Below are positions 1-64,000 of a stretch of DNA of 64,000 bases, one piece after another (the first letter of the stretch is position 1; each line of letters opens with the position of its first letter). The translations under genes were made by a program, and so were the position numbers. The stretch comes from Patescibacteria group bacterium (GTDB lineage Bacteria; Patescibacteriota; Minisyncoccia; Phycocordibacterales; SIBU01): positions 115 through 64,114 of the forward strand of contig JAZJZC010000003.1 of the NCBI GenBank assembly GCA_040390045.1, written 5' to 3'. A model generated the notes under the pieces. That model was not told the origin of the DNA. It saw nothing but the letters and a program-made list of their open reading frames with translations, and did no database searches.

Positions 1-89
1 TTTCGGGACGAAATCTAAAACCCCAGTAGTAGAATTCAATTTTTGATATTCCTCTTGATAATCGAGAGTAGTGCCAAGAGTTAAATTCT

Positions 90-125
90 AACAAGTTGGG
101 GTCCCCGTGAATTCACTACGGGGCA
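90..125 (+). promoter_or_regulatory. Hairpin (ccccgt..acgggg) in the pnp 5' leader; possible RNase III/autoregulatory leader structure or terminator of an upstream gene
   Basis: Inverted repeat ccccgt/acgggg seen directly ~25 nt upstream of the pnp start; pnp leaders classically carry such hairpins. Confidence 0.3.
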
Positions 126-147
126 AGTTTGTAGGTCTCTCAACGCA

Positions 148-2265
148 ATGAAGAAAAAAGAATACTCGATTGAAGTTGGTGGAAAAACGTTAACTGCTGA
201 ATTTAACGACCTTGCCGAACAGGCAAATGGATCGGTGATGTTGCGCTACGGCAACACAGTTATTCTTGCGACTGCCTGTATGTCGAAGAATGCAAAAGAG
301 GGAAGTGATTTTTTCCCACTGACGGTTGATTTTGAGGAACGATTTTACGCTGGAGGAAAAATTGCTGGAAGCCGATTTATGCGACGCGAAGGACGACCTT
401 CAGAAGAAGCGATTCTTTCGGGAAGAATTGTCGACCGAACTATCCGACCAATTTTTGACCAACACATTCGACATGAAGTACAAGTGGTGATTACGGTGCT
501 TTCAGTTGATCAAGATGATCCAGATGTTTTGGCGGTGCTCGGCGCGTCGCTTGCGTTAGGTGTTTCTAATATCCCTTGGAATGGACCAGTTTCGTCAATT
601 CGTATCGGTATGGAAAAAGGCAAAAATGAATTCTCAGTCAATCCTGTCTATGCAATTCGCGACGTAGAAAATTACGATGGCGATGTTGTCGCCTGTGGTA
701 AAGATGGCAACATCAACATGATTGAAGTTGGTGGCAAAGAAATCGGCGAGGAAATTTTGCTTTCCGCCCTCAAAAAAGCCTCTGATGAGATCGAAAAGCT
801 CCAGAAATTCCAAGAAAAAATAATTGCCGAAATTGGCAAACCCAAAAAAGAAATCTCCGCTCCAGAAATACCAAAAGAAATAACCGAACTCTTTGAAGCT
901 GAAATTACCAAAAAACTTCCCGAGTTTGTGATGAGTGGAAAACCCGGAAACGCCAGTATTTATGAATTGAAATCGACATGGATGACCCTGCTCAAAGAAA
1001 AATTACCTGAAGCTAAACTGAGTTTCGGTGATTTTATTTTCGAAGAAAAAGTAAATGAATTGATTCACACCGAGGCTGTTGAGAATAACCGCCGACCAGA
1101 TGCGCGAGGTATGGACGAGTTGCGACCGCTCTTTGCTCAAGCTGGGGGCGTTTCACCCATTCTTCACGGCTCAGGTATCTTTTACCGCGGAGGAACACAC
1201 ATTTTGTCAGCACTGACGCTCGGCGGCCCGGGAGATTCTTTAATAATAGAAGGTATGAATACGCAGGAAAAAAAGCGTTTCATGCACCATTACAATTTTC
1301 CACCGTTTTCTTCTGGCGAAACGGGACGCATTGGTTCCACTAATAGACGAATGATTGGTCACGGTGCTCTTGCGGAAAAAGCCCTGCTTCCAATTTTGCC
1401 TTCGAAAGAAACTTTTCCCTACACTATTCGCCTCGTGTCTGAGGCGCTAGCTTCAAACGGCTCGACTTCGATGGGTAGTGTTTGCGGTTCAACCCTGGCA
1501 CTCATGGACGGAGGCGTACCGATCACGGCAGCAGTGGCAGGAATTGCGTCGGGGTTAATGATGAAAAACGCGAAACAGTACAAAGTTCTCACTGACATCC
1601 AAGGACCAGAAGATCACCACGGCGATATGGATTTTAAAGTGGCAGGGACAAAGAAAGGTGTGACCGCGGTGCAAATGGATGTAAAAGTGGGAGGCATTCC
1701 ACTGCACATTCTTGAAGAAGCGTTTGAAAAAGCTAAACTCGCTCGATTTCAAATTCTTGAAACCATTGAAACTGAAATAAAAATTCCACGAGCGGACATT
1801 TCTCCGAATGCGCCAAAAATTTTGGTTCTCAAAATTAAACCTGACCAAATCGGTTTGGTTATTGGAACTGGAGGCAAGACGATTAACGAAATCAAGGAAA
1901 ACACGGGTGTTGATGGCATTGATATTGAAGACGATGGAACGGTCTTTATCACCGGCAAAAACGGCACGGCGGAAAATGCCAAGAAAATTATCGAGGACAT
2001 GACCCACGAGTACAAAAAAGGTGAGCGTTTCATGGGTACGGTTGTTAAAATTGCCGAATTCGGGGCCTTTGTGAAAATCGGCGGCGGAGCTGAAGGCTTG
2101 GTTCATGTTTCAGAAATCGCCACGTTCCGCATCGATCGAGTTGATTCCGTTCTCAAAGAAGGAGATGTGGTTCCGGTGGTTGTTAAAGAAATTGATGAAC
2201 GAGATCGCATTAAACTTTCGATTAAAGACGCGGATCCCAATTTCATCAAGCGCAAAGCTGCTTGA
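148..2265 (+). CDS. pnp: Polynucleotide phosphorylase (polyribonucleotide nucleotidyltransferase)
   Basis: 705 aa; two RNase PH-like domains, C-terminal KH (VIGTGGKTINEIKENTGV) and S1 (GERFMGTVVKIAEFGAFVKI) domains. Confidence 0.95.
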   Translation: MKKKEYSIEVGGKTLTAEFNDLAEQANGSVMLRYGNTVILATACMSKNAKEGSDFFPLTVDFEERFYAGGKIAGSRFMRREGRPSEEAILSGRIVDRTIRPIFDQHIRHEVQVVITVLSVDQDDPDVLAVLGASLALGVSNIPWNGPVSSIRIGMEKGKNEFSVNPVYAIRDVENYDGDVVACGKDGNINMIEVGGKEIGEEILLSALKKASDEIEKLQKFQEKIIAEIGKPKKEISAPEIPKEITELFEAEITKKLPEFVMSGKPGNASIYELKSTWMTLLKEKLPEAKLSFGDFIFEEKVNELIHTEAVENNRRPDARGMDELRPLFAQAGGVSPILHGSGIFYRGGTHILSALTLGGPGDSLIIEGMNTQEKKRFMHHYNFPPFSSGETGRIGSTNRRMIGHGALAEKALLPILPSKETFPYTIRLVSEALASNGSTSMGSVCGSTLALMDGGVPITAAVAGIASGLMMKNAKQYKVLTDIQGPEDHHGDMDFKVAGTKKGVTAVQMDVKVGGIPLHILEEAFEKAKLARFQILETIETEIKIPRADISPNAPKILVLKIKPDQIGLVIGTGGKTINEIKENTGVDGIDIEDDGTVFITGKNGTAENAKKIIEDMTHEYKKGERFMGTVVKIAEFGAFVKIGGGAEGLVHVSEIATFRIDRVDSVLKEGDVVPVVVKEIDERDRIKLSIKDADPNFIKRKAA

Positions 2266-2400
2266 TGAAATAAATTCGAAGCACTAAATTCGAAATTCGA
2301 GAAAGAAGTCAATCGGGAAAGTAAAGTTCGGGCCGTTTAGGATTTTGAATTTAGTGCTTAAATATTGTTTCGGATTTCGATATTCGAATTTCGTATTTAA
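2266..2400. repeat. Palindromic ~130-bp repeat element abutting the pnp stop codon (family TCGAAGCAC..AAATTCGAAAT); likely terminator-forming
   Basis: Arms aagcactaaattc (2281-2293) / gaatttagtgctt (2346-2358); homologous copy at 11214-11328 with shared AAATAAAYTCGAAGCACYAAATYCGAAATYCGA and ATATTGTTTCG segments. Confidence 0.6.
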
Positions 2401-2441
2401 TTTTGTTTGCCCAGACTCTCTAATTTTGCGACAATGTAGCC

Positions 2442-3341
2442 ATGCCTCCAACTAACGAATCTGAAAAAAACTCTGGACCGAAAGCTTTGAGAACATTCCA
2501 AGGTGATGTCGAGCAAATGATACAGGAAGGAAATGGTTCCTTGACGAAAATCGCCATCGCAGAAAGCAATAAAAGAAGCACGATGCCATACGTTGGCATG
2601 GAACCGGAGGCCCCGAAACATAACATTCTTCTCATAGTCGGAATTGTGGGATTGCTTCTTGTGAGCGTCGGCCTTCTCTCAAGTCTATACTTTTTCAAAT
2701 CGTCTGATAAACCGGTTACCGAAAACAACACCTATCGGCCGGTGCTTTTGGCGGATAGTCAAAAAAATCTAAATGTCACGGGTCTCTCGAGAGATCAGAT
2801 TATAAAAACCTTACTACAGGAAAGAGGCTCGGCCAGTTCAAATCTTTCAGCGATTGAATCCATCGTGATGACAGAAGATAAGACTGAAACGGCTCAACCA
2901 CTTCCTGTTGAACAATTTCTCAGTAAATTACAATCGCACGCTCCAAGCGAGCTTACGCGATCACTTGACTCAGACTACATGTTCGGGATTCACGTGTTAA
3001 ATAAAAAACAATTTTTTCTTGTATTGAAAACGAGCTACTATCAAAATGCGTACGCGGGGATGTTGTCGTGGGAAAAGAATCTCAAAGAAGATTTGGGTGC
3101 ATTTTTCATCTATCCTGACACAGCAAGTACGGCGACAACGAGTACCGCCCTGTTGCAAAAGGTTTCTGGATTCCAAGACGCAGTGGTTAAAAATCGGGAC
3201 GCGCGGGTGTTGCGAGGAGCAAACGGGGCAATCAACTTCCTGTACTCTTTTCCGGATAAAAACACCATTATTATCACCACTAATGCCGATACGCTTGAGC
3301 AGGTTACTTCAAGACTTTTGAAAAATAAGCTTGTTCAATAA
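2442..3341 (+). CDS. Hypothetical single-pass membrane protein
   Basis: 299 aa ORF, one hydrophobic helix (LLIVGIVGLLLVSVGLLSSLYFF), no recognisable motif. Confidence 0.5.
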   Translation: MPPTNESEKNSGPKALRTFQGDVEQMIQEGNGSLTKIAIAESNKRSTMPYVGMEPEAPKHNILLIVGIVGLLLVSVGLLSSLYFFKSSDKPVTENNTYRPVLLADSQKNLNVTGLSRDQIIKTLLQERGSASSNLSAIESIVMTEDKTETAQPLPVEQFLSKLQSHAPSELTRSLDSDYMFGIHVLNKKQFFLVLKTSYYQNAYAGMLSWEKNLKEDLGAFFIYPDTASTATTSTALLQKVSGFQDAVVKNRDARVLRGANGAINFLYSFPDKNTIIITTNADTLEQVTSRLLKNKLVQ

Positions 3342-3407
3342 TAGTAAGGTGAAAATTGCCGCCGCGACTCCGTCGCGGCGGCAATTTTCTTAAGTGCCTC
3401 AATAGGA

Positions 3408-4985
3408 TTGGTCGAAATATTGAAGCCGTTGAAGTGGGATTTCGTGACATTGACAGGTGATTTTGTGCTACAATTACTTTTCGGTATGAAAACACTCGGC
3501 GACAATCACAGTGTTCAGAAGAGCGACAACCCATTTCAAAAAACTCGGGTACAAACGGCTGGCGTCTTTTTTCTGATGATTCTCGTTTCTAGCATTTTTC
3601 CAATCTCCACTTTTGCAGCAAATATTTCAAGTTCGCCCTGCCCATACGTTTGGAAGGAAAATTTAAAATTGGGAAGTTCCAACACTGACGTTCTAAAACT
3701 CCAGCAATTTCTAAATCGTAATCCAGAAACAGCCGTCGCGCTCACGGGCAGTGGCTCAGTCGGCAAAGAGGGGACATATTTCGGAGCGCTGACCAAACAA
3801 GCCGTCATAAAATTTCAAGAAAAATATTCAGCGGATATTTTGACACCCAACGGTCTCTCGAAAGGTACCGGCGCAGTAGCCGCGGCGACTCGCTCTAAAC
3901 TCAATGCACTTTGCACAGGACAAGTAGCGGGAGCTTTCACTTCTGTGGATTCTTCTAAGACGGCCACAACGATAGCTGTCGAAACAAATATTTTAACCGT
4001 CACTGCACCAGCTCAACCTGCTAACACCATCGCGCCAGCAAACGCCGGCGGTGTGCCATTTACCAATTTTACTCTGACCGCAGGCAGTGAAGACGTGACA
4101 GTCAATAACGTGACAGTAGAGCGCACAGGACCTGGCGAAGACGGTGTGTTCTATTCAATTGCACTCAATGATGCAGACGGCAATCAAATTGGAATGGCAA
4201 GAAGCTTGAATTCAAATCACAAAGTTGTCTTGGGCGACCCGTTTGTTGTTCCTGCTCACACCTCACAAACCTTTACCATAACGGGAAACATGGAAAGTGA
4301 CCTTACCAATTACGAAGGTCAGGCACCGATATTGCAAATTGATGCCATCAACACCTCGGTAAAAGTCGTAGGCTCTCTTCCAGTCAGGGGCACTAGTCAA
4401 AACGTAAACACTACGCTGGTCATTGGCACAGCCTACACCTCGCTATCTTCTTTTGATCCTACAGTGGCGACTACCCGCTACATCAATGATACCAATGTCC
4501 GCTTTTCTGGAATTCGGATCACGGCAGATTCACAAGAAGATCTCAGTCTCTCATCGATCGGTTGGGAAAATTCAGGTACCTCTGGAAGCAACGATGTCGA
4601 TCATGTCGTGACAGTCGTACATGAAACTTCGTACCCAACGGAAATAGATGGTAGGATGTTCACATCGGTTTTTGATCCGCCAATCGTTATTCCAAAAGGT
4701 CAGTCGCTCGAGCTCTACGTGCAAGGAAATATCAAACCAAGCGCGGTCAATCGGACTATTAAATTTGATATTCACACGACAGATGATATCGCTCTTTTGG
4801 GAAATAGTTTCGGTTTTTATGTTTCAATTCTTCCTGAAGGCAATACGGGTGCTTCAGGTAATTCTGTCTTTATCACTTCCGACGGCTCACCAGATGGAGA
4901 TAGCGGCTCGCCGTTTTTCAGCGCCTCTCCGGTGAGTGTAAGCGGGGGTACGTTTACGGGTGTAGGGAAGGCAACGTCAAATTAA
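3408..4985 (+). CDS. Secreted protein with putative peptidoglycan-binding (PG_binding_1-like) domain; true start probably at the internal Met near 3486
   Basis: Signal-peptide-like segment AGVFFLMILVSSIFPISTFAAN; motif LKLGSSNTDVLKLQQFLN...GTYFGALTKQAVIKFQEKY resembles PG-binding domain 1. Confidence 0.55.
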   Translation: MVEILKPLKWDFVTLTGDFVLQLLFGMKTLGDNHSVQKSDNPFQKTRVQTAGVFFLMILVSSIFPISTFAANISSSPCPYVWKENLKLGSSNTDVLKLQQFLNRNPETAVALTGSGSVGKEGTYFGALTKQAVIKFQEKYSADILTPNGLSKGTGAVAAATRSKLNALCTGQVAGAFTSVDSSKTATTIAVETNILTVTAPAQPANTIAPANAGGVPFTNFTLTAGSEDVTVNNVTVERTGPGEDGVFYSIALNDADGNQIGMARSLNSNHKVVLGDPFVVPAHTSQTFTITGNMESDLTNYEGQAPILQIDAINTSVKVVGSLPVRGTSQNVNTTLVIGTAYTSLSSFDPTVATTRYINDTNVRFSGIRITADSQEDLSLSSIGWENSGTSGSNDVDHVVTVVHETSYPTEIDGRMFTSVFDPPIVIPKGQSLELYVQGNIKPSAVNRTIKFDIHTTDDIALLGNSFGFYVSILPEGNTGASGNSVFITSDGSPDGDSGSPFFSASPVSVSGGTFTGVGKATSN

Positions 4986-4991
4986 TTTTTT

Positions 4992-5342
4992 ATGGAAAAA
5001 CTCCAACTTTGGATTTATATTATTGGTGCGGTCATTGTTGCACTTTTTGCAAATTCAGCCAGTGCGATTTGGGCGAGCAAGGAAAATAAATTTTCACTAT
5101 GGCTTCTTCTTCTGATACTTATTTCTCCTTTTGTTTTTATAACTTTTGGTTTGGTTGTGTCAAAGGTAGGAGTAGCAATAAGCTCAGCTACAATTGACTC
5201 TCTTCTCACCGTGACAACAATTACAGTCGGACTCATTTTTTTTAATGAGTGGAGCAAAATTTCACCATATCAATACCTTGGAATAGGGCTCGTTCTTGTA
5301 GGCATCTTCCTGATGCAATTTCCTTTTAAAACCGGAGTCTGA
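4992..5342 (+). CDS. Small 4-TM membrane protein (SMR/EamA-like small DMT-type)
   Basis: 116 aa, four hydrophobic helices; topology typical of SMR/ArnE-like small transporters. Confidence 0.5.
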   Translation: MEKLQLWIYIIGAVIVALFANSASAIWASKENKFSLWLLLLILISPFVFITFGLVVSKVGVAISSATIDSLLTVTTITVGLIFFNEWSKISPYQYLGIGLVLVGIFLMQFPFKTGV

Positions 5343-5356
5343 AAACTAAAAAGTTT

Positions 5357-7213
5357 ATGACAGAGCAGTTACACGAGGTTTTAAAAAATAAAAAAACTCC
5401 CCCCTCTTTATCCAGAAAGTTTGTAAAATACGAGCCTCTTAATTTTGCAAGAATTGAACGCCAGTCTAAACGTTTGGCAGATTACATCGAGGATCATTTT
5501 GAGGATCTAGCTCAAATATTATTGGAGTATGAAAGTTATGAGGTCGTTGAGGATGAAACTTCGCGTGTACTAGATTTATTACGAAATCTGAAAGAGAATA
5601 AAAAATATTTTGTTTTGCGTGTTGGTGAAGTTGCCGCGTTTTTACCCAGAAATCAACCTTTATATGCTCTTATGTGCTTTGTTGTTGTACCCTCATTTAT
5701 GGCAAGTGCGGTACATTTTCGAATCCCTCACAGCATGCGGCATTTTTTCCCTAAACTGCTTAGGTTCCTTAATCTACAGGGATTATTTCCGAACATAATT
5801 GTTTCCGACAAACAGCGTTCAGACTTTTTACGTGAACGATCTGCTTTACGTGTAAATCCAAACACCAAAGAAAACATACCGGTTACTGATGTTGTAATTT
5901 TTACTGGCACACCTTCCCACGCAGATCAGTTACGATCAATTTTCGACAAGCGAACCTTGTTTATTTCAAATGGTGCAGGCCATAACCCCTTAATAGTTAC
6001 CGAAAGTGCTAATCTTTCGAAGGCGGTTGAGGCGGTTCTTGTCCTTCAACTTTACAATCAAGGACAAGACTGTGCTGCCCCCAACTCTATCCTTGTACAT
6101 AAAGATGTATTGGCTGCTTTTCTCAACATACTTCGAAACAGACTCCAGTCAGTAAAAGTTGGTAGATACAGTGATAGATCCTGTAGAATTGGACCGATAA
6201 GTGACCCGCAAGATTTAGTTAGAATAGAAAATTTTCTTATTGAGCAACGGGCGTGGATTGATAAGTCAACACCTGGAACCATTCGCTCCCGTGAAGCTAT
6301 TTTAGAACCTACCATTATTTGCAAGCCACTCAGAGAAGGGGGAAACTTCAATGAAATTTTTGCACCCGTAATTTTTGTACAAGAGTATGAGAGTGACCCT
6401 GAGCTGGCTTGTTATTTTGAAGATTCACAGTATGCGCAAAACGCAATGTATATTTCCGTGTATGGAAAAAGCGAGTATATAGAAAATTTAATTGGCCGTT
6501 CCATTGAAGGGAAAGTTCTTCATGATAAAAAGTCTGTTCTTCATAACACTCACTTACATGCACATGGACAAGAGCGGGGAACAAAACCGTACGGAGGATA
6601 TGGATCAGGTGCTTCAAGTCTTAGCATAAACGAACGAACTTTTTCCAAACCAACACTTCCACAAAGAGATATCTATGAATGGATTGTTAAACCATTTTTT
6701 AATGACAAGTCCTTTAAAGACAACAAATCTAGTTTGGGTCACTTTACTGAAGTGCATCAAAAAAATGTCGACAAATTACTAAGATTGAAAGTCTCAACAC
6801 CGACGCAAACTCAAAAAGCCACAACAGGTATAACGTACATAGATCTGGAGGCGTATAAGGTGAATACTAAAGATTTAAGATATGTTGAAGCTGATCCTGA
6901 AAAAATGTATTACTTGCTCGAAAAACCAAACTTAGAGTATATTGCGAAGCTAAACCTAAAGGATATTGACATGATACGAGCCTTGCGAACAAAACTTCTT
7001 AATAAATCCCTAACAACTTTCGAAAAATTCCACAACGAACTTTATGGACTATCGGTAGAACTAACCACTTCAACCACCAGTAATCGAATTTACCAACGCG
7101 TTTTTTTTCAACATGTTTACGAGCTTTTATTGGGTAAAAAATTTGGACCTCGACTCTCTCTGTTTCTCTGGCAGACAAACTCGAAAAAAATACTCGAGCT
7201 ACTTGATATTTAA
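5357..7213 (+). CDS. Aldehyde dehydrogenase-superfamily (LuxC/acyl-CoA reductase-like) domain fused to a ~250-aa C-terminal domain of unknown function
   Basis: ALDH catalytic-Cys motif YNQGQDCAAPNSILVHKD; the position of the ELGGKSP general base is FISNGAGHNPLIV (Glu absent); AT-rich gene. Confidence 0.5.
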   Translation: MTEQLHEVLKNKKTPPSLSRKFVKYEPLNFARIERQSKRLADYIEDHFEDLAQILLEYESYEVVEDETSRVLDLLRNLKENKKYFVLRVGEVAAFLPRNQPLYALMCFVVVPSFMASAVHFRIPHSMRHFFPKLLRFLNLQGLFPNIIVSDKQRSDFLRERSALRVNPNTKENIPVTDVVIFTGTPSHADQLRSIFDKRTLFISNGAGHNPLIVTESANLSKAVEAVLVLQLYNQGQDCAAPNSILVHKDVLAAFLNILRNRLQSVKVGRYSDRSCRIGPISDPQDLVRIENFLIEQRAWIDKSTPGTIRSREAILEPTIICKPLREGGNFNEIFAPVIFVQEYESDPELACYFEDSQYAQNAMYISVYGKSEYIENLIGRSIEGKVLHDKKSVLHNTHLHAHGQERGTKPYGGYGSGASSLSINERTFSKPTLPQRDIYEWIVKPFFNDKSFKDNKSSLGHFTEVHQKNVDKLLRLKVSTPTQTQKATTGITYIDLEAYKVNTKDLRYVEADPEKMYYLLEKPNLEYIAKLNLKDIDMIRALRTKLLNKSLTTFEKFHNELYGLSVELTTSTTSNRIYQRVFFQHVYELLLGKKFGPRLSLFLWQTNSKKILELLDI

Positions 7214-7258
7214 CAAGATAACAATTTAGTGTAATAATCTGTAGGAGTATATAACCGC

Positions 7259-8767
7259 ATGTCTTTCAAGAAAACCAATATGCCGACTAAAAATAAAAAA
7301 CCAAGGAGATTGATCTGGATCACAAGCTTCCTCGCCCTTGCGACTGTGATGATTGCGATTTCAGCATCGTGGCTTCTATATCAGCATACAGTAACTCTTA
7401 TTACAGAAAATCTACGGGAACGTCTCTTAACGATATCTATTACAGAAGCTGCCAATATCGACGCAAAAGATATTGAAGCTCTTCGGGTAGAAGACGATTG
7501 GCAAAAACCAGAGTGGGCGCGTGTCGTTAGTAAAATGCAGAAGGCAAAATACAGCAACGAAAGTATTGTCTTCATGTACATATTTCGAAAAACAAAGGAC
7601 GACCCAAACAAGATGGAGTTCGTTGCAGATGCTGATTCTCTCAATCCTTTTGCAAATATGAGTGGTGACCCCTCAATATATGTTGATGTAAATAGAGACG
7701 GAAAGATTGAACCAGATGGTCCAGATAAACTTCAGTGGCCAGGACAGCCCTATCCTGAAGCCGCGGACATTCCAGAAACTGAGCAAGCCTATGGTGGGCC
7801 AATTACGGTAAAAGATTTGTATACTGACGAATATGGAACTGTCCTCACTGGTTATGCTCCGATTAAGGATGATAACGGAAATACTGTTGCGATTCTCGGC
7901 ACAGACATCAAGGCGGACGATTTTTTTGCTGTAACTGGGCAAACACTATATCCATTTTTGGCCTTTATTGCTTTTCTAGTTTCTATTATTCTAACTTTGG
8001 CAGTCGTCTTAATTTACATTTGGAGAAAGCAGGAGTTGGCATTGGAAATAGTAAACGACCGACTGAAAGAGTTGGATCAATTAAAATCAGAGTTTGTGTC
8101 TCTAGCAACACATCAAATAAGAGGTCCACTGGCTTCGATCAAGGGCTACGCCTCACTTATGATAGAGGGTGATTATGGTGAAGTTCCAGCGCAGCTCAAT
8201 GAACCAATCGATGTTATTTTTCGCTCGAGTCAATCCTTGGCTATTGTTGTTGATGACTTTTTGAATGTATCGAGAATTGAACAAGGAAAAATGAAATATG
8301 ATTTTACAACTTTTGACCTATGCGCCTTAGTCCAGGAGGTTTACACAGAAGCTAAACCCAATATTGAGAAAAAGGGCCTTTCAATTTCCAGCAAATGTTC
8401 ACCAGATACAGTCAATATTAATGGTGACCGCGGTAAACTTAAACAAGTTGTTGGAAATATTTTAGATAACTCAATCAAGTACACCCCGAAAGGCAGTATA
8501 AATTTATCTCTCACAGCCGATAAAGCTTCTGGGAAGGCAATCCTCACAATTAAAGATACTGGTGTTGGTATTCGCGCTACGACTATTCCTCATTTGTTCC
8601 AAAAATTTAGCAGAGCGGAGGATGCTTCGAAGGTAAATATTCTTGGAACTGGACTCGGGCTTTATGTGGCACGCGAGATGATAGAAGCGCATGGTGGGCG
8701 GATCTGGGTAGAATCTCCAGGCCTTGGGCAAGGTTCGACGTTTTTTGTGGAGTTTAGAATGGTTTGA
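7259..8767 (+). CDS. Sensor histidine kinase with ~190-aa extracytoplasmic sensor domain between two TM helices
   Basis: H-box HQIRGPLASIKGYASLM, C-terminal HATPase_c (GTGLGLYVAREMIEAHGGRIWVES). Confidence 0.85.
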   Translation: MSFKKTNMPTKNKKPRRLIWITSFLALATVMIAISASWLLYQHTVTLITENLRERLLTISITEAANIDAKDIEALRVEDDWQKPEWARVVSKMQKAKYSNESIVFMYIFRKTKDDPNKMEFVADADSLNPFANMSGDPSIYVDVNRDGKIEPDGPDKLQWPGQPYPEAADIPETEQAYGGPITVKDLYTDEYGTVLTGYAPIKDDNGNTVAILGTDIKADDFFAVTGQTLYPFLAFIAFLVSIILTLAVVLIYIWRKQELALEIVNDRLKELDQLKSEFVSLATHQIRGPLASIKGYASLMIEGDYGEVPAQLNEPIDVIFRSSQSLAIVVDDFLNVSRIEQGKMKYDFTTFDLCALVQEVYTEAKPNIEKKGLSISSKCSPDTVNINGDRGKLKQVVGNILDNSIKYTPKGSINLSLTADKASGKAILTIKDTGVGIRATTIPHLFQKFSRAEDASKVNILGTGLGLYVAREMIEAHGGRIWVESPGLGQGSTFFVEFRMV

Positions 8768-8844
8768 TATAACCTTGCTGAATTTTACCTAGGGTAAATA
8801 TCAGAACTGTTACTACAATATAATCTGGATCAGACGGGATCGAT

Positions 8845-8876
8845 ATGTTACAATTGTTGTAGGTTAACAACAAAAA
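8845..8876. promoter_or_regulatory. Operator-like palindrome ATGTTACAAT-TTGTTG..GTTAAC..CAACAA upstream of the second histidine kinase
   Basis: Inverted arms TTGTTG/CAACAA around GTTAAC; shares ATGTTACAAT with the site at 10795-10804. Confidence 0.3.
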
Positions 8877-9014
8877 CGATGGGTCAAAAAAATCAGATGC
8901 TTCTTTTGATACTGGTAATTAGCCTTATTATTTCTGTATCAATCACTTTTTATCAAACTGTGGAACAGAGAAACTTTGAAGTTACTAATTTTGTGAAGTA
9001 ATTAAAATTCAGCG

Positions 9015-10736
9015 ATGACTTTAACCACACTGGGTTCTTTTGTTTGTAATCTGCAACAAACAGCTTTTCTTGGAAATTTTTTTGTACTAGCGGGACCGGC
9101 TTTTTTATACTATTCCTATGTGCCGATTGTTTTTATTGCGACATTTCTGGGATTTTACGTTTTTCTAAATGGTCAGCGGTCTATACAAAGCAGAACACTT
9201 CTCAGCCTTACGGTATTTTTTGTTCTTTGGATTTTAAATATTTTAGTTCAATGGATTTCGCCCTACCATACGATCATGATGCTTGCGTGGCAACTTACAG
9301 CAGTTTTTGAAGTTGGATTTTTTCTTATGGCGTTATACTTTTCATATACCTTTTTTAACAAAAAGGATCTTCCGTTTTCTGGAAAATTTTTATTATTTAT
9401 TTTGAGTTTGATTACAATTATTTTAGTTCCTACAAAATTCAATATACCGCTATATAACATCATTGATTGCGAGGGTATTACTGGACCATTGTGGAATGTT
9501 ATATATGCACTGGAGCCGGCAGCCATTGTTCTCATAATATATATGGGTTTTGATGCATATCGCAAAACGCAAGAATCACTATTCAAAAGGCAAATTATCT
9601 TTCTTTCTTCGGGACTGGCAATTTTCTTAACGTCATTTTTTCTTTCAAATCTCTTGGGTGAGATAACAAAAATTTATGAATTCAACCTTTGGGGCACACC
9701 GGGAATGCTTTTATTTTTAGGACTTTTGGCGTACATGATAGTCCAATTCGAAACCTTTAACGCCAAACTTCTCGGAGCCCAAGCTCTTGTTGCAGGTCTT
9801 TTGGCCCTTATTGCCTCAATTCTTTTTGTACCAACAGAATACGTTAGGGTCATTACCTCTATTACCCTTATCCCCGCTTTCATTTTTGGAACAATTCTAA
9901 TTCGAGGTGTTAAGCGCGAAGCAGAGCAACGCGAACAACTCAAAGACCTGAATACTAATTTGGAGAAAAAAGTCTCCGCCCAAACCCTCACCATTCGGCA
10001 TGCGTTGGAAGTCGAGAAAAAAGCCCATGGGGAGCTGGAAAAACTCGATCAAAACAAAAGCGATTTTATTATCATCACCCAACACCATCTTCGCACTCCG
10101 CTAGCCCAAATTCATTGGTACACCGATTCAATCCTCAACGGACTCTACGGCAACATCTCAGGAGAATTCGCTGGTGTCATTGCCAACATTGGCAAAAGTT
10201 CTGAGAAATTGATCAAAACTCTCAACAATTTCCTCGATATTTCGCAATTAAAAATTGGCACTCAAATCCTTTCTCTGGAACCCACGAATCTCAAAGAGAT
10301 TTTGGAAGAATTACTACAGGAAATGTCCCCTGAAATCATAAAGCGTAAAATCAGCGTTAACTTTAGAGAACACGATCCTTGGCCAACCGTTTCAGTTGAT
10401 CCTGCCCGAATGAGAGACTCCCTTTCTATTATTCTCGACAACGCCATCAAGTACAATATCGATGGCGGAACTATCGACATTTCAACCAGCGAAAAGAAAT
10501 CTCAATTGCAGTTGGAAATCAGTAACACCGGTATACTGCTGACCAAAGAAGACCGCTCCAGAATCTTCAAGGAAAGCTTCTTCCGTTCAAAAGAAGCTAA
10601 AAAAGTTAATCCGCTCGGCATGGGCGTTGGACTTCTCGTTGCCAAAACTATTGTGCAGGCACATCGAGGAACAATTTCAGTTGAGAGTAATGGAGAAGGG
10701 GGAATGAAAGTAAGGGTGGGAGCGAGAAGGGGATAA
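9015..10736 (+). CDS. Sensor histidine kinase with polytopic (7-8 TM) N-terminal sensor domain
   Basis: H-box HHLRTPLAQIHWYTD, HATPase_c G-boxes (NPLGMGVGLLVAKTIVQAHRGTISVES); many N-terminal hydrophobic helices. Confidence 0.85.
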   Translation: MTLTTLGSFVCNLQQTAFLGNFFVLAGPAFLYYSYVPIVFIATFLGFYVFLNGQRSIQSRTLLSLTVFFVLWILNILVQWISPYHTIMMLAWQLTAVFEVGFFLMALYFSYTFFNKKDLPFSGKFLLFILSLITIILVPTKFNIPLYNIIDCEGITGPLWNVIYALEPAAIVLIIYMGFDAYRKTQESLFKRQIIFLSSGLAIFLTSFFLSNLLGEITKIYEFNLWGTPGMLLFLGLLAYMIVQFETFNAKLLGAQALVAGLLALIASILFVPTEYVRVITSITLIPAFIFGTILIRGVKREAEQREQLKDLNTNLEKKVSAQTLTIRHALEVEKKAHGELEKLDQNKSDFIIITQHHLRTPLAQIHWYTDSILNGLYGNISGEFAGVIANIGKSSEKLIKTLNNFLDISQLKIGTQILSLEPTNLKEILEELLQEMSPEIIKRKISVNFREHDPWPTVSVDPARMRDSLSIILDNAIKYNIDGGTIDISTSEKKSQLQLEISNTGILLTKEDRSRIFKESFFRSKEAKKVNPLGMGVGLLVAKTIVQAHRGTISVESNGEGGMKVRVGARRG

Positions 10737-10769
10737 CAGAATATGTACGAGCAACCGGTTACTTGCTAT

Positions 10770-10805
10770 AATTGTTGTTAAGAAATAACAATTAATGTTA
10801 CAATA
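10770..10805. promoter_or_regulatory. Operator-like palindrome AATTGTTGTTAAGAAATAACAATT plus ATGTTACAAT upstream of the dksA-like gene
   Basis: Arms AATTGTT/AACAATT with inner TTGTTA/TAACAA; motif shared with 8845-8876. Confidence 0.3.
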
Positions 10806-10814
10806 ATAGTCTGA

Positions 10815-11213
10815 GTGACAGAGAACGATCTTTATTGGTATCATAGGGATATGGAAAACATAGACACAAAAAAATATCGAGAATTATTAACAAAAGAATT
10901 AGCAGTTGTCGAGAAAGAATTAAATACCATAGGCCGAAAAAATCCTTCGAACCCGGCTGACTGGGAAGCGATGCCTGACAAAATGGACACGCTTGCATCC
11001 GACTCAAATGACGTCGCTGACAGTATCGAATCCTACGAAGAAAACACAGGAATTTTGAAACAACTAGAAATTCGTTTTAATGAAATCAAGCGCGCACTAG
11101 AAAGAATCGAAGCTGGAACATACGGAACTTGTGAAGTGAGTGGGGAACCGATTGAAATCAAAAGACTTGATGCCAATCCGGCGGCGACTACCTGCTTGAA
11201 GCACATCAAATAA
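10815..11213 (+). CDS. DksA/TraR-family C4 zinc-finger-like regulator (partial Cys set)
   Basis: 132 aa; coiled-coil N-terminus; C-terminal GTCEVSGEPIEI...AATTC resembles the DksA/TraR zinc finger but has only two of four Cys. Confidence 0.5.
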   Translation: MTENDLYWYHRDMENIDTKKYRELLTKELAVVEKELNTIGRKNPSNPADWEAMPDKMDTLASDSNDVADSIESYEENTGILKQLEIRFNEIKRALERIEAGTYGTCEVSGEPIEIKRLDANPAATTCLKHIK

Positions 11214-11328
11214 ACTCGAAGCACCAAATCCGAAATCCGAAACAAACCCCGAAAATCTAAATGTTTAAAATTTTAAAAATTAGAATTTAGATATTGTTTC
11301 GAATTTCGTGCTTCGAATTTCGGATTTC
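11214..11328. repeat. Second copy of the palindromic stop-codon-abutting repeat family (see 2266-2400)
   Basis: 5' arm CTCGAAGCACCAAATCCGAAATCCGAAAC; 3' arm GTTTCGAATTTCGTGCTTCGAATTTCGGATTTC is its imperfect reverse complement. Confidence 0.6.
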
Positions 11329-11334
11329 ATTCCC

Positions 11335-12882
11335 ATGTCTTTCGCCAAGGTCTACAGCGCCCAAACAACCCTACTCTCCGCTCAGATCATTTCAGTAGAA
11401 ATAGATTTATCTAAAGGATTACACTCATTTTCCATAGTCGGCCTCCCCGACAAGGGTGTGGAAGAATCTCGTGATCGTGTTGCCGCCGCCATCAAAAATT
11501 CCGGCTTCACTTCTCCCAAACAAAAAAACCAGAAGGTGACAATTTCACTGGCGCCCGCGGATGTGAAAAAAGAAGGGCCGATTTTTGATCTGGCGATAGC
11601 TTTGGCCTACCTTGCTGCTTCGGAAGAAATTAAACTGGAACCGGAAGGCAAAATTTTTCTTGGTGAACTGTCTTTGGATGGAAAGTTACGAAAAATTCAC
11701 GGAGTGTTGCCGCTGGCTCGAAAGGCACATGACGAAGGTTTCAAAGAAATTTATGTACCCGAGGAAAACGCGCGCGAAGCGGCGCTCATCGAAGGAATTA
11801 ACGTTTTTGGGATCAACAACTTAACGCAAATTCTGGAACACTTGGCAACCGACGCTGAACCAGATCGGGTAGGAAAAAGTTTGCAGCCTCAGGAAACCAC
11901 GCGGATTGCGAAAAAATCTCAAAATTACGAAGTTGATTTTTCAGACATCAAGGGCCAGGAAACAGCAAAAAGAGGATTGGAAATTGCCGCGGCAGGAGGA
12001 CACAACATTGCCATGTTTGGGCCACCAGGCACCGGCAAAACCATGCTCGCCAAGGCCTTTTGTCATATTTTGCCACCACTTTCTTTTGAAAAAATACTTG
12101 ATGTCACCGCCATTCATTCTATCGCCGGAATTTTAAAAGGCGACATGCTGAGCGAGCCGCCGATCCGTTCACCGCACCACACCGCGTCCTACGTTTCACT
12201 GGTTGGTGGTGGATCGACACCAAAACCCGGCGAAGTGACCCTTTCGCATCACGGAGTTTTGTTTCTCGACGAATTTGCGGAATTTGAACGTCGCGCCATA
12301 GATGCCCTTCGTGAACCTTTGGAAGAAAGGGTAATGAGCGTTTCTCGAGCGCGCGGTACAGTGCATTTTCCGGCAAAATTTATTTTAATTGCCGCCATGA
12401 ATCCGTGCCCGTGCGGGAATAATGGCTCAACGGAAAAAAATTGTATCTGCTCTCCGATTATTCTCAAGCGTTACAAAGATAAAATTTCCGGACCGATTAT
12501 CGACCGGATCGATATTTGGCTTGAAGTTCCTAGAATTTCTCACCAGACTCTTTCGAATAAATCCGGCTCTGAAAGTACAGCGGCAGTCAGAGAAAGGGTC
12601 ATTAAAGCTAGAGAAATCCAAGAAGCGCGGTTCAAGGCACATGGCCGAGCCATCGATACCAATAGCGACCTTTCGGCGCGAGACATCTCAAAAATCATTG
12701 ATCTTGATGAGAGTGTCACAAAAATATTAAACACTTTGGCTGAGCGACTCGGTCTTTCTGGACGAGCCTACCATCGCGTCATTAAACTAGCTCGAACTAT
12801 CGCCGATCTCGACGGCTCCGAAAAAATAGCTGAGAATCACGTACTTGAAGCGCTCCAATATCGCCCGAAGCAGCTGGCGTAG
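11335..12882 (+). CDS. comM: YifB/ComM family Mg-chelatase-like AAA+ ATPase
   Basis: N-terminal Lon-protease-like segment, Walker A GPPGTGKTMLAK, C-terminal Mg-chelatase-type domain. Start moved to 11335 because 11308-11334 lies inside the palindromic repeat. Confidence 0.9.
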   Translation: MSFAKVYSAQTTLLSAQIISVEIDLSKGLHSFSIVGLPDKGVEESRDRVAAAIKNSGFTSPKQKNQKVTISLAPADVKKEGPIFDLAIALAYLAASEEIKLEPEGKIFLGELSLDGKLRKIHGVLPLARKAHDEGFKEIYVPEENAREAALIEGINVFGINNLTQILEHLATDAEPDRVGKSLQPQETTRIAKKSQNYEVDFSDIKGQETAKRGLEIAAAGGHNIAMFGPPGTGKTMLAKAFCHILPPLSFEKILDVTAIHSIAGILKGDMLSEPPIRSPHHTASYVSLVGGGSTPKPGEVTLSHHGVLFLDEFAEFERRAIDALREPLEERVMSVSRARGTVHFPAKFILIAAMNPCPCGNNGSTEKNCICSPIILKRYKDKISGPIIDRIDIWLEVPRISHQTLSNKSGSESTAAVRERVIKAREIQEARFKAHGRAIDTNSDLSARDISKIIDLDESVTKILNTLAERLGLSGRAYHRVIKLARTIADLDGSEKIAENHVLEALQYRPKQLA

Positions 12883-12904
12883 TGAGGCGGAATCAAGACA
12901 AAGA

Positions 12905-12923
12905 AAAAGCCCCTTTCGGGGTT
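12905..12923. terminator. Bidirectional intrinsic terminator between convergent comM and the M23 peptidase gene
   Basis: aaagCCCCtttcGGGGttt; on the minus strand it is followed by tttttctttgt. Confidence 0.55.
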
Positions 12924-12985
12924 TGCAGGAATCTTACCCATTCGACTCGAAGACTCGCTCAGGGTAAAAATCTTAAGAAAGATTT

Positions 12986-14065
12986 TTAAAACGGGTTCTT
13001 GGCTCCTCGGACTTCAAAGTGAAGATGTGCCCCGGTTGATTTTCCCGTATTCCCTACGAAACCAATAACCTGACCTTGATTAACATGCGTCCCCTGAGCA
13101 ACAATATCGCTGGACATGTGCGCATACAACGTTTGAGTACCATTTGGATGTGAAATAACCACATACTCGCCATATCCTCCATTCCAACCTGAATTTTTAC
13201 TGATGATGACCTCTCCAGAAGCGGCAGCCATAATTGGGGTGCCAACGGGATCTCCCAAATCAACACCGTTGTATCCGTGTATACCCTGAGTTTTTACGTA
13301 TGCGCCAAGAGGGGAGGCATAATAACCATCCAAACTTGGACCTCCTGTGCCTCTTGGTTTGGAAGTTGGAGTGGTACCGGTAACTTTCTTAACGGTTGCC
13401 ACTTCACCATCGGGAACGATCAAAGTGCCACCAACAGCCAAAGCTTCTCCATCTTTCAAGTTGTTGAACTGCTTAATTTCTTCAATGTCCGCCTTATACT
13501 TTGCCGCAATGCTTTTTAGGGTGTCGCCTGCCTTGATCGTGTGTTGAGTACCAGAAATAGGCAAAATAATAAGCTGTTGTCCAATTTTTAAACTGCTTGG
13601 AGTAACATCGTTAGCCCAAACAATCGTGTTGACTGAAACGCGGAACATCTTGGCAATCTGAGAAAGAGTGTCGCCTGGACGAACAACATAGATGCTGATC
13701 TGGTCTGAATGAGCCTCGTCGATATCCGCCATACTACCTGATGGACCGGTTTCCGAAAGGAGCGCAGTGTCACTTACCACCACGATGTCGCCACCACCTT
13801 TGGCAAGAGTTGGATTGGAACTGATAGTCGCTTGAAGCAAAGAAATGTTCTGTGAAGTTGCCACCGTAGCAACCTGAGCTTGGGCGGTGTCAGTAAATAA
13901 ATTTGAAACAAAAGAAAAAATCCCCGCATACGCAAAGGTTGGGAGACTTAAAGAGATGAAAATACTAAACAGCCTTGTATAAAAAAGGGCCTGAATTAGC
14001 AATTTTGTGCCTCTACTGAGCCATTTTTTCGAATTTGGCTCGAGAGGTTTGTGGGAGTCTTTCAA
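12986..14065 (-). CDS. LysM-domain M23 family metallopeptidase (peptidoglycan endopeptidase)
   Basis: Signal anchor; two LysM-like repeats (YVVRPGDTLSQIAKMF, HTIKAGDTLKSIAAKY); M23 motifs HxxxD-like GVDLG and HLHFEV. Confidence 0.85.
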   Translation of the reverse strand: MKDSHKPLEPNSKKWLSRGTKLLIQALFYTRLFSIFISLSLPTFAYAGIFSFVSNLFTDTAQAQVATVATSQNISLLQATISSNPTLAKGGGDIVVVSDTALLSETGPSGSMADIDEAHSDQISIYVVRPGDTLSQIAKMFRVSVNTIVWANDVTPSSLKIGQQLIILPISGTQHTIKAGDTLKSIAAKYKADIEEIKQFNNLKDGEALAVGGTLIVPDGEVATVKKVTGTTPTSKPRGTGGPSLDGYYASPLGAYVKTQGIHGYNGVDLGDPVGTPIMAAASGEVIISKNSGWNGGYGEYVVISHPNGTQTLYAHMSSDIVAQGTHVNQGQVIGFVGNTGKSTGAHLHFEVRGAKNPF

Positions 14066-14341
14066 AATAAGCCTATTTCTATGATTAATCTGGCGGTCTT
14101 ACAGAAAAGTGGCTCTAATTAGCCACTAAAAGGAAATCTCCCATATCGGCACTTGCATACTACTATAAACCCTGGCGGGGCGAAGTCAACTGATAAAAAG
14201 ACACCCTGGGGATAACGTTTGGGAGCAAAATTTTAGAAAAATTGTAAGCCAAAACGAGAAAATTAGTCCCGGAAATTTTGCCGCAAAATTTCCAGACAAC
14301 ATTCATCCCTAACTCGTCTCTCATGCTATAGTATTGTCTCA

Positions 14342-16318
14342 ATGAACAACCTCGAAGGACTAAATGCTCAACAAAAAGAAGCTGTACTTCAGACCGAAGG
14401 GCCATTACTCATCATTGCCGGAGCGGGAGCTGGCAAAACCAAGACCATCACGCACAGAATTCTTCACTTGATCACTCAAGGTGTAGCTCCCTCCAATATT
14501 CTTGCTGTAACTTTTACTAACAAAGCGGCCAAAGAGATGCGCGAGCGAGTGATGAAGCTCTTGGCGGAAGACAAAAGTCTCAATTTTCCTGTTTCGAGTT
14601 TCGATTCTTCTAACAACTACCGATCACAAACCACGAACCTTCCTCTTGTCTGCACCTTCCATGCCCTAGGCGTGAAAATTTTGCGTGAAAACTGCCGACT
14701 GCTCAACATTCCACTCCATTTCACCATTCTCGACAAAGGAGATTCCATGAGATTCATCAAAGACGCAATGGATGAGGCAGGCGTTGATAAAAAAAGCTTT
14801 GACCCGGCGGTAATCCAAAACCTCATCAGCAGAGAAAAAGGTTCGGGCATCACCGTCGAAAAATTTCAGGAAAAAATTGGCAACGAATACATCCCGACCG
14901 TGGCACTGTCAGTCTGGAAACGGTACGAAGCCAACTTGGCGAAGGAAAAAGCGCTGGACTTCGATGACCTGTTGCTCAAAACAGCCACATTACTCCGCGA
15001 CAACGAGGCCGTGCGATCGCACTACCAAAAAACCTGGCAATACATTCACATCGACGAATACCAGGACACCAACAAGGTTCAGTATCTCATTGCTAAATAT
15101 TTAGCTGAAAAAACCAAAAACATTTGTGTGGTGGGGGACATCGATCAGACAATTTACAGTTGGCGCGGGGCAGACATCAAAAATATTTTGGGTTTCGAAA
15201 AAGATTACCCAAACGCCAAGATGGTGATGCTCGAGGAAAATTATCGTTCAACCCAGACTATTTTAACCGCGGCCAATCGCGTCATCGCTAAAAATAAAGT
15301 GAGGAGAGACAAAAATCTATTTACTAAAAACGGCGAAGGAGAAAAAGTGGGAATTTTTGAAGCCTACGACGAAACTGACGAAGCTCGTTTTGTAGCTACC
15401 AAATCTCGGCAATTGATTGAAAATGGGACCTCGCCATCTGAAATTGCAGTCTTATATAGAGCCAATTTTCAGGGACGAGCGCTTGAAGAAGGAATGCTGA
15501 GCTTGAGCTTGCCGTATCAAGTTTTGGGAATTCGTTTCTTTGAAAGAAAGGAGGTGAAAGATATTATTTCTTACCTCAAAGCCTCTTTAAATGAAGAAGG
15601 TCTTTCTGATATCAAAAGAATTATTAATGTTCCACCGCGAGGACTCGGTAAGGTGACCGTCTTAAAAATTTTTGCTGGCCAGGAAAATACCTTGCCGGCC
15701 AATACTCTAAAAAAAGTAACGGCTTTCAGAAAAATCCTAGGGGAGATTAGGGAAGTTGCGGCTAAAGAAAAACCGTCACAAACCATTAAACACATTATCC
15801 GTGCCAGTGGCATCGAGCAAGAATTGAGAAATGGTGGAAACGACGATGAAGAGCGTTTAGAAAACATCCGGGAGCTTGTAACCTTTGCCACCAAGTACGA
15901 TGTCTATGAAAAACCCGAAGATGGTATTCTAAAATTTCTTGAGGAGGCGGCGCTAGCATCGGATCAAGATGAAATGATGAAGGGAAGAGATGCCATCAAA
16001 CTAATGACGGTGCATGCGGCCAAGGGATTAGAGTTTGAATATGTGTTTATCACCGGACTTGAAGAGGATTTATTTCCGCACAAAAAAATGAGTGCCGGCA
16101 AGGTTGATGAGCGACAAGAAGAGGAGGAACGCCGATTGTTTTATGTCGCTTTGACGCGAGCTAAGAAAAAATTGTATCTTTCATACGCTAGTATCCGAAC
16201 GATTTTCGGTTCAAAACAAATCAATGTGCCGTCGGAATTTGTATTTGATATCGATGAAGAATTGTCAGAAAAGGAAGAATCATTTGCAGGAGGAGGTAAA
16301 ATAATTTACCTGGATTAG
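14342..16318 (+). CDS. uvrD: UvrD/PcrA-family ATP-dependent DNA helicase
   Basis: Walker A AGAGAGKTKT; DEYQDTN motif; YRS (helicase motif IV). Confidence 0.9.
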   Translation: MNNLEGLNAQQKEAVLQTEGPLLIIAGAGAGKTKTITHRILHLITQGVAPSNILAVTFTNKAAKEMRERVMKLLAEDKSLNFPVSSFDSSNNYRSQTTNLPLVCTFHALGVKILRENCRLLNIPLHFTILDKGDSMRFIKDAMDEAGVDKKSFDPAVIQNLISREKGSGITVEKFQEKIGNEYIPTVALSVWKRYEANLAKEKALDFDDLLLKTATLLRDNEAVRSHYQKTWQYIHIDEYQDTNKVQYLIAKYLAEKTKNICVVGDIDQTIYSWRGADIKNILGFEKDYPNAKMVMLEENYRSTQTILTAANRVIAKNKVRRDKNLFTKNGEGEKVGIFEAYDETDEARFVATKSRQLIENGTSPSEIAVLYRANFQGRALEEGMLSLSLPYQVLGIRFFERKEVKDIISYLKASLNEEGLSDIKRIINVPPRGLGKVTVLKIFAGQENTLPANTLKKVTAFRKILGEIREVAAKEKPSQTIKHIIRASGIEQELRNGGNDDEERLENIRELVTFATKYDVYEKPEDGILKFLEEAALASDQDEMMKGRDAIKLMTVHAAKGLEFEYVFITGLEEDLFPHKKMSAGKVDERQEEEERRLFYVALTRAKKKLYLSYASIRTIFGSKQINVPSEFVFDIDEELSEKEESFAGGGKIIYLD

Positions 16319-16429
16319 GAAATCCAGGTAGCTGATACTAATATACGAATGAATGCGAATCTACAAATAACTACCAATGCTTGGTTGTGGGATTTTATTC
16401 GCAGTTATTAGTAGTATTAGTATAATTAG

Positions 16430-17209
16430 TTGATTAGTATGCTTTACGCTAAAAAATCATTAGGTCAAAATTTTCTCCACTCAAAAAAAGCCATCAGCGA
16501 CATCGTACTTGCTGGAGAAATACAAAAAGGGGAGACGGTGCTCGAAGCTGGGCCAGGTACAGGAATTTTAACTGAAGCTCTTCTACAAGCTGGAGCAAAA
16601 GTGTTGGCCATTGAAAAAGATCGCCGACTCATTCCAGTTCTTGAGCAAAAATTCGCCGTTGAGATTGCCTCGGGCAACCTGACCCTCATCGAAGGCGACA
16701 TCTTAGATTTTGATTCTTCTCTCTACCCACTACATACTACCCACTACAAACTAGTGGCCAACATTCCCTACTACATCACCGGTGTTTTCATCCGAAAATT
16801 TTTAGAAACCGAACATCAACCAAATAAAATTGTTATTTTAATTCAAAAAGAAGTGGCGGAAAGAATCGTGACCAGAGATGGCAAAGAAAGTTTGCTTTCT
16901 TTAGGGGTTAAAGCCTACGGCACACCGAAATACATCGCCACAGTAACAAAAGGGAATTTCCGTCCGGCACCAAACGTCGACTCAGCAATCCTCGCCATTG
17001 AAAACATTTCCCGAAACAATTTTGAAAACCCCGAACAAGAAAAAAAACTTTTCGCGCTAGCCAAAAAAGCTTTCGGTCAAAAAAGAAAAATGATCACCGG
17101 CACACTCGGTGTAAGTGCAGAGACACTTTCAGCCTGTGGCATCGAGGCAAAAGCTCGGCCAGAAGAACTGAGTTTAAAAGACTGGCTTTATCTAACAAAG
17201 AATATCTAA
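16430..17209 (+). CDS. rsmA: 16S rRNA (adenine1518/1519-N6)-dimethyltransferase
   Basis: LGQNFL motif, SAM-binding EAGPGTGILTE; alternative start at 16439. Confidence 0.9.
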   Translation: MISMLYAKKSLGQNFLHSKKAISDIVLAGEIQKGETVLEAGPGTGILTEALLQAGAKVLAIEKDRRLIPVLEQKFAVEIASGNLTLIEGDILDFDSSLYPLHTTHYKLVANIPYYITGVFIRKFLETEHQPNKIVILIQKEVAERIVTRDGKESLLSLGVKAYGTPKYIATVTKGNFRPAPNVDSAILAIENISRNNFENPEQEKKLFALAKKAFGQKRKMITGTLGVSAETLSACGIEAKARPEELSLKDWLYLTKNI

Positions 17210-17213
17210 AATA

Positions 17214-18308
17214 TTATCTACTGCCTGTCACTCCACCAATCAAACCCTCCTGTGGCAGTGAATAGCACGAAGGGTAAGCGATCATCAGACACGTCGACGC
17301 TGGAGTATATGCCCCAACAGCGTTTAACGAAAATGGCAAACTGTAGGTCATATACATCTGGGTACCCATATAATATGTTAAAAGCGCAGGGTATTCTGGA
17401 GGCAAGGGAGTTAGGGTTATCAGCCAATTACCGCTACAAGTGCAGGGGAGAATAAATAGGATTCTTGCACCAAAGGGTAGACCCGTCGTTAGTGCATTAG
17501 CCTTTTCGGGAGCGAAAAGTCCAACAATATTTTTAAAGAAACCCAAGAAACTGCCGGGGCCAGCTTTTGATGAGGTGTTTAAGCCGTGAATTTCAACGCC
17601 ACTTTTCTGAACTTCCTCAATAAATTTTTTTTCTGGATGATTTAAATCGATCTCTTTTTTGACCTGCTCCTTGGCAAAAGTGAGCGCATCTTTAGTATAC
17701 CCCTGTTTTGCCCCAACCCTATCAAGAGCGGCAAAAAGGGCAGACTCATCGAAAACAATTTTGTCTAAAGGCGTTTCGGGGTTTGGGGTAATGAGTTCAG
17801 TGGCAGGGGTTCCTGGAAAAGTAACTTCAGGTTGTACAGGAGTTGGAACCACAGGAGACGTGACGACAGGAAGATTTTGTTGAGTAGAAATATTTTGTAA
17901 TGAAGAAAGTTTTTTTCGTGTTGCGGCTCCCACAAAACCAGTGGCCTGGGAGAGCCCGTTTGGAAATAAAATTTCATCTCGATATTTCCACTGGAAACGC
18001 TTCACCGCATCAAAGGTTTTTGAACCAAAATAGTCGGTTTCAAAACCGATTGAAGCGATACCGCTTCCAGAAACTTGAGTTTCAACATCGGTATTTAACA
18101 TTTTTTGAAGCGCGACAACATCTGCGCCCTGAGAACCGACTGAAAGGTTTCGATAAAAGGAGGAAGTGGAAATTTCCTCGGCCAAAACTGGAATTGAGAG
18201 TACGAAAATGGATACTGCCACCAAAAAACTTTTGAAAAATAGGGTGCTACCTGTCTGCTGTTGTTGTACCGAAATCATATACACAATTATATCATGGAGG
18301 AAAAGCAA
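17214..18308 (-). CDS. Secreted protein with PG_binding_1-like domain and Cys-rich C-terminus
   Basis: Signal anchor; LSVGSQGADVVALQKMLN...YFGSKTFDAVKRFQWKY resembles the peptidoglycan-binding domain; paralogous in domain content to 3408-4985. Confidence 0.5.
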   Translation of the reverse strand: MLFLHDIIVYMISVQQQQTGSTLFFKSFLVAVSIFVLSIPVLAEEISTSSFYRNLSVGSQGADVVALQKMLNTDVETQVSGSGIASIGFETDYFGSKTFDAVKRFQWKYRDEILFPNGLSQATGFVGAATRKKLSSLQNISTQQNLPVVTSPVVPTPVQPEVTFPGTPATELITPNPETPLDKIVFDESALFAALDRVGAKQGYTKDALTFAKEQVKKEIDLNHPEKKFIEEVQKSGVEIHGLNTSSKAGPGSFLGFFKNIVGLFAPEKANALTTGLPFGARILFILPCTCSGNWLITLTPLPPEYPALLTYYMGTQMYMTYSLPFSLNAVGAYTPASTCLMIAYPSCYSLPQEGLIGGVTGSR

Positions 18309-18382
18309 TGTTGCTATTTTTTTGGTATACTTTCTGCTAAAGAAAGGAGGGACTCTGAACCTGCTGGAACTTTTGTATATAA

Positions 18383-19354
18383 ATGAAAAGTGTACACAAA
18401 AAAACTATCGTAATCATCGTTGTACTAGCTTCTATTGTCGCTCTTTTAGTTGTGGTTTTTATTAAATTCTCAAAATCCACCACCTATACCAGCTCACTCG
18501 ATGAAAGTACCATTCAATCAAAAATGCTGGCAGTTGATACCGACTCAGATGGTTTAAAAGATTGGGAAGAACAGCTATGGAAAACTGATCCGAAAAATCC
18601 TGACTCGGATGGTGATGGCGCGCTTGATGGAGAAGAAATTAAAACTGGGCGTGACCCGTTGAAGGCAGGGCCAAATGATAAGCTCGACACCGACACGATA
18701 ACCGCCAAAATAAATCCTGAAACAGAATCTGACCTCTCCGAAACCGACAAATTCTCTCGAGAACTTTTTGTAAAAATAATTGCAGCTGGGGAATCTGACA
18801 CTCCTCCGACAGAAGCCGATTACGAAAATTTTCTGAATCAAACTATTCAGCAACAAATTGACGCTCAAAAAATTAAGAATTACACTTCTGAAGATGTAAA
18901 AGTTGATGCAGAAGAAACTCCTGAAAAAATTAGAGCTTACGGCAATACTATTGCCAGCATTCTGACCAAAAAGCCCCCTCAAAAACTTGAGTTTGAAATT
19001 GCCATTGTGGATAGAGCCCAAACAAAGAACGACCCCGAGGAATTAAAAAAGCTTGAACCTTTGATTGCTGAATATAAACGCATTGAACATGATTTGATCA
19101 AGGTAACTGTACCGAAAAGCGCGTTGAAAAATCATTTGTTACTCATAAATGCCACAACAGCCATGGCGTGGAGCATCACTGGCTTGGAATATGTTTTATC
19201 TGATCCACTCAAAGCCTTGCCGGGAGTTACCGCCTATTCAGACAACGCGGACGGTTTTCAAAATGCAATCAGATCGTTTAAAAGTTATTTTGATTCGGCG
19301 GGAATTATTTTTCAATCAACAGACAGTGGTTATCAATTCTTCGATACGATATAA
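18383..19354 (+). CDS. Membrane-anchored protein with calcium-binding (thrombospondin type-3-like DxDxDG) repeats; first gene of the T4SS-like cluster
   Basis: N-terminal TM; DTDSDGLKDWEE / DPKNPDSDGDGALDGEE repeats. Confidence 0.5.
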   Translation: MKSVHKKTIVIIVVLASIVALLVVVFIKFSKSTTYTSSLDESTIQSKMLAVDTDSDGLKDWEEQLWKTDPKNPDSDGDGALDGEEIKTGRDPLKAGPNDKLDTDTITAKINPETESDLSETDKFSRELFVKIIAAGESDTPPTEADYENFLNQTIQQQIDAQKIKNYTSEDVKVDAEETPEKIRAYGNTIASILTKKPPQKLEFEIAIVDRAQTKNDPEELKKLEPLIAEYKRIEHDLIKVTVPKSALKNHLLLINATTAMAWSITGLEYVLSDPLKALPGVTAYSDNADGFQNAIRSFKSYFDSAGIIFQSTDSGYQFFDTI

Positions 19355-19390
19355 TTAGTAGGACTTATTCAGTCGGCATCCACAGGACTG

Positions 19391-19424
19391 CGTTTTGTTC
19401 TCACATAAGAATGTGAACAAAACG
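19391..19424. promoter_or_regulatory. Near-perfect 16-bp-arm palindrome upstream of the 827-aa secreted protein gene (operator or attenuator/terminator hairpin)
   Basis: CGTTTTGTTCTCACAT aaga ATGTGAACAAAACG. Confidence 0.4.
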
Positions 19425-19437
19425 GGAGCATTTCAAT

Positions 19438-21921
19438 ATGAAAAGTTTTAAAAACACCACGCTCTCAATCCTCATCGTTTCGCTCATCGCGGGACCGACG
19501 CTCTTTTCGTTTCCGACTCAGGCAAAAGCAGGGGTGACAGACTGTATCGCTGGAATGTTGCTCAGCAAAACTAAAAGTACAGGAACCACAGTGGCGGCAA
19601 CCGCGGTAGGTACCGGCGCCATGACCAGCGCAAGCGGCGTAGCAACCGCCAACAAAATTACCTCAGTTCCAACGAGTGACGCTGGGGTAGCGGCCATGAT
19701 TCAAGGCCAAACCACCGCCATCACGTCACTCGTCAAGGCTGATGCAACGATAAATTCTGGAACTAACAGCCAAACCACAGGCTTGAGCATCAAGCGCTGT
19801 ATTATTGAACCGATCGTCACTATCATGGCGAGAACCCTTCTCACCAAATTTACCGCTCAAACAGTTAATTGGATCAATGGTGGTTTCCAAGGCAGTCCAC
19901 AATACGTCACCAACATTCAGGGTTTTATGTCTGATGTTGCCGATCAAGCAATCGGTAGCTACATACGAGGACTTGGCCCCATCGGGGCAATTCTCTGCGG
20001 ACCGTTTGACTTACAAGTGCGACTTTCACTCAATTTACAATATTCTAAAGGACCGAATCTTCGAGAGATCGGTTGTCGACTCTCAGATATCCAAAAAAAT
20101 GTTCAGAACGCTTTCACCAAGGGAGTTTTCGGAAAAAATGGTTGGGATAACTGGCTTCAAATTACTCAGACCCCGCAAAATAATCCTTACGGCGCATATC
20201 TCAAGGGTGTGGAGTCAATCGACGCTAAGATTGCCGGTCAGCAATTTGCCCTGAAAACCCAACTTGATTTTGGCAGAGGTTTTCTTTCTTCGGTTGATCC
20301 AGCAACTGGAAAAATCACAACGCCCGGTTCGATCATCGAGGGTCAGCTAAACGCAACACTCATCCAACCGCTCCAAAATATTGGGTTGGCTAAAGATATC
20401 GACGCTATTTTAAATGCACTAGTTGGACAAATGATCAGTCAGGTTATGGGTGGCATTGGGGGACTGGCCGGCGCAAGCGACTCTCGCTCCGCTTCTGGTG
20501 GATATTCGTCAGCAGTTGATCTTGGTCTAAAACAGACTCCGGCCACTGTTTCTAATGCAAATAATCAGGCTCAAAGTCTTCAAGTTGGTTTGTACATGAA
20601 TACAATTGGTGGAGGAAGAACTGCCGCCACAACAGCCTGTCCAACAAAAACAAGTGATTGTCCTACCGTTACGGGCGGTCCGACACCAACAGAGTTTTGT
20701 ACGCAATTTAAGGCAAACGTCTACGGCACAAAACCAAACGACGCAAGAGTGTGGGTAAAAGTGAACGGTACAGGTGGCGACCAATTGACTTCAAAAACTT
20801 CTGCTACTGGTGACGTACCATGGACTCTTGCTGATTACCGAGCGACGGCCAACTTCTGCCAATTCGTCGATATTACTACGCCGATCGGCGGAGAGGTTGA
20901 TAAATTTGTTGATCAAATAACTCCAAAAGGTGAGGTTACCGCTCCTGTTATCACTCCAGCAAAACCACCGGCAAATAATAATGCCAACCGAGAAATTTCT
21001 CTCTACACCGCGAAACTTAATCAGTCCTTCGTCTATCGTTCCGACGAAGGAATATTGTATGGGCCACAAAACGTCTTCGGCCAAATTGGCGCACTCACAT
21101 ACGGTGGCCCCGCGCCGCATTGGTGGACCGCTTCCTTAAATCAAACTGAGAAGATAGAAACCATTACCGTTAAGTCGATAGTAGACGGACGAACTACTGG
21201 TGCCCACACAATTAGATTCTCCTTACTCCCAGACAGTCAGTCGGGCGTAGCTGTTTCACTAAATCAAGTAAACGCTGGTCAAAACGTCTTCGAGTTTACA
21301 ATTCCATCAAACCCTTCTTTTGGTTCGTACTCTATTAGGATCGGCGGGGTCGAAGTAGCAACTCTTTCTGGAACCAACAATGATTTCACCATCACTTTCA
21401 AAAATCCGATTTCCGCAAATGCCTTGGCAATATCAAGACCAACCTTCCTCTGGCTGTCCCAAGTTACGCTATCGCGCCCACAATCGGCTACTGTTTCTTT
21501 CGATAATGCAATTTCAGATATGGTCCTGCTAAGCAAATCTCAGCCGACAAATATCAGTGTTGGTTTCTCTTCTCGTCTCGACAAAACGATTACTATCAAA
21601 ACCTCGCTTCAAAAATATTTCAACGGGTCATATGTGGGCGAAGCCTTCGCCGGCGGATCAGTCTTTGAAAGTTTCTCTGCTGACATTCAACAGCCGGCGA
21701 GTGGATTGGCAAAGGGTCCTTTTAACGCTTCCGCCATGGAAAGTGGTCAATCTGTAAATATTACTGCGGACAATGGGGCCTTTATAAATTACAGCATAAA
21801 ACCGCCGACGCTCAGTGCTTGTGACGACTCGAGCTTACCGCAATACCGATTGATTACGACTATAAGTGCCGATGAAACCTGGACACAAGTAACGCCGCTT
21901 AATATAAAGTGTAGCGAGTAG
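19438..21921 (+). CDS. Large secreted protein of unknown function (T4SS-like cluster)
   Basis: Signal peptide MKSFKNTTLSILIVSLIAGPTLFSFPTQAKA; 827 aa, Thr/Ser/Gly-rich surface-protein-like. Confidence 0.55.
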   Translation: MKSFKNTTLSILIVSLIAGPTLFSFPTQAKAGVTDCIAGMLLSKTKSTGTTVAATAVGTGAMTSASGVATANKITSVPTSDAGVAAMIQGQTTAITSLVKADATINSGTNSQTTGLSIKRCIIEPIVTIMARTLLTKFTAQTVNWINGGFQGSPQYVTNIQGFMSDVADQAIGSYIRGLGPIGAILCGPFDLQVRLSLNLQYSKGPNLREIGCRLSDIQKNVQNAFTKGVFGKNGWDNWLQITQTPQNNPYGAYLKGVESIDAKIAGQQFALKTQLDFGRGFLSSVDPATGKITTPGSIIEGQLNATLIQPLQNIGLAKDIDAILNALVGQMISQVMGGIGGLAGASDSRSASGGYSSAVDLGLKQTPATVSNANNQAQSLQVGLYMNTIGGGRTAATTACPTKTSDCPTVTGGPTPTEFCTQFKANVYGTKPNDARVWVKVNGTGGDQLTSKTSATGDVPWTLADYRATANFCQFVDITTPIGGEVDKFVDQITPKGEVTAPVITPAKPPANNNANREISLYTAKLNQSFVYRSDEGILYGPQNVFGQIGALTYGGPAPHWWTASLNQTEKIETITVKSIVDGRTTGAHTIRFSLLPDSQSGVAVSLNQVNAGQNVFEFTIPSNPSFGSYSIRIGGVEVATLSGTNNDFTITFKNPISANALAISRPTFLWLSQVTLSRPQSATVSFDNAISDMVLLSKSQPTNISVGFSSRLDKTITIKTSLQKYFNGSYVGEAFAGGSVFESFSADIQQPASGLAKGPFNASAMESGQSVNITADNGAFINYSIKPPTLSACDDSSLPQYRLITTISADETWTQVTPLNIKCSE

Positions 21922-21936
21922 TTTGGTCACAAAAGC

Positions 21937-24900
21937 ATGCGGAAATTTTTACTTTCATTTTTCATAGTCACCCTCACACTCTACGCGTCGTTTTCACCGA
22001 TGGGGAGTTCAAGGGTGTTTGGCCAACTCATCGATATTCCTCTTGATACTGGGGGAGATACAGGTGGCCTAACTTCACCAAATCTTCCAACTCTTCCAGA
22101 TTTTCAACCAGGAGATGGCGTGCGCGCCGACAGCGGAACCAGTCAGGGGGCTGTTGCCGCGGGATCAAACACCGTGGGAGGTGCAAATAATTCTCAATCT
22201 ACACCAGCGGTTATGCAGTTCGCGAGCTGTTTTGTTTTTGCCGCAACAGCTGGATTAGCTGGAGGTTTACACCTAGAAAATTGCGCCGCCAGTGTTATGT
22301 ATATCATCATGTGGATTTTCTCCTGGATACTCTGGTTGTCTGGAAAAATTTTGGACATGTCGGTCTATTACACCATCAACCTTGCTGATCTGTTAAACCA
22401 TGTTCCTGTGGTTGATATTGGGTGGAGAATTTTCCGCGATCTCGCCAACATTTTCTTCATATTTATTCTCTTGTGGGTAGCAATCGGTACGATTCTTGGA
22501 CTGATCTCGGGAAAAACCAAGGAAATTATTGTGCACCTCGTCATCGTGGCGCTTTTAATGAACTTCAGTCTTTTTATAACAAAAACTGTCATTGATGCTT
22601 CAAACATCGTCGCGATTCATTTCTACAACCTCATCGTTACTGGCACTTCCACGGGTACACCTCCAACCACAAGTCTTTCTGGAGCTTTTATGGAAGGCTT
22701 GAAAATTCAAACTCTCTTCCAACCTCAAACTCCTGGAGGGCAGGCGGGAGGAATTGCTGGTTTAGCGGCAGACTATAGTGGTGGAATAATAGACGCCTTT
22801 AAAGTCATCCTCATTGGCGGTTTTGGAATTGCGGTCATGATGATTGCCTCGTACATCTTTTTTGTGGCAGCAATCTTATTTATCGTCCGTCTGATCAATT
22901 TAATGATGGTTATGATTCTCTCACCGTTGGCTTTCCTGGCTTTCGTCCTACCTTCAACGGAAAAATATGCTGACCAGTGGAAAGAGAAATTGATTGGCCA
23001 GTCAATTTTCGCGCCGATTTACCTCGCGATAACCTATGTAGTAATAAAAACTATTCAATCTCCGGCATTTACAAGTGTGGTCTCGGTCAACAATAGAGAC
23101 ACTGGAGCGTCAGTTATGTCAGCTTCTGCTCTTATATTTTATGGCGCATCTGATACCGGTTCCGCTGCCGGCTTCGCCTTTGTCTTTAACTTCATTCTAC
23201 TCATTGGACTCATGCTTGGTTCGATTCTCGTCGCCAAAAAAATGGAAGCGGGTGGAATCGAATTTGCTGTTGAGGCTGGAAAAACAGCGGGAGGGTTTAT
23301 CGGAAGAAGTGTGGCGAGAGGGAAGTATATTACCGCAGTTTCGTCAACCTATTCTGGGGCCGTGGGCGGTATTGGGGGTAGAGTAGCGAATGTTTTAGGT
23401 TTCAAGGACACAGCAAAATCTTTACGAGAACATGCGGCAAAAGTATCCGCTAAGGGCGATTTTGCTCAAAAGAAAATGGATATGAACGAGTGGGATAGAA
23501 AATTTGGAAGGAGCGCTTTTGGTACAACCGAACTGGGAAGTTTTATTAGGGAGAAAACAACTGGCGGCGCCTTATTCGGAACTAAAGCCAAATTTGGTGG
23601 CGAAAAATCAGTAGGCGAGTCCTATGAGGAGAGCGAACATTTGCGTGATGAAGCACAAGATGTGGAACGTGCAAACGACGTCAAGAGAGCCGCTCTTGTG
23701 CTACAAAGTGAAATAAAAAACCCGAAGGCAACAAAAACAAAGGGTGAGCTGTTAGCAAAAGATGCGTCTGGTAAATTTCTTTTCAGGCCAGCCGTTCTTC
23801 CAGACAAACCTGACGGAAAGGGGGGCCTGAGAGAAATGACAGAAGATGAGTGGGTAGCAGATCTGCAAAAAAAGGAAAGGGATGAGAATAAAAAAATACT
23901 GCTCGATGCGGTTCAATCAGCCGTAACACGGCTTCCCTCCACAGGTCTTGTCCATCTCCAAGAAGAAGTCATAAAAACTGTTCTACCTTATTCGACAGAA
24001 AGACAGGTTGACGAACTAATAAAATCTACTGATGGCGGTTGGACAAAAGAAGACAAGGATGAATTTCTTGAAATCTATTTTAATCAACTGAAAGAAGATG
24101 GTGAAAAAGCTTCTGATGAACTCGAAGCGTTTGATCAAAAATTAGCTGCCTACGAGCAAGAAGTTCGAGAAGGTAAATTTGCAATTGATTCTGCCACAGG
24201 AAAAGTAATTACAGACAACAAGGGAAGGGTTATCGCCAAAGGAACCACTCTAGATGCAGACGGAAATGCTTCTGGGGATACTTTTGAAATTCCGGAATAT
24301 AAACAAACCGATGCGTTCCGCGCTGTGTATGCAAAAACTCGTCGATACATGTCAGATAAGGGATTTGAACTCCTAAATATCGTCAACTTTAGCTCTCATC
24401 TTTCGCAAAGTACCAAGGACCGACTCAAAAGAGAGGGAAAAAACGAAAAGGAGGGAAATCTTCTCCGTGCTGTACCTGCTATTGGTAAAATTATGAAATG
24501 GGGCACCGTCCAGAATATACGCGACCCCAACAAAACTTCGGGATTTACAGACCAATTCCGTGTTGATATTCGGTCTATAAAAGATGCTGATTGGGTTAAA
24601 TTACTCACTGTATTACGTGAACAAAAAGATCCTATCACCGGAGAATTTATGTACCGCAATACGGATGACGAGCGCGCCGAAGCGTTGCGAACAGGCAATT
24701 TTGAACTTACCGTTAAAGATAATTTGTGGGAAGCTCGAGCCCGAGACTTTTTGGCCGGGAGAGCGGCTGTTGAATCGGCAAACACCCCTGGAGGATTGCG
24801 TAAATTGTACGAAAATATTCGTCTTATGGGAGCCGAGGTTCTTAGAGAAACAGCTAAAAAGGATCCTGTGGATGTAAAAATCCTTTTGGAGGGAGCCTTT

Positions 24901-25185
24901 CAAGCTCTAAAAGAGAATGAGGAAGGAGAGAGAATGATGACGGTTGAGACTCAACAGCTCATCAGGAAACTAATTCAAACTAAGGAAGGATGGGATATTG
25001 GACAGAAAATGGAAAATGCTGAATTCCAGCGAATGAGAGAGAGGTTGGAAAAGGCTTTCCGAGCGGATAGTAAAAATGTGGTTGAATTCACTGATTGGAC
25101 AGATCCTGCACAACGTGCAGCGGCTATTGCTGAAGGATTAGAGGGTAGATTTAATAGGATGGGATTACCAAAAGCTACACCATAA
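21937..25185 (+). CDS. VirB6/TrbL-like polytopic membrane protein with ~600-aa cytoplasmic/coiled-coil C-terminal extension
   Basis: ~8 hydrophobic helices in the first ~480 aa (e.g. IFFIFILLWVAIGTILGLI, GIAVMMIASYIFFVAAILFIVRLINLMMVMILSPLAFLAF), then a charged region rich in K/E/D. Confidence 0.5.
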   Translation: MRKFLLSFFIVTLTLYASFSPMGSSRVFGQLIDIPLDTGGDTGGLTSPNLPTLPDFQPGDGVRADSGTSQGAVAAGSNTVGGANNSQSTPAVMQFASCFVFAATAGLAGGLHLENCAASVMYIIMWIFSWILWLSGKILDMSVYYTINLADLLNHVPVVDIGWRIFRDLANIFFIFILLWVAIGTILGLISGKTKEIIVHLVIVALLMNFSLFITKTVIDASNIVAIHFYNLIVTGTSTGTPPTTSLSGAFMEGLKIQTLFQPQTPGGQAGGIAGLAADYSGGIIDAFKVILIGGFGIAVMMIASYIFFVAAILFIVRLINLMMVMILSPLAFLAFVLPSTEKYADQWKEKLIGQSIFAPIYLAITYVVIKTIQSPAFTSVVSVNNRDTGASVMSASALIFYGASDTGSAAGFAFVFNFILLIGLMLGSILVAKKMEAGGIEFAVEAGKTAGGFIGRSVARGKYITAVSSTYSGAVGGIGGRVANVLGFKDTAKSLREHAAKVSAKGDFAQKKMDMNEWDRKFGRSAFGTTELGSFIREKTTGGALFGTKAKFGGEKSVGESYEESEHLRDEAQDVERANDVKRAALVLQSEIKNPKATKTKGELLAKDASGKFLFRPAVLPDKPDGKGGLREMTEDEWVADLQKKERDENKKILLDAVQSAVTRLPSTGLVHLQEEVIKTVLPYSTERQVDELIKSTDGGWTKEDKDEFLEIYFNQLKEDGEKASDELEAFDQKLAAYEQEVREGKFAIDSATGKVITDNKGRVIAKGTTLDADGNASGDTFEIPEYKQTDAFRAVYAKTRRYMSDKGFELLNIVNFSSHLSQSTKDRLKREGKNEKEGNLLRAVPAIGKIMKWGTVQNIRDPNKTSGFTDQFRVDIRSIKDADWVKLLTVLREQKDPITGEFMYRNTDDERAEALRTGNFELTVKDNLWEARARDFLAGRAAVESANTPGGLRKLYENIRLMGAEVLRETAKKDPVDVKILLEGAFQALKENEEGERMMTVETQQLIRKLIQTKEGWDIGQKMENAEFQRMRERLEKAFRADSKNVVEFTDWTDPAQRAAAIAEGLEGRFNRMGLPKATP

Positions 25186-25237
25186 CCTAGTGAGTAGTTA
25201 AATTTCTAAGAGCAGAGACAAAGAAAATTACAACACC

Positions 25238-26812
25238 ATGAGTTACATAGACCAAGAACAAAAATTAGAAAAAATCTTGAGTAAATTACCTCAAGCAACT
25301 CAAGAACTGTTTAAAGATTATTCTATACTTTTTATTATTGGTGATACCGGGGACGGTTTTAATTTAACCATGGGAGAAATTGGTGAGGTATGTGAACTGG
25401 TTCGCCAAGTGATCACAAAAGAAAGACCGGTGGAAAAATTTGAGGAAGGGTTGAAAGAAAAATTGGCGGATGATGAGGATAACCTAGCAAAAGCGGGGGA
25501 AATTGTAGCAACTATCAACGAGAAAATTTTTGTGAAGCTCTTGCCGGCGTTGGGATTGAAAGCCTTGCCGATTCTCATGACTCCTGCTGTTGCTAAAAAT
25601 TTACCTGACGTAAACGTTTCATTTGAAGAAGGAAAGAGTAAAGAAGATGAAGAGTCTGCGGTCGCACAACCTTTAGGATCTTCACAACAATCGATCGATT
25701 CTCAACTACCGACTCCGCCTCGTACGGTCATGTTAAATAAAATGCCTCAGACTCAAGCGCCAACTGCTCCAAAACCAAACCGCTTCCCAAACCTAAAATC
25801 AGTAGCACCCGTACTTAACCTCAAACCTTTCTCAGGAGCTCCTTCTCCCGGACTTTCGAAATTTTCGAGTGCTCCAAGTGGATCAGTCGGGGCTTCTGCG
25901 AACACTTCGGCCGCACCGATAAAACCTCGCACGCCACTTATGGAAACACCGACCGAAATGATGTCGGAAAATCAAACCGAATCATTCTTGAAAATGCTCG
26001 CCGGTAAATTGGATGAAAAAGATTTGCAATCAAGATTTGATAAACTGCCATTCGCACTTAAAACCGCGCTCCGCTCGATGGACTCGGCTAAAAAAGTGCT
26101 CGACATTGGCATAAAATACGGCCTTCATGTCGACAAACTCGGAGTGGTAGCCGAAGAAACCGGCTTGGTAATTCTTGGTATGACGCACCCCAATCAATTT
26201 CTTCCTCGACTCAACCGCCGTCTCGGCATTGGCGAAGAAAAAACTCGACCTATCGCTCAAGAAATCAACACTGAAATTTTCCTGAAAATTCGCGAGGCGT
26301 TAAAGCAAGTGAACGGGGAAGAGCCTTCGTATGCAAACCTCGCACAATCTGCCGTAGCGACAAAATCAATTGCACCAGCGACCGAACCAGAACCTCATCC
26401 GTACAACCCGATTGACTTAGCCCAAACAAGTGAAGCTCAGACTGAAAATATCGCTGTTCAACAAGAGGGCGGCGAAATCCTTGATCGTGAAAAAATCCTT
26501 AGAGAAATCGAAAATCCTTCGACAGTAAAAATGACGCCTGTCTCAGTGCCAGTACCAAAAGTTGAGAGCAGACCAGTAGAAATTAAACCTCAAATACCCG
26601 CGCCAATTGTTCCACCTCCAGCACCGCCCGCGCAACCACCGCGCCAGGAATTTCAATTTGAACCTCCAGCACCAAAACCTCAAGAAACCCCTAAGCCTAT
26701 CGTGACCTCTCCAACATCAAACATCGTTGACCAGAAACTTTCTGATGTCACCGCGGCAAAGAAAACAGGAAGTTCTTATTCTGCAGATCCGTACAGAGAA
26801 CCCTTGCAGTAG
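25238..26812 (+). CDS. Hypothetical cytoplasmic protein with internally duplicated ~90-aa domain and Pro-rich linkers
   Basis: Two similar segments (…IGDTGDGFNLTMGEIGEV… / …DIGIKYGLHVDKLGVVAEE…) and a PxxP-rich tail. Confidence 0.5.
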   Translation: MSYIDQEQKLEKILSKLPQATQELFKDYSILFIIGDTGDGFNLTMGEIGEVCELVRQVITKERPVEKFEEGLKEKLADDEDNLAKAGEIVATINEKIFVKLLPALGLKALPILMTPAVAKNLPDVNVSFEEGKSKEDEESAVAQPLGSSQQSIDSQLPTPPRTVMLNKMPQTQAPTAPKPNRFPNLKSVAPVLNLKPFSGAPSPGLSKFSSAPSGSVGASANTSAAPIKPRTPLMETPTEMMSENQTESFLKMLAGKLDEKDLQSRFDKLPFALKTALRSMDSAKKVLDIGIKYGLHVDKLGVVAEETGLVILGMTHPNQFLPRLNRRLGIGEEKTRPIAQEINTEIFLKIREALKQVNGEEPSYANLAQSAVATKSIAPATEPEPHPYNPIDLAQTSEAQTENIAVQQEGGEILDREKILREIENPSTVKMTPVSVPVPKVESRPVEIKPQIPAPIVPPPAPPAQPPRQEFQFEPPAPKPQETPKPIVTSPTSNIVDQKLSDVTAAKKTGSSYSADPYREPLQ

Positions 26813-27213
26813 GGGATAGGGGGTAGGGTTTAGGGTATAATTAAACCAATGACATTAAGTTCATTCAAAGAATTAATTGTTTGGCAAAAAGGTATTGAGC
26901 TTGTTAAAGAGATCTACAAGTTAACGGAAAGCTTTCCGAAAACTGAAACATACGGGCTGACTAGTCAGATGAGAAGGTCCGCGGTTTCAATCCCTTCCAA
27001 CATTGCTGAAGGTTATAAACGAAAAAACGTGAAGGAGTACATACAATTTTTGAGCATAGCTGATGGTTCAGCGGCCGAGCTTGAAACACAGCTAATAATT
27101 TCAAAGTCAATTTACAAAACTAATTTTTCAATAGCTGAAAATTTGTTAGAAGAAATACAGAAAATGCTCATAACGATGATTCGCAAACTAAACCCTAAAC
27201 CCTAAACCCTTCT
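26813..27213. mobile_element. ~400-bp TIR-bounded mini-element carrying a four-helix-bundle (rRNA-IVS-type) protein gene
   Basis: 5' TIR GGGATAGGGGGTAGGGTTTAGGGTATAATTAAACC; 3' TIR ACTAAACCCTAAACCCTAAACCCT (reverse-complementary GGGTTTAGGG repeats); the 3' TIR encodes the protein C-terminus LNPKP*. Confidence 0.6.
26849..27205 (+). CDS. Four-helix-bundle protein (23S rRNA intervening-sequence protein family)
   Basis: LTSQMRRSAVSIPSNIAEGYKRKNVKEYIQFLSIADGSAAELETQL matches the family signature. Confidence 0.8.
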   Translation: MTLSSFKELIVWQKGIELVKEIYKLTESFPKTETYGLTSQMRRSAVSIPSNIAEGYKRKNVKEYIQFLSIADGSAAELETQLIISKSIYKTNFSIAENLLEEIQKMLITMIRKLNPKP

Positions 27214-27215
27214 TT

Positions 27216-27641
27216 ATGAGATTCCAAGTTCCACAATTCATTGAAGTTGAAGATAAAATTTTTGGTCCCTTGACCATCAAACAATTTATCTACCTGGCTG
27301 GAGGTGGGGGATTGTGTTTTATTTTCTATTCATACTTCAAACTCTATATCGCCATACCACTCATGATACCGGTGATAGCCTTTTCTGTAGCCTTAGCGAT
27401 GTACAAAGTCAACAATCGCTCTTTTATACTCATCCTTGAGTCAGCTTTCAAATATATGGTCACCAACAAACTATACATCTGGAAAAAAACCGACAGAAAA
27501 CCGACACACAAAACTGAAACTGCACCCGACACACTTTTGTATGTACCCAAACTTTCCGACAGTAAACTGAAAGACTTAACGTGGAGTCTTGATATTAACG
27601 AAAATACCTCGCTCGGTGCCAAAGAGAGTATGGAGCGTTAG
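27216..27641 (+). CDS. Small 2-TM membrane protein, PrgI/VirB3-like candidate
   Basis: 141 aa, two adjacent hydrophobic helices (LCFIFYSYFKLYIAIPLMIPVIAFSVALAMY) directly upstream of the virB4 genes, as in Gram-positive T4SS. Confidence 0.4.
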   Translation: MRFQVPQFIEVEDKIFGPLTIKQFIYLAGGGGLCFIFYSYFKLYIAIPLMIPVIAFSVALAMYKVNNRSFILILESAFKYMVTNKLYIWKKTDRKPTHKTETAPDTLLYVPKLSDSKLKDLTWSLDINENTSLGAKESMER

Positions 27642-27643
27642 TC

Positions 27644-28157
27644 GATACGAAAATACGAAATGGAAACGAATATACGAAAAAATACGAAAACAACCTCACC
27701 AAGTGTATTGTATCCGGAATTATCGTATGATTTGGTTGGTATTTTTTTTGATGTACACAAAGAACTCGGTTTGTACGGGAGAGAAAAACAATATGCTGAT
27801 GCAATCGAGCTAAAACTCAAGCTTCGAAACATTCCTTATGAAAGGGAACTGGCGATTTCTGATAGTGGCAACATACTTGATTTTCTAGTTGATAGAAAAA
27901 TAATATTGGAATTAAAATCTAAGCGGATGTTAACTCCAGATGATTTTCGCCAAACCCAACACTACTTGCAAGAAACACAAATGCGCTTGGGTTTATTAGT
28001 CAACTTCAGAGAAAAAAATATTAAGCCTGTCCGTATTGTTCGCATAGATACCGTAAAAAAGTTACAATATAAGAACGAGAAGGAAAGTCAGTAAGATTGC
28101 GCAAAAAGTTTTTGTATAATTTCGTATATTGGCATTAATAATTCGTATTTTCGTATG
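27644..28157. mobile_element. ~515-bp TIR-bounded mini-element carrying a GxxExxY (PD-(D/E)xK-like) gene, inserted between the prgI-like and virB4 genes
   Basis: 5' TIR GATACGAAAATACGAAA (27644-27660) / 3' TIR AATTCGTATTTTCGTAT (28141-28156); internal TACGAAA direct repeats; the 3' TIR overlaps the ATG of the downstream gene. Confidence 0.6.
27660..28094 (+). CDS. GxxExxY family protein (PD-(D/E)xK nuclease-like)
   Basis: VGIFFDVHKELGLYGREKQYADAIELKLKLRNIPYERE…DFLVDRKIILELKS…LGLLVNF matches the family pattern; the N-terminus is encoded by the repeat. Confidence 0.65.
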   Translation: METNIRKNTKTTSPSVLYPELSYDLVGIFFDVHKELGLYGREKQYADAIELKLKLRNIPYERELAISDSGNILDFLVDRKIILELKSKRMLTPDDFRQTQHYLQETQMRLGLLVNFREKNIKPVRIVRIDTVKKLQYKNEKESQ

Positions 28158-28805
28158 GCATCTTCCTCAACCAAAGCAACCCAAGATTTTGTTCCTATAA
28201 AAGAAGTGCGTGATGGCATCGTCGTTCTAAAAGACGGCTCTTTCAGAGCAATTCTTATGACGTCCTCCTTAAACTTTGCCTTGAAGTCAGAAGACAATCA
28301 AAATGCCATTATTTTGCAGTTCCAAAACTTTTTAAACTCGCTTGATTTTTCAATTCAACTTTTTATTGAATCGAGGAAACTCGACATCAGACCATACATC
28401 GCCCTTTTGGAAGATCGCTATAAAAATCAAACTGCTGACTTGATGAAAATTCAAACCCGCGAATATATTGAGTTCATTAAAACCTTTACAGAAAACACGA
28501 GCATCATGACCAAAACCTTTTTTGTGGTTGTCCCATTTGCCGCCGCACCCTTGCAAATGAAAAAAGGAGTAATGGATTTTGCCGGAAAACTGCTCACTCG
28601 CAAGCAAGCTGAAGAAAAAATTCAACAAAAACAGGACAACTTTGAAGAAAGCCGAAGCCAGCTGCTTCAAAGAATTTCAGTGGTGGAGCAGGGACTGATG
28701 CGTTGCGGTATCAGAGCAGTAGAACTGGGAACTGAGGAGGTGGTTGAGTTGTATTACAAAATTTTTAATCCGGGAGATACCGACAAACCAATCCAAATCA
28801 ATTAA
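28155..28805 (+). CDS. VirB4/TrbE N-terminal (CagE_TrbE_VirB-like) domain protein, a separate ORF from the ATPase
   Basis: PIKEVRDGIVVLKDGSFRAILMTSSLNFALKSEDNQNAIILQFQNFLNSLDFSIQLFIESRK resembles N-termini of Gram-positive VirB4 (PrgJ/TcpF-type); recalled similarity, no search run. Confidence 0.55.
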   Translation: MASSSTKATQDFVPIKEVRDGIVVLKDGSFRAILMTSSLNFALKSEDNQNAIILQFQNFLNSLDFSIQLFIESRKLDIRPYIALLEDRYKNQTADLMKIQTREYIEFIKTFTENTSIMTKTFFVVVPFAAAPLQMKKGVMDFAGKLLTRKQAEEKIQQKQDNFEESRSQLLQRISVVEQGLMRCGIRAVELGTEEVVELYYKIFNPGDTDKPIQIN

Positions 28806-28813
28806 TAAATACC

Positions 28814-30631
28814 ATGGGACTATTTGATATTTTTAAGAAAAAAGAAAAACTTCCCGACATTGCGTCAATTTTGCCACAAGAAATTTATGCTGCCGGTGTG
28901 TTGGAATTGAAAGATATCATCGCACCGTCGGCGCTCAAGGTCAGCCCACGGACGCTGAACCTGGGAGAAAAAATTGTCAGAACTTTTTTTGTGATTTCCT
29001 ACCCACGATTTCTATCAGCTGGTTGGTTTTCACCGATTATCAACCTCGACAAAGTGTTTGATATTTCAATCTTCATTCATCCGATTGACACAGCGGTAGT
29101 CTTGCGACAATTCCAGAAAAAGGTAGCCGAGGTGCAAAGCCAAATTGCTACGAGAGAGAAAAAAGGGCTTGTCCGCGACCCAATGCTTGATACGGCATAT
29201 CACGATCTCGAAAGTCTCCGTGATAACTTGATGCAAGCTCAAGAAAAATTGTTTGATGTCGGTCTCTATATTTCCATTTACGCCGACAGCGATGCTGAAC
29301 TCGACAAAATCGAATCGGAAATAAAATCCCTACTCGAATCAAAATTAATTTATTTAAAACCGGCGCTCTTCCAACAGGAACAGGCATTTCGAAGTGTTAT
29401 TCCTATGGCTCAAGATGAACTCATGATCCATTCAAAGCTAAATTCGTCTCCGCTTTCTTCGTTGTTTCCGTTTACGTCTTTCGATCTTACGTCAGACAAA
29501 GGAATTCTCTATGGCATTAACCGCCACAACTCATCACTGGTCCTTTTTGATCGTTTCAGTTTGGAAAACTATAACTCAATTACGTTCGCCAAATCTGGTT
29601 CCGGAAAAAGTTACAACACTAAATTGGAAATTTTGAGAACCTTGATGTTTGATACTGAGGTCATTGTCATCGACCCTGAACGCGAATATGAATACATGGC
29701 GGAAGCCACGGGAGGGAAGTACTTTACGATTTCGCTCAACTCAAATCATCACATCAACCCGTTTGATCTACCGATCCCGCGAGAAGATGAATCGGCCACG
29801 GATGTCCTTCGCTCAAACATCATCAACCTAGTTGGTCTTTTCAGAATTATGCTCGGCGGTCTTTCTGCCGAAGAAGACGCTTTGATTGACCGCGCCATTA
29901 GCGAAACCTATGCTCTTAAAGACATCACGCCTGACTCGGATTTTAAAAATATCGAGCCGCCTCTGCTTTCAGATTTTGAACTGGTGCTTGCCGGTATGGA
30001 AGGCGCGGAGTCTTTGGTGCAACGTTTGAGTAAATATACTCGTGGCACTTGGGCTGGTTTTATCAATAGACCTTCAAACATCGACATCGATAGTAAATTT
30101 ATTGTCTTCTCTCTTCGCGATATGGAAGACGAATTGAAACCAGTCGCCATGTATATCGTCATGCACTATATCTGGAATGCAATCCGCAAAAATTTACGCA
30201 AACGTTTGCTTGTCATCGACGAGGCGTGGTGGATGATGAAATCAGAAGACACGGCATCATTTCTCCTTGGGCTCGCCAAGCGAGGACGAAAATATTTCCT
30301 CGGCCTTTCCACCATCACACAAGACGTGGACGACTTTTTGAAATCCCCTTACGGCTTGCCGATTATTACCAACTCGTCGATCCAAATGCTTCTCAAGCAG
30401 TCGCCGTCCTCAATCGATAAAATTCAAAAAGTGTTCAGCTTAACTGATGAAGAAAAATATTTATTACTCGAATCCGATGTTGGAGAGGGAATTTTCTTTG
30501 TTGGACTAAAACACGTGGCTATAAAAGTGATTGCTTCATACACCGAAGATCAGATTATCACTTCGGATCCATCACAATTACTCGCCATCAAAAAGGCGAA
30601 GAAGGAGCTTGAGGCAGGACAGACCACGTAA
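28814..30631 (+). CDS. VirB4-like type IV secretion ATPase (C-terminal ATPase part)
   Basis: Walker A AKSGSGKS, Walker B LLVIDEAWWMM, 605 aa. Confidence 0.85.
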   Translation: MGLFDIFKKKEKLPDIASILPQEIYAAGVLELKDIIAPSALKVSPRTLNLGEKIVRTFFVISYPRFLSAGWFSPIINLDKVFDISIFIHPIDTAVVLRQFQKKVAEVQSQIATREKKGLVRDPMLDTAYHDLESLRDNLMQAQEKLFDVGLYISIYADSDAELDKIESEIKSLLESKLIYLKPALFQQEQAFRSVIPMAQDELMIHSKLNSSPLSSLFPFTSFDLTSDKGILYGINRHNSSLVLFDRFSLENYNSITFAKSGSGKSYNTKLEILRTLMFDTEVIVIDPEREYEYMAEATGGKYFTISLNSNHHINPFDLPIPREDESATDVLRSNIINLVGLFRIMLGGLSAEEDALIDRAISETYALKDITPDSDFKNIEPPLLSDFELVLAGMEGAESLVQRLSKYTRGTWAGFINRPSNIDIDSKFIVFSLRDMEDELKPVAMYIVMHYIWNAIRKNLRKRLLVIDEAWWMMKSEDTASFLLGLAKRGRKYFLGLSTITQDVDDFLKSPYGLPIITNSSIQMLLKQSPSSIDKIQKVFSLTDEEKYLLLESDVGEGIFFVGLKHVAIKVIASYTEDQIITSDPSQLLAIKKAKKELEAGQTT

Positions 30632-30710
30632 CACATAGCATGGAACATGTAACAGAATAGCTTTGTATCCATGATTCATGTTGCGTGCTCCATGTTTCAT
30701 TTTTTAATCT
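30632..30710. repeat. Intergenic repeat sharing GAACATG / GCTCCATG / TGTTGCGTG submotifs with the rpmH-dnaA spacer
   Basis: catagcatggaacatgtaacagaa…catgttgcgtgctccatgtttc versus 37101-37200 catagaacatgtatcacagaacatggaaca…atgctccatg…tgttgcgtg. Confidence 0.5.
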
Positions 30711-31727
30711 ATGGCTGAAAAAGAACCAGAAAAAATTTCTCAAAAAGACAAAATTTCCGGCACTGAGTGGGGGATGGTGCTTGGGGTTCTTTTGATTGTT
30801 GATCTGGTCCAATTTGCACTCGACTGGATAGGAATTCCTTTTATTGGGAACCTAGGAACAGTTCTAAATCGATTCATTGATATCGGGGTTGCCCTTGGTT
30901 GGTCTACATACCTATATTTACGCGGGATTACGATGGAAACCAAAAAAATTGGTAGTATTATATTGACCTTTTTCTTTGAGGAGATACCGAGCATTGACGC
31001 TTTCCCGTTTTGGACTGCTGACGGGGCCTTTATTTACTTTTCAGTAAAAGCTGAGAAGCAAGTGCAGGCGGTGGCGGCAGTGGGAGTAGCGGTGGCGGCA
31101 GTAGCCCTTGCTCCGGAAACTGGCGGCGCGTCTCTTGCAGCAGAGGGAGTAGTAGCTGCTGATGTCGCAGCTGAAGGTGGAGCTGTAGCCGAGGAGGCAG
31201 CAGAGGGAGTAACTGGAGTGGCAGAAACCGTTCATGGTGCCGAGGAGGGTTTGGAAATGTCAGATGCCTATGCGGACGAAATGGGACAAGAAAGTGACGC
31301 TCGTGACAATCAAACCGAGCCCGAAACTGAACACTTAGAGGAAGATAGTGGAACGGGTGACGAAAACCATGACCTTTCGGATGAAGAGAATGACGAGATG
31401 GGAAGACAGTCTGACGAACAATCGAAAGAAAACAAAACACCAGAAGAAGAGGAAGAAACCAGTAAAAAAAAGAAGAGGGAATCTGAGAAAGGGTCTCGGG
31501 AATCGCTTTTGGGTGGTGGACAAACAGGAAAACCTGGTGAAATTGGTGGCAATCGAAACAATCTCGACCTCCGCGGCAGTGCCGCTTATGGGGAAAGAAG
31601 GAAAAAAGAAAGAGAGCTTGGTGCACTTCAAAATGTCACTGATTTAACCATGTCGTACAAACAAAGAAAAGAGGGAAGGAAAGATAATAGTAAAATTAAA
31701 GACGATGAAACTTCACTTGCTGAATAA
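30711..31727 (+). CDS. Membrane protein with 3-4 TM helices and a long acidic, low-complexity C-terminal tail
   Basis: Hydrophobic N-terminal third; tail rich in E/D/K (EEDSGTGDENHDLSDEENDEMGRQSDEQSKENK). Confidence 0.5.
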   Translation: MAEKEPEKISQKDKISGTEWGMVLGVLLIVDLVQFALDWIGIPFIGNLGTVLNRFIDIGVALGWSTYLYLRGITMETKKIGSIILTFFFEEIPSIDAFPFWTADGAFIYFSVKAEKQVQAVAAVGVAVAAVALAPETGGASLAAEGVVAADVAAEGGAVAEEAAEGVTGVAETVHGAEEGLEMSDAYADEMGQESDARDNQTEPETEHLEEDSGTGDENHDLSDEENDEMGRQSDEQSKENKTPEEEEETSKKKKRESEKGSRESLLGGGQTGKPGEIGGNRNNLDLRGSAAYGERRKKERELGALQNVTDLTMSYKQRKEGRKDNSKIKDDETSLAE

Positions 31728-31771
31728 GCGGTACTAGTATCAGTAAAACTTGTGGTAAAATGTAATCACTT

Positions 31772-32788
31772 ATGAAATATCTCAACTTCATATTTTTATT
31801 GGCAATGATGTTTGTCTCAGTGAGCACAGCGCATGCCCAACTTCAAAGCCTCGACAATCAGTCTGGAGGTATCATTATAAATAGCGACCCGGCGAATCCG
31901 AAGCCTCGACAGTTTGTCACCGTTACCATCCAAAGTTACACCACAGACCTCGACCGTTCCGAGGTGTCTTGGTTTGTAAATGGTGTTTTGCAAAAAAAAG
32001 CCATCGGTGAAAAAAGTTTTCTTTTTAAAACCGGCGGGCTTGGAAGTTTCTCAAATATTTTAGTCACCATCAAAACTCCAGAGGGTGAATTTCTACAATC
32101 GGTTTTAAATATCAACCCCGCGAGCCTCGACCTTATGTGGGAAGCTCAGTCCTACACACCACCTTTTTTTGAAGGTAAGGCAAGCTATCCTTTTGAAGGG
32201 TCTGTTAAAATTGTGGCGATGCCAAGTATTTCAAACGAGAATGGTGTGGCTATAAATCCAAAAACCCTCGTTTACACATGGTCAATTAACGGCGATGCTG
32301 TTTCTAAAGTTTCAGGCTATGGCAGAAATTTCATGTTTTTAGATGGCACCATACCAATAAACGCCACAACAGTTAGTGTAGAGGCCGCGACACTTGATAA
32401 AAAATACGTCGCAAAAAATTCAATTACCATAACTCCGTCTAGCTCCCAGATAATTTTGTATGAGGATAGCCCAACATTGGGAGTGTTATATAATAAAGCG
32501 CTCACAGGAAGTTTGGATCTTCAAAATCAAGAAATTCGTATCGCAAGCATTCCTTTCTTTTTAAGTGCTAAAAACCGCGAAGACGGAACCTTGAAATACG
32601 AATGGACCCAAAACGACCAGCAGGTAAACAGCAGTGACACCAGCAGTCTTTCTTTCAAACAATCCGGAGGTGCCGCAGGTAATGCGCTTATTGGTGTCCA
32701 AGTTAGCCACTTGACCAAAATTCTTCAGTTTGTACATAGTGGGCTTTCTATTAATTTTGGTCAATCAGTCTCTGGAGGCGTTTTTTAA
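31772..32788 (+). CDS. Secreted protein of unknown function
   Basis: Signal peptide MKYLNFIFLLAMMFVSVSTAHA; beta-rich composition. Confidence 0.5.
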   Translation: MKYLNFIFLLAMMFVSVSTAHAQLQSLDNQSGGIIINSDPANPKPRQFVTVTIQSYTTDLDRSEVSWFVNGVLQKKAIGEKSFLFKTGGLGSFSNILVTIKTPEGEFLQSVLNINPASLDLMWEAQSYTPPFFEGKASYPFEGSVKIVAMPSISNENGVAINPKTLVYTWSINGDAVSKVSGYGRNFMFLDGTIPINATTVSVEAATLDKKYVAKNSITITPSSSQIILYEDSPTLGVLYNKALTGSLDLQNQEIRIASIPFFLSAKNREDGTLKYEWTQNDQQVNSSDTSSLSFKQSGGAAGNALIGVQVSHLTKILQFVHSGLSINFGQSVSGGVF

Positions 32789-32794
32789 AGCACA

Positions 32795-33781
32795 ATGTTT
32801 ACTACACTCAAAAAAATCTTTTCGGTTCAAAGCGCTCTGTCAATTTTAATACTATTTTTTTTCTTGGCTCCCCTTATCTCGTACTCTCTTGATTACGTAC
32901 CCCTTGCGGAGATTCCCGGAACCGTAAGCAACGCTACTGGTGGCACAACACTTTCAACGTACCTTACGGGAATATTCAGAGCTGGTATTGTTATGGCGGG
33001 AGTTTTAGCCTTCCTAATGATTGTGATTGGAGGATTCCAGTATCTATCAACTGACGCCATGACAGGAAAAGAGGAGGGAAAGGTACGAATAGAGCGCGCA
33101 GTTGGGGGGCTTCTCTTGGCCCTTGCCTCGTATATTATTCTCTACACGATCAACCCAGACTTGGTAAGTCTTAATTTAACCTTAAGCGGCACAAGGCCCG
33201 CCTCAGATGTGGGTAGGCCACCAGATCTCATCTCAGCTGAAAGTGCGGCCCTAGACAGGGCCGCTTCAGAGATCAACAAAAACCGACAAGCGACACGTGA
33301 CGAGGCAACGAAACTTGACGAAGCGGTTGGTGTGTACCGAGCCCAAAGAGAAGCTATTTTGAAAGAGATCGCTGCAGGGGACAACTCCCACATCGCTCAA
33401 TTTAATGAGTTGCAACAAAAAATTGTCATCAACCAAACTGACGCTCAGGCAATCCGTGACTATGGTAGCGCAAAAAATGGAATTTTACTGAAAACAACAT
33501 CGGCTATCAGCGAGGGCGCCCAAGCACAAAATTCTGTGGGAGGAATTTATGCCCGATGGATAGGTGGTGCAGCGCCAGCCGAACTTGAAGATCACCTAGA
33601 TGCCATCGACCTAAGTGTCAATACTGCAACGGCGAAATTAAACCGGGAAATAGAGACGGCAAGAACAATCAATAACCCTGAACTCGCCGCAAAGTACACT
33701 GCATGGCTTGATGAAATTAAGGCCTACGCTGCCACATCAAAGACCCAGATTACTAGTGCATATAATCCACCGCGACCATAA
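32795..33781 (+). CDS. VirB2/TrbC-like pilin candidate with ~200-aa C-terminal extension
   Basis: Signal peptide, then two hydrophobic helices separated by a short charged loop (GIVMAGVLAFLMIVIGGFQYL…GKEEGK…AVGGLLLALASYIILYTI), the VirB2 topology. Confidence 0.4.
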   Translation: MFTTLKKIFSVQSALSILILFFFLAPLISYSLDYVPLAEIPGTVSNATGGTTLSTYLTGIFRAGIVMAGVLAFLMIVIGGFQYLSTDAMTGKEEGKVRIERAVGGLLLALASYIILYTINPDLVSLNLTLSGTRPASDVGRPPDLISAESAALDRAASEINKNRQATRDEATKLDEAVGVYRAQREAILKEIAAGDNSHIAQFNELQQKIVINQTDAQAIRDYGSAKNGILLKTTSAISEGAQAQNSVGGIYARWIGGAAPAELEDHLDAIDLSVNTATAKLNREIETARTINNPELAAKYTAWLDEIKAYAATSKTQITSAYNPPRP

Positions 33782-33783
33782 CT

Positions 33784-35049
33784 ATGTCCAAAAAAACCGC
33801 CATTGCCATAATCGTTTTTCTTGTCCTGCTCATCGCTGGTGGCTTTTTGGCTTTTTATTTTTACTTTAATCGTGGTACGGGCAACGACATCATCCCCGCA
33901 ACAAACACACCGGTTACAAGTATTTTTCCTTCGAGTAACGTCGGGGGCTCAAACAGTGGAAACAACGGGGGTAACAATACTTCAGCAAGTACTACAATTA
34001 GCGGAAACCAGAATCAATCTAACTCTCTGCCGATGCCGGTTCTTAAACAACTATCTATTCGTCCAAGTGCTGGGGCTGTTGTTATCGCCACCACCTCTCC
34101 GGTTGTACTAGTAAATTTTATTGAAAAGGGGACGGGAAATGTCTACCAGGTCAGCCCAGAAAACAATCTTGAAATTCGACTTTCCAATACCACCATACCA
34201 AAAATCCAAGAGGCGCTCTGGAACAAAACAGGTTCACAGGTGATCACTCGGTACACTACTTCAGATGAAGTTGATTCGATCAAATCCTACAGCGGCTTTC
34301 TGTTGCCGAAATCGGCCGACAATCCCGATGGCGCGCTTACAGGATATTTTCTTTCAGAAAATATTAGAGCCATGGTTAAAAATCCAGACCAAAACAAAAT
34401 CTTCTATTTACTACCGACGTCATCTGGTAGCACCGGCATCATCGCCGATTTCGATGGCAGCAAAAAAACCCAAATTTTTGACTCCCTTCTAAAGGAATGG
34501 CTCGTTGACTGGACATCACCAAATATCATTTCCCTCAACACCAAGCCATCTGCTGGAGTTCCAGGCTACTTATTTCTTCTGAATACCAAAACCGGCGGCC
34601 TCTCACGGGCGATCACTGGTATTAAAGGACTGACCTCCAAAGTCAGCCCGACTGGGAACATCATCTTGTACTCAGAAAGCGCTGATGGAGCGCTCTCATT
34701 AAAAATCTACAATCTTAAAACGGGTACAACATTAGAAACTCCCGTTGCGACCTTGGCAGAAAAGTGTGTTTGGTCAAGCAATAATTCCGACATCTTCTAC
34801 TGTGCAGTACCAACGTATGTTCCACCCGGCAACTTTCCGGATGACTGGTACAAAGGCCTGGTACTCTTTTCAGATGAGATCTGGAGAATAGACAGCACCA
34901 CAGGAACTGGAGAACTGATAGCTGATCCCACAAACCTTACTAAAGAACAAATTGACGGCGTAAACCTATCTCTAAGTCCAAAAGAGGATTACCTGCTATT
35001 TACTAATAAAAAAGATTTTCATTTGTGGAGTTTGCGGTTACAACAATAA
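33784..35049 (+). CDS. Membrane-anchored extracytoplasmic protein (possible beta-propeller)
   Basis: Signal anchor IAIIVFLVLLIAGGFLAFYFYF; 421 aa. Confidence 0.5.
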   Translation: MSKKTAIAIIVFLVLLIAGGFLAFYFYFNRGTGNDIIPATNTPVTSIFPSSNVGGSNSGNNGGNNTSASTTISGNQNQSNSLPMPVLKQLSIRPSAGAVVIATTSPVVLVNFIEKGTGNVYQVSPENNLEIRLSNTTIPKIQEALWNKTGSQVITRYTTSDEVDSIKSYSGFLLPKSADNPDGALTGYFLSENIRAMVKNPDQNKIFYLLPTSSGSTGIIADFDGSKKTQIFDSLLKEWLVDWTSPNIISLNTKPSAGVPGYLFLLNTKTGGLSRAITGIKGLTSKVSPTGNIILYSESADGALSLKIYNLKTGTTLETPVATLAEKCVWSSNNSDIFYCAVPTYVPPGNFPDDWYKGLVLFSDEIWRIDSTTGTGELIADPTNLTKEQIDGVNLSLSPKEDYLLFTNKKDFHLWSLRLQQ

Positions 35050-35050
35050 C

Positions 35051-35190
35051 TCGATACGAAAATACCTTTTACCCTCCGATACGAAATACGGACAAACGAA
35101 AATACGAAATTATACGAAAACCGTAGCGGTGGTAGAAAGTTTTCGTATTTTTTCGTATGTTCGTACTCACCATTCGTATTTTCGTATCGA
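35051..35190. mobile_element. 140-bp cargo-less MITE of the GATACGAAAATAC TIR family, exactly filling the stop-to-stop gap between convergent genes
   Basis: TCGATACGAAAATACC (35051-35066) … TTCGTATTTTCGTATCGA (35174-35191); internal TACGAAA / TTTCGTA repeats. Confidence 0.65.
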
Positions 35191-35652
35191 CTAGGCGACA
35201 TATTTAATCACAACGCGCCGTTGCGCCCCTTCGCCACGAGACTCAGTTTTAATATCTTTTTGACCATCGAGAAATGAGTGAACCTGCATTCGTTCGTAAG
35301 AAGACATCGGGTCAAGTTCGACATCAACCTTAAACGATCGTGCTCGATCAGACATAATTTTTACTTTAGCTTTCAGGTGTTCGAGCGCTTTATCTTGATA
35401 GCCATTAACATCAACTACAAACTTTACAGGAGTTCCCGTCGGGGAAGTTTTTTTTGAAATAACCCTACGAATAATGTAATTAAGCGCACCGAGATGCTCT
35501 CCTTGTGGCCCAATTAAAACCGAAGAATCTTTTGTGTGTATTAAAAAACGAACGTGCTTTGATTGTGAGTTTTCGATACGCTCAATTTTCTCAAAACCCA
35601 CATTCATAAAGGTTAAAAACTCTTTTAAGACTGCTTCTATATCCATTTCCAT
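35191..35652 (-). CDS. jag: Jag/KhpB (KH + R3H domain RNA-binding protein)
   Basis: KH-like LIGPQGEHLGALNYIIR and C-terminal R3H segment; located with yidC. Confidence 0.8.
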   Translation of the reverse strand: MEMDIEAVLKEFLTFMNVGFEKIERIENSQSKHVRFLIHTKDSSVLIGPQGEHLGALNYIIRRVISKKTSPTGTPVKFVVDVNGYQDKALEHLKAKVKIMSDRARSFKVDVELDPMSSYERMQVHSFLDGQKDIKTESRGEGAQRRVVIKYVA

Positions 35653-35736
35653 GATGGTATTACTATACTATATATTTTTAAAAAAACACCCAAGAATGGG
35701 CAATTTTTCAAAAAATACTGAGAATTGTGGACAATT

Positions 35737-36486
35737 TTAGGCTTTTACTTGTTCTTCGGGTGTCATTTTTGCCATATTTCGGCGAACATATAGCTCCTGA
35801 CCGATAGCAAAGAGGTTGCTGGTAATCCAATACAAAGATACCGCACCCGAAATGCTATAAGAAATAAATCCTACAAACACAGGGAGAAAGTATCGCATTT
35901 GTAAATTGAGAGTTCGAGCGAAGTCGTCTTTCATAGAAGCTCCGGAGGGGGTTTTCAATTTAGGCACTGCCGGCATAGCAAAGCGGACTTGAAAATACTG
36001 GCTAGCGGAAACTAAAATAGCTAAAATCAGGCTGCCTTTGGTAATATCGATAATGCCCAAAAAATGCATATTAACCAGCGGGCTCGAAACAAACGGGTAG
36101 AGCAGTTCAGTGCGAATGGCTGGCAAACCACCTTTATAAAAAATATAGTATAAGGTTAAAATTATCGGAATTTGGATAATAGTCAAAAAGAAAGTCGTAA
36201 AGGGATTAACGTTTTTTTCTTTGTACAAAGCAAGCGTCGCTCGAGTATGAGCCTCGCGATCATCTTTATGCAACTCTTTGAGACGTGCGATTTCTCCTTC
36301 CAAGGTTTTCATCTTTATCTGAGTAACCGTGGCTTTTTGGGAAAGAGGGAAGAGGGCGAGCTTGACGAGAAAGGTCAAAATAACCACCGCGATGCCAGCG
36401 TCAGCCCACGGCAAAATATCCATAAGAAAAACCAAGCCGTTGTATAAAGGTTGGTAGACAATGAGGGTGAAAATATGAGTTATCAT
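35737..36486 (-). CDS. yidC: YidC/Oxa1 family membrane protein insertase (short Gram-positive type)
   Basis: 249 aa, 5 TM, conserved yidC-jag-rnpA-rpmH context. Confidence 0.85.
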   Translation of the reverse strand: MITHIFTLIVYQPLYNGLVFLMDILPWADAGIAVVILTFLVKLALFPLSQKATVTQIKMKTLEGEIARLKELHKDDREAHTRATLALYKEKNVNPFTTFFLTIIQIPIILTLYYIFYKGGLPAIRTELLYPFVSSPLVNMHFLGIIDITKGSLILAILVSASQYFQVRFAMPAVPKLKTPSGASMKDDFARTLNLQMRYFLPVFVGFISYSISGAVSLYWITSNLFAIGQELYVRRNMAKMTPEEQVKA

Positions 36487-36544
36487 TTTGAATACTATAG
36501 CGTATTTTGGACCCGCGCGCCAACAAAAGAGACCTGCCTAGTAC

Positions 36545-36883
36545 TTAACCTGTGATTGCTGCTTTTTTAAAAACAGCCTCAATCTCGGTTTTTAATTTTT
36601 CTATAGGATCCTTCGCAATCTTCTTCTTTAAAAAGAAAACTGCTTGCAATCCTGACTTTGCTTTGGAAAGGTACGGGCGTATCAGAGCATACATTCTCCT
36701 TTTCATAAAATTTCTTTGAACTGCACGTTTCTCGATTTTTTTAGAAACAACCACTGAAAACCGAGCTGGCTGGCTACCTAAGGACACCGTTCGCAATGAA
36801 AAGCTCTCCGAGTGAAAGCTTTTGCCTTTTTCTAAAATATCCTTGAAGAGGCGAGTGCCCACTTTTCTATTAGAAGGAATCAT
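36545..36883 (-). CDS. rnpA: Ribonuclease P protein component
   Basis: MIPSNRKVGTRLFKDILEKGK… basic ~112 aa, downstream of rpmH; the ORF-track start at 36895 likely over-extends. Confidence 0.8.
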   Translation of the reverse strand: MIPSNRKVGTRLFKDILEKGKSFHSESFSLRTVSLGSQPARFSVVVSKKIEKRAVQRNFMKRRMYALIRPYLSKAKSGLQAVFFLKKKIAKDPIEKLKTEIEAVFKKAAITG

Positions 36884-36889
36884 AGTTAA

Positions 36890-36966
36890 ATACAAAATAC
36901 TAATGGATACGAATATACAAATTCTCTCATTTGTACCTTTGTACTGATTTGTATTTCGTATTTCCT
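36890..36966. repeat. Degenerate copy of the GATACGAA-TIR element between rpmH and rnpA
   Basis: GGATACGAATATACAAA … TTTGTATTTCGTATTTCC (imperfect inverted repeat). Confidence 0.4.
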
Positions 36967-37100
36967 TAAACCGAGAGCTTTTTGCGGCCCTTCTGTCGTC
37001 GGCTACTCAAAACCTTTTTACCTCCGTGCTTTCTTTGGCGAGCCAAAAAACCGTGAGTTCTAGCTCTCTTTTTCTTTTTTGGTTTGTAGGTGAATGACAT
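36966..37100 (-). CDS. rpmH: 50S ribosomal protein L34
   Basis: Hand-translated 44 aa [44 protein letters not shown]; below the ORF-track length cutoff. Confidence 0.85.
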
Positions 37101-37302
37101 ATGGGTTCATAGAACATGTATCACAGAACATGGAACACCTGAAGAAAACACACTCTGTTTTTCTTATGCTCCATGCTGTATGTTACGTGTTGCGTGTTAT
37201 TAACATCTTATGCACACATTATAAACATATCCGGGCCCTTTCCACAAGCTACCCAAAAATTAATTAGGTATATAATGAACCCACTAAAAACTTTTAAAAA
37301 TA
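37101..37302. promoter_or_regulatory. Candidate oriC / dnaA promoter region (rpmH-dnaA spacer)
   Basis: Conserved origin gene order; DnaA-box-like TTATGCACA and TTTCCACAA; AT-rich stretch before dnaA; contains the GAACATG repeat shared with 30632-30710. Confidence 0.5.
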
Positions 37303-38649
37303 ATGGAAAACGAACAGCTTTGGAACAATGTTTTGCTAGAAATTGAATTGGCTGTTTCTAAAGCCAACTTTAATACGTGGTTTAAAGACACTCGCATCCT
37401 AAAACAGGAGGAGGGGGTAGTGTTTATTTCTGTGCCTAACGCTTTCGCAAAAGACTGGCTTTTTAACAAATACCATAAGACTGTTTTGAAGTCCCTACGG
37501 ACCCTGGCGGAAAATGTTCGAGCTCTTGAGTACGTTATAGCCAAAGATGATGGCAAACGAAGAGAGGTTGAGCCGGTGAGAAGCCCGAGTGCAAGCCCCG
37601 CTGCACAATTACCACTTCAAGATTTTTACATCGACAAAGATAACAACTTAAACCCAAAATACACCTTCGAATCCTTTGTTGTTGGACCTTTCAACGAACT
37701 TGCGCACGCAGCGGCTCAGGCGGTTGCTAAAAAACCTGGTAGCGCCTACAACCCTTTGTTTATCTACGGCAACACCGGCCACGGAAAAACTCACCTCATC
37801 CAAGCGGTAGGAAATTTCATAAAAAACCAAAACGCCGGCAAAAAAATTTTTTATGTCACCTCAGAAAAATTTGCAATTGATTACGTAAACGCCGTTCAAG
37901 TAAACAAAGTAAATCTTTTTAAGGAAAAATACCGAAAATATGACGTCCTTATCATGGACGACATTCAATTTTTCTCAAATAAAGAAAAAACTCAAGAGGA
38001 ACTTTTCCATTTGTTTAATAATCTCCACGAAAACAACAAACAAATTATATTTTCTTCTGATAAACACCCAAACTTTATACCAAACCTTGAGGACCGTTTA
38101 AAATCTCGTTTTTCCGCCGGCATGATTATTGACATTCCGACGCCTGATAGGGAATCGCGTTTAGCTATTCTTAAAACGAAAGCTCTTCTATCATCCGTTC
38201 ATATCGCTGACGACGTTTTAGAACACCTAGCCACTGCTATCGAGGGAAACATTCGCGAGCTTGAGGGAATGCTAAATGTTTTGGTCTGTCAATCACAACT
38301 GAAAGGTAAGGAACTTGGCTTAAGTGAAGTGAGAAATCTCATAAAAAATAGCTCGAAACCTAAAAAGGCTATTTCTGTAAAAGAAGTAACCAAAGCCGTG
38401 GCCAGCTTTTTTAATATTGAAGAATCAGACATCTACGAAAAAACCCGCAGGAAGGAAGTGGTGAAGCCGCGTCAGTTAGTTATGTACATTTTACGAGAAG
38501 ATTTTCGAATTTCTTATCCTTTAATCGGGCAGAAGCTCGGTGGACGCGATCACACAACCGTCATTCACTCCTGTGAGAAAATAAAAGAGGAGTTAAAATC
38601 AAATCCGGCCTTAATTCAAGAGATTGATCAGATCCGAACACTGCTTTAA
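37303..38649 (+). CDS. dnaA: Chromosomal replication initiator protein DnaA
   Basis: Walker A GNTGHGKTHL, C-terminal DnaA-box binding domain. Confidence 0.95.
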   Translation: MENEQLWNNVLLEIELAVSKANFNTWFKDTRILKQEEGVVFISVPNAFAKDWLFNKYHKTVLKSLRTLAENVRALEYVIAKDDGKRREVEPVRSPSASPAAQLPLQDFYIDKDNNLNPKYTFESFVVGPFNELAHAAAQAVAKKPGSAYNPLFIYGNTGHGKTHLIQAVGNFIKNQNAGKKIFYVTSEKFAIDYVNAVQVNKVNLFKEKYRKYDVLIMDDIQFFSNKEKTQEELFHLFNNLHENNKQIIFSSDKHPNFIPNLEDRLKSRFSAGMIIDIPTPDRESRLAILKTKALLSSVHIADDVLEHLATAIEGNIRELEGMLNVLVCQSQLKGKELGLSEVRNLIKNSSKPKKAISVKEVTKAVASFFNIEESDIYEKTRRKEVVKPRQLVMYILREDFRISYPLIGQKLGGRDHTTVIHSCEKIKEELKSNPALIQEIDQIRTLL

Positions 38650-38862
38650 AAATTTTTAGGGGGATAAGAAGGGGAAAAGTCGGGAACAGTCTGGGGAAAA
38701 GTTTATGAAAAAATTAAAACGAAAAAATTCTTCACAACCACAAGTCAGTTTCGCACACCTTATACTTTTAAGAATTCAATAAAAACCCTTACCCAGCAAC
38801 ACAAGCCGCCAAAACAATGTTATCCCCAAGGTTAGTAGTAGTAATATATTTAATATAGACAT
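38650..38862. promoter_or_regulatory. dnaA-dnaN spacer with DnaA-box-like sites (second oriC candidate)
   Basis: TGTTATCCCCA (one mismatch to TTATCCACA), AACCACAAG. Confidence 0.35.
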
Positions 38863-39963
38863 ATGAAAATAGAGTGTGCACAAAACAAATTGCAGCAAGT
38901 GTTACAACAAGCTGAAAAAATTGCTGGAAGAAATTTAAATCTCCCTGTTCTTTCCTGTGTTCTTCTTGAAGCTAAAAAAGGTCAGCTCACGATTCGCTCC
39001 ACCAATCTTGATTTAGGGTTTGAAGCTGTAGTACCTGCAAAAATCGACGCCGAAGGCGTTCTTGCTGTTCCAGCTGCTGTGTTGAACTCCACTATTGCCA
39101 GTATTCCAAATGAAAAAAGTGTTAAATTTGAAAATACTGAATTAAACCTTACGATTACCACCAACAAAAGTAAAAGTACTATCAAATGCATGCCAACTGA
39201 AGATTTTCCAACCATACCCATGTTGGAAAAAACTCAATACTGCGAAATGCCAGCGGCAGACTTCGTAAAAGGCTTGAAGGCTGTTTGGTACAGCTCGTCG
39301 GTTTCCAGTATCAAACCAGAACTTTCAAGTGTTTGTATTTATTCGGAGGACGGAAGCTTAATTTTTGTGGCCACTGACTCATTCCGACTCGCTGAAAAAA
39401 AAGTGAAAACTAAAATTACTAAAGATTTTGAAAAAGTCTTGATTCCATTTAAAAATATTTCTGAAATTATTCGAACTTTAGAAAAAGCAGAAGGCAGTAT
39501 GGAAATTCGATTCAGCAAACATCAAATCGCCTTCGTGTTTAACGGAACCTACCTCACTTCTCGAGTTATCGATGGTAGTTTTCCTGATTACCATCAAATT
39601 ATTCCTAAGGAATTTAAAACCGAAGCGGTGCTTTTGAAAGAGGATCTCGTCCAGTCGCTCAAAGTCAGTACGATTTTTTCTGACTCCTTTAATCAGGTGA
39701 ATGTAGCGCTTGATCCAGAAGCCAAAAAATTTCAACTGACCACCAAAAACGTTTCTTTGGGAGAAAACAGCACCAAACTCGACGCCGCGCTTTCCGGCGA
39801 CCCTGCCGAAGCTAACTTTAATTTTCGTTATATCAACGACTGCTTGCAATCAATCGACTCAGACAGCCTTTCCCTCTCGTTTGCTGGTCCAAGCCGTCCT
39901 GTGGTCATCCGGGGCGTCTCTGATAAGAGTTTTACCTATCTCGTGATGCCGATGAATAAATAA
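38863..39963 (+). CDS. dnaN: DNA polymerase III beta sliding clamp
   Basis: 366 aa, three-domain clamp pattern, immediately after dnaA. Confidence 0.9.
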   Translation: MKIECAQNKLQQVLQQAEKIAGRNLNLPVLSCVLLEAKKGQLTIRSTNLDLGFEAVVPAKIDAEGVLAVPAAVLNSTIASIPNEKSVKFENTELNLTITTNKSKSTIKCMPTEDFPTIPMLEKTQYCEMPAADFVKGLKAVWYSSSVSSIKPELSSVCIYSEDGSLIFVATDSFRLAEKKVKTKITKDFEKVLIPFKNISEIIRTLEKAEGSMEIRFSKHQIAFVFNGTYLTSRVIDGSFPDYHQIIPKEFKTEAVLLKEDLVQSLKVSTIFSDSFNQVNVALDPEAKKFQLTTKNVSLGENSTKLDAALSGDPAEANFNFRYINDCLQSIDSDSLSLSFAGPSRPVVIRGVSDKSFTYLVMPMNK

Positions 39964-40093
39964 ATATAGCAAGCTACTAATCAAACTAACACCACTAATA
40001 ACTACCAACAAAAAAGAGCAGAGTTAACACCCATTATTTGTAACCCAATACTTAGACTTAATCTTAATAAAATCTTAAAATAATTTACTATTT

Positions 40094-40495
40094 ATGGAAA
40101 AGCTAGAAAAGAATCCGGAAGGAGTTGAATTGCAAAGAGTCGTTGAAGATTTTGATCAAACAATGGGGTCTGGAAATCTTCAAACTGTCGAAAAATTCAA
40201 AGAAATTTGTAAGTATAGAGCTCAACTTGTTCGTCAAAACATAGTATCTCTGGGAGAGTGGGGGAAGCAAGATCTTTTAAAAGAAGCGTCCAGGTTAGAG
40301 AAGGCCGCAAATGGAGACGTTGATGAACTAGTTGCTGAGGCAATGGGACATGCGCGTGCCCATAATTCGACGCGTGAAATACCTACCATATTACAAAAGA
40401 ACCGATCTAAATCACAAGAAGATCAGGAAGCAGTTACAGCGGAGAAAACATGGAAGCGTCTCGCAAGATTGGTAAAAAAACCTGTTCAATCTTAA
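40094..40495 (+). CDS. Hypothetical protein
   Basis: 133-aa ORF, charged; no recognisable motif. Confidence 0.4.
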   Translation: MEKLEKNPEGVELQRVVEDFDQTMGSGNLQTVEKFKEICKYRAQLVRQNIVSLGEWGKQDLLKEASRLEKAANGDVDELVAEAMGHARAHNSTREIPTILQKNRSKSQEDQEAVTAEKTWKRLARLVKKPVQS

Positions 40496-40543
40496 AAAAT
40501 TAGTACATTAAATTATCATCTGTATATTTAGTGTTCCATTTCT

Positions 40544-40801
40544 ATGGAAAAAATTTCCTTCTTCTTAGAAAAATTCAAAACGCTCGGGCTCGGAGATATT
40601 CTCACTAAAAGATTGTTTGCAGAACAAGTCGAAAAAGTTCTGAATATTAAACTCAACAAAGACGATGTGTCTTTGAGAGACGGCGTTATCTACGTCAAAG
40701 CTCACCCGGTTTTGAAGAGCGAGTTGTATATGAAAAAACAGCTCGTTATCGACGAACTCTCAAAAGTTTTGGGCTCGGTCAAGATTACTGGCCTACGCTA
40801 G
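40544..40801 (+). CDS. DUF721/DciA-like small protein (possible helicase-loader family)
   Basis: 85 aa with C-terminal pattern DGVIYVKAHPVLKSELYMKKQLVIDEL; typical position downstream of dnaN. Confidence 0.45.
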   Translation: MEKISFFLEKFKTLGLGDILTKRLFAEQVEKVLNIKLNKDDVSLRDGVIYVKAHPVLKSELYMKKQLVIDELSKVLGSVKITGLR

Positions 40802-43316
40802 TGTTAACGCTAAAGGTTATTTTAGTTTCTCCTCGATTAAGCTCAGTGTCGTAGGCAACAACGCGCAATTCATTTTCCGGTTTCAGATTTTCAATCGATG
40901 ATGGAGTGAACACAAAACTCCACGGCGCGCGCGCCGCTGACCCAACAAAGTTGCCGTTAATGAAATAATCAACTTTTGATATCGGGAATCTTCCTAAAAT
41001 GTTTACACTAACTGCAATTGGTTGATTTTTAGGGTACGAAACTCCAGCGCTGGGGCTTGAGACGTAAATTTGTGGCGCTAATCCAGGTGCATGCATTGAG
41101 TCACTGCCGAGTGGAATAACTGAACTATTTTCATTCTGGAATCCATTTTCCGCTCCCCATTTTTGGACTGCGTATTCCCACGATTTAAATTGAGGGTCGT
41201 CTCCGGGGTTCGTAGGTGCAGGACCGGTTGGATTATTTTTATCCACCCAATACAAAATTGAATGCAAATTTTTAACCACCCGTTCTTCCTTCATTTCTGG
41301 CGGAGTAAATTCCGTCGCTAGTTCGCCTGTCGGTTTGTTGACGAAGTACGATTGATTTCCTTGCCAGAAGCCAGCAAGCGCGGGCTTTAGGGTGGTCTTG
41401 TCGATTGGTGCGGGTTTTTTGAATGTTTCTACTGGGTAATTTTTTAATGCCGCTTGCGTTACCGCGTTCCAAAATGGCGCCACAATGAAACCGGCAATTT
41501 TTTTCTCCATCGGGCTGTTATTGTTGTTACCTGCCCACGCACCGATCACAAGGTTTGGGGTGTACCCAAGTATCCATGCGTCTTTGTAATCATTTGTAGT
41601 ACCCGTTTTGACTGCTACAGGCCGGCTCTCAATGTAGAGTGCCGAATGCTCACCGAATTCTGGCGCACGCGCCGCATTGTCACTTAAAACGTCATTCATA
41701 AGTAGCGCGGTTTGTTCAGGTAACACTTGAACGGGGTGAGGTTCAAATTCTTCTAAAACTGTTCCCGATTTATCTTCAACTTTTAAAATACTGGCATATG
41801 GGTTTCGAGTGCCGTTGTCAGCGAAGACCGAATACGCGCTTGTCATATCAAGGAGCGAAACCTCTCCACCTCCCAAAACCAAGGTGAGTCCGTATTGCCC
41901 GACGTTGGTCAGACTTTCGATACCCATATCTTTCGCCAAGTGTAGTGAATCTTTAAGTCCAGCAAGATAAAGGACTTGGATAGCGGGAATATTTCTTGAT
42001 TGTGCCAGCGCATCACGGAAACTAATTGGACCTAAATATTTACCGTCAAAGTTTACTGGCATGTAACACTTATCCTCATTACCCGCCAGTATTGGCGTAC
42101 CGTCAGGATTACACTCAGTGTCAAATTCAGTTGGTATATCAAAGACTGCGGTGTCTGGAGTGTAGCCTTTGTTGAAGGCTTCCGAATACACAATCGGTTT
42201 AAAGGATGAACCTGGCTGACGGTGAGCGAGGGCGACGTTAAAGTTACCATCAATATCTTTGTCAAAGTAGTCGCGCGAACCGACCATGGTTAAAATTTGC
42301 CCAGTTTTAGGGTCGATGGCAACCAGAGAAAGATTTTCTGCGTTAAATTTTTTCTTATTCTCTAGTGCATATTTTTTAGCAAGTTCCTCAGCAGTTTTTT
42401 CTAGGTTGTAGTCGAGTGTAGTGATAACTTTGAGCCCACCCTGTTCAACCATGTCTCTACCGTAGGTTTCTTCAAGGTACTGTCTGACATACATCACAAA
42501 GTGCGGCGCCTTTATGCCAATACTTTCCTGCTCTTTCCAGGTGACCTTCTCAAGTTTGGCTTTGGCGTACTCATCTTCATTGATGAAATTTTTTTCCAAC
42601 ATTTTTGATAAAACCAAATTTTTTCGATCTTCCAATCGTTGCGTATTGTTGCCGTACGGTGAGTAAAAAGTCGGAGCATTTGGAAGCGACGCGAGGTACG
42701 CCGCTTCAGCGATGCTAAGATCGGCAGCTTTTTTGCCAAAATAAGTTTCGCTCGCTTCCTCAATTCCGTACACGGTTCCACCGTAGGGAACTTCATTTAA
42801 ATAAATATCCAAAATTTCAGTTTTCGAAAGCACTCGCTCAAGTTTAACCGCCAAAACCCACTCTTTTAGTTTTCTGGAAATGGTTTTTTCAGTAGTGAGC
42901 AGAGAATTTTTGACGACCTGTTGGGTTATGGTTGAACCTCCTTGGGAAAGTTTTCCGTCTTTGAGGTTAACCCACACCGCGCGCAAGAAAGACAAGGGCT
43001 TAATACCATTGTGTTCGTAAAATTCGCTATCCTCGATGGCCACCGTGGCATTTTTAATATTCAAAGAAATTTCGCTGTCGGGCACCACGCTTCGCTTGAT
43101 ACCTTGATTTAAATCATACAAAAGAACCTCGCCGGTCCGGTCGTAAATTTTTGTCGATTCGCTCACCTTCCGTTCGTTAAACGAAGAGAGGTCGGGAATT
43201 TTGAAGGTCGAAACCCAAAAAAATAGTCCACCCCCAACAAAAAGTCCGAATACTAGGGAGGCAAGGATGATTTCTTTGACGTGATGTTTGCGTAATTTTA
43301 TTTTTTTTCTTCGCAT
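40785..43316 (-). CDS. Class A penicillin-binding protein (PBP1A; transglycosylase + transpeptidase)
   Basis: GT51 motif AIEDSEFYEHNGI, transpeptidase SxxK (PGSSFKP), N-terminal TM anchor. Confidence 0.9.
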   Translation of the reverse strand: MRRKKIKLRKHHVKEIILASLVFGLFVGGGLFFWVSTFKIPDLSSFNERKVSESTKIYDRTGEVLLYDLNQGIKRSVVPDSEISLNIKNATVAIEDSEFYEHNGIKPLSFLRAVWVNLKDGKLSQGGSTITQQVVKNSLLTTEKTISRKLKEWVLAVKLERVLSKTEILDIYLNEVPYGGTVYGIEEASETYFGKKAADLSIAEAAYLASLPNAPTFYSPYGNNTQRLEDRKNLVLSKMLEKNFINEDEYAKAKLEKVTWKEQESIGIKAPHFVMYVRQYLEETYGRDMVEQGGLKVITTLDYNLEKTAEELAKKYALENKKKFNAENLSLVAIDPKTGQILTMVGSRDYFDKDIDGNFNVALAHRQPGSSFKPIVYSEAFNKGYTPDTAVFDIPTEFDTECNPDGTPILAGNEDKCYMPVNFDGKYLGPISFRDALAQSRNIPAIQVLYLAGLKDSLHLAKDMGIESLTNVGQYGLTLVLGGGEVSLLDMTSAYSVFADNGTRNPYASILKVEDKSGTVLEEFEPHPVQVLPEQTALLMNDVLSDNAARAPEFGEHSALYIESRPVAVKTGTTNDYKDAWILGYTPNLVIGAWAGNNNNSPMEKKIAGFIVAPFWNAVTQAALKNYPVETFKKPAPIDKTTLKPALAGFWQGNQSYFVNKPTGELATEFTPPEMKEERVVKNLHSILYWVDKNNPTGPAPTNPGDDPQFKSWEYAVQKWGAENGFQNENSSVIPLGSDSMHAPGLAPQIYVSSPSAGVSYPKNQPIAVSVNILGRFPISKVDYFINGNFVGSAARAPWSFVFTPSSIENLKPENELRVVAYDTELNRGETKITFSVNTSVGQ

Positions 43317-43382
43317 GCAGGTTTACATAATACCACGAGCGCGAGGGGATTTTTAGAGGGAGGTTGTGTTAAAATAAACGCC

Positions 43383-44585
43383 ATGGAAAATCAAGAAAAA
43401 ATTGAAGAGCTTTTGACCCGAGGAGTGGAAAAGGTTTACCCAACCAAAGAATTTTTACGTGACCGGCTTTTGAAGGGAGAAAAACTCTCGATCTACTTCG
43501 GTATTGATCCAACCGGCCCTGCGCTTCACATTGGTCATGCGGTCAATCTACTTAAACTACGCGAATTTCAAGACTTAGGGCATAAAATAATCATTCTATA
43601 CGGCGGGTTTACGGCCCAGATTGGCGATCCGACGGGGAAAGGGGAGGCGCGCCAGCAACTAACCGCTGAACAGGTTAAAAAAAATACTCTTGCCTACAAA
43701 AAAATGATCGGCAAGATTTTAGATTTGAAAAAAGCCAACATCAGATTTTTGGATAATGAAAAGTGGAGTAATAAATTAAAACCAGTTGACCTCATTGCGT
43801 TAACTTCTCATTTTACGGTAGCTCAAGTGCTTGAACGCGACATGTTCCAAGAGCGCATAAAACAAGGAAAAGAAATTTACCTCCACGAATTTTTGTACCC
43901 ACTGTTCCAGGCATACGACGCGGTGACCATGGATGTTGATATTCAAATTGGCGGTAATGATCAGACCTTCAACATGCTCGCCGGTAGAACCCTGATGCGG
44001 AAAATGAAAAACAAGGAAAATTCTGTTATTTCCATGAAGTTGCTCGTTGATCCAACGGGCAAAAAAATGGGAAAAAGCGAGGGTAACATGGTAACGCTCG
44101 ATGAAAGTCCAGAAGAAATGTTCGGCAAGGTCATGAGTTGGCCTGACGGCATGATTTTGCCGGCGTTTGAATTGTGCACCAAGGTTGCCACTTCCAAAAT
44201 TGCAGAAATAAAAATTAAACTCGACGCTGGCCAAAATCCCAAGGAAGCTAAACTTATGTTAGCAGAACAGATTGCCGCTATTTATCATGGCGAAAAAAAA
44301 GCCGCACAAGCGCGCGAAAGTTTTCAAAAAACTTTTAGCCGAGGAGAATTACCGACCGATGTTCCAGAATTTAAAGCTCAGGCTGGCAGTTTTCTTTCAG
44401 ACTCTCTGTTGACCGCTGGAGTGATCGCTTCCAAATCTGAATGGCGCCGACTTGTTGGAGAAAATGCTGTTGGTGAGATTGCGTCTGATGGGGCAATCTC
44501 TAAAATTTCTGATTTTAATTTTAAAATTGAAAAATCTGCGGTTTTCAAAATCGGTAAGCATCGATTTCTAAAAGTTTTAATTTAA
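43383..44585 (+). CDS. tyrS: Tyrosyl-tRNA synthetase
   Basis: HIGH (ALHIGHAV), KMGKS, C-terminal S4-like domain; 400 aa. Confidence 0.9.
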   Translation: MENQEKIEELLTRGVEKVYPTKEFLRDRLLKGEKLSIYFGIDPTGPALHIGHAVNLLKLREFQDLGHKIIILYGGFTAQIGDPTGKGEARQQLTAEQVKKNTLAYKKMIGKILDLKKANIRFLDNEKWSNKLKPVDLIALTSHFTVAQVLERDMFQERIKQGKEIYLHEFLYPLFQAYDAVTMDVDIQIGGNDQTFNMLAGRTLMRKMKNKENSVISMKLLVDPTGKKMGKSEGNMVTLDESPEEMFGKVMSWPDGMILPAFELCTKVATSKIAEIKIKLDAGQNPKEAKLMLAEQIAAIYHGEKKAAQARESFQKTFSRGELPTDVPEFKAQAGSFLSDSLLTAGVIASKSEWRRLVGENAVGEIASDGAISKISDFNFKIEKSAVFKIGKHRFLKVLI

Positions 44586-44588
44586 AAA

Positions 44589-44633
44589 GGTCAAAAGAAA
44601 AACTCCCCTGGGCGGGGAGTTTTTCTTTTGACC
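44589..44633. terminator. Perfect 20-bp-arm palindromic bidirectional terminator after tyrS
   Basis: GGTCAAAAGAAAAACTCCCC tgggc GGGGAGTTTTTCTTTTGACC. Confidence 0.7.
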
Positions 44634-44735
44634 TTAGATTAGGTCTGCTTCCTCAGTATCAATGTCCGGAGAAGCTTCTTCTACATCATCCATTAAATTT
44701 GGATCAAGTGGCTTGTTGTCGTCTTCGCTTTCCAT
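44634..44735 (-). CDS. Possible 33-aa highly acidic peptide (MESEDDNKPLDPNLMDDVEEASPDIDTEEADLI)
   Basis: Hand-translated ORF; its stop codon abuts the terminator palindrome; below the ORF-track cutoff. Confidence 0.2.
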   Translation of the reverse strand: MESEDDNKPLDPNLMDDVEEASPDIDTEEADLI

Positions 44736-44785
44736 AGTTTAAAATTAACTACTAATTTCTATCGATTGTTTTCTCTCGAGCAAAT

Positions 44786-44986
44786 TTATTTTCGATGAAA
44801 CAATCGCTCGTGCCATAGTTTTATCAGATATAAATTTTTTTGCAAATCTACGCAAGCTGTGGATAAATGGCGCTCGGGCAGTTTTGGGAAAATGCGTGCT
44901 TCGGCAACACGGAAATCATAGTCGTTTCGTAACGAAAAACTCATAAGTCGCTTCGCTTCTGCGGCCAACTTCGTTTTTCTACTCAA
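44786..44986 (-). CDS. Hypothetical small basic protein
   Basis: 66-aa ORF only; contains a perfect DnaA-box 9-mer TGTGGATAA at 44851-44859 (probably chance). Confidence 0.3.
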   Translation of the reverse strand: MSRKTKLAAEAKRLMSFSLRNDYDFRVAEARIFPKLPERHLSTACVDLQKNLYLIKLWHERLFHRK

Positions 44987-45051
44987 CTCCTTGATTTCCG
45001 TGTCGCCTTTCGCAATGCATTTCCAAAACTGCCCTCGCTAAGATACCGATG

Positions 45052-45672
45052 TTAAGAAACATCGGTAGGCAGAGGTGTCTGTGGTTTTGCTATAGTTTTT
45101 CTTCTGAAGAAACAAATATTCCACACGGTGGTATTGGCCACAACAAGAGTTGTCAGGTATGCGGAAGTTAGAAAATTATATTTATTACTCATTGCTAGTG
45201 CTAGCATGCTGGTTGCGGTCATTATTCCCCAGTAAGAGAGAGTCTCGCTCCACGGTTCTTCAAAGGATTTTCTGAATGTTGGCAGGTAACCAAGTCCATC
45301 AATTATTGAAATCATTAGTACCGAAAGCCAAGGGTTTCTTAGCCACCACCACACTACTACGGCCGCTAAGGCAGAGATGAGTACGAACGTGTCGCTTTTG
45401 GTGATGTTTTTGGTACCATATTTAAAAGCTAATAAAAAAACTAAAACTACTAGGATATTTCCAACGATGAGACTAAAAGTTCCATAATTTCCTCCTCCAC
45501 CTTTTAGAAAAGCTACTGTTGCAGTAATTTGAGTAATAACCCAAATTAACCACGTGTACAAATGAGGCTTTGTTTTTCTAAGAAAAATATCCCGAACATA
45601 AGGAACAAATCCAACTATGGTTAGAATTCCAGTGAGCAAAGATAGTAACAACTTAAAATTAAAATTTTCCAT
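45052..45672 (-). CDS. Hypothetical 5-6 TM membrane protein
   Basis: 206 aa, multiple hydrophobic helices, overlaps ruvC by 14 nt (operon). Confidence 0.5.
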   Translation of the reverse strand: MENFNFKLLLSLLTGILTIVGFVPYVRDIFLRKTKPHLYTWLIWVITQITATVAFLKGGGGNYGTFSLIVGNILVVLVFLLAFKYGTKNITKSDTFVLISALAAVVVWWWLRNPWLSVLMISIIDGLGYLPTFRKSFEEPWSETLSYWGIMTATSMLALAMSNKYNFLTSAYLTTLVVANTTVWNICFFRRKTIAKPQTPLPTDVS

Positions 45673-46153
45673 TAGTTATTTTTGTTTTTTCCCTCGCAAA
45701 GTAGGTAAGTCCCAGGGCGATTGCGTCATATTCATCATCCTCTTTGATCTTTTTTCCAACAACTAAAAGTTTTTCCACCATAAATTTCACTTGAGCCTTG
45801 TCACTTCTGCCGTAGCCAGTCACCGCCACCTTTACTTCAAGTGGGGTGTATTCTTTTATAGACAAATCTCCTCGCGTGCATTCATAGATAATCACCCCCC
45901 GAGCTTCAGAGACACGCATAGCCGTTTTTTGATTGTCAGCAAAAAACAATTTCTCAATAGCCAAAGCTTTCGGTTTGTATTTTTCAATTATTTTTTCAAT
46001 TTCTTTTCCAAGATTACACAGGCGAACTTCTACGGCATCACTTCGTTTGGTTTTAAAACACTCTGAAAAAATCAGAATTTCTTTTCCATTTATTTTTTCA
46101 ACCACTGCCACCCCCATTTTTTCGTACCCTGGATCGACTGCTAAAATTTTCAT
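45659..46153 (-). CDS. ruvC: Holliday junction resolvase RuvC
   Basis: MKILAVDPGYEKMGVAVVE… RNase-H fold signature, 164 aa. Confidence 0.85.
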   Translation of the reverse strand: MKILAVDPGYEKMGVAVVEKINGKEILIFSECFKTKRSDAVEVRLCNLGKEIEKIIEKYKPKALAIEKLFFADNQKTAMRVSEARGVIIYECTRGDLSIKEYTPLEVKVAVTGYGRSDKAQVKFMVEKLLVVGKKIKEDDEYDAIALGLTYFAREKTKITNGKF

Positions 46154-46180
46154 AATTGAAAATGCTGCGCGTTACACTTT

Positions 46181-46708
46181 TTACTCAGCATTAGTGAAGA
46201 CTTCCTGCACTTCGTCGTTATCTTCGAGTTCTTCAACCAGTTTTCCTAAAAGTTGTAAGTCCGATTCTTCAAGTGGAATTGTGGTTGTTGGTTTCCAACT
46301 CATACCTTCTTTGGCAAAAGCCCAGGTCGCGCTTCCCATGCCAGCCAATTCAAAACCATGTTTGGAAAGGATGAATTTAATTTCTTGGGCAGCTTTGTTG
46401 CGATTGTCGGTCAGCGCTTCAATGATGAGCGCCGATCCTCCAGGGCCATAGGCTTCATAGGTAATTGAATCCATTATCGCCGAACTATCCGTAGCTTTTT
46501 TGATAGCTCGCTCGATATTTTCATTCGGCATATTTTCCGCTCGGGCTTTTTCAATTGTGGCTCGTAACCCCGGTGCGTCTCGGTTACCTTTAGCTTTCTT
46601 ACTTTCGGCAGTAATTAACCTGGCGTACTTGCTAAACGTCTTGCTCTTTTGAGCATCGGTTACACCTTTTTGTCTCTTAATTTGTGACCATTTATTATGT
46701 CCGGACAT
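46181..46708 (-). CDS. yebC: YebC/PmpR family DNA-binding regulatory protein (short form)
   Basis: MSGHNKWSQIKRQKG… family signature. Confidence 0.85.
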   Translation of the reverse strand: MSGHNKWSQIKRQKGVTDAQKSKTFSKYARLITAESKKAKGNRDAPGLRATIEKARAENMPNENIERAIKKATDSSAIMDSITYEAYGPGGSALIIEALTDNRNKAAQEIKFILSKHGFELAGMGSATWAFAKEGMSWKPTTTIPLEESDLQLLGKLVEELEDNDEVQEVFTNAE

Positions 46709-46781
46709 GGGGAAGTTGTTAGTTAGTAGTTCGTAGTGAGTAGTATAGGAGAAAAAATAGAAAAAACCAATTCATGGCTTT

Positions 46782-49334
46782 TTGCTCACGATTTTCTATA
46801 ATGGTGGGATGTCTGAACGAATACTTTTGGGACAAGGTGATCTCGACAAAAAGGCGCACGAAGAAGTACCAGTTGGCCTTTTAGAGAATGCTTTACTTTT
46901 AAAAAATAGAGAAAAAAATTCTGCGCAGGCCGTTCGAGCATGGATTGCTGGTGATCAGAATAGGCTCGCGGCGGTTGAAGTCGCGTTGGCTGAGAAGGTT
47001 CAAGATGAACATGAAATAAGTTTCGCAACGCTTGAACTTTTGGGGGAAATTGAGCAAGAACGGGGACTTGTTTTTGTAAATGAAAAACTAGCTTGGAATT
47101 TAGAAATGAACCCCGATCTTTTTTCTGGTGATGCAGTGCGGTACATTCAAGAAAACATTCGAGGCACTAATCCTGAGGCCAATCTCGCATTTCACAAGTT
47201 TCTAGATTTTGTCCACCAACAGGCCGTCACCGTTCAGGACCCACCCCTTAGGCAAAAACTTAACAGCGCGAAGCAGCTTCACTCTAGAAGAGGGTTTTTT
47301 CTAGATTTTTGTTATTTGGCTGAGCGGGAACTTCCAAATTGTCGCAATTATCTCATTCAAAAACACGTTCAGGATATTTTAGAGACGTGGCGACAAGCAG
47401 GTTCAAAAAAGAAAGGTGCACTTCCAGGGATAGCTGGCGGTGCAAGTGATCAAACGATATATACGTTTTCTCATGTTGGGGAGTCATATAGAAACGCTTT
47501 GAAATTAGGCATCAATAGAGGTTACCCGCTAGCTCATCCCGTCCTTCCCATTTCTCCCGGATACTATGCTCAATATAGCAACGGCATAGTTGAAGATGTG
47601 TATCGCGAGCAAGGTGAGGTTTCAATAGAAGAAAAAGAGCGCCAGTATATTTCACAAAATGATCCGAGCGATGAATATATTTATGATGAAATAAATTCAT
47701 TCAATAGATCCAACCCAGGCCCCAACAGGAGAGGTCCGTCCAATGGTCTGCCATTATTCCAAAACATCTGGGATTTCGATAAACACTTGAAGGCAAGTGG
47801 GAGGACTTTTTATTATGACATCTCTAGAATTACCAACACGGATTTACATCCAGTTGTAGTCGGAGACTTTTATACAAGAAACCAACAGTACCGGCACACC
47901 CTAGGAGAAAAAGAAAACACTTCCCAGCCAATTTCTTACGATGATTTTATGCGTCAACTATATCCAGCAGGGGAATTGACTGAAGAAAAATTGTATCACT
48001 ACAAAAACCTGAGCAAGCTCCATATGCGAAAAAAAATCGAAGATGATTTCGGTTTTGATTTGTCGCAATCAGATTTGTGGACTCAGCGGATGTTTTTGGA
48101 GTTTTTAGAAACCCGAGATATTGAGAATGTGCAAAAACTTCAAAAATTTGTAAAAGAGTTCGGCTCAGCTGGTCTCAAAACCTTCCTTTCTCTTGAATAC
48201 GGTCCGGAATTTGGTGACGACATCATTGCACTCGGAGAAAAATTACCGAAAGCCGAAGCAGAAAAGATTTTTGCTAAGTATGGAGAATTGGTCGATGCAA
48301 CCACAGAAGCAGAAACTGCTTTACGTGAAAATTTTCCCAAGTCTCAAGTCACCCCAGAACTTGTTTCAGCCGCTCGAGAAAGTCTCTTAAAAAAGGGAAG
48401 AGACATGCTGGTTTCGTTCTCGGCGCAGGTCAAAGCCTCCGGTCAAGCTGGGCAAGCATTGTCTATCCCTAATCTAGAAAGAGAGCTTGAGCTATTGCGT
48501 GGAAACGCCGCGCTTTTCGCTGTGGGGTTTAAAGAGCTGTCGATGCGGGGAGAAAAATTAAATCTGGCTGAAATTAAAGGCGATGTCACCTTTGAGCAAG
48601 GGGTTTCTCCAGAAACATTTTCTCCTGCTGATCGAGAGCGGATGAAAGAATTGTATCGTATAAATTATGCCAAAACTCCCATATTCCAGAAAAAACTCAT
48701 TGAAGGGTTTGACCGTGTATTGAATGAGCCCGACAACCAATTTTATGTCTTACGATATGGGGGAGTTATCGAAGGTTTTTATCGTCTTGAAATAACGCCG
48801 CAAGACACGCTTTATTTTGGAGCCTTCAACTTAAATCCCAAGTACGCTGGTTCCGGTATCGGTGAAGCCTTAATGCGACAGTCTCTCGACGTACGGGCGA
48901 AAGAGGCAATCGTCAAGGCTAGTTGCACCGCTACTTTGCCAATCGCATCAAACTATATCGAGCGAGGTTTTGTCGGTACTAAAACAGAACAGGTGGATGA
49001 AGTGTATTCCATGAATATTATTCGCCACGATACCAAGGAAAATTTGTTTCGTTCAAAAGACCTCACAGAGCAGCAGATTATGGAAACCTGCGAAACCACT
49101 TCCGACTTTGTTTGCCGCAAAGTTCCATTGGGGCAACTTTCTTCCAAGGACTTTTCTCTCCTCGAAGAACAAGCCACAGACGGCGCTTCACAATTTGTTC
49201 TTACTCGTTACATTCGAGATAAGCAGAGTAAACAAAATGCGAGTGCATACCTTGTGTTTGAAAAAACCACTCAGGATACTTTAGATAACTTTTCTACTCC
49301 CGAGAAGCCGCTACGGTTTTCTCATCAGGAATAA
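46782..49334 (+). CDS. Large cytoplasmic protein of unknown function with C-terminal GNAT (acetyltransferase)-like domain
   Basis: 850 aa; C-terminal …YRLEITPQDTLYFGAFNLNPKYAGSGIGEALMRQ… resembles the GNAT motif A. Confidence 0.55.
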   Translation: MLTIFYNGGMSERILLGQGDLDKKAHEEVPVGLLENALLLKNREKNSAQAVRAWIAGDQNRLAAVEVALAEKVQDEHEISFATLELLGEIEQERGLVFVNEKLAWNLEMNPDLFSGDAVRYIQENIRGTNPEANLAFHKFLDFVHQQAVTVQDPPLRQKLNSAKQLHSRRGFFLDFCYLAERELPNCRNYLIQKHVQDILETWRQAGSKKKGALPGIAGGASDQTIYTFSHVGESYRNALKLGINRGYPLAHPVLPISPGYYAQYSNGIVEDVYREQGEVSIEEKERQYISQNDPSDEYIYDEINSFNRSNPGPNRRGPSNGLPLFQNIWDFDKHLKASGRTFYYDISRITNTDLHPVVVGDFYTRNQQYRHTLGEKENTSQPISYDDFMRQLYPAGELTEEKLYHYKNLSKLHMRKKIEDDFGFDLSQSDLWTQRMFLEFLETRDIENVQKLQKFVKEFGSAGLKTFLSLEYGPEFGDDIIALGEKLPKAEAEKIFAKYGELVDATTEAETALRENFPKSQVTPELVSAARESLLKKGRDMLVSFSAQVKASGQAGQALSIPNLERELELLRGNAALFAVGFKELSMRGEKLNLAEIKGDVTFEQGVSPETFSPADRERMKELYRINYAKTPIFQKKLIEGFDRVLNEPDNQFYVLRYGGVIEGFYRLEITPQDTLYFGAFNLNPKYAGSGIGEALMRQSLDVRAKEAIVKASCTATLPIASNYIERGFVGTKTEQVDEVYSMNIIRHDTKENLFRSKDLTEQQIMETCETTSDFVCRKVPLGQLSSKDFSLLEEQATDGASQFVLTRYIRDKQSKQNASAYLVFEKTTQDTLDNFSTPEKPLRFSHQE

Positions 49335-50088
49335 TTTTCCACTGGTACTCGAAAAGATTTCGGTGGAGTGCTGCAATGCGAGAGTCTTCAATGATGACTC
49401 CGATTTTTTGGTTTTCGGTCAGAGTGATGTACGAGACTTTGTTGTCATAAATTTGCATGATGGTATGCGATGGTGCGGTAGGGAAGGCAATAAATTTATT
49501 TTCAGTAATGTCCGGATTGTAGTTTTGTAACAGTTTCCGTGCTTCCGGTGAATCAAAGATCAACCCTTTTTTCTTGGTATTAAATTTTCTTCGCTTGGCG
49601 ACGTAGTCTTTGTTTATTTCCGAAATATATTTTTCAATAGAAATAATATCCGAGTAGGCATAAATTTCTGATTGAGCGGTGAGCGAATCTTCCAACACTT
49701 TTTTCATACCATCCATCCCCTCATAAAATTGCACGTTAGGTTTTCCCGATAGCAGATTAAAATCAGAAACCATTTTTCCCATGATTCCGCCAAGACTCGC
49801 CTCTGCGGTTTTTATAGCTTCTTCGCGTTTTTGCAGAAGATCGCGGAGCTTTCCTGGGTGGGTAGGGAAGAAGAGTGTGATCTTTCCAACGTTATCCCTT
49901 TTTTCTACCAAACCAAAGACTATCAACTGTTCTAGTATTTTGTACGCAAGGCTTCTTTTTACCCCCGATTTTTGCGCTACCACTCGGGCTGGCATAAGGC
50001 CGTTTTTTAGTAAGGATTCATACACCAAGGACTGCTCTTTATTGAGCCCGAGTTCTCCTAAAAATTTTTCGTATTGAATGTTTTCCAT
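49294..50088 (-). CDS. TrmB-family HTH transcriptional regulator
   Basis: N-terminal wHTH LGLNKEQSLVYESLLKNGLMPARVVAQKSGVKRSLAYKILEQLIVFGLVEK; start placed at MENIQYEKF. Confidence 0.6.
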   Translation of the reverse strand: MENIQYEKFLGELGLNKEQSLVYESLLKNGLMPARVVAQKSGVKRSLAYKILEQLIVFGLVEKRDNVGKITLFFPTHPGKLRDLLQKREEAIKTAEASLGGIMGKMVSDFNLLSGKPNVQFYEGMDGMKKVLEDSLTAQSEIYAYSDIISIEKYISEINKDYVAKRRKFNTKKKGLIFDSPEARKLLQNYNPDITENKFIAFPTAPSHTIMQIYDNKVSYITLTENQKIGVIIEDSRIAALHRNLFEYQWKIIPDEKTVAASRE

Positions 50089-50129
50089 GCCACAAGTATA
50101 GCATTTATATGTTTTTGTCACAAGTATAT

Positions 50130-50882
50130 GACAATATTGATATGTGGATAAGCCATATTTAACAAGCTGTTACAGCTAAATAGCCGTATTTGCCATAGTT
50201 AATTGACAGAACAAATTAAAACTGTTACTATTTTGCGCAGAGAGTTTAGGTCATTGAGGAGATAGCTAAAAGATTGTTCCCCGCCTCTAGTTCGAAAGAA
50301 AGGTACTACGGCCTTCCGCCACAGCGGACTAAGCGTAGAAAGAAGAGAGGAAGGGGAGAGAAACAGCCTTTTGAATATCTTGTTTCGAATGATGAGTGTT
50401 CTACATATAGTCAGGCTTCGAAACCCTACTAGATGAAGGAGCTATGTCTTTAAGACAAACTTATCGCACGGAGTTCGGCGAGTAATCGCCAGGACATCGA
50501 TGGCGCAAAAAGTCTAACCCGCTTTATGCGTCAAAATGTCCTTACGCCAAGAAGCCGCACAAAAAGAGAGTTGTGCGGAAGTGAAAGGAAAGAGTAAGGA
50601 AGATGTTTGAAAAATAAATAGCGAATCAGGAAAACGCGAAACAAGAAATGTGTTTTGCAATGTTGTTCCTCTTCGCCCCACTCATTAAAAGTTTTTACTT
50701 GAGGTTGGTGGGGTAAGAGGGAATGCAAATGCAATTCCTTTTGTGGCGTTCACGTTCGACAAGCAAGCGGGGACAGTCTAGACCCCCGCTAGCTTGTCGA
50801 AAAATTCTTAGAGACATATCTGAAATGCCGAAAAAAGGCAGGATGTGGAAAGTGGAGATAGTATCAACATTTTCATTTTGAG
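50130..50882. other. ~750-bp noncoding region at the left edge of the high-GC island; multiple hairpins, no supportable ORF
   Basis: GC rises from ~40% to ~50% across it; hairpins at 50553-50578 and 50757-50799; isolated perfect DnaA-box 9-mer TGTGGATAA at 50142-50150. Confidence 0.4.
50757..50799. promoter_or_regulatory. Strong GC-rich hairpin (8+6 bp stem, 11-nt loop containing GTCTAGAC) without a flanking U-tract
   Basis: CGACAAGCaaGCGGGGacagtctagacCCCCGCtaGCTTGTCG. Confidence 0.4.
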
Positions 50883-51239
50883 ATGAGTGAATTCACCATG
50901 ATTAAAATTAACTTCTCCGGCCACCCGGTGGCCGGATTCGACGTTGCTCCTTTGGTGGGAGCCAACCTGCCTTTCGAGGCAGCTACCTTGGCCGAGACGG
51001 TTCGGGAACTCATTTTGGCCCTCCCTGGCCGGGATGAGCTCCTCAAAGGGGCCAAGGCGGAGATAATTCTCCCCGGCCTTGGCAGTGCCGTGGCCGTTTT
51101 GTTGGCCGAATGGCATGGCCAGTTCGGCAACTGGCCCTCGATCCGGTGGGCCGTCCGCGGGGAGAAGGGGTTCACTTGGCCCGACGAGGCCCGGGTGGAC
51201 TTGAACTCCGTGCGGGAGTCCGCACGGACCGCTCGCTAG
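50883..51239 (+). CDS. Hypothetical protein (high-GC island)
   Basis: 118-aa ORF with GC3-rich codon usage distinct from the host; no recognisable motif. Confidence 0.5.
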   Translation: MSEFTMIKINFSGHPVAGFDVAPLVGANLPFEAATLAETVRELILALPGRDELLKGAKAEIILPGLGSAVAVLLAEWHGQFGNWPSIRWAVRGEKGFTWPDEARVDLNSVRESARTAR

Positions 51240-51402
51240 TTGCGGACAAAAATCCCAGAGCAATCTGGTTGCGACAAAATCCGGTCGTGTAAATCGAGGT
51301 AAAAAGTTTGTCCCCGTTTTCTTGGAAAAATGGAGAGTCGTGAAGGAGCAGAACTTCCGTCAGGATGACTGTCGACAATAGTCATGAGGGTTAAATTTAT
51401 CT

Positions 51403-51428
51403 GGAGAAGTTTTGGTTAAAACTTCTCC
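51403..51428. repeat. Perfect hairpin GGAGAAGTTTT-ggtt-AAAACTTCTCC (island hairpin family copy 1), preceded by a second hairpin at 51365-51385
   Basis: Exact 11-bp inverted arms; loop context TTTTGGTTAAAA is shared with copy 2. Confidence 0.6.
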
Positions 51429-51522
51429 TACTTATCAAGTTCATAAAATTATTTTGTGAACTTTTAGGTATCAGAGATGTTCTTTCCAGAAATGGTGGCG
51501 CAAATATTTCGCGCTTCTGTTT

Positions 51523-51969
51523 ATGGAAAGAACACTTGTATTGATAAAACCTTTGGGGCTCCAGAATTCACTTCTGGAAATCCTCCGGGCTTTGAAGTCG
51601 ATTGGCACTATTGTTGAAAGGCAATTGGTTCCGGTTTCAAGTGAGCGGATAGCCGCCCATTACGCCGAACACTCCACAAAGGCGTGGTTCGGCAAGATCG
51701 TGGGTTACTACCACGGTCAGACAGTGATGGCGCTGGTCCTCGAGGGGCCCGACGTCACCGCACGCTTGCGTGGAATTGTCGGACCATCCGACCCGCGGAA
51801 GGCAGCACCCGGACAAATTCGGGCGCTCGTCCTGGCCAAGTTCCAGGATAAAAAAGACGGGTGGCGAGCGATAGAGCTCGTCACTTCTGGCGTGGACAAT
51901 TTTATCCACGCCTCGGACTCTCCGGAGGCCGCCGAGCGAGAAATCGCTCTGTGGTTTCCAAAAAAATAA
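51523..51969 (+). CDS. ndk: Nucleoside diphosphate kinase homolog (divergent)
   Basis: LVLIKPLG…HYAEH…VMALVLEG…NFIHASDSPEAAEREIALWF aligns with the NDK catalytic His loop NxxHGSD and the conserved Lys, Tyr and Glu. Confidence 0.75.
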   Translation: MERTLVLIKPLGLQNSLLEILRALKSIGTIVERQLVPVSSERIAAHYAEHSTKAWFGKIVGYYHGQTVMALVLEGPDVTARLRGIVGPSDPRKAAPGQIRALVLAKFQDKKDGWRAIELVTSGVDNFIHASDSPEAAEREIALWFPKK

Positions 51970-52099
51970 TTTGGGTTTTCAAAGGAGAAGCAAAGGGTTT
52001 TGCTTCTCCTCTTTATTTGGCTCGCGGTAACCGTATGTACGGAAGTATCGTTGGTCAATCAAGAAACCATTCAGCGCAGTGTTGCGCTAGAAAGGAAGT

Positions 52100-52567
52100 A
52101 TGGATATAAAAAAACTTTTCGCCTTGGCAGATAGGGCGAAAACAATTGAGGCAGGGCAAAATTATGCCCTGCCCAATGCGGTGTTTTGCGTTCTCCTCGA
52201 TGTCCTATTCAAGGGCAAAGAGGGAGCGCAGAGTCTCAGGGTGGAACTTGAGACTGAAGATTCAGACGGGTTGTATGTCAACGAGGCGTATTACGACCTG
52301 TTCGTTCTCCGTCATTCCGACGGAGAAGGCTTGTGCATCCCCGCGCCGCTTCTCCATGTGGAGACGGCGATGACCCTAACGAAGAGGGCGCTCGTCACTG
52401 TCAGAGGACAGCACGACCGGCAACATGAGCCGGCCGAATCGGAAGAGTTCTTTAGGCTGTGGGAACAATTCCACGAAGAAGTCTCGCCGGCGAGACTTCT
52501 CGACTCTGTCCGTGAACATCTCAGCAAGTCTGCCCGCTTGGCAGCGGGTTTCCTTGAGACTGAATAA
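52100..52567 (+). CDS. Hypothetical protein (high-GC island)
   Basis: 155-aa ORF, island codon usage, followed by an intrinsic terminator. Confidence 0.45.
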   Translation: MDIKKLFALADRAKTIEAGQNYALPNAVFCVLLDVLFKGKEGAQSLRVELETEDSDGLYVNEAYYDLFVLRHSDGEGLCIPAPLLHVETAMTLTKRALVTVRGQHDRQHEPAESEEFFRLWEQFHEEVSPARLLDSVREHLSKSARLAAGFLETE

Positions 52568-52637
52568 AATAAGTTGAAGGTTACAAGGGAAGAGTGACTT
52601 CCTAATCCTCCGGGATAAATTGTCGCAAGGGTTTATC

Positions 52638-52668
52638 GAGCACCAATATCTTTTGGTGCTCGGGTTTT
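52638..52668 (+). terminator. Intrinsic terminator after the 52100-52567 ORF
   Basis: GAGCACCAA tatctt TTGGTGCTC followed by GGGTTTTTG. Confidence 0.6.
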
Positions 52669-52669
52669 T

Positions 52670-52697
52670 GGAGAAACTTTTGGTTAAAAGTTTCTCC
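52670..52697. repeat. Perfect hairpin GGAGAAACTTTT-ggtt-AAAAGTTTCTCC (island hairpin family copy 2)
   Basis: Exact 12-bp inverted arms; the stem differs from copy 1 by compensatory substitutions; same ggtt loop. Confidence 0.6.
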
Positions 52698-52788
52698 TCT
52701 CGATCGGGCTTGCAATTAATTTTGTAAATCCGTAGAGAGCAATCTCGAACCGCGCTCCGCAGGCGTAACCATCTGTGGAAAATGCCTT

Positions 52789-53607
52789 TTGAAAGGAGGG
52801 CGAAAAATGAATCAGTTCTATAAAGTGCAAAAGGGGATTGGGTCGCCGGGGAAACTCTGGACTGGGGATAAAAATATCCCCGCGGAGCCAACGGTGGCCG
52901 AGGCAAAACTGTTCGAGATGACGTGCGCATGCGGTGCAACAACTCGAAAGCTCTACCTCGACAACCGCCTCACGGGAGACACACTGAAAGCGGTCGACAT
53001 TTCGAAGATTCCCCTTCTCCACATCGCGACGGGTGGTGTTGGTTCCATCTCCTCCGCTACTTCGGTGGAGGGGGAGAAGGGAATCCACTCCAGCAAAGAA
53101 AACCAGTTGCAGAGCACCTGCAACTGGTCTGGCCGCATCGGGGGATACGCGGTGGTGAACCCGGTCGCTGTCATCAGCGGCCGAAAGATATATCATCCGC
53201 CTCCAGCCACTCAGGGTTTTCATTGGGAGAACGTCTATAGCGGGTCCACTCTCACCGAGTGGATTTTGGTGGCGGACGATGTCACTCGGCACTCACTGCC
53301 GGTGATTAGCCTCCAGCGGACCTGCCCGATTTGCCGCAAAAAGCAGGAGGTTGCGGAGCTTCCCGAAGATCTCACGGTCACTCGCGATGAGCTGACAGTC
53401 GCAGGACTGTCGGAGGAGCAACTGGAGGAAGCGCTCTCTTCTATGGTTAACATGGAGGGAGGTGGGGAAGTTAGAACTTCTCCAAATCTTTCTGCAAGGT
53501 TACTCCTTGCCTACACCCATTCCGAGAGTTGTTGGTGCTCGGAGGCAATTGTGGCGGCCATCAAGGCAGCCAAAAAGCGTTCGGTGCAATCGCCGGCCGT
53601 CGTCTGA
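52789..53607 (+). CDS. Hypothetical protein with Cys-x2-Cys pairs (possible zinc ribbon), high-GC island
   Basis: 272-aa ORF; CACGATTRK … CPICRKK motifs. Confidence 0.45.
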   Translation: MKGGRKMNQFYKVQKGIGSPGKLWTGDKNIPAEPTVAEAKLFEMTCACGATTRKLYLDNRLTGDTLKAVDISKIPLLHIATGGVGSISSATSVEGEKGIHSSKENQLQSTCNWSGRIGGYAVVNPVAVISGRKIYHPPPATQGFHWENVYSGSTLTEWILVADDVTRHSLPVISLQRTCPICRKKQEVAELPEDLTVTRDELTVAGLSEEQLEEALSSMVNMEGGGEVRTSPNLSARLLLAYTHSESCWCSEAIVAAIKAAKKRSVQSPAVV

Positions 53608-53832
53608 AAATTTTGCGCGTTTTAATTACAAAACGCGTTGCACCCGCAAAGTGGGAAAGGGTTAACACGTGAACGTTGCGGCGTTCATTAAAAAAACAAT
53701 TTTCCAGCACTGCCTTGGTCGGTGGTGTTGGACTTTATCGGGCTCGCGAATTTATTTCGTGCGTCCGTAGAGGTGGCCATTTTTTAAAAAATATCTAATC
53801 AGGTTCAGAATATAAAATTTAAATTTTGAATT

Positions 53833-54930
53833 TTGTATTCTGAACCTGATGACAGAAAAAAATTAAAAAATGTGAATACACCAAATCAAACAATGGTTGA
53901 GTTGGCGGCAAAGTACAAAAAAGCCGCCGATGAAAAAATGGAAGAAATCGTACACCTCTCAAAAGTTTCGCAGGACTCTGCGTACAGAGAGGGATTCAGG
54001 CACGAGGCTCTTTGTCGAGCTCAAACGGCCGCCGAGACTGACAAGGTCTTTTTTAGTGGCCTCGGGGTCAAGGGTGTTCTCATCCTTGGCATTTCAACTC
54101 TCGAGCCTAAAAAAGCTCAGAGCGTTATCGCCTCGTCAGGCGGTTGGAAGTCACACGCGAATTCGACCCTGCTCTGCCTAGATGGAGAGAAAGGGGAAAT
54201 TCGTAAGAACAAAGCGGGGACATGCTGGATCATCGATCTTGCATCTCCGCGGCGGACAGCCATGTTTGCGTGGGAATCCGGACCAAAGTCAGTTCGGCTC
54301 GCTGGACCTCGACTTAATACCACCAACGGCGCAGCTCACTGGTGTGGACTTGTGTCGGAGATGATGCCGTTCAATACGGAAATGTCCCCGCACACAGCTT
54401 CGTTTCTTAAGCGAGCCGTAGCTTGCATGACCGAACATGGGATGACCCCCAAGCAATGGGAGCGTGCCGAAAATGCTCGGCGTACTGCCGAGAGCGAACG
54501 ACGATCCGAGATCATCTGTGCCGCCACGAAGGCTGGGCAAATTGACGGTGTCGTTGTCTGTGTTGAGTGTGGTTGCAACCCAACTCGGGGTGAGAATTAT
54601 ATTCTTGCTGCCGAGGAGCTCGCCGGTACTACTGGCCCTGTGCCAGAAAATCTCGCGGAGTTAGTCCACGCGAAAATCGCGGCTACCAAACTGGCGGCCG
54701 AAGAAGCTCGGATTATGGCCGAGCTGAAATCTGAACAGCTTCGAATTACTGAGGCAAAAATCGAGGCGGAAGTCACAGCAAAACAACAGGTAGAAACTGA
54801 AAAAGTTTGCCGTTTGATCGGTGTCTCTTTTGCCGAATGGCAAGGACTGACGCCAAAACAACAAAGACAAGCGCTTCATCGCGCTCGTCTCGCGGGTAAA
54901 CTTCAAACGCAGAAATACAGAAATAAATGA
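53833..54930 (+). CDS. Hypothetical protein with Cys cluster (CVECGC) and C-terminal coiled coil, high-GC island
   Basis: 365-aa ORF; C-terminal A/E/K-rich helical region. Confidence 0.5.
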   Translation: MYSEPDDRKKLKNVNTPNQTMVELAAKYKKAADEKMEEIVHLSKVSQDSAYREGFRHEALCRAQTAAETDKVFFSGLGVKGVLILGISTLEPKKAQSVIASSGGWKSHANSTLLCLDGEKGEIRKNKAGTCWIIDLASPRRTAMFAWESGPKSVRLAGPRLNTTNGAAHWCGLVSEMMPFNTEMSPHTASFLKRAVACMTEHGMTPKQWERAENARRTAESERRSEIICAATKAGQIDGVVVCVECGCNPTRGENYILAAEELAGTTGPVPENLAELVHAKIAATKLAAEEARIMAELKSEQLRITEAKIEAEVTAKQQVETEKVCRLIGVSFAEWQGLTPKQQRQALHRARLAGKLQTQKYRNK

Positions 54931-55238
54931 ATCTTCAAGATTTAGTCCTCCTCCGCGTTTGGGTGGAGGGAAATCACAGTGCTCTGGAATGGAAGGTCGG
55001 TGATCGGACATTCCAGATACTGGGAATCAAAGGCGCGGAAGGGGGCTACGAGAGGTTTTTTGATCGCGGGAAGCACCCGATGCGCCAGAGAATCTCAGAA
55101 CAAGAGGTGATGAAGGCGCTCGAAAACGCCATATCACCTCTCGAACTTTACCAGAACGAAAAAGGTTCTGGGGAGTTTTTTCCCAACGCTGAAACGGCAC
55201 TTGATGCCGCGAAGCGTTGGGTCGGTCAGCGGGTCTGA
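54927..55238 (+). CDS. Hypothetical protein (high-GC island), 4-nt overlap with the upstream ORF
   Basis: 103-aa ORF translationally coupled (ATGA overlap) to 53833-54930. Confidence 0.4.
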   Translation: MNLQDLVLLRVWVEGNHSALEWKVGDRTFQILGIKGAEGGYERFFDRGKHPMRQRISEQEVMKALENAISPLELYQNEKGSGEFFPNAETALDAAKRWVGQRV

Positions 55239-55513
55239 CCAAATCACGGAGCGCGGACCTCCCTTAATTGTCCGACAAGTTTGCAAGTTCACGGAGAGTC
55301 TTGCAAAATTTCAGGGTTAAAAATTCTCCACTTCTAATGCAGCCATCATTCTAATATTCTTGTCCGTATCAAATGTAACCAATTATTTTAAAGGTACATT
55401 TGGGCGGGTTAAATTACGAGATTGATGCCGGTCACAAGCCCGAATAAATTGCAGAGTGGGATGTGTACCCCAAGGGGTTCACGAAGCGTGTGTTTCTCTC
55501 TTCGCACACAAAA

Positions 55514-55550
55514 CAAAACCGCCCCGATGTAGATCGGGGCGGTTTTGTTT
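55514..55550. terminator. Bidirectional intrinsic terminator immediately downstream of ruvB
   Basis: AAAACCGCCCCGAT gtag ATCGGGGCGGTTTTGTTTT. Confidence 0.75.
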
Positions 55551-56629
55551 TACAAAAGTTTTTCCTGAGCCGAAGATTTATTTTTAATTTTAAGGTGTCC
55601 GTAAGCTTTCGCTGTGGCAGTCCGGCCGCGTGGAGTTCGCTCGATAAGGCCGAGCTGAAGCAGGTAGGGTTCGTTGACTTCCTCGATAGTGGCTTGTTCT
55701 TCGGAGAGCGCGGCGGCGAGGGTATTAAGTCCCACTGGTCCACCATCAAATTTTTCGATAAGGGTATTTAAAAGAGAGCGATCAGAATGCCCGAGACCGA
55801 GTTCGTCAATGCCGAGAAGGGCCAGTGCTTTGTCCACAATGTCTTTAGATAATTTTCCTTTATTCACTTGCGCAAAATCTCTCGCCCGCTTCAAAAGATA
55901 GTTGGCGGTTCGCGGCGTGAAGCGGCTGCGTTTGGCAATTTCTGCTCCAGCCAATTTTTCTACCTCAACTCCTAAAATTTTGGCAGACCGGCGCACGATT
56001 TCTTCGATCTCTTCGTTTGAATAAAATTCCAAACGGAAAACGCCACCACCAAAGCGTGAACGTAATGGTGAAGAGAGAAGTGCGATGCGTGTAGTTGCGG
56101 CAATGAGGGTAAACGGCGGTAGTTCAAGCTGAATGGTTCGAGCTGAAGGACCTTTGCCGATAATAATGTCGAGCTGACCCGACTCCATGGCAGGGTAGAG
56201 GACTTCTTCGATAGCTTTATTGAGTCGATGAATTTCATCGATGAACAAAATGTCGCCTGGAGCGAGGTTGGTGAGTACCGAGGCAAGATCGCCCACCTTT
56301 TCAATGGCAGGTCCCGAAGTAATTTTGATTTGAGCACCGATTTCTTTAGCGATTAGGTGAGCGAGGGTGGTTTTTCCGAGCCCCGGGGGTCCATAAAAGA
56401 GCAAATGTTCCGGCGGATGCTTCCGTTCGGCGGCAGCAGTGAGCAAAATCCTCAAGTTTTCCTTGATATTTTTTTGCCCAATGTAATCTTCCCACAAACT
56501 CGGTCTTAGAGCCTGATCAAGAAAGATTTCTTCTTCCACTAAAACTTCCTTTTTACCCTTATTGTTAGGGCTATTTTCCTCTTCCTGCGAGCCAGGTTGT
56601 GTAAGTTTATTTACGGAACTTCTTGACAT
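55550..56629 (-). CDS. ruvB: Holliday junction branch migration ATPase RuvB
   Basis: Walker [18 protein letters not shown], Walker [12 protein letters not shown]-terminal winged helix. Confidence 0.95.
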
Positions 56630-56747
56630 AAAAACGTTTGTGTGCTAAATTCTTGTCAGTTAGTTGATAGAGGTAATGACGTACGCGGCTCCGCGTATTT
56701 TTTGTTGTAAACAAAGGATCGAAATATTTTCCTTCCAACGTATAAAT

Positions 56748-56886
56748 CTCTAAGCAATTAGGCCTCCGGGCTTCACTAATATTTTTTTGAGGACGTTCTG
56801 GTTATCACTTCGGTGGTTTGCTGGTGCTATCCTTGGGGATATATTTAACTTTTAGTACGCATATTAAAAGTATTGCTTAGAGATTT
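56748..56886 (+). ncRNA. Candidate structured RNA element (unassigned) in the pilB-ruvB spacer
   Basis: Perfect 14-bp long-range inverted repeat AATCTCTAAGCAAT…ATTGCTTAGAGATT enclosing nested hairpins, including a cUUCGg tetraloop (ATCACttcgGTGGT) and a 7-bp hairpin ACTTTTA…TAAAAGT. Confidence 0.3.
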
Positions 56887-57094
56887 ATGTTTTGGAAGGT
56901 AGGACTTATGATTTTGGCGCATTTCTTTGTCGCCAGCTCCGTTTGCTCCTGCAACGTATGAGAATACGTTTTAGTCGCAAGCCTCGCTGCTTCTCGAACT
57001 GCATCCAAAATCCCAAGTCCACATTTCTAGTCCTATAGTACCGCCCGAAAATTCTAAAGGCAATCGTTTTCACACTTTTCAACAGGAAAAAACA

Positions 57095-57160
57095 AAAAAG
57101 CAAGACCCGTTCAAAGAAAGTCCCCCGCAACTTCGGAAGTTGCGGGGGACTTTCCGTTTT
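57095..57160. terminator. Bidirectional intrinsic terminator downstream of pilB
   Basis: GAAAGTCCCCCGCAACTTC gga AGTTGCGGGGGACTTTC flanked by A-run (5') and T-run (3'). Confidence 0.75.
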
Positions 57161-57368
57161 CCTACCCAGAATTTTCTGAAATTCTGGGTATTCCAGCGAG
57201 GGTGGTTTTGGAAAATATATTGCGAAAGGCGATATGAAAATCAGGGAGCTGGATAGAAAAACGAAGTTGGCCGCAGGAGCAAGGCGACCTATGAGTTTTT
57301 CGTTATGAGGCGACTATGATTTTCATTTCGTCGAAGCACGTATTTTCCAAAACTACCCGAGCGCCTTT

Positions 57369-59045
57369 TTACTCTTTTTCTAGGTCCACGACGCGTGCAA
57401 GCTCAGTAATTGAAGTTATTCCCGCCAGTATTTTAATGATCCCATCTTGTTTCATTGTTGGAATTTTTTGAGGCAGGGCAGCTTTTTGGATTTCGCGTTC
57501 CGAAGGACTTTCACGAATGACTGTTTCAATAGCTTCGTCCATCAAAATCGCTTCGTATACACCAACGCGTCCTTTGTAGCCCGTGTGATTACAGATGTCA
57601 CAACTGCCCTCTACCCACATTTTAGTAGTGTTAGTTATTTCACTCTTATCTTCAATTTCCGCGACAACCTTATCAACAAGCTCTTTGTTTTTTCCTTCAA
57701 TCATCACTTCTTTTTTGCAGTCCTTGCATAGAACGCGCACCAGTCGTTGAGCCATTGAAACGTTAATGGCGGAGGCCATGGTTTTGGGATTCACGCCAAG
57801 GTCAATGAGGCGAGGGAAAGTGCCGGCCGCGGTGTTGGTGTGCAAAGTAGAAAACACTAAGTGACCAGTTTCCGCGGCGTTGACCGCAATTTCGGCTGTT
57901 TCGCTGTCTCGAATTTCACCAACCATGATGATGTCGGGGTCTTGTCGGAGTGCGCTGCGCAAACCTTCGAGGAAGGTGTAGCCTTTTTCTGCGTTAGTTT
58001 GAGTTTGGACAATCCCGGGCAAGTGATATTCGATCGGATCTTCAATCGTAATAATTTTAATATCAGGCGTGTGAACTTTTTTGAGAAAGGCATAAAGGGT
58101 CGTGGTTTTTCCGCTTCCTGTCGGACCGGTCGTGAGGATCATACCGTGGGGCTTGCTGATTTCATGTTGCAAAATAGCCAAAAGTTTTGGGTGGATTCCC
58201 AATTGTTCAATTGGAACTGAAATTGATTTTGGATTTAAAATTCTTAACACGATCGATTCGCTATAGGCGCCTGGCAAGAGAGAGGTTCGGATTTCGATAT
58301 CGTCCTCATTTATTTTTACACTAAAACGGCCATCTTGCGCCTCGGCTTTGATGTTCAATTTAATACCCGAAAGCAATTTAATTCGAGAATTGACCAATGC
58401 ATAGGTCGCCTTATCAAATCGTAAGATGTCGTTGAGCACGCCGTCCAAACGGTAGCGAAGGCGAGCGTAATCTTCTTCGGGCTCGATGTGAACATCTGAT
58501 GCTTTGGTGGCGAGCGCACCGGCTAAAATAATTTCAATCATGCGCGAGATGCGATAACTTTTTTTCTCAGCCAAAATTTTTTCAATGAGAGCGCCAATAT
58601 CGCTGATCGAGTGAACGCTTTCCAAAAATTTTCCCATTTCCTCGCTCGACACGTCGAGCGCACCGCCTGTGGATTCGGTTGAATAGGAAAGCTCTTTATA
58701 GTGCGTCCAGGCTTTTTCCAAACCTTCTTTGGTGGTAATAAACAGAACAACTGAAAAGCCGGAGTCGGTGAGAGACTTTGTGACAGATTTTACACCTTCA
58801 GAGTCGAGAGAGGTCGCGGCAAGATGAACTTTCTTGTCGAGAATATTAAAAGCGGCGACATTATTTTCTCTGGCGGTCGCTTCTTTTATTAATTTGAGAG
58901 CGTCAGTATCGATTGGGAAATTCACGAGATTGGCGTATTCAACCCCATGTTGTTCTGCCAATGATCGCGCAAAATCCTCTTCCTCTTTTTTTCGCAATAA
59001 GTCGAGTCTCGCAGTCTGTTTGTCTTCGTCGAAGATGATAGTCAT
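57369..59045 (-). CDS. pilB: Type IV pilus / type II secretion assembly ATPase (PilB/GspE family)
   Basis: N-terminal GspE_N-like region, Walker A TGPTGSGKTTTLYA, Asp and His boxes, C-terminal tetracysteine CDICNHTGYKGR. Confidence 0.9.
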   Translation of the reverse strand: MTIIFDEDKQTARLDLLRKKEEEDFARSLAEQHGVEYANLVNFPIDTDALKLIKEATARENNVAAFNILDKKVHLAATSLDSEGVKSVTKSLTDSGFSVVLFITTKEGLEKAWTHYKELSYSTESTGGALDVSSEEMGKFLESVHSISDIGALIEKILAEKKSYRISRMIEIILAGALATKASDVHIEPEEDYARLRYRLDGVLNDILRFDKATYALVNSRIKLLSGIKLNIKAEAQDGRFSVKINEDDIEIRTSLLPGAYSESIVLRILNPKSISVPIEQLGIHPKLLAILQHEISKPHGMILTTGPTGSGKTTTLYAFLKKVHTPDIKIITIEDPIEYHLPGIVQTQTNAEKGYTFLEGLRSALRQDPDIIMVGEIRDSETAEIAVNAAETGHLVFSTLHTNTAAGTFPRLIDLGVNPKTMASAINVSMAQRLVRVLCKDCKKEVMIEGKNKELVDKVVAEIEDKSEITNTTKMWVEGSCDICNHTGYKGRVGVYEAILMDEAIETVIRESPSEREIQKAALPQKIPTMKQDGIIKILAGITSITELARVVDLEKE

Positions 59046-59117
59046 TGCGATATTCTACCACTGTTTGAGAGTAGGGCACAAACGAAAGGTTCAAAACTGG
59101 GCTTTAAATTAAGGTTT

Positions 59118-59486
59118 TTGAGGAGATTAAAAACCTTGACAGAAATGGTAAATAATGCTATTATTAAAACAGGCATTTTAGATGCTGAAATTCACCACTC
59201 AACTCAGAAATTCTGTCACTCTATGAAAACTAGTCGTTTGTTCTTTGTTGTCGCCATCGCGTTCCTATCAACCTTCCTCACGGGTTGTGTCGTCGCTGTG
59301 CGACCGGGCGTCGTGGTTGATCGGTACTACGATCCAGGCTATGACTACCCCGGTTACCGGGCATATTATCCCGGTGGCGGGTATCGGAGCGCTCCGGTCT
59401 ACGTTCCCCAAACCCAGTGCGCGCCGAGTGGGGGCGTCTCTGCCCCCACCTATACCCCACAAGGGGGCGGCGGGCGACACCACTAA
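59118..59486 (+). CDS. Small secreted/lipoprotein-like Gly/Tyr/Pro-rich protein
   Basis: N-terminal hydrophobic anchor with LTGC lipobox-like; YYDPGYDYPGYRAYYPGGGYRSAP low-complexity. Confidence 0.4.
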   Translation: MRRLKTLTEMVNNAIIKTGILDAEIHHSTQKFCHSMKTSRLFFVVAIAFLSTFLTGCVVAVRPGVVVDRYYDPGYDYPGYRAYYPGGGYRSAPVYVPQTQCAPSGGVSAPTYTPQGGGGRHH

Positions 59487-59565
59487 GAGTGGTGTCAAAA
59501 TTTCACGAAGCGATCTGAGTTTACTCGGATCGCTTTTTTGTTGCTTGTGTTATGATTTTCAAATG

Positions 59566-60009
59566 GAAATAAGTAGTAAATCTTTAGAAGATACTAAGAA
59601 ATTCGCAAAGGATTTTGTGGAGAAAATTTCCACTCTCGAAAAAACTCGCGGCGGCGCAACCGTTGTTGGTTTGTACGGCAATCTCGGTTCGGGTAAAACC
59701 ACCTTTGTGCAATGTGTGGCGGAAATTTTGGGGGTCAAAGAACATTTGACTAGCCCCACTTTCGTTATTCTTAAAAGCTATAAGCTGACAGCTGAGAGCT
59801 TTAAGCTTCTTCACCACATCGACGCGTATAGACTTAAAGACGGAAGAGACTTGTTGAAGCTCAGATTCGACGAGTTGCTCGCTGATCCCAAAAATTTAAT
59901 CTTAATCGAGTGGGCGGATTTGGTGGCGGACATCTTACCCAACGATGTTATCAAACTGCAGTTTGAATTTGTAGACGAAAAAACTCGAAAGATAGAATCA
60001 GGAATATAG
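59566..60009 (+). CDS. tsaE: tRNA threonylcarbamoyladenosine biosynthesis ATPase TsaE
   Basis: P-loop GNLGSGKTTFVQ, HIDAYRL motif; the ORF-track N-terminal extension (59245) overlaps another gene and was trimmed to MEISSKSL. Confidence 0.7.
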   Translation, partial: EISSKSLEDTKKFAKDFVEKISTLEKTRGGATVVGLYGNLGSGKTTFVQCVAEILGVKEHLTSPTFVILKSYKLTAESFKLLHHIDAYRLKDGRDLLKLRFDELLADPKNLILIEWADLVADILPNDVIKLQFEFVDEKTRKIESGI

Positions 60010-60028
60010 TACGAATTCGCGGCTCTCT

Positions 60029-60304
60029 TTAGAGATAGCGGCCAAAAGTTTTCTCAATATGATCAAAGTGAGAGTTGTCGAAGCGATGTTCACCCATGTG
60101 TTCTTCTTTGAGGCGCTCAATACCTTTTTTAAATTCATGCTGGCTGATGCCTTTTCCAAAACCTCCTTCTTCAAGGTCACCACCGAAAGTGCTCCGCACT
60201 TTATTTATTTGATGATCAGAAAAACCCGCACTCTCTTTTAAATCATAGAGAGCTTTGTGGAATTCATGTTGCGAAATTCTATTGCCGTCTGCAAAAAATG
60301 CCAT
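60029..60304 (-). CDS. Hypothetical small protein with duplicated ISQHEFxK motif
   Basis: 91-aa ORF; internal repeat …RISQHEFHKALYDLKE… / …GISQHEFKKGIERLKE…. Confidence 0.35.
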   Translation of the reverse strand: MAFFADGNRISQHEFHKALYDLKESAGFSDHQINKVRSTFGGDLEEGGFGKGISQHEFKKGIERLKEEHMGEHRFDNSHFDHIEKTFGRYL

Positions 60305-60518
60305 ACATTTTTAGTTACTTAATAATTTCTAAAGCTATGTACAATTATAAACCTTTGTAAAATTTTGGTATAGACCTCAATATTGTAACTGAGCCTTTAA
60401 AATAATTTGACATTTAATCCGGGACGTGTAATTTTGAGGTCAGATTACCGAAACGGTTCACGGGGTCTCCTCGTCGCGTCATTGGCGACAAGAGCGCCTT
60501 ACAGGGCCAGATTCTCTG

Positions 60519-61274
60519 TTGTGGAGAATGCGGTTGAACCTTAAAATCGTTCCAAGTGGAACAAAACCTTACAGGGTTTATATGAAAATAGAAGAAAAGT
60601 TGTTGCGAAGAATTGTGTCTGAGATTAGCAATCCCACTGTGTTGGGCAGAGTGATACAGATCTGTCTTAGTGACACACCTAACCAAAAACAGAATGTTCG
60701 AAAGGACGAGCAATTTGTTCGTATGCATCAATTGGACAGCTTCTCTAATGTGTGTGCCATTGACGTGGCGCCGGCAGTTGCCTTTTTTGTTTCGCTTAAC
60801 GCGGAAACGGCAACCGAAATTGCTTTGGCCATGCGAGGTGTCCCAAAAGTAGAAGGGGGTCAAGCGCGCTGGACACGATTTGTTGAATTTCAACGCGGTT
60901 TTTTTCTCGGGTTTCTGAGGGGGGTAGCCAGATCGGAAGGATATACCGAGGAAACCCTACGCCAACTTGGTGGTTATTATTCTGACATTGTGGCGCATGA
61001 ATTCTCTGGAGAAGCGGAATCGAGCGCCTATGCCGGGGATCTTTCAAATGCAATTGGGTTAGTTTCAGCCAAGAGTTTTCCTTTTGTCGACCAGTTCATG
61101 AGCGACAGGGCTCAAAGGGATATTTCGGTCAGACCCATTGGCTTAAGAATTTTCGAAGGTTTTCTGCATGCCGAGGTGCATCAACACCAAAGCCTTAGGG
61201 CAAAAATTGATCTATGGCCAAAGCTTTCGTCAGGTAGAGGTACCCTGTTGGTTGGATCAACCAAGCACCCTTAA
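60519..61274 (+). CDS. Hypothetical protein
   Basis: 251-aa ORF (alternative start MKIEEKLL at ~60583); no recognisable motif. Confidence 0.4.
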   Translation: MWRMRLNLKIVPSGTKPYRVYMKIEEKLLRRIVSEISNPTVLGRVIQICLSDTPNQKQNVRKDEQFVRMHQLDSFSNVCAIDVAPAVAFFVSLNAETATEIALAMRGVPKVEGGQARWTRFVEFQRGFFLGFLRGVARSEGYTEETLRQLGGYYSDIVAHEFSGEAESSAYAGDLSNAIGLVSAKSFPFVDQFMSDRAQRDISVRPIGLRIFEGFLHAEVHQHQSLRAKIDLWPKLSSGRGTLLVGSTKHP

Positions 61275-61375
61275 GTTTATCGAGTCGCCGGAGAATATTT
61301 TCTCCGGCTTTTTCTTTGGGTGGGAAATGCTAGAATGGGTAATAAAGTTAAAATTAAAAGCTAAGAGTTAAAAAT

Positions 61376-63919
61376 TTGAATCCTGAATCCAAAAAGAAAC
61401 GTTTAGTTTTGCTCGACGCTCACGCCATCTTGCATCGTGCCTACCACGCGCTGCCGGATTTTTCTTCGAGTAAGGGAATTCCCACGGGAGCTTTGTACGG
61501 GCTTTCGAGCATGCTCATTAAAATTATTACTGATTTAAAACCGGACTATCTTGTAGCGGCGTATGATTTGCCGAAGCCGACCTATCGTCACGAGGCGTAC
61601 AAAGAATACAAAGCAGGACGCGCTAAGGCCGATCCGGAACTGGTGTCGCAGATGAAAAGTTCTCGCGATGTGTTTGAAGCATTTTCTATTCCGATGTATG
61701 ACAAGGAGGGATTTGAGGCGGATGATGTGCTGGGAACCATTGTGGAGAAGGTAAAACAGGGTCTAGGGTCTAGGGTAGAGGGTAAAGAAAAAGAAAAAAA
61801 TTCAAAAACTTCTAAACCCTTTCTCCTAAACCCTAACCCCTTCGATCTCGATATCATCATCGCTTCGGGAGACATGGACACCCTTCAACTTGTGGATGAT
61901 AAAAAAGTGCAGGTGTATACATTGAAGAAGGGAATTCAGGATACGATTTTATACGATGAGGAAGCGGTGGTGAAGCGGTTTGGTTTTGTGCCAAAACTTT
62001 TGCCGGATTACAAAGGTCTGCGAGGCGATCCGTCGGACAATATTATCGGCATCAAGGGAATTGGAGAAAAAACTGGCGGGATTTTGATCAGCAAATTCGG
62101 CACGATTGAGGATATTTATAAAAAATTAAAAAAAGATACGAAAGAATTTAAAAAAGCTGGACTGACAGATCGGATCATCGGACTTTTGAAGGATAATGAA
62201 GAGGAGGCGTTGTTTAGCAAAATGTTGGCGACTATTCGAAGGGATGCGCCGATAGATTTCGTGTTGCCTGAGAAAACGTGGAGAGAAACGCTTGATATGG
62301 GAAAAGTAAATAAAATGTTTGCTGAGTTTGAGTTTAGGAATTTGGGACCGAGGTTCGCGCAAGCTTTGATGGGGAAGGGTCCGGCATCTCCGTCGGAACT
62401 TCGAGCGGCGGGCGCCGGAGGAACTCCAGCTCCCGATGCTGGCCAAGGGATGTTTTCCAGTATGGTGAGTGTTGAAAGCGTTGATCCAAAAATTTTAGCT
62501 GAAACTTCTGTGGCGCTTTGGTTGGTTAATTCCAACATTACCAATCCGCAACTTTCAGATATTTTAAATTTCAGTGGGGCGACAACGTTTGACGAAGCTC
62601 GCGTGGCAATTTTTAAACGTTTGTCGGAATTAAAATTGGATTTTGTTTTTGAGAGTATTGAAAAACCACTTTTGCCGATTGTGCGCGCCATGAAAGAGCG
62701 AGGGATTAGCATCGACAAAGATTGTTTGAAAAAACTTTCCAAGGAGTACCATCACGAATTGAATTCGCTCGAGAAAAAAATTTGGAAATTAGCTGGTGAA
62801 GAATTTAACGTGGCATCGCCCAAACAGCTCGGGGTAATTCTTTTTGAAAAGCTCGGTCTGAAGGCTAAAAATCAGAAGAAAACTGGCAGTGGCGCGCTTT
62901 CCACCAAAGAATCTGAGCTTGAGAAGTTGCGCGAGAGTCATCCGATTATCACCTTGATTTTGGAGTATCGCGAGTTGGCGAAATTGCTCGGCACCTACAT
63001 CGACACCATTCCTGACATGGTTGGCGCTGACGGGAAACTGCACGCTCAATTTTTGCAATCGGGAACGACGACCGGGCGTATGGGTTGTGAAGATCCAAAT
63101 TTGCAAAACATTCCCAATAAAACCGAACTCGGCCGAGCGATTAGGCATGCATTTGTGGCCACACCCAAATTTAGTTTGGTAGCATTTGATTATTCTCAAA
63201 TTGAACTTCGCATCGCGGCTTTTTTGTCGGGTGACAAGAAACTGATCGAGATTTTCAAAAACGGTGAGGATGTTCACACGGCTGTAGCTTCGGAAGTGTT
63301 TGGAGTTTCGCCTGCCGATGTGAAGCCTGACATGAGACGAAAAGCCAAGGTAATTAATTTCGGCGTGATGTACGGCATGGGAGTCAATGCATTGCGGGCA
63401 AATCTCGGTGGCAACCCTTCAACCGGCTCAGGGCAAGCGACACGAGAAGAATCGCAGAAATTTTATAATGATTATTTTGAAAAGTTTTCGGGCCTAGCGA
63501 AGTATCTCGATTCTGTTAAAGCTCAAACCGCACGGACAGGTTTTACCGAAACTTTTTTTGGCAGGAGACGTTATTTCCCTGGCATTACTTCAAAAATTCC
63601 GTTCATCCGCGCTTCAGCAGAACGCATGGCGATCAATGCGCCGATTCAGGGAACTGAGGCAGATATTATTAAAATTGCCATGGTTCGAGCTGATGAGTTA
63701 ATCAAATCGTCCGGACTTTCTGAGAAAGCCTATCTTCTGCTTCAGGTGCACGACGAATTGGTGTACGAAGTTGAAACTTCGCAGGTAGAAAAATTTATTG
63801 AAAAAGTGAAACCGATTATGGAGTTGGTTATTCCACCGGAAAAAATTAGCGACATTGTCTGTAAGGTGGAAGCAAAGGTGGGTGAGAATTGGGGGGAGAT
63901 GAAGAAGCTTGAAGCTTAA
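61376..63919 (+). CDS. polA: DNA polymerase I (5'-3' exonuclease + polymerase domains; 3'-5' exo region degenerate)
   Basis: N-terminal 5' nuclease motifs (LLDAHAILHRAYHALP, DDVLGTIV, GDMDTLQLV), polymerase motifs A (LVAFDYSQIELRIAAFLS) and B (RRKAKVINFGVMYGM), HDE near the C-terminus. Confidence 0.95.
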   Translation: MNPESKKKRLVLLDAHAILHRAYHALPDFSSSKGIPTGALYGLSSMLIKIITDLKPDYLVAAYDLPKPTYRHEAYKEYKAGRAKADPELVSQMKSSRDVFEAFSIPMYDKEGFEADDVLGTIVEKVKQGLGSRVEGKEKEKNSKTSKPFLLNPNPFDLDIIIASGDMDTLQLVDDKKVQVYTLKKGIQDTILYDEEAVVKRFGFVPKLLPDYKGLRGDPSDNIIGIKGIGEKTGGILISKFGTIEDIYKKLKKDTKEFKKAGLTDRIIGLLKDNEEEALFSKMLATIRRDAPIDFVLPEKTWRETLDMGKVNKMFAEFEFRNLGPRFAQALMGKGPASPSELRAAGAGGTPAPDAGQGMFSSMVSVESVDPKILAETSVALWLVNSNITNPQLSDILNFSGATTFDEARVAIFKRLSELKLDFVFESIEKPLLPIVRAMKERGISIDKDCLKKLSKEYHHELNSLEKKIWKLAGEEFNVASPKQLGVILFEKLGLKAKNQKKTGSGALSTKESELEKLRESHPIITLILEYRELAKLLGTYIDTIPDMVGADGKLHAQFLQSGTTTGRMGCEDPNLQNIPNKTELGRAIRHAFVATPKFSLVAFDYSQIELRIAAFLSGDKKLIEIFKNGEDVHTAVASEVFGVSPADVKPDMRRKAKVINFGVMYGMGVNALRANLGGNPSTGSGQATREESQKFYNDYFEKFSGLAKYLDSVKAQTARTGFTETFFGRRRYFPGITSKIPFIRASAERMAINAPIQGTEADIIKIAMVRADELIKSSGLSEKAYLLLQVHDELVYEVETSQVEKFIEKVKPIMELVIPPEKISDIVCKVEAKVGENWGEMKKLEA
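61758..61840. repeat. In-frame 83-bp palindromic element (GGGTYTAGGG TIR family) inserted within the polA 5'-nuclease domain
   Basis: AGGGTCTAGGGTCTAGGGTAGAGGGTA … TAAACCCTTTCTCCTAAACCCTAACCCC; encodes LGSRVEGKEKEKNSKTSKPFLLNPNPF between conserved DDVLGTIV…KQG and DLDIIIASGDMD. Confidence 0.6.
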
Positions 63920-64000
63920 AGCTGGTAGCTGTCAGCTTAAAAAAATTTGCGTTTTGAAACAAAGAGGGGTAGTTTATACTTCAGATAGATAGAAGGAGGA

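Follow-up and report, generated by a model that had tools for sequence, protein, structure and literature searches.

Ring nucleases of cyclic oligoadenylates (cOA) form several families, which are functionally equivalent and seldom found together (PMC12409355). In 25% of genomes one of them, Csx15, has no accompanying type III CRISPR (PMC12409355); PfCsx15, itself an orphan, has the conserved residues S9, H11, H82, R116, R120 and R123 (PMC13148439). Phages are known to carry AcrIII-1 and Csx20 (PMC12409355), and B116 belongs to DUF1874, that is, to AcrIII-1 (10.1101/778746).

The locus under study lies at 50.1-55.5 kb of the 64-kb stretch of Patescibacteria DNA analysed as a whole (the window, W), and was compared with related loci, designated by L-numbers (L003, L006, L024 etc.). 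The comparison shows it to be a genuine chromosomal locus, kept across a Patescibacteria lineage (Paceibacteria, 'Taylorbacteria'-like): it is a conserved, fast-changing gene array of these ultra-small bacteria. About 11 kb from dnaA, six plus-strand ORFs are enclosed by minus-strand flanks, as the sequence-only reading had described, in the order GNAT-TrmB, array, RuvB. On the left, and divergent from the array, is the gene of a TrmB-family winged-helix regulator (49294-50121; Pfam PF01978, E 5.8e-11), a conserved neighbour always paired with a gene for a GNAT-domain protein of 800-960 aa (here 46782-49334); in L003, L006, L008/L017, L011/L012, L024, L025, L042 and L051, too, a TrmB homologue immediately precedes the GC-rich array. 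On the right, the 3' end of ruvB (55550-56629) is separated from ORF6 by a perfect 19-bp hairpin (55510-55551, inverted repeat I3, 100% complementary); this hairpin is 92-93% identical, in both orientations, to positions 16313-16373 of L006, and probably serves as a terminator in both directions and as the right-hand limit of the array. No tRNA, tandem array, CRISPR array or Rfam match at gathering score was found in the 64-kb window, gene calls within 10 kb included no cas gene, and the island ORFs have no integrase or transposase matches, in accordance with what had been noted earlier. Among the island ORFs, which were scanned with defence HMMs, there was no cOA synthase (Cas10, CD-NTase).

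Syntenic arrays, GC-rich, oriented on a single strand, composed of the same gene families and lying at the same chromosomal place, were found in L003, L006, L008/L017, L011/L012, L020, L024, L025 and L051, and the complete flank-array-flank order recurs in other species (L006, L024, L011/L012, L051). Identities of array genes to their relatives are of the same order of magnitude as those of the flanking genes: between W and L024 they amount to 79% for RuvB, 73% for TrmB, 59% for GNAT, 90% for NDK and 51% for ORF6. Gene content and order vary among close relatives; despite this variation, the array genes are shown to be drawn from one common pool. The recent horizontal acquisition proposed by the sequence-only reading is not supported, since homologues with a similar GC excess occupy the same locus in relatives.

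ORF1 (50883-51239, plus strand, start at 50883 likely; GC 0.62, GC3 0.76) encodes a protein of 118 aa that scores 39.3 bits against the NCBIfam Csx15 model NF040560 (E 6.7e-10), above the curated cutoff of 35, and matches the PADLOC Csx15 model with E 2.6e-6. It is thus not true that all proteins but the NDK lack a recognisable family. The best PDB sequence matches of ORF1 are both Csx15 structures, 9tet and 9teu, with which INFSGHPVA aligns to LNFSGHPVS and LAEWHGQFGNWP to LAELHGRLGHFP; the C-terminal R-x3-R-x2-R is present, and all six conserved cA4-site residues of PfCsx15 are matched. By these comparisons ORF1 is a Csx15 protein, that is, a CARF-like predicted cA4 sponge or slow ring nuclease. 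A 66% identical copy, also adjoining an NDK gene, is carried by L025.

The same theme recurs in the related arrays. In a survey of 70 array ORFs from 20 loci, where bulk family scans yield counts and the assignment of families to ORFs comes from clustering, family matches included Csx3-AAA (5), Cas_csx3 (PF09620; 3, E 2.7e-20), Csx15 (2), Csx20 (1, a weak match of 23.9 bits where the cutoff is 70) and Csx16 (1, also weak, E 5e-4). The first array gene of L012 is a PF08960 STIV_B116-like ORF, whose B116-like match is likewise weak (19.8 bits, the cutoff being 26). Recognisable members of the pool apart from ring nucleases or sponges are the AAA partner of Csx3, an NrN-like DHH phosphodiesterase (DHH_CorA, 1, E 4.5e-35), an HD protein (HD_4, 1), DEAH helicase (3) and NDK (3). 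Recognisable cargo thus appears dominated by predicted cyclic-oligoadenylate ring nucleases or sponges (Csx15, Csx3/Crn3, Csx20, Csx16-like, AcrIII-1/Crn2-like). The first or second slot after the leader holds different ring-nuclease families in different genomes, which fits the published rarity of their co-occurrence and their equivalence (PMC12409355). In W, one protein out of six, Csx15, is directly tied to cOA.

ORF2 (51523-51969, plus strand) encodes a nucleoside-diphosphate kinase (Pfam NDK, E 6.7e-29) with the catalytic-site motif NFIHASD, scoring under the NCBIfam equivalog cutoffs. Its relatives form about 48 clusters at 63-92% identity (Taylorbacteria, Magasanikbacteria), the next standing at about 45%; by sequence it is a Patescibacteria-specific NDK subfamily, the lineage's own, with counterparts at the corresponding place of the L024 (90%) and L025 (65%) arrays. 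In W it may simply be a housekeeping enzyme. The remaining plus-strand ORFs encode conserved hypothetical proteins, which by homology searches are families restricted to Patescibacteria; confident structure models were obtained for two of the four, and neither matches a solved structure. ORF3 (52100-52567, 155 aa) has homologues 55-59% identical in the L003 and L006 arrays and a family that at E<=1e-3 comprises 118 representative clusters, in some of which it is fused into larger proteins or repeated in them, and no match in Pfam, PHROG, NCBIfam, PADLOC or PDB. ORF4 (52807-53607, 266 aa, start at 52807 likely) combines a beta-rich core, a CPxC and a helical tail, with the motifs GKLWTG, GGVGS and WNWSGRxGG. 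ORF5 (53893-54930, 345 aa, start at 53893 likely) has a long coiled coil and, at the C-terminus, a PKQQRLALHRARLAG helix, besides an alpha/beta core in which DGEKGEIRxN..TCWVIDL and GPRLNTTNGGAHWCG are found. Of the Cys-x2-Cys clusters pointed out earlier in two proteins, the CPxC of ORF4 is kept in part of its family only, and the cysteines of ORF5 are not conserved. ORF6 (54927-55238, 103 aa) overlaps the ORF5 stop by ATGA (54927-54930), is the final array gene in W, L003, L006 and L024, with homologues 48-51% identical in the latter three, and has no match in protein families or PDB.

The GC anomaly of the island is real, but weaker than the rise from about 40% to about 60%, with strong GC3 bias, described in the sequence-only reading. 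Overall GC is 0.515 (50750-55300), ORF1 alone reaching about 0.62; the top 4.5-kb segment starts at 50751 (GC 0.514), the maximum elsewhere being 0.461. The six ORFs range from 0.52 to 0.62 in GC and from 0.50 to 0.76 in GC3, against 0.42 and 0.40 in 44 host genes, and all six exceed all 44 in GC (Mann-Whitney p=6e-8); the spacers between them have host-like values (0.36-0.45). GC1, GC2 and GC3 are all elevated, so that amino-acid composition is shifted as well. In the 16 tabulated contigs carrying the RNA motif described below, GC is invariably higher downstream than upstream, by 5-16 points in 15 of them.

Positions 50122-50882 are noncoding, as had been claimed for the leader, since they differ from the corresponding DNA of relatives by indels whose lengths are not divisible by three. 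The control region between trmB and the leader (50122-50237, plus strand) contains a perfect DnaA box, TGTGGATAA, at 50143-50151, repeated AGCCrTATTT blocks and a strong sigma-70-type promoter, TTGACA-17-TACTAT, at 50203-50231, scoring 10/12 with TG in a promoter scan; all of these are invariant or almost so in W, L003, L006 and L024. Downstream, on the plus strand, conservation and fold stability point to a structured leader RNA roughly 500 nt long (50238-50735), a candidate for a new ncRNA or long 5' leader. Over this length, DNA identity to L003 and L006 is 72-73%, equal to that of the trmB coding sequence, with insertions lying between conserved blocks; the minimum free energy is -160.3 kcal/mol (z = -5.2), a stability attained by none of 100 shuffles, and Rfam gave no match at E<=1. 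The 3' hairpin of the leader (50656-50729, plus strand) was described by a model, R1, of 79 positions and 24 bp with the stem UUCCUCUUCGCC...GGUAAGAGGG. R1, which has no Rfam match, scores 61-94 bits on the plus strand in 28 loci, against 13-23 bits on the minus strand, and the hairpin is found at array starts in about 25 contigs. Double changes occur in seven pairs, none of 500 shuffles reaching the observed covariation score, and four G.U pairs are invariant; invariance of the stem is partly due to ascertainment, because its columns were set by the search pattern that gathered most copies, the matches in L008/L017 and L019/L020 being independent of this seed pattern. Some arrays (L011, L025, L051) lack R1, and TrmB is missing from many R1-carrying contigs, so neither regulator is universal. 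The leader is predicted to be a promoter-driven structured RNA, previously undescribed.

The island also has, as noted earlier, its own family of hairpins: GGAGAA-N-TTCTCC occurs three times, always within it, against 0.2 expected. The hairpins given below by position all lie on the plus strand. An 18-bp hairpin in the ORF1 5' UTR (50755-50801, inverted repeat I5), together with about 80 nt down to ATGAGTGAA, is common to a different gene in L006; the matching L006 segment (12933-13000; 21-nt exact match, 84% over 69 nt) precedes an unrelated 325-aa gene and differs from W by compensatory stem changes. A conserved two-hairpin module lies in the spacers ahead of the array genes; in several species each array has 3-4 copies of it, invariably on the strand of the genes. 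In W it is found at 51399-51468 (hairpin 1 GGAGAAGUUUUGGUUAAAACUUCUCC, then hairpin 2; nhmmer E 9e-10, z = -5.6, forward strand stabler than its reverse complement), at 51976-52046 (E 3e-10, a subtype preceding ORF3-family genes, with orthologues that likewise precede the ORF3 homologues of L003, L006 and L024) and at 52662-52738 (E 1.8e-14, z = -4.6), with a weak copy of hairpin 2 at 53733-53771 (E 2.4e-4). The mean z of module folds is -4.8, and the forward strand is the stabler one in 20 of 21 copies. A further hairpin with 27-nt arms (51478-51534, inverted repeat I2) contains the NDK start codon (51523) in its 3' arm, an arrangement shared by the L024 NDK. A terminator scan identified a terminator-like hairpin at 52636-52663, and an AT-rich palindrome with 26-nt arms (53798-53850, inverted repeat I1, 92% complementary) lies upstream of ORF5; against Rfam, the 53733-53850 region gave only sub-threshold miRNA-like noise.

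An assembly chimera, in which a high-GC fragment was joined to a low-GC genome, had been considered by the sequence-only reading and is now close to refuted. GC does change abruptly at both ends, in a metagenome-assembled genome, but a 31.7-kb Logan contig from an independent assembler (run SRR26324623) is 100% identical over 20,447 nt and spans both junctions, the TrmB-array-RuvB order was independently assembled in at least five other species and samples, the leader and spacers align to relatives through the supposed junction, and the GC shifts fall where ORFs begin and end instead of at two break points. A foreign origin in another form, which we judge unlikely, is recurrent import at an old site: the position downstream of trmB would be a hotspot, its ORFs would come from high-GC phages or other Patescibacteria, and the ring nucleases would be phage-type anti-defence cargo, as the occurrence of AcrIII-1 and Csx20 in phages might suggest. 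The shifted composition at all codon positions agrees with it, as do a HicAB toxin-antitoxin pair within the L011 array and a solitary ORF4 homologue of GC 0.50 in a 0.36 background. Variable content and order, and the presence of the ORF4 and ORF5 families on uniformly high-GC (0.58-0.61) IMG/VR contigs with phage helicase, exonuclease, RecT and endolysin, mean that a mobile high-GC pool might still feed the site. However, neither an integrase or transposase nor a tRNA or flanking direct repeats were found, the leader and the spacers have a host-like GC and are kept among relatives, ORF5 and NDK identities parallel those of the flanking genes, IMG/VR contains neither an R1 pattern match nor a close ORF1 relative, ORF4 and ORF5 have no match among 50,697 GenBank phage records, and no island ORF matches PHROG.

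Slightly less probable than such import is an ordinary housekeeping regulon, serving to salvage nucleotides and turn over RNA in organisms unable to make nucleotides. The NDK, DHH nanoRNase-like enzyme, HD hydrolase, kinase-like P-loop protein and DEAH helicase would recycle nucleotides, the CARF-like small proteins would be oligonucleotide binders co-opted with no link to immunity, and high GC would result from selection on highly expressed or stable mRNAs. The strong conservation of the NDK (up to 92% identity), resembling the lineage's own enzyme, the fixed chromosomal place near dnaA, the finding of the locus in many species and the orphan occurrence of Csx15 (PMC12409355, PMC13148439) would all fit. 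A fixed metabolic pathway is, however, hard to reconcile with five ring-nuclease families in one variable slot, as expected of interchangeable cA4 quenchers, with quick turnover of gene content and mostly lineage-restricted orphan members, or with the cA4-site residues retained in ORF1.

The explanation we favour overall, with a probability of roughly 0.55, is that the conserved locus is a co-regulated unit by which cOA-type nucleotide signals are sequestered, opened and recycled. Csx15 would here bind cA4 and perhaps cleave it slowly, and the NDK and the four conserved proteins of ORF3-6 may act alongside or downstream of it. The array would be carried on a single transcript, its expression being set by the leader RNA or the TrmB protein, singly or together, and the intercistronic hairpin pairs may serve as punctuation at the RNA level, for protection of 3' or 5' ends, processing or read-through control. 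Their repeated sequence might also let ORFs be swapped as cassettes, which would explain both the variable gene order and a GC excess confined to the ORFs. One 5' leader is joined to unrelated genes in W and L006. The cOA might come from a system that the cell itself encodes at another locus, from a phage or, the bacterium being presumably episymbiotic, from its host cell. The suggestion that this is the likeliest place in the window for an undescribed functional module is upheld, the function of the locus being most likely the regulated quenching or recycling of cOA-type signals.

Six plus-strand ORFs occupy the island (50883-55238), namely ORF1 (50883-51239), ORF2 (51523-51969), ORF3 (52100-52567), ORF4 (52807-53607), ORF5 (53893-54930) and ORF6 (54927-55238). 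Their GC content ranges from 0.52 to 0.62 and their GC3 from 0.50 to 0.76, to be compared with means of 0.423 (sd 0.033, maximum 0.48) and 0.40 (maximum 0.52), respectively, for the 44 host ORFs lying outside the island: every island ORF is richer in GC than every host ORF (Mann-Whitney p=6e-8), and GC1 and GC2 are elevated too. The GC3 bias described in the sequence-only reading is thus borne out; the jump to about 60% GC, also reported there, is a real rise, but the island as a whole stands at 0.515, and the higher figure applies to ORF1 only. The five spacers within the island are host-like, with a GC content of 0.36-0.45, so that it is the ORFs, not the DNA segment as such, that are anomalous. 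For the same reason, GC-biased gene conversion and whole-fragment transfer are disfavoured as causes of the excess. The deviation from host composition looked for in genomic islands is present, confined to the ORFs.

Both flanking genes, coding for a TrmB-family protein and for RuvB, were confirmed with Pfam and lie on the minus strand, and the reported lack of an adjacent integrase, transposase or tRNA was upheld by Pfam, PHROG and tRNA scans. No integrase, transposase or PHROG match, including phage structural, replication and lysis genes, was found for ORF1-6, and no tRNA, Rfam match at gathering score, tandem or CRISPR array within the 64-kb window; no flanking direct repeats or other mobility hallmarks were found at the island. 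Among ten array proteins of relatives compared with PHROG, a helicase was the sole match. Between ORF6 and ruvB lies a perfect 19-bp hairpin (55510-55551), flanked by A and T runs and kept in the related contig L006 (16313-16373), which is likely to be a bidirectional terminator. Just upstream, a sub-threshold match to twister-P1 (55385-55462; 22.7 bits, where gathering requires 67.2) is probably noise.

The island had been taken for either a recent horizontal acquisition or an assembly chimera; neither view is supported. The Logan assembly of run SRR26324623, made with a different assembler than the MAG, though possibly from the same read set, includes a contig of 31.7 kb that is 100% identical to the window over 20,447 nt, spans both GC boundaries and carries the RuvB and NDK (ORF2) of the window. 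Stronger evidence against a chimera is the synteny found in relatives, for which locus handles of the L series are used here. Homologues of ORF4 lie in plus-strand clusters of unannotated genes, immediately downstream of a divergent TrmB gene, and in L006 the cluster runs up to ruvB. The same arrangement downstream of TrmB holds for the ORF5 homologues of Taylorbacteria (L011/L012) and for the NDK homologues of L024 and L025, and L051, from a more distant lineage, reads dnaA-dnaN-recF-...-GNAT-TrmB-array-...-RuvB. With dnaA at 37303-38649 and dnaN at 38863-39963, the array of the window lies about 11 kb from dnaA, like those of L011 and L051. The syntenic arrays are richer in GC than their surroundings by about 5-16 points.

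Between the window and L006, protein identity is 76% for TrmB, 79% for RuvB and 55% for GNAT in the flanks, and 55% for ORF3, 43% for ORF4 and 51% for ORF6 in the array; the figures for L024 are 73%, 79% and 59% for the same flanking proteins, 90% for NDK and 51% for ORF6, and those for L011 are 76% for RuvB and 66% for ORF5. Gene order differs as well, being ORF3-ORF4 in the window and ORF4-ORF3 in L003 and L006, and other families are found elsewhere. Synteny, GC excess, and differing gene content and order in relatives are the kind of observation that the sequence-only reading had named as refuting a recent acquisition, and they all but exclude a chimera. The site at which a classical horizontally acquired island should be missing from related genomes is filled there by homologous GC-rich arrays.

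The gene next to TrmB codes for a GNAT-domain protein of 800-960 aa, with the GNAT domain at its C-terminus. In the window this gene (46782-49334, plus strand) is convergent with the TrmB gene (49294-50121, minus strand), their 3' ends overlapping by 41 nt, and the two genes remain paired in every lineage examined, including those in which TrmB identity drops to 27-34%; they may be part of one system with the array. In L003, two genes of the PF05635 family (23S rRNA intervening-sequence protein; 1-234 and 4376-4753) flank the pair, and a HicA/HicB toxin-antitoxin pair lies within the Taylorbacteria array of L011 (11672-12131).

The region upstream of ORF1 (50122-50882) aligns to the equivalent spacers of L003, L006 and L024 with 72-73% DNA identity, a level equal to that of the adjacent trmB coding sequence. 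No reading frame is left intact by the indels, and large insertions separate the conserved blocks, in accordance with the noncoding leader originally proposed. A predicted promoter, TTGACA-17-TACTAT (50203-50231), is conserved in all four genomes, and the putative leader RNA, 498 nt from about 50238 (50238-50735), folds with z = -5.2. In its 3' part, UUCCUCUUCGCCyCAC pairs with GUGrGGUAAGAGGG. A scan of metagenome contigs for the exact pattern returned 24 loci, 21 of them true and 3 due to chance, the latter in high-GC coding DNA; the pattern had no match in IMG/VR. Over 20 distinct sequences, 94% of the cells of the 24-bp structure are paired, seven pairs show double changes, with a covariation score reached by none of 500 shuffles, and four G.U pairs are invariant.

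R1, a covariance model of this hairpin (79 positions; 50656-50729 in the window), scores 61-94 bits on the gene strand and 13-23 bits on the opposite one; most copies were gathered by a pattern fixing part of the stem, and those of L008/L017 and L019/L020 were recovered outside that selection. There is one copy per array, at the 5' end: sites include L003 5546-5624, L006 9842-9918, L008 3490-3598, L020 873-952 and L024 4280-4357, with others in L026-L049. The genes that follow code for the AAA partner of Csx3, a Csx20-like protein, Csx15, a 325-aa family ('fam11') or a DEAH helicase. In each of the 16 tabulated contigs GC content rises across R1, the downstream side exceeding the upstream one by 5-16 points in 15 cases. 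Some contigs have a short form of the leader, with the promoter only about 100-135 nt upstream, while the window and its close relatives have a long form, with an additional upstream domain of about 400 nt. No Rfam family (4,227 searched) matched the leader, or the intercistronic modules described below, at gathering score in the window, and hits with E<=1 in 50000-55700 are noise. The leader is a candidate new structured RNA, with which GC-rich arrays begin, at their 5' end, in about 25 contigs of Patescibacteria. R1 is not universal: L011, L013, L025 and L051 lack it, also when filters are switched off, and many R1 contigs have no TrmB.

A few other features of the control region deserve mention. 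A tRNA- or tmRNA-like reading of the 'CGATTCC' element after R1 was discarded, as ARAGORN finds nothing. A perfect DnaA box (TTATCCACA, minus strand; 50143-50151), invariant in four genomes, lies in the spacer between trmB and the leader, the only other one in the window being at 44858-44866. The spacer is probably not oriC, because DnaA boxes do not cluster: sites with one mismatch are 25 in 64 kb, against 13.8 expected, and scattered. DnaA might regulate the locus. In L006, the leader contains an insertion of about 300 nt (about 9155-9450), bounded by 17-nt inverted repeats, GAGCACTAACTTGTGCG ... CGCACAAGTTAGTGCTC, which might represent an expansion stem or an element of MITE type.

The perfect hairpins that had been described as a family of the island's own are indeed specific to it: GGAGAA-N-UUCUCC occurs three times in the window, always within the island, where 0.2 copies are expected, and is also present inside the arrays of L003, L006 and L024. 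Searches with nhmmer profiles extended these hairpins to 22 copies of a larger module, 3-4 per array and always on the gene strand, located in the window at 51399-51468, 51976-52046 and 52662-52738, with a weak copy at 53733-53771, four times each in L003, L006 and L024, and also in L008, L031, L044 and L046. The module is composed of a first hairpin, whose stem varies with compensating changes, a 1-2 nt linker, and a second hairpin, closed at its base by conserved blocks, CUUAU and AUAGG (or UGUAGAG). There are two subtypes, one of which always precedes ORF3-family genes. All 21 copies folded take the same shape (mean z -4.8), and 20 of the 21 fold more stably on the forward strand than as the reverse complement, a sign of structure at the RNA level rather than in DNA. 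Start codons follow the modules at a distance of 60-110 nt. The 5' UTR of ORF1, from an 18-bp hairpin to ATGAGTGAA, is 84% identical to that of an unrelated gene in L006, and changes in its stem are compensatory. These modules are a repeated two-hairpin RNA element specific to these arrays. They also contain a TTGAGC-like hexamer, whose distance from any -10-like element varies with the length of the hairpin 2 loop; since loop length varies, and the flanking conserved bases pair mutually, a sigma-70 promoter of fixed spacing in the hairpin 2 region seems unlikely.

ORF2 is recognized by Pfam as an NDK (PF00334; 100.9 bits, cutoff 27), its translation shows the catalytic His motif NFIHASD, and it falls below the NCBIfam equivalog cutoff (103.7 against 155), thus defining a divergent subfamily. 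Its tight Patescibacteria clade spans 63-92% identity, beyond which there is a gap before ordinary NDKs follow at about 45%. In the NDK 5' UTR, a long hairpin (51478-51534; arms of 27 nt) includes the NDK start codon (51523) and is kept upstream of the L024 NDK; it may serve translational control.

Apart from NDK, none of the proteins had been assigned to a family; this holds for ORF3-6, but not for ORF1, which passes the curated cutoff of the NCBIfam Csx15 model NF040560 (39.3 bits against 35, E 6.7e-10) and also matches the PADLOC Csx15 model (E 2.6e-6). Its top two PDB sequence matches are both Csx15 crystal structures, 9tet and 9teu, with weak pairwise similarity (E 0.05-0.09), the aligned segments being INFSGHPVA with LNFSGHPVS and LAEWHGQFGNWP with LAELHGRLGHFP. 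Among its motifs, NFSGHP and EWHGQFGNWP align to 9teu/9tet, and a third, VRESARTAR, is C-terminal. The conserved interface and catalytic residues of PfCsx15 are S9, H11, H82, R116, R120 and R123, two of which affected cA4 binding or cleavage when mutated (PMC13148439). All six are present in ORF1, which keeps the S-x-H of motif I, the central His and the C-terminal R-x3-R-x2-R, the arginine spacing being taken from sequence reading rather than from structural alignment. A Csx15 protein can sequester cA4 as a sponge with no enzymatic activity, and PfCsx15 is an orphan (PMC13148439); so is ORF1, with no CRISPR array in the 64-kb window. In contrast with known members such as PfCsx15 and CliCsx15 (139-146 aa), ORF1 is shorter, 118 aa here and 113 aa in the version at which public gene calls start, and lies within a conserved non-CRISPR array, adjoining NDK. 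By sequence, ORF1 is a member of the Csx15 family, which belongs to the CARF superfamily, and a putative cA4 sponge or slow ring nuclease. No close relative was found in IMG/VR.

For the cargo of related arrays, individual proteins and 70 array ORFs from 20 loci were scanned, with defence HMMs among others; these bulk scans yield counts per family rather than per-ORF tables, and several of the matches fall under curated cutoffs. Families related to cyclic oligoadenylates (cOA) include Csx3-AAA (PADLOC; 5 members, best E 8e-59), Cas_csx3 (PF09620; 3 members, best E 2.7e-20), Csx15 (PADLOC; 2 members, best E 4.4e-8), Csx20 (1 member, E 4e-5 by NCBIfam and 6e-6 by PADLOC), Csx16 (1 member, E 5e-4) and a CorA-associated DHH hydrolase (1 member, E 4.5e-35). 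NDK (3 members, best E 3.7e-37), HrpA/B-like DEAH helicases (3 members, best E 3.7e-63, from NCBIfam HrpA for one member), HD_4 (1 member, E 4e-12), a radical-SAM protein (1 member, E 3.9e-29 for Fer4_12) and an AAA/IetA-like protein (1 member, E 6.3e-27 for AAA) were also detected. The Cas_csx3 matches form a three-member cluster directly after an AAA gene, with the Csx3 protein AF_1864 as best PDB match. In L012, the first gene after TrmB carries PF08960 (STIV B116-like); B116 belongs to DUF1874, the AcrIII-1/Crn2 ring-nuclease family (10.1101/778746). Across genomes, the first or second position of the array is thus taken by up to five ring-nuclease families, as a rule by a single one in each array. 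This agrees with the report that ring-nuclease families act equivalently, more than one occurring in only about 4% of positive loci (PMC12409355).

No match to Pfam, PHROGs, NCBIfam or PADLOC was found for ORF3-6, and PDB sequence and profile searches (ORF3 and ORF6; alignments of ORF3, ORF4 and ORF5) gave nothing below E 0.27; two orphan families have confident predicted folds with no solved counterpart. ORF3 has 118 representative clusters, in some of which the domain is fused or repeated. Its central part (residues 46-96) is repeated seven times in the 1961-aa protein P0278 and fused to other sequence in further representatives, and may be an independent small domain. The conserved ORF4 and ORF5 families comprise 71 and 29 clusters, the latter occurring in 6 of 185,579 GTDB species representatives; where named, sources are Patescibacteria, Paceibacterota, Taylorbacteria or plain 'bacterium', the sole exception among genome records being a Bacteroidota-binned contig of 5 kb. 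In four genomes the array ends with ORF6, which shares an ATGA overlap with ORF5. Just upstream of ORF5, a near-perfect AT-rich palindrome (53798-53850; 26-nt arms, 1-nt centre), with plant-miRNA-like Rfam matches, all sub-threshold, could be an operator or a terminator. No match to ORF4 or ORF5 was found by tblastn in GenBank phages. In IMG/VR, an ORF5 homologue with 40% identity adjoins a helicase-exonuclease-RecT module (IMGVR_UViG_3300042261_000601), and ORF4-domain proteins with 33-34% identity and an extra C-terminal part lie near an endolysin (IMGVR_UViG_3300042382_000558 and IMGVR_UViG_3300044731_001608).

Ring nucleases are the switch-off enzymes of type III CRISPR loci, and are also known as viral anti-CRISPRs. 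Related arrays contain the same extrinsic families (Crn1-3/Csx3, Csx16, Csx20), usually one at a time, as the substitution of one family for another would have it, as well as the family of the NrN DHH phosphodiesterase of the CorA system. In contrast with type III loci, the ring-nuclease genes here lie in a GC-rich array behind an RNA leader, and neither a CRISPR array nor a cas gene, Cas10 included, was called within 10 kb; for cas genes, this rests on Pfam analysis of the genes called in 12 contexts. Stand-alone families predicted to degrade cOA, outside CRISPR loci, recall the anti-CRISPR ring nucleases of viruses and plasmids (AcrIII-1/DUF1874), and an array of small orphan ORFs, compositionally distinct and variable, recalls the anti-defence islands of mobile elements; this array, however, is fixed near dnaA, common to many species, devoid of mobility genes and native in the composition of its regulatory DNA.

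Other likenesses concern organization. Leader RNAs controlling long operons include riboswitches and processive antitermination RNAs, such as EAR and put; the leader described here similarly lies right behind the promoter of a multi-gene unit with internal terminator-like hairpins, but resembles none of the Rfam families in sequence or structure. In the mobile regulatory cassettes known as PeSL, from hyperplastic regions of T4-type phages (PMC2839356, PMC4122927), as in the arrays, a repeated intergenic stem-loop motif flanks small variable ORFs, whose order differs between close relatives as recombination at repeats would produce. The array differs in residing in a bacterial chromosome, where shuffling would have to be deduced from gene order, and in having a motif of two RNA hairpins, with variable loops and no evident fixed-spacing promoter. 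Integron cassettes are likewise one-directional ORFs, each with an imperfectly conserved hairpin repeat, adjoining a fixed platform with a strong promoter. No IntI-type integrase domain was found in the island by Pfam, however, nor attC cores (GTTRRRY / RYYYAAC) in the module hairpins, which fold more stably as RNA of the coding strand, and the neighbouring gene is a TrmB regulator.

Taken together, the data describe an array that is conserved, apparently regulated and organized like a set of cassettes; those of its members that can be identified are, by family assignment, predicted to handle cOA and nucleotides. Such an array would be a functional unit quenching or recycling cOA-type signals, controlled by the leader RNA, TrmB, or both. 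The hairpin pairs may punctuate a long transcript and, being repeats, would permit exchange at the level of single ORFs, which would explain both the variable order and the presence of GC-rich ORFs amid AT-richer spacers of native composition. The main rival, in which genes keep arriving from a mobile pool of high GC, draws on the ORF4- and ORF5-family genes carried, with phage helicase, exonuclease, RecT and endolysin genes, by IMG/VR contigs of uniformly high GC (0.58-0.61), and on a solitary ORF4 homologue, GC-rich amid a 0.36 background; we regard it as unlikely. That the array is a mundane nucleotide-salvage regulon seems to us rather improbable.

Patescibacteria are mostly episymbiotic, genome-reduced bacteria, and CRISPR is rare in the phylum. 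In this setting, the array might be a cOA-responsive survival or counter-defence operon, the anti-type-III-CRISPR and anti-cOA arsenal of a cellular parasite, a proposal that we consider a long shot. The leader RNA would then sense a cOA-related nucleotide, or modify RNA polymerase, and GC-rich, hairpin-capped mRNAs would outlast cOA-activated RNases long enough for ring nuclease to be produced. The quenched signal would come from the host cell of the episymbiont or from a phage, rather than from a CRISPR system of its own, and ORF3-6 would represent novel folds, serving in anti-defence or in the handling of cOA.

Returning to the reading as a conserved cOA- and nucleotide-handling array, up to five ring-nuclease families are found, one at a time, in a conserved non-CRISPR chromosomal locus of Patescibacteria. 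If this reading is true, cOA signalling would matter to these organisms in a hitherto undescribed setting, be it a synthase of their own, phage, or a conflict between host and symbiont. The leader hairpin and the two-hairpin module would become available for study as two new structured RNA elements, along with testable orphan protein families (ORF3-6 and others). A GC excess limited to ORFs, and maintained across species whose divergence has reached saturation, is compositionally unusual and calls for an explanation, either by cassette exchange or by selection on the mRNAs.

Follow-up and report, generated by a model that had tools for sequence, protein, structure and literature searches.

A modular two-hairpin element, predicted to act as RNA, between the genes of a variable cassette locus in CPR/Patescibacteria

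The island and its locus

The window analysed here is a 64-kb stretch of one contig from an uncultured Patescibacteria group (CPR) bacterium. It carries a gene island within a TrmB-like/p345/ruvB locus that is common to the window and to related CPR genomes. The first-pass annotation had treated this island as a foreign element; it is not a one-off foreign insertion but a variable cassette region at a syntenic locus. The divergent neighbour of the island is a gene for a TrmB-like regulator, and a sigma-70-type promoter-like site (Table 1), which has 10 of 12 consensus matches and is the best in 49.9–55.7 kb, is the likely start of the predicted sense transcript of the island. Similar TTGACT…TAnnAT promoter-like sites are present in the related loci; in both settings the promoters are of the canonical sigma-70 type and lie outside the element described below. 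A canonical bidirectional intrinsic terminator closes both the island and the convergent ruvB gene.

Each of the four inter-gene spacers of the island contains one copy of the element, and a fifth P2 (the first stem of the element) follows the last gene. The same gene-punctuating pattern of copies recurs at the related locus L023. An internal promoter or operator follows the element in some spacers: the copy at 53704–53773 precedes a palindrome at 53798–53850, and that at L023 3297 precedes a promoter. There, the element behaves as a 3′-UTR or terminal element and is not strictly intercistronic.

A viral origin was considered and rejected: two protein-based scans of IMG/VR yielded no relatives of p345 or p266, and a DNA scan with both conserved tails returned two matches, by estimate about the number expected from chance, both of which resemble coding sequence and have poor model scores.

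Table 1. Features of the island and its borders (window positions; CM, covariance model; MFE, in kcal/mol)
Feature	Positions	Strand	Sequence or parts	CM R1 score	Fold
Sigma-70-type promoter-like site	50203–50231	+	TTGACA-17-TACTAT with TG
P1 relic	51365–51385	+	ATGACT-GTCGACAAT-AGTCAT; aligns with L023 and canonical P1
Element copy 1	51403–51470	+	P2 51403–51428; second hairpin 51429–51470, upper stem 51437–51463	70.2 bits, E 4e-13	MFE −27.9, z −7.05, two-domain fold reproduced; minus strand only −19.8
Element copy 2	51984–52064	+	P2 51984–52009; tail UCUUUAUUUGG; longer second hairpin	34.8 bits, E 3.5e-5; outside seed	MFE −33.8, z −5.81
Terminator-like hairpin	52637–52669	+	CGAGCACCAA-TATCTT-TTGGTGCTCG, then GGTTTTT; directly upstream of copy 3
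Element copy 3	52670–52738	+	P2 52670–52697; tail UCUCGAUCGGG; second hairpin; UCCGUAGAGA	58.9 bits, E 1.4e-10	MFE −28.7, z −6.38; minus strand −21.2
Element copy 4	53704–53773	+	P2 53704–53731, CCAGCACTGCC-TTGGTC-GGTGGTGTTGG, unrelated sequence, G·U-rich; tail ACUUUAUCGGG; second hairpin; UCCGUAGAGG	54.3 bits, E 1.6e-9	MFE −37.6, z −6.03; minus strand −14.9 (z −1.4)
Copy 5, P2-type hairpin only	55293–55329	+	GGAGAGT … ATTCTCC, large loop with GGGTTAAAA
Twister-like RNA	55330–55464	+	ACUUC-UAA-UGCA-GCC (55330–55344); ~82-nt insert; GCCGGUCACAAGCCCGAAUAAAU (55427–55449); UGCA-GAGUGG-GAUGU (55450–55464); adjoins copy 5
Canonical bidirectional intrinsic terminator	55510–55551		19-bp stem, A and T runs flanking

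Anatomy of the element

The first-pass annotation had described two perfect hairpins with GGAGAA…TTCTCC stems, GGAGAAGTTTT-GGTT-AAAACTTCTCC (51403–51428, 11 bp) and GGAGAAACTTTT-GGTT-AAAAGTTTCTCC (52670–52697, 12 bp), each the second of a tandem pair, together with a degenerate third copy. All of these are present: the partners in the tandem pairs are the P1 relic and the terminator-like hairpin (52637–52662 without the GGTTTTT that follows), and the degenerate copy, GGTTAAAAATTCTCC (55315–55329), forms the 3′ side of a 7-bp GGAGAGT/ATTCTCC stem with a large loop. The count and the unit have to be revised, however, as the window holds five copies rather than two plus one, and the hairpin belongs to a larger element with two domains.

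Taken alone, the 12-nt core TTTTGGTTAAAA lacks significance (four matches with up to one mismatch, against 2.3 expected). The pattern GGAGAA-N8–24-TTCTCC has four matches against 0.13 expected, three of them perfect hairpins clustered within 1.3 kb, while the remaining match, 52322–52355, lies inside coding sequence and forms no hairpin. The third perfect hairpin, GGAGAAGCAAA-GGGT-TTTGCTTCTCC at 51984–52009, directly follows the NDK stop codon and had been overlooked, as had the fourth element, at 53704–53773, whose stem is different.

These hairpins are predicted to be the first stem, P2, of a modular two-hairpin RNA element of ~67–70 nt. P2 is a hairpin of 7–12 bp with G:C pairs at its base. 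It is adjoined by a second, near-continuous hairpin of 20–25 bp with a variable top, in which sequence is conserved over the lower 10 bp (5′ ACUUYAUUGAG, 3′ UUCAUAGAGU), with one bulge or mismatch there. Canonical copies, found in related genomes, possess an extra upstream hairpin, P1 (CCCG-CCGCAA-CGGG-UCAAUUUCAACC), the 6-nt loop of which, CCGCAA, pairs with the P2 loop UUGCGG. This loop–loop helix is 93.8% paired, with C:G replaced by U:A at two positions in three L023 copies and a U·G pair in L014. The pairing has been lost from the window copies; the P1 relic is still joined to the P2 of copy 1 by the linker GAGGGTTAAATTTATCT, with its loop–loop complementarity to P2 not kept.

With the covariance model, the window has four full copies; each sits in a different intergenic spacer of the island, on the sense strand, and the rest of the 64 kb outside 51.4–53.8 kb has none. 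Copy 5 is 93% identical to 51414–51428, and its L023 ortholog (2929–3012) is a full element (52.8 bits).

Covariation and strand

From their compensatory stem changes, the first-pass annotation had argued for selection on structure. Two paralogs are thin grounds for this claim; it is borne out once orthologs and paralogs from about 13 genomes are included. The covariance-model search that the annotation had proposed adds 31 copies from about 12 related CPR loci (Taylorbacteria/Paceibacteria-like), giving 35 copies with the four from the window, all of them model matches at E ≤ 1e-4. Across these, 94.5% of pair cells are paired and both-side changes are seen in 22 of 25 pairs, against at most 48% pairing in slid controls. 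Seed alignment A2 has 92.9% of cells paired and both-side changes in 23 of 27 pairs (slid controls, 31–47%; none of 500 shuffles reached the observed value). P2 is 95% paired family-wide, with both-side changes at 9 of its 10 pairs. Orthologs at L023 behave likewise: that of copy 1 is longer by one base pair, through insertions on both arms, and that of copy 2 (L023 1240–1321) has A:U replaced by G:C as well as a pair gained on both arms.

A recent long duplication, which would have removed the covariation argument, is not what is found, since copies 1 and 3 are alike only across the ~70-nt element. The longest direct repeat between them spans 18 nt (89%), and their flanks are unalignable; by this comparison, they are diverged paralogs and not the product of a recent long duplication. 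Judged by covariation, the structure of the element is real and under selection.

All 35 matches (E ≤ 1e-4) lie on the gene strand. G·U pairs are frequent (for example, one pair is G·U in 22 of the 35 copies and a different one U·G in 19), and plus-strand folds are 7–23 kcal/mol more stable than those of the minus strand. The frequent G·U pairs render the fold strand-specific and thus point to RNA, hence to an element that acts as sense-strand RNA. For the same reason, the protein-binding cruciform suggested in the first-pass annotation is disfavoured.

The P2 tail and transcription termination

P2 together with its U-rich tail (ACUUUAUU) might be read as a leaky intrinsic terminator or attenuator that sets up graded polarity along the operon, with a secondary part for the second hairpin, for example in stabilising read-through RNA. 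As in Rho-independent terminators, a stable hairpin with G:C pairs at its base (perfect 11–12-bp stems, GG…CC) precedes a U-rich stretch, with five U in eight nucleotides, at a cistron end, in some spacers upstream of an internal promoter; moreover, a lax terminator scan flagged copy 2, the only copy to pass. The tails themselves (UACUUAUC, UCUUUAUU, UCUCGAUC and ACUUUAUC), however, lack the contiguous U run of such terminators, their first bases being A/U and then C, whereas terminators of the host are canonical and carry long U/A tracts. The tail is also paired into the second conserved helix and covaries as a helix strand, with the first pair changing from A:U to U:A in 8 of 35 copies and pairs further in changing from U:A to C:G and from A:U to G:C; its conservation is therefore explained by pairing. 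Ribozymes, in turn, need no terminator, yet the same hairpins precede them (see below). Leaky termination as the function of the element is thus unlikely, and the earlier description of the hairpins as not simple terminators was reasonable.

Comparison with known elements

No match to the element, the window or 17 loci was obtained with Rfam 15 at gathering thresholds. At E ≤ 1–10, only generic hairpin models (miRNA, plastid 3′UTR) overlap the element, at 16–25 bits, and the Pistol, Hatchet, twister-sister, Drum and RAGATH-18 models do not match it. The element is a well-supported, computationally predicted structured RNA family, an addition to the scarcely charted non-coding RNAs of CPR/Patescibacteria.

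In the Pistol ribozyme, the 6-nt loop of a 5′ hairpin reaches over a linker of ~12 nt to form a pseudoknot with nucleotides that the next helix encloses. The element resembles this in that the 6-nt loop of P1 pairs with a segment inside the next helix, with a linker of about 12 nt; it differs in having neither a P3 stem nor a G-U cleavage bulge, and in that its pseudoknot is optional. Two Pistol-like motifs, one upstream of copy 3 and one in L006, were set aside, as they are the only examples and the Pistol model does not match. With the RAGATH motifs and Drum of the Weinberg/Breaker surveys, the element shares the character of a conserved intergenic RNA of unknown function near hammerhead or twister ribozymes or their associated genes, the proximity through which those motifs were discovered. 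In contrast to these, it has no k-turn, and its GA-containing segment is Watson–Crick paired and covarying; the comparison covered those RAGATH motifs that have entered Rfam 15.

Three further readings of parts of the element were rejected. The tails do not qualify as a promoter (TTGAG … TAGAGT as −35/−10), since the two boxes are separated by anything between 18 and more than 50 nt, the segment shows the covariation of a helix, and the promoters of these loci are canonical TTGACx-17-TAnnAT sites elsewhere. A k-turn or GA motif at UGAG is contradicted by positions that covary as Watson–Crick pairs. A small peptide within the hairpin (TTG GTT AAA …) has a 15-codon frame shared by copies 1 and 3, but the L023 ortholog shifts frame.

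At the DNA level, the element could mark a cassette boundary, either as a folded single-strand recombination site similar to attC or as a homology block for cassette shuffling, of which the promoter/stem-loop cassettes of T4-type phages are an example. Gene content between the TrmB-like gene and ruvB does differ among relatives, with elements flanking each cassette; the L004 7053 copy is split by an IS110-like fragment. Like REP/BIME and attC sites, the element is a repeated, structure-conserved palindrome between genes, and like attC sites it occurs in a single orientation, once per promoterless cassette. There is, however, no integrase, recombinase or RAYT transposase adjacent to it in the window or in those related loci that have gene calls. 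Its conserved ends (ACUUYAUUGAG and UUCAUAGAGU) are unlike the R″/R′ boxes of attC (RYYYAAC … GTTRRRY), and it comprises two hairpins rather than one. Copies within a genome are diverged, not homogenised. Unlike dispersed REP/BIME repeats, which have different conserved boxes, the copies are confined to one locus: within the 64-kb window, all matches lie on one strand at 51.4–53.8 kb, with none in the other 58 kb. Ribozymes, which act at the RNA level, fill equivalent slots. A function as a DNA boundary is accordingly highly improbable.

Predicted ribozymes in equivalent slots

The RNA adjoining copy 5 is tentatively assigned to the twister type. The type P1 core that was looked for comprises a UAA cleavage region, GCC, a CGGUCCCAAGCCCG loop region, AAA and GAGGG; the window RNA has UAA-UGCA-GCC … GCCGGUCACAAGCCCGAAUAAAU-UGCA-GAGUGG, in which the loop CCC is CAC and its partner GGG is GUG. 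The CAC loop and GUG partner are presumably those of the twister T1 pseudoknot, the pairing of which would be kept. The window RNA scores 22.7 bits and its L023 homolog 28.3 bits (E 3e-4, local search), both below the Rfam twister-P1 gathering score of 67.2, in a model that penalises the large insert between the halves and probably misaligns the 5′ half of the window RNA. Both RNAs share the cores UAAUGCAGCC and GGUCACAAGCCCG. L023 carries one and the same 26-nt P2 twice: at 4096 the second hairpin comes after it, and at 4506 the twister-like RNA does.

Sister spacers of the related loci contain 11 type III hammerhead cores, all on the same strand, with CUGAUGA … GAAA, a UH cleavage site, three helices and an open stem III. 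Ten are the canonical CUGAUGAG, and that at L027 11823 is the variant CCGAUGAG. Every one is adjoined upstream by a hairpin, in many cases with a GGAGA…UCUCC stem. When nine of the 11 are aligned, pairing is 100%, with both-side changes in 13 of 15 pairs; Rfam Hammerhead_3 scores are 23–39.5 bits (gathering score, 48.5, which none reaches), with E-values down to 1.5e-5. No hammerhead was found in the 64-kb window itself.

By these predicted structures, a twister-like RNA or a hammerhead can take the place of the second hairpin behind P2-type hairpins. Self-cleaving ribozymes of bacteria cluster near each other, and a role in the processing of polycistronic mRNA has been proposed for them (review, PMC6765202). 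The literature search brought up no publication that connects ribozymes with such loci of CPR/Patescibacteria.

The element, or its second hairpin with P2, might itself be a new class of self-cleaving ribozyme in the hammerhead/twister slot. It trades places with the twister-like RNA behind an identical P2 in L023, occupies spacer positions equivalent to those of the hammerheads and matches no Rfam family; strongly conserved nucleotides flank its helices, and it has a loop–loop tertiary contact. Neighbourhood association is, moreover, the route by which earlier ribozyme classes were found (PMC6765202). Yet almost all of its conserved nucleotides are base-paired, and its second domain is a near-continuous helix with one bulge, whereas known self-cleavers have compact, junction-rich cores. 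P1 and the kissing contact are dispensable, being absent from the window copies, and P2 is free to vary in sequence and loop. Self-cleavage by the element is therefore distinctly unlikely, and we give similarly little credence to the wider idea that an undescribed self-cleaving or catalytic RNA, hammerheads and twisters serve as interchangeable punctuation marks between the gene cassettes of a hypervariable CPR locus. If the catalytic reading were true, the locus would be a ribozyme-punctuated cassette array, possibly with an anti-defence role.

Proposed processing of the island transcript

Ribozymes in the same slot suggest that the element most likely marks a site at which mRNA is cut and the new end protected. 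Between the early genes of phage T7, RNase III processing hairpins of ~20 bp, irregular and with a small internal loop or bulge, are placed at one site per gene junction, and after cleavage the upstream mRNA ends in a hairpin. These sites, together with similar intercistronic stabiliser hairpins, are among the nearest parallels to the element. The second domain of the element likewise lies between cistrons, once per gene junction, as an irregular hairpin of ~20 bp (18–25 bp, or about two helical turns, with one bulge or internal loop). It differs from the T7 sites in consisting of two adjoining hairpins plus an optional kissing hairpin, in a lower stem that is conserved in sequence across genomes and in its CPR host; cleavage and enzyme are putative here.

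The best explanation, to which we assign about an even chance, is that the element is an intercistronic module for mRNA processing and 3′-end protection. It would be transcribed with the island genes and punctuate their polycistronic mRNA. The second hairpin would be the site of endonucleolytic processing, most likely by a double-strand-specific host RNase in the manner of RNase III at the T7 sites, and P2, braced by P1 where present, would be left as the terminal hairpin where the upstream cistron now ends, and would shield that 3′ end from 3′ exonucleases. In sister spacers, a twister-like or hammerhead ribozyme after P2 would cut without protein. An RNA processing site, as the first-pass annotation had put it, is thus the best fit among the functions offered there, with cleavage itself suggested by position and by the interchangeability with ribozymes. 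The locus DNA examined contains no RNase III (rnc) signature, a result that is uninformative as this DNA is a small part of each genome.

A role without cleavage would be that of a binding site for a regulatory RNA-binding protein or of a translational switch for the downstream gene, in which the 3′ strand UUCAUAG competes with a 5′-UTR hairpin for the start-codon region CUAUGAA. The lower stem is conserved in sequence and not in structure alone, UUCAUAG is found again downstream, as part of the 5′ arm in UTR hairpins in which the start codon is buried, and the cassette unit appears to be the element plus its downstream gene, for example upstream of the NDK and p266 homologs. The distance to the next start codon nevertheless varies from 36 to more than 200 nt, a promoter can intervene (L023 3297; window 53704), and most window genes have ordinary Shine–Dalgarno sites with no sequestering hairpin. 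Since such a switch also leaves the interchangeability with ribozymes unexplained, it is very unlikely.

What hammerhead and twister ribozymes do in bacteria is a long-standing puzzle. An identical P2 with either a twister-like RNA or a long hairpin, and similar hairpins before hammerheads, amount to a natural swap experiment, which bears on the idea that these ribozymes act in operon mRNA processing, with a protected 3′ end as the outcome. At about 70 nt, the element is a short, concrete candidate for self-cleavage or RNase III cleavage. As a separate observation, P2 and its U-rich tail could also cause partial termination.

Structure of the spacer RNA element

Every intergenic spacer of the island holds a conserved, sense-strand, two-domain RNA structure of about 67 nt. 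The first-pass annotation had reported two perfect hairpins with GGTT loops, and both are present (51403–51428, 11 bp; 52670–52697, 12 bp); a third, which it missed, lies at 51984–52009, directly after the NDK stop codon. The 12-nt hairpin core alone occurs no more often than by chance; the frame GGAGAA-N8–24-TTCTCC was seen four times against 0.13 expected, and three of the four are perfect hairpins within 1.3 kb. What had been taken for a degenerate copy, at 55315–55329, forms the 3′ side of a 7-bp stem, GGAGAGT/ATTCTCC, which closes a large loop.

In related CPR loci, the stem sequences are unrelated, while the 3′ continuation ACUUYAUUGAG is constant and is followed by a variable hairpin and then UUCAUAGAGU. 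Alignment of 22 sequences gives a fold with four parts: the first hairpin (P2), the ACU:AGU helix of 3 bp, a small internal loop, and P3, a long hairpin with base UGAG:UUCA. Cells are 92.9% paired, with both-side changes at 23 of 27 pairs; slid controls reach 31%–47%, and none of 500 shuffles attains the observed value. Searching 183 kb with a covariance model (R1) built from this alignment gave 35 matches (threshold E ≤ 1e-4), 13 of them outside the seed and all on the gene strand; model-searchable related DNA amounted to around 220 kb in all. The resulting 35-row alignment, which is fitted to R1 and thus biased towards it, pairs in 94.5% of cells and has both-side changes at 22 of 25 pairs (slid controls ≤48%). 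Close up, the second domain is a near-continuous helix of 20–25 bp, interrupted at a single bulge or mismatch: 5′ ACUUUA(U)UGAG… / …UUCA-UAGAGU 3′.

The earlier proposal that selection acts on structure survives a check for duplication: the copies at 51403 and 52670 are alike over only about 70 nt, which argues against a long recent duplication. It is also borne out by concrete paired changes in L023, a related locus with orthologs of the first two window copies. At L023 665–732, P2 gains one U:A pair and the P3 base reads UCCGU…GCGGA instead of UUCAU…GUGAA; at L023 1240–1267, GGAGGAGCGAAA/UUUCGCUCCUCC replaces GGAGAAGCAAA/UUUGCUUCUCC.

Within the window, the four spacers between island genes carry one copy apiece (Table), and R1 finds none in the remaining 58 kb. 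Minimum-free-energy folds of all copies give the two-domain structure (z −5.8 to −7.1), and the complementary strands fold 7–23 kcal/mol less stably because of the many G·U pairs; the structure is thus predicted to act on the sense strand, as RNA. In locus L004, a copy (7053–7505) breaks off after ACUUUA, where about 355 nt encoding a truncated IS110-type DEDD transposase fragment have been inserted, and P3 plus CUCAUAGAGU continue at 7444–7505.

Canonical copies in relatives possess a further upstream hairpin, P1; its loop and that of P2 have complementary sequences, CCGCAA and UUGCGG. This loop–loop helix is 93.8% paired and varies to CUGUAA:UUACAG in three L023 copies and to CCGCAU:GUGCGG in L014; its covariation is modest, as the three L023 copies may stem from a single event. 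Window copies retain a P1 relic (GUCG(A)CAA … GGGUU plus linker), the loop complementarity having been lost. A motif of about 55 nt is found upstream of an element copy in both the window (52585–52635) and L006 (4100–4165); in these two examples, a pseudoknot is possible between the first-hairpin loop G(U/C)GAC and a GUCGC further downstream, and the Pistol model matches neither.

The element is often followed by a block GUUCUUUR and then a 5′-UTR hairpin whose 3′ arm contains the start codon. In the window this applies to NDK only, whose start is buried in GUUCUUUCCA … UGGAAAGAAC (−30.6 kcal/mol, z −6.2); the other genes have ordinary Shine–Dalgarno sites. CUAUGAA at start codons is the complement of the repeated UUCAUAG, as would suit a translational switch or protein-binding site, a role that we consider very improbable for the element.

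Coordinates of RNA elements, ribozymes, and regulatory features
Feature	Locus	Position	Strand	Details
Element copy	Window	51403–51470	Sense	R1 70.2 bits
Element copy	Window	51984–52064	Sense	R1 34.8 bits
Element copy	Window	52670–52738	Sense	R1 58.9 bits
Element copy	Window	53704–53773	Sense	R1 54.3 bits; P2 sequence wholly different
Twister-like RNA	Window	55330–55464		Abuts last P2-type hairpin; blocks UAA, GCC, GGUCACAAGCCCG, AAA, GAGUGG
Twister-like RNA	L023	4533–4680		Same blocks
Type III hammerhead	L002	815–868	Sense	
Type III hammerhead	L006	1690–1755	Sense	
Type III hammerhead	L014	3337–3388	Sense	
Type III hammerhead	L016	3–57	Sense	
Type III hammerhead	L021	2765–2819; 5402–5456	Sense	
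Type III hammerhead	L022	3531–3581	Sense	
Type III hammerhead	L023	3468–3522	Sense	
Type III hammerhead	L025	9329–9381	Sense	
Type III hammerhead	L027	11068–11122; 11798–11848	Sense	
5′-UTR hairpin	Window	51478–51535		Start codon in 3′ arm (…UUCAUAGC … GCUAUGAA…)
5′-UTR hairpin	L023	1430–1470; 4175–4220		As above
5′-UTR hairpin	L002, L008, L021, L022, L027			As above
p345-upstream palindrome	L002	420–449		
p345-upstream palindrome	L008	5875–5904; 7131–7160		
p345-upstream palindrome	L013	2567–2596		
Promoter	Window	50203–50231		Strong, sigma-70-type
Terminator	Window	55510–55551		Canonical, bidirectional

Ribozymes in equivalent slots

The upstream hairpin module of the element is also used in ribozyme-containing spacers. 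Spacers of sister loci hold 11 type III hammerhead cores, ten with the canonical CUGAUGAG and one, at L027 11823, with CCGAUGAG. An alignment of nine pairs completely (100%), with both-side changes at 13 of 15 pairs; Rfam E-values go down to 1.5e-5, every score being under the gathering threshold. Each hammerhead is abutted on its 5′ side by a hairpin, often of GGAGA…UCUCC type, and the cleavage site falls 6–7 nt past it.

At two sites in L023, an identical 26-nt P2 (GGACGAGUUUUUACAGAAACUCGUCC) with kissing P1 leads into different downstream modules: the second hairpin of the element at 4096 and a twister-like RNA at 4506. The window has a fifth P2 (55293–55329), followed by UAAUGCAGCC … GCCGGUCACAAGCCCGAAUAAAUUGCAGAGUGG. 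Here the conserved twister-P1 blocks match, and the score of 22.7 bits lies far below the Rfam gathering score because of an insert of about 82 nt. A loop change from CCC to CAC is mirrored by GGG to GUG in the presumed pseudoknot partner; this pairing follows the twister fold, and assignment as a twister is tentative.

Proposed function and alternatives

Searches of Rfam 15 revealed no family covering the element. Conceptually its kin are RAGATH and Drum, ribozyme-associated motifs from the Weinberg/Breaker surveys, and it matches neither of the two such candidates entered in Rfam. The P1-loop pseudoknot is similar in topology to pistol, but the pistol cleavage stem is absent. That the element is itself a new self-cleaving ribozyme is quite improbable, as almost all of its conserved bases are simply paired.

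In working, the closest parallel is with T7-type intercistronic processing hairpins. The module 3′ of P2 would be a cutting device, either a ribozyme or, in the element, a double-stranded RNase substrate like the RNase III sites that separate early genes in phage T7. After the cut, P2—braced by P1 if present—would stay on the upstream cistron as a hairpin protecting its 3′ end. We put the chance that the element combines a downstream cutting site with such protection at about even. A leaky terminator, to which the U-rich tail and the placement of some copies before internal promoters would be suited, is unlikely, given that the tail covaries and host terminators are canonical.

Setting and gene content of the island

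G+C content is around 51% across 50.9–55.4 kb, against around 42% in the surroundings. The six island genes lie on the same strand and encode a Csx15-like protein (113 aa), NDK, and proteins of 155, 266, 345, and 103 aa, the last four having no family matches; they are flanked by a TrmB-like regulator in divergent orientation on one side and ruvB in convergent orientation on the other. The 345-aa protein (p345) has 28 homologs, not counting itself; those that are named come from Candidatus Taylorbacteria and Paceibacteria assemblies. Wherever flanks were fetched, the TrmB-like/p345/ruvB arrangement recurs with different small genes, which makes the island a region of variable gene cassettes at a locus conserved among CPR bacteria. 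Variable gene content and the IS110-like fragment splitting one copy could point to a DNA-level cassette recombination site; however, no recombinase gene adjoins it in the window or in relatives with called genes, and bona fide RNA ribozymes fill the same slots, making this highly improbable.

Csx15/Csx3-like cassette proteins (CRISPR-associated, candidate ring nucleases) occur in the window (50898–51239), L004 (4800–5159), and L025 (9543–9848), with scores of PADLOC Csx15 E 2.3e-6 and Pfam Cas_csx3 E 3.8e-5. Other cassettes of relatives encode NDK, HepT/MNT, PemK, and a beta-CASP metallo-beta-lactamase. There are hints that the region may serve defence or anti-defence.

The p345 gene (53873–54930) probably starts at the GTG at 53873, yielding the homologs' N terminus MNT…. 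The protein, conserved in Taylorbacteria-like CPR bacteria, has 28 invariant residues and matches nothing in Pfam, PHROG, or PADLOC; its structure is predicted confidently by AlphaFold (pLDDT 90.6) and has no Foldseek match in the PDB (best E = 2). The most phage-like context of a homolog, a distant one in L026, adjoins RecT, RusA, DnaB-like, and ParB-methyltransferase genes; the RNA element is absent from this contig (1–21002).

Just upstream of p345, a large palindrome on TATTCTGAA / TTCAGAATA (53798–53850), also present in relatives, overlaps a promoter-like ATGACA-N17-TGAATA similar to the promoter at 50203, and may serve the divergent TrmB-like regulator as its operator. From that strong promoter to the first island gene, about 660 nt (50232–50897) have no called gene and no match in Rfam; this stretch contains a hairpin at 50755–50801, followed by AAAUUCUUAGAGA.

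Follow-up and report, generated by a model that had tools for sequence, protein, structure and literature searches.

The polA gene and its in-frame insert

The window, that is, the whole stretch of 64,000 nucleotides analyzed here, comes from a member of the Patescibacteria and contains a polA gene whose product combines a 5'-nuclease part (PF02739 and PF01367) with a family-A polymerase domain (PF00476), the deposited protein MES2087960.1 being the same PolA. A palindromic segment lies inside this gene, and the features of the locus are as follows:

61376..63919, plus strand: polA open reading frame, 847 aa, TTG start (802 aa in an alternative gene call)
61758..61841, plus strand: whole hairpin element, 84 bp, inside polA
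61759..61787, plus strand: G-rich arm, four heptamer units, GGGTCTA GGGTCTA GGGTAGA GGGTAAA(G)
61760-61840, plus strand: extra coding part, 27 codons, G129-P155, GLGSRVEGKEKEKNSKTSKPFLLNPNP
61778..61780, plus strand: E135 codon GAG, where an in-frame TAG would stand in a perfect GGGTCTA repeat
61788..61809, plus strand: A-rich apical loop, 22 nt, AAAAAGAAAAAAATTCAAAAAC
61810..61841, plus strand: C-rich arm, TTCTAAACCC TTTCTCC TAAACCC TAACCCC T

The presence of an in-frame palindromic insertion in polA is confirmed. The first-pass annotation had described a palindromic, stop-free segment that adds about 27 residues in frame at a point where other Pol I proteins have a short loop, and this description holds: a repeat search recovered the arms at 61758-61789 and 61810-61841, a single open frame (61376-63919) runs through the segment 61758-61841, with codons 129-155 as the extra ones, and the EADD-to-GDMD stretch, which is 55 aa long in the window PolA, measures 28 to 30 aa in 49 of 80 related species and 26 aa in one more. 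A 27-residue gap was likewise opened at the insert site when the protein was aligned by phmmer with Pol I of M. smegmatis (6vde). The site is a loop of the 5'-nuclease domain, flanked by the metal-binding motifs DDxxGT and SGDMD, and the Pol I motifs on either side of it are all intact. The peptides encoded by the insert include VEGKEK and PFLLNPNPFDLDIIIASGDMDTLQLVDDK.

A chimeric join or a misassembled repeat in polA might be suspected, the sequence being a metagenome-assembled genome and the repeat short and of low complexity, but we regard such an artifact as extremely improbable: the frame is intact, with stops specifically removed, orthologous inserts occupy the same codon in independent ENA, NCBI, and JGI assemblies, and polA sits on a 148.8-kb contig in a gene order (T2SSE, TsaE, polA, and a holA-like gene) that is the same in two related loci, L001 and L003. 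The orthologue P0002, with the same kind of insert in ENA and NCBI records that were assembled independently, also argues against an assembly artifact.

Among the checks proposed along with the initial description were a comparison of orthologues and a structure prediction. The former gives a 27-residue extra against the short loop of most relatives, and in the latter the insert appears as a low-confidence coil: the AlphaFold2 model of PolA has a mean pLDDT of 88.4, while residues 127-156 are coil with a block mean pLDDT of 51-52 (below 50 for residues 135-141), placed between a confidently modeled helix (114-126) and an equally confident strand (157-163) of the 5'-nuclease domain as predicted. 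Judging from this model, the loop is apparently permissive and tolerates extra residues.

Hairpin and heptamer architecture

Each arm found by the repeat search is 32 nt long, the two being 75% complementary and separated by 20 nt. The RNA fold of 61750-61850 has a free energy of -32.4 kcal/mol, compared with -19.6 +/- 3.0 kcal/mol in 200 shuffles (z, -4.25), none of which was as good. The arms consist of convergent tandem 7-nt arrays, with four GGGTNNA units on one side and three to four NNACCCT units on the other, and the earlier wording of terminal inverted repeats is loose in this respect, since there is no target-site duplication: the flanks of the insert, GTAAAACAG and TTCGATCTC, have no direct repeat in common. 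Neither a transposase-linked partner nor a mobilizing enzyme was seen, and the copies gave no conserved consensus beyond the heptamer; the term "insertion" into polA is for these reasons inferred rather than shown. A MITE was rejected as a candidate on the same absence of a target-site duplication at the flanks and because no transposon-matching partner was seen.

The G-rich arm (61759-61787) fits the quadruplex pattern G3N4G3N4G3N4G3. The quadruplex modeled for this arm alone (ViennaRNA, gquad option) reaches -8.4 kcal/mol, and the hairpin is so much more stable that quadruplex formation would need strand separation. No terminator-like site was found in the polA insert, Rfam and tRNA scans of the window gave no matches, and no rRNA is present in the window. 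In two other variable stretches of this polA, the linker (62345-62465; z, -0.03) and the fingers insert (63395-63460; z, -0.46), hairpins were not significant. A sliding 100-nt minimum free energy scan tracked local GC content, especially at 50 to 56 kb, and was uninformative for further in-gene hairpins.

The sequence GGGTYTAGGG occurs five times in the window, compared with 0.16 expected, and only at 26826, 27193, 27200, 61759, and 61766; these five sites are accounted for by the polA insert and by both flanks of a second element.

A four-helix-bundle gene cassette with the same heptamer

The second element lies approximately 35 kb from the polA insert, between two protein genes:

26808..26842, plus strand: G-rich heptamer arm, GGGGATA GGGGGTA GGGTTTA GGGTATA, upstream of the four-helix-bundle gene
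26849..27205, plus strand: four-helix-bundle gene, PF05635 (23S rRNA intervening-sequence protein), E value of 5.6e-38
27186..27213, plus strand: C-rich arm of heptamers, (CTAAACC) x3.3, which overlaps the four-helix-bundle gene at its 3' end

The start of the upstream arm coincides with the stop codon of the gene before it, and the product of 26849-27205 also matches bAvd, more weakly. Over the cassette as a whole (26808-27213), the arms are 84% complementary and the PF05635 gene occupies the loop. These two loci are the only ones within the 64-kb window that have the GGGTYTA unit; when the cassette flanks are joined, they align colinearly with the polA insert, the similarity being confined to the heptamer. 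The proposal that the insert and the flanks of the four-helix-bundle gene belong to one GGGTYTAGGG family is supported to the extent that both have the same unit in the same layout.

We examined 10 PF05635 genes, those of the window and of L003 together with 8 plasmid loci from cyanobacteria and Riemerella; the plasmid records were added after few matches had been obtained in the retrieved loci, in which jackhmmer found two four-helix-bundle genes and one PDDEXK_3 gene. A period of 7 was the best period on both sides of 6 of the 10 genes and on one side of a further 2, and the array-flanked genes come from Patescibacteria, cyanobacteria, and Bacteroidota. The PF05635 gene of L003 is flanked by convergent heptamers of another sequence, GTSCAAA.

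Recurrent insertions at the polA loop

More than 30 aa separate the two motifs in 30 of 80 Parcubacteria species, and in an alignment of 120 sequences no other site within a folded domain is as prone to insertions as this loop. Inserts of the GGGT type are present in the window, L001, and L003, each with a variable A-rich loop that separates four GGGTNNA units from three to four NNACCCT units, and they have codon position, phase, and a stop-removing change in common. Their full-loop segments fold at -38.5, -53.3, and -46.2 kcal/mol, respectively, with z scores on a slightly shorter segment of -6.45, -6.54, and -7.44. The window sequence and P0002 are not sisters in a distance tree, and P0120 falls in another clade, a topology compatible with one ancient gain plus losses or with repeated gains. 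When the insert and its flanks (64 aa) were used as a protein query, only one weak match and no further insert-bearing orthologues were obtained, such short queries collecting too few candidates.

Other heptamer arrays occur at the same loop (AAAGGTC x4 in L004, AAGCTAC x4 in L011, AAAAGTC x4 in L206, and further arrays in L034, L077, L204, L205, and L207), and several of them run straight on from native codons: GAG CAA GTC AAA leads into (AGTCAAA)n in L206, TTG GTC AAA into (GGTCAAA)n in L004, and AAG CTA CAA into (AGCTACA)n in L011. This continuity favors local expansion, and an entirely local origin, in which native loop codons slipped and the product was then copied in inverted orientation by template switching to give a quasi-palindrome, is a possibility to which we give a minor but real weight. 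In the window itself, the native AAGGTAAAA (61749-61757), just upstream of the insert, resembles the last G unit, GAGGGTAAAG; the core AATTCAAAA, encoding N-S-K, is common to the window loop and the short inserts of the relatives L005 and L207; and the missing target-site duplication and transposase would also fit an origin of this kind. It accounts poorly, however, for the presence of one unit at distant loci of a genome (26.8 and 61.8 kb in the window; TsaE and polA, both with CCCTAAA, in L001) or for the identical array of ~31 nt that is present twice in the L011 polA, GAAAAG flank included, and the unrelated GC-rich hairpins found at the same loop (L051, L058, L061, L076, and others) cannot derive from local heptamers.

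The four G3 tracts are retained in all three GGGT-type inserts despite changes elsewhere, and arm complementarity persists among orthologues that are only 61 to 74% identical, which could mean selection on nucleic acid structure rather than a mere passenger. The insert might accordingly be read as a functional cis-element, an RNase III stem or a G-arm quadruplex that would tune PolA through cleavage, ribosome pausing, or effects on replication or transcription. Its architecture resembles that of the IVS stems cleaved by RNase III (PMC4990558), and G-rich heptamers in four units, GGGAATC of Xanthomonas and GGGGA(C/T)T of Nostoc, form G4 structures in vitro (Rehm et al., 2015; PMC4692102). On the other hand, 50 of the 80 species do without an insert, the many unrelated insert sequences fit tolerance better than a specific function, the modeled energies favor the hairpin over the quadruplex, and mRNA cleavage inside an essential reading frame would be costly; we therefore think a regulatory role of this sort improbable.

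Removal of stop codons and probable translation of the insert

A perfect (GGGTYTA)n array reads GLGSRV(stop)G in every frame, with TAG or TAA in every third unit. In the three polA inserts the translation is instead GLGSRVEG, GLGYRVEG, and GIGYRVKG, the codon equivalent to E135 being GAG in L001, as in the window, and AAG in L003. The TAA of the C-rich arm is likewise avoided in all three, and in the window a TTT codon (61820-61822) stands for the TAA of a perfect CCCTAAA repeat. The change of array stops to sense codons in three orthologues supports translation of the insert as part of PolA. The polA frame is the sole open one through the insert, and in the 80 species each of the 30 extras at this loop is in frame. 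Among 124 related metagenome hairpins, only 8.3% of sense frames are open. These hairpins come from a metagenome scan for G-arm/C-arm hairpins that returned at least 120 contigs with the same convergent layout; as many of the short contigs look eukaryotic and telomere-like (TTTAGGG runs and microsatellite-like translations), the set is not a clean bacterial census, and our use of it is limited to the open-frame statistic and a handful of contigs of clearly bacterial origin, L085 among them. An apical loop conserved between the window and L085 (AAAGAAAAAGAAAAAAA) was considered and discarded, as AAGAAAA/TTTTCTT is found in 6 of the 124 hairpins against a background of 1.9%.

Inteins begin with Cys or Ser and end with His-Asn followed by Cys, Ser, or Thr. 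The insert, which starts with Gly-Leu-Gly, ends with Asn-Pro followed by Phe, and comprises 27 aa where at least about 130 would be needed, is not an intein. An intron, translational bypass, and frameshifting were also rejected, since the frame stays open through the 27-aa insert without any need for splice or hop signals.

It could also be argued that the encoded residues themselves are the object of selection, a Lys/Gly/Pro-rich loop contacting DNA or a partner, with the DNA palindrome being incidental. Lys-rich extras are indeed present in many relatives (e.g., KSQKSKVKS, KIKNSKLKI, and KGQRSKVKG), and the motif G(L/I)G(S/Y)RV(E/K)G...LNP recurs in three orthologues, but this recurring peptide is simply the heptamer DNA translated in that frame, and other peptides at the site (NPLRHSDTSPLLRGR, PAKAGIQ...LDSRLRGND, and the purine-repeat EEGVG) are unrelated to it. 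Given also the lack of predicted structure in the insert and its absence from the majority of species, we consider an adaptive loop very unlikely.

Origin of the insert and relation to known elements

On balance, we favor, by a modest preference, the reading that the insert is an ORF-less copy of a heptamer hairpin of the IVS type, a passenger that a permissive loop tolerates. The long form of such an element would carry an S23p/PF05635 gene in its loop, in a layout like that of the classical 23S rRNA IVS. The polA copy may have arrived from another locus by gene conversion or a transposition-like step, or may alternatively have grown in place by replication slippage and template switching. 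The GGGTYTA unit at two loci of the window and CCCTAAA in TsaE and polA of L001 were counted for copying, as were the duplicated array of L011 and two solo hairpins (2262-2400 and 11208-11332) that are 80% identical. The persistence of the element would be explained by a loop that accommodates extra residues after the stops have gone, and the element would now be translated as a disordered Lys/Gly/Pro-rich loop of ~27 residues with no required role in PolA. Repeated capture of elements by this loop may reflect both its permissive structure and its A-rich, heptamer-like native codons, such as CAA GTC AAA, which could seed or capture arrays.

Rickettsia palindromic elements form eight families in Rickettsia, RPE-1 to RPE-8, of 100 to 150 bp, with a recognizable consensus and tens of copies. 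They were reportedly described by Ogata et al. in 2000 and 2002. They are also mentioned elsewhere (PMC1950309). The resemblance to these elements pointed out in the first-pass annotation stands in part: the insert is a short palindrome without a transposase of its own, in frame in an essential gene, apparently translated, and situated in a non-core, probably surface region that seems permissive. Assignment as an RPE does not stand, because the host is not Rickettsia but a member of the Patescibacteria represented by a metagenome-assembled genome, the element is 84 bp long with arms of tandem 7-nt units, there is no consensus beyond the unit, which is all that the copies share, and a gene-carrying long form, that of the four-helix-bundle gene, exists here; these properties set the insert apart by description.

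A further comparison is with the IVS. In the 23S IVS of Coxiella, an S23p ORF is accompanied by tandem GACAGAT heptamers and by a stem of 28-bp inverted repeats that RNase III cleaves (PMC4990558), and in the elements of Coxiella and Leptospira (PMC4990558) an inverted-repeat stem and ORF-adjoining heptamers are combined, as in our long form, with a PF05635 ORF in the loop. Such elements are considered selfish DNA that spreads horizontally, which is a further likeness. The polA insert shares the terminal inverted-repeat stem and the tandem heptamers at the ends, and lacks the PF05635 ORF in the loop and the 23S rRNA location. Short ORF-less IVSs are known from enterobacteria and from CPR rRNA genes, in which 23S_rRNA_IVP ORFs occur together with many short ORF-less IVS-like inserts (PMC11270868), so that the lack of an ORF in the polA insert does not exclude kinship. 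The classical IVS, in helix 25 or 45 of 23S rRNA, is cut out by RNase III, whereas in our window the long form occupies an intergenic spacer and the short form is embedded in a protein-coding frame, a position in which excision without ligation would destroy the polA message.

Cyanobacterial STRR heptamers are a related class of heptameric repeats. With these and the repeats of Rehm et al., the elements described here share a 7-nt G3 unit, a preference for about four units, frequent convergent stem-loop pairs, proximity to gene ends, and quadruplex potential; four tandem G3 units (window, L001, and L003) and convergent pairs close together are both present. Unlike the Rehm-type repeats, which are described as underrepresented in coding regions and without a link to a carried gene, the polA copy has the unit GGGTNNA and is almost certainly translated, its stops having been removed. 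REPINs are non-autonomous, dispersed, and mostly extragenic (PMC3116915, PMC3733652), and they, too, pair two inverted short repeats in a hairpin of ~100 nt, but REP arms are imperfect palindromes with a GTAG or CGTC tag and depend on RAYT, in contrast to the tandem heptamers here. The TAACTGA heptamer direct repeats of Beggiatoaceae, cyanobacteria, and Bacteroidetes (MacGregor, 2015; PMC4679880) form genome-specific arrays of two to six units that are mostly intergenic and occasionally inside ORFs, and across cyanobacteria and Bacteroidetes their distribution coincides in part with that of the four-helix-bundle genes examined here; they are, however, mostly direct rather than convergent, are located immediately 5' of start codons, and lack a described hairpin or carried gene.

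A wider and distinctly more speculative reading, which we hold to be rather unlikely, would make the heptamer hairpins the ends of one cross-phylum mobile family whose autonomous form carries an S23p/Avd-like gene. Under such an arrangement, (i) the classical 23S rRNA IVS could be one landing site of many, with ORF-less copies colonizing coding genes; (ii) the polA copy could be an IVS in an mRNA, in which RNase III or G4 formation might couple PolA output to RNA processing; and (iii) the four-helix-bundle protein could act in the spread or maintenance of the arrays.

To conclude, in-frame palindromic DNA in essential genes has so far been a near-unique curiosity of Rickettsia, and the same outcome is now seen in Patescibacteria, where the element behind it differs in kind from the RPE. 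Two points that the first-pass annotation lacked are informative: one polymerase loop has been hit repeatedly, 30 of 80 species carrying something there, and the edited-out built-in stops show a route from repeat DNA to protein sequence. For annotation, GLG(S/Y)RVEG...TLNP peptides in CPR proteins should be recognized as repeat-derived. The shared arms tie together intergenic heptamer repeats, IVS four-helix-bundle genes, and coding-gene insertions, a link that we did not find in the literature examined, and the heptamer arms offer a concrete way into the question of how IVS elements and heptamer repeats arise and move.

A palindromic heptamer element in the open frame of polA

61376-63919, + strand: polA open reading frame, one open frame of 847 aa with a TTG start
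61758-61841, + strand: hairpin element within polA, an imperfect palindrome

The arms of the element (61758-61789 and 61810-61841 in a repeat search) are 32 nt each, 75% complementary and 20 nt apart, and the RNA fold of 61750-61850 reaches -32.4 kcal/mol, against -19.6 +/- 3.0 for shuffled sequences (z -4.25; none of 200 shuffles as stable). The left arm is made of four 7-nt units, GGGTCTA GGGTCTA GGGTAGA GGGTAAA, the right arm reads TAAACCC TTTCTCC TAAACCC TAACCCC, the apical loop is A-rich, and TRF reports a period of 7. GGGTYTAGGG was found five times in the 64-kb window (0.16 expected), every copy lying in the polA insert or at either side of ORF 26849-27205; this excess and its restriction to two loci mark the palindrome as real and non-random. 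The first-pass annotation had described an in-frame, stop-free palindromic element sharing its unit with the flanks of a four-helix-bundle gene, and these points were confirmed, the frame being open throughout.

A second lineage-variable extra of polA (63413-63445, GNPSTGSGQA) follows NALRANLG in the fingers region, a site with at least 5 extra residues in 12 of 120 relatives; it gave no significant hairpin (fold z -0.46). A short period-7 repeat of GAAGCTT at 63904-63923 extends over the polA stop codon, and a small hairpin, AAGCTGGTAGCTGTCAGCTT, comes after it; at locus L077, an array of AGTAATT x3 begins directly after the polA stop. Window positions 50000-56000, where no rRNA or tRNA was detected, have a GC content of 0.47-0.51 (about 0.42 elsewhere) and many strong local RNA folds, and may be foreign or otherwise atypical DNA.

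The PolA loop in relatives

The source organism is an uncultured member of the Patescibacteria/Parcubacteria near Candidatus Taylorbacteria, and its PolA is deposited as MES2087960.1. Alignment with 120 relatives bore out the proposed gain of about 27 residues over the short loop of other Pol I proteins: the window PolA has 27 extra residues (G129-P155), where most relatives have 3-10. The alignment with Mycobacterium smegmatis Pol I (6vde) has a gap of 27 residues at the insert, and Taq Pol I has a short KKAEKEGYEV connection there. The EADD-to-GDMD distance is 55 aa in the window PolA; in 80 species-level genomes it was ≤30 aa in 50, 31-34 aa in 9, and ≥35 aa in 21. In an AlphaFold2 model built with a 66-sequence alignment, the 5'-nuclease fold is confident (mean pLDDT 88.4, pTM 0.87), and residues 127-156, after helix 114-126 and before strand 157-163, are predicted as a low-confidence coil whose block means are 51-52 and whose values drop below 50 at residues 135-141. 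That the added peptide serves an adaptive role is unlikely.

Two orthologues, P0002 (locus L001; 74% identical to the window PolA) and P0120 (locus L003; 61%), carry inserts whose codon position and phase match those in the window: four GGGTNNA units are separated from three to four NNACCCT units by a variable loop (about 30-45 nt). The full loop segments fold at -53.3 and -46.2 kcal/mol, respectively, with z of -6.54 and -7.44 on slightly shorter segments. P0002 has independent assemblies in ENA and in NCBI records; an origin of the insert as an assembly artefact is very unlikely. In a distance tree, the window PolA and P0002 fall in one 15-member clade, not as sisters, and P0120 in a separate 4-member clade, in which P0093 and P0058 have heptamer hairpins of other units (GGGTGAA... 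facing (CCCATCA)x4; (GGAAGCA)x3 facing (CCCTTCC)x3). No GGGT-type array was found in polA of the 80 GTDB representatives; the distribution may reflect a single old gain with many precise losses since, or gain on more than one occasion.

Close relatives of the window have about four A-rich heptamers at the same loop, and in other species it is occupied by unrelated GC-rich hairpins, every one in frame.

Insertions in the polA loop of relatives, by locus
L004: heptamer array, (AAAGGTC)x4
L206: heptamer array, (AAAAGTC)x4
L207: heptamer array, AAAATTN x4
L011: heptamer array, (AAGCTAC)x4
L034, L052, L077, L080: further arrays
L051, L058: GC-rich hairpin, NPLRHSDTSPLLRGR
L076: GC-rich hairpin, PAKAGIQ...LDSRLRGND
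L061: GC-rich hairpin, z -9.1
L020, L023, L029, L064: GC-rich hairpins

Of the 17 loop inserts with at least 2.7 repeat units, 12 have 7 as their best period. With at least 5 extra residues in 30 of 120 PolA sequences, the loop is the most insertion-prone site within the folded parts, exceeded by the inter-domain linker alone. The L011 polA holds three heptamer arrays (2713-2744, 3272-3305 and 3337-3370): (AAGCTAC)x4 in the 5'-nuclease loop, its repeat in the inter-domain linker, identical over about 31 nt, and, adjoining the linker copy, (GGGAATC)x4, a unit identical to one reported for Xanthomonas.

The four-helix-bundle cassette and the class of the element

26849-27205: PF05635 23S-rRNA-intervening-sequence (IVS; four-helix-bundle, S23p) gene, E 5.6e-38

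This gene is located in a 25-nt-scale gap between two genes, with GGGGATA GGGGGTA GGGTTTA GGGTATA upstream and (CTAAACC)x3.3 downstream; these convergent GGGNNTA/CTAAACC arms are 84% complementary, and once the gene is taken out, the joined flanks can be aligned in colinear order with the polA insert. Segment 26808-27213 is tightly enclosed by the stop codon of gene 25238-26812 and a PrgI-like gene that starts at 27216; it resembles a self-contained cassette laid out like a 23S rRNA IVS, here in an intergenic spacer. The PF05635 gene of L003 has convergent GTSCAAA heptamers at both flanks. Generality was checked by tblastn of the window PF05635 protein against plasmids, which gave 43 records, mostly cyanobacterial plus Riemerella. 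In the eight examined (L208-L215), PF05635 genes lie inside operons (e.g., at the RNR beta/alpha, cas6/cas4 and cas10/cmr2-cmr3 gene junctions), flanked by short-period, usually complementary arrays such as (GGGAGTA)n facing (CCCTACT)n, (GGGAACA)n facing (TGTTCCC)n, and AAGGTTY facing RAACCTT. Their heptamer arrays have as many as 14 units, and the pair in Pseudanabaena (L212) has direct, not inverted, orientation. Ten PF05635 genes were compared (window, L003 and eight plasmid): in six, both flanks have 7 as their best period, and in two a single flank does.

Published descriptions agree with this basic design. In Coxiella, the 23S IVS is a selfish element of 428 nt that carries an S23p ORF; RNase III cuts its stem, a 28-bp inverted repeat, and the GACAGAT heptamer is present in two or three tandem copies (PMC4990558). 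CPR rRNA genes contain 23S_rRNA_IVP ORFs as well as many short ORF-less IVS-like insertions (PMC11270868). G-rich heptamer repeats of Xanthomonas and Nostoc, mostly noncoding and quadruplex-forming, prefer four units and often form convergent pairs (PMC4692102). Given these arrays and this literature, the polA insert fits best as an ORF-less member of a heptamer-hairpin, IVS-type class. It is not a Rickettsia palindromic element (RPE), the suggested likeness being limited to the outcome, that is, to what happened to the element.

Possible copying and local growth

27660-28094: PF13366 (PDDEXK_3, GxxExxY-type) gene with inverted ATACGAAA-type short-period arrays at its flanks

Copying between loci within genomes is suggested by several observations: (i) the GGGTYTA unit occurs at two window loci 35 kb apart; (ii) CCCTAAA stands in frame in TsaE and also in polA of L001; (iii) the array of about 31 nt is present twice within L011 polA; (iv) solo hairpins behind stop codons at 2262-2400 and 11208-11332 are 80% identical; and (v) ATACGAAA arms occur around the PDDEXK_3 gene locus (27645-28130) and in a solo hairpin at about 35060-35190. 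Local growth of heptamer arrays within the polA loop may also have occurred: several loop arrays run straight on from native codons, and a AATTCAAAA core is common to the window loop and the short inserts of relatives. Both processes may contribute. No transposase or target duplication was found for the polA element.

The solo hairpins at 2262-2400 and 11208-11332 (about 125-140 bp, AAATYCG/TTTCGRA heptamers) each begin at the stop codon of the gene before them and end shortly ahead of the gene that follows, together making up a dispersed intergenic family in the genome of the window. The PDDEXK_3 arms (27669-27691 and 28108-28130) are 87% complementary, and with the solo ATACGAAA-unit hairpin between genes at 35096-35164 this locus makes a second gene-carrying/ORF-less pair, its gene copy one gene from the four-helix-bundle cassette. 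Compared with the window TsaE, that of L001 (3200-3718) has three or more in-frame extras: (CCCTAAA)x3 at 3443-3464, read as STLNPKP; CCCCGTCCCGAT...ATCGGGACGGGG, a perfect GC hairpin translated as PRPDSHRDG; and one at the C terminus. In-frame repeat insertions thus occur beyond polA. On L085 (3677-5945), a non-CPR bacterial contig of GC 0.49 with Tgt, QueA and SpoIID-like genes, a GGGTATA hairpin forms the C terminus of the SpoIID-like ORF (...GSRVEGVGSRVNVNDQPSTLTPIP*), QueA has an in-frame LYPIPYTLYP array, and the loop of an intergenic hairpin, AAAAGAAAAAGAAAAAAAATC, closely resembles the window polA loop.

Stop-codon removal and the fate of the insert

Since 7 is not a multiple of 3, successive units of a perfect GGGTYTA array fall in each of the three phases in turn, and every third unit brings a TAG into frame (peptide GLGSRV*G); in the complementary CCCTAAA array, the stop is TAA. 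In all three GGGT-type polA copies, the third G unit is altered (TAG to GAG, GAG and AAG), giving G-arm peptides GLGSRVEG, GLGYRVEG and GIGYRVKG, and the C-arm unit expected to give TAA is changed to CCCTTTC, CCCTCTA and CCCTCCA. No frame other than that of polA is open across the element; 124 metagenome hairpins with this pattern have just 31 open sense frames out of 372 (8.3%). Removal of the stem-loop from the mRNA would leave frame and stop removal unselected, yet the extras at the polA loop are in frame in 30 of 30 cases, which we read as evidence of translation. No terminator-like signal was found within the insert. Translation as part of PolA is supported by these sequence patterns.

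We lean towards the insert being a tolerated passenger: a hairpin-forming heptamer element would have come to occupy a structurally permissive PolA loop, the copies to survive would be those of frame-preserving length in which the stops had mutated, and the element would today be read through as a disordered loop. A regulatory role via RNase III cleavage, ribosome pausing or a quadruplex is conceivable because G-tracts and base pairing are retained across diverged orthologues, but it is improbable, as modelling gives the hairpin much greater stability than the quadruplex (-32.4 versus -8.4 kcal/mol) and most relatives are without any insert.

Rickettsia is already known to carry palindromic repeats in frame within essential genes, and heptamer repeats and IVS elements have each been described before. 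For the association of four-helix-bundle genes with heptamer arrays, no description was found in the searchable literature, the coverage of which is incomplete. What is new is (i) the combination, with a heptamer hairpin of IVS type lying within a protein-coding gene in a CPR bacterium, (ii) visible stop-codon repair in the repeat, (iii) the repeated colonisation of one polymerase loop, and (iv) the cross-phylum association of four-helix-bundle genes with convergent heptamer arrays.
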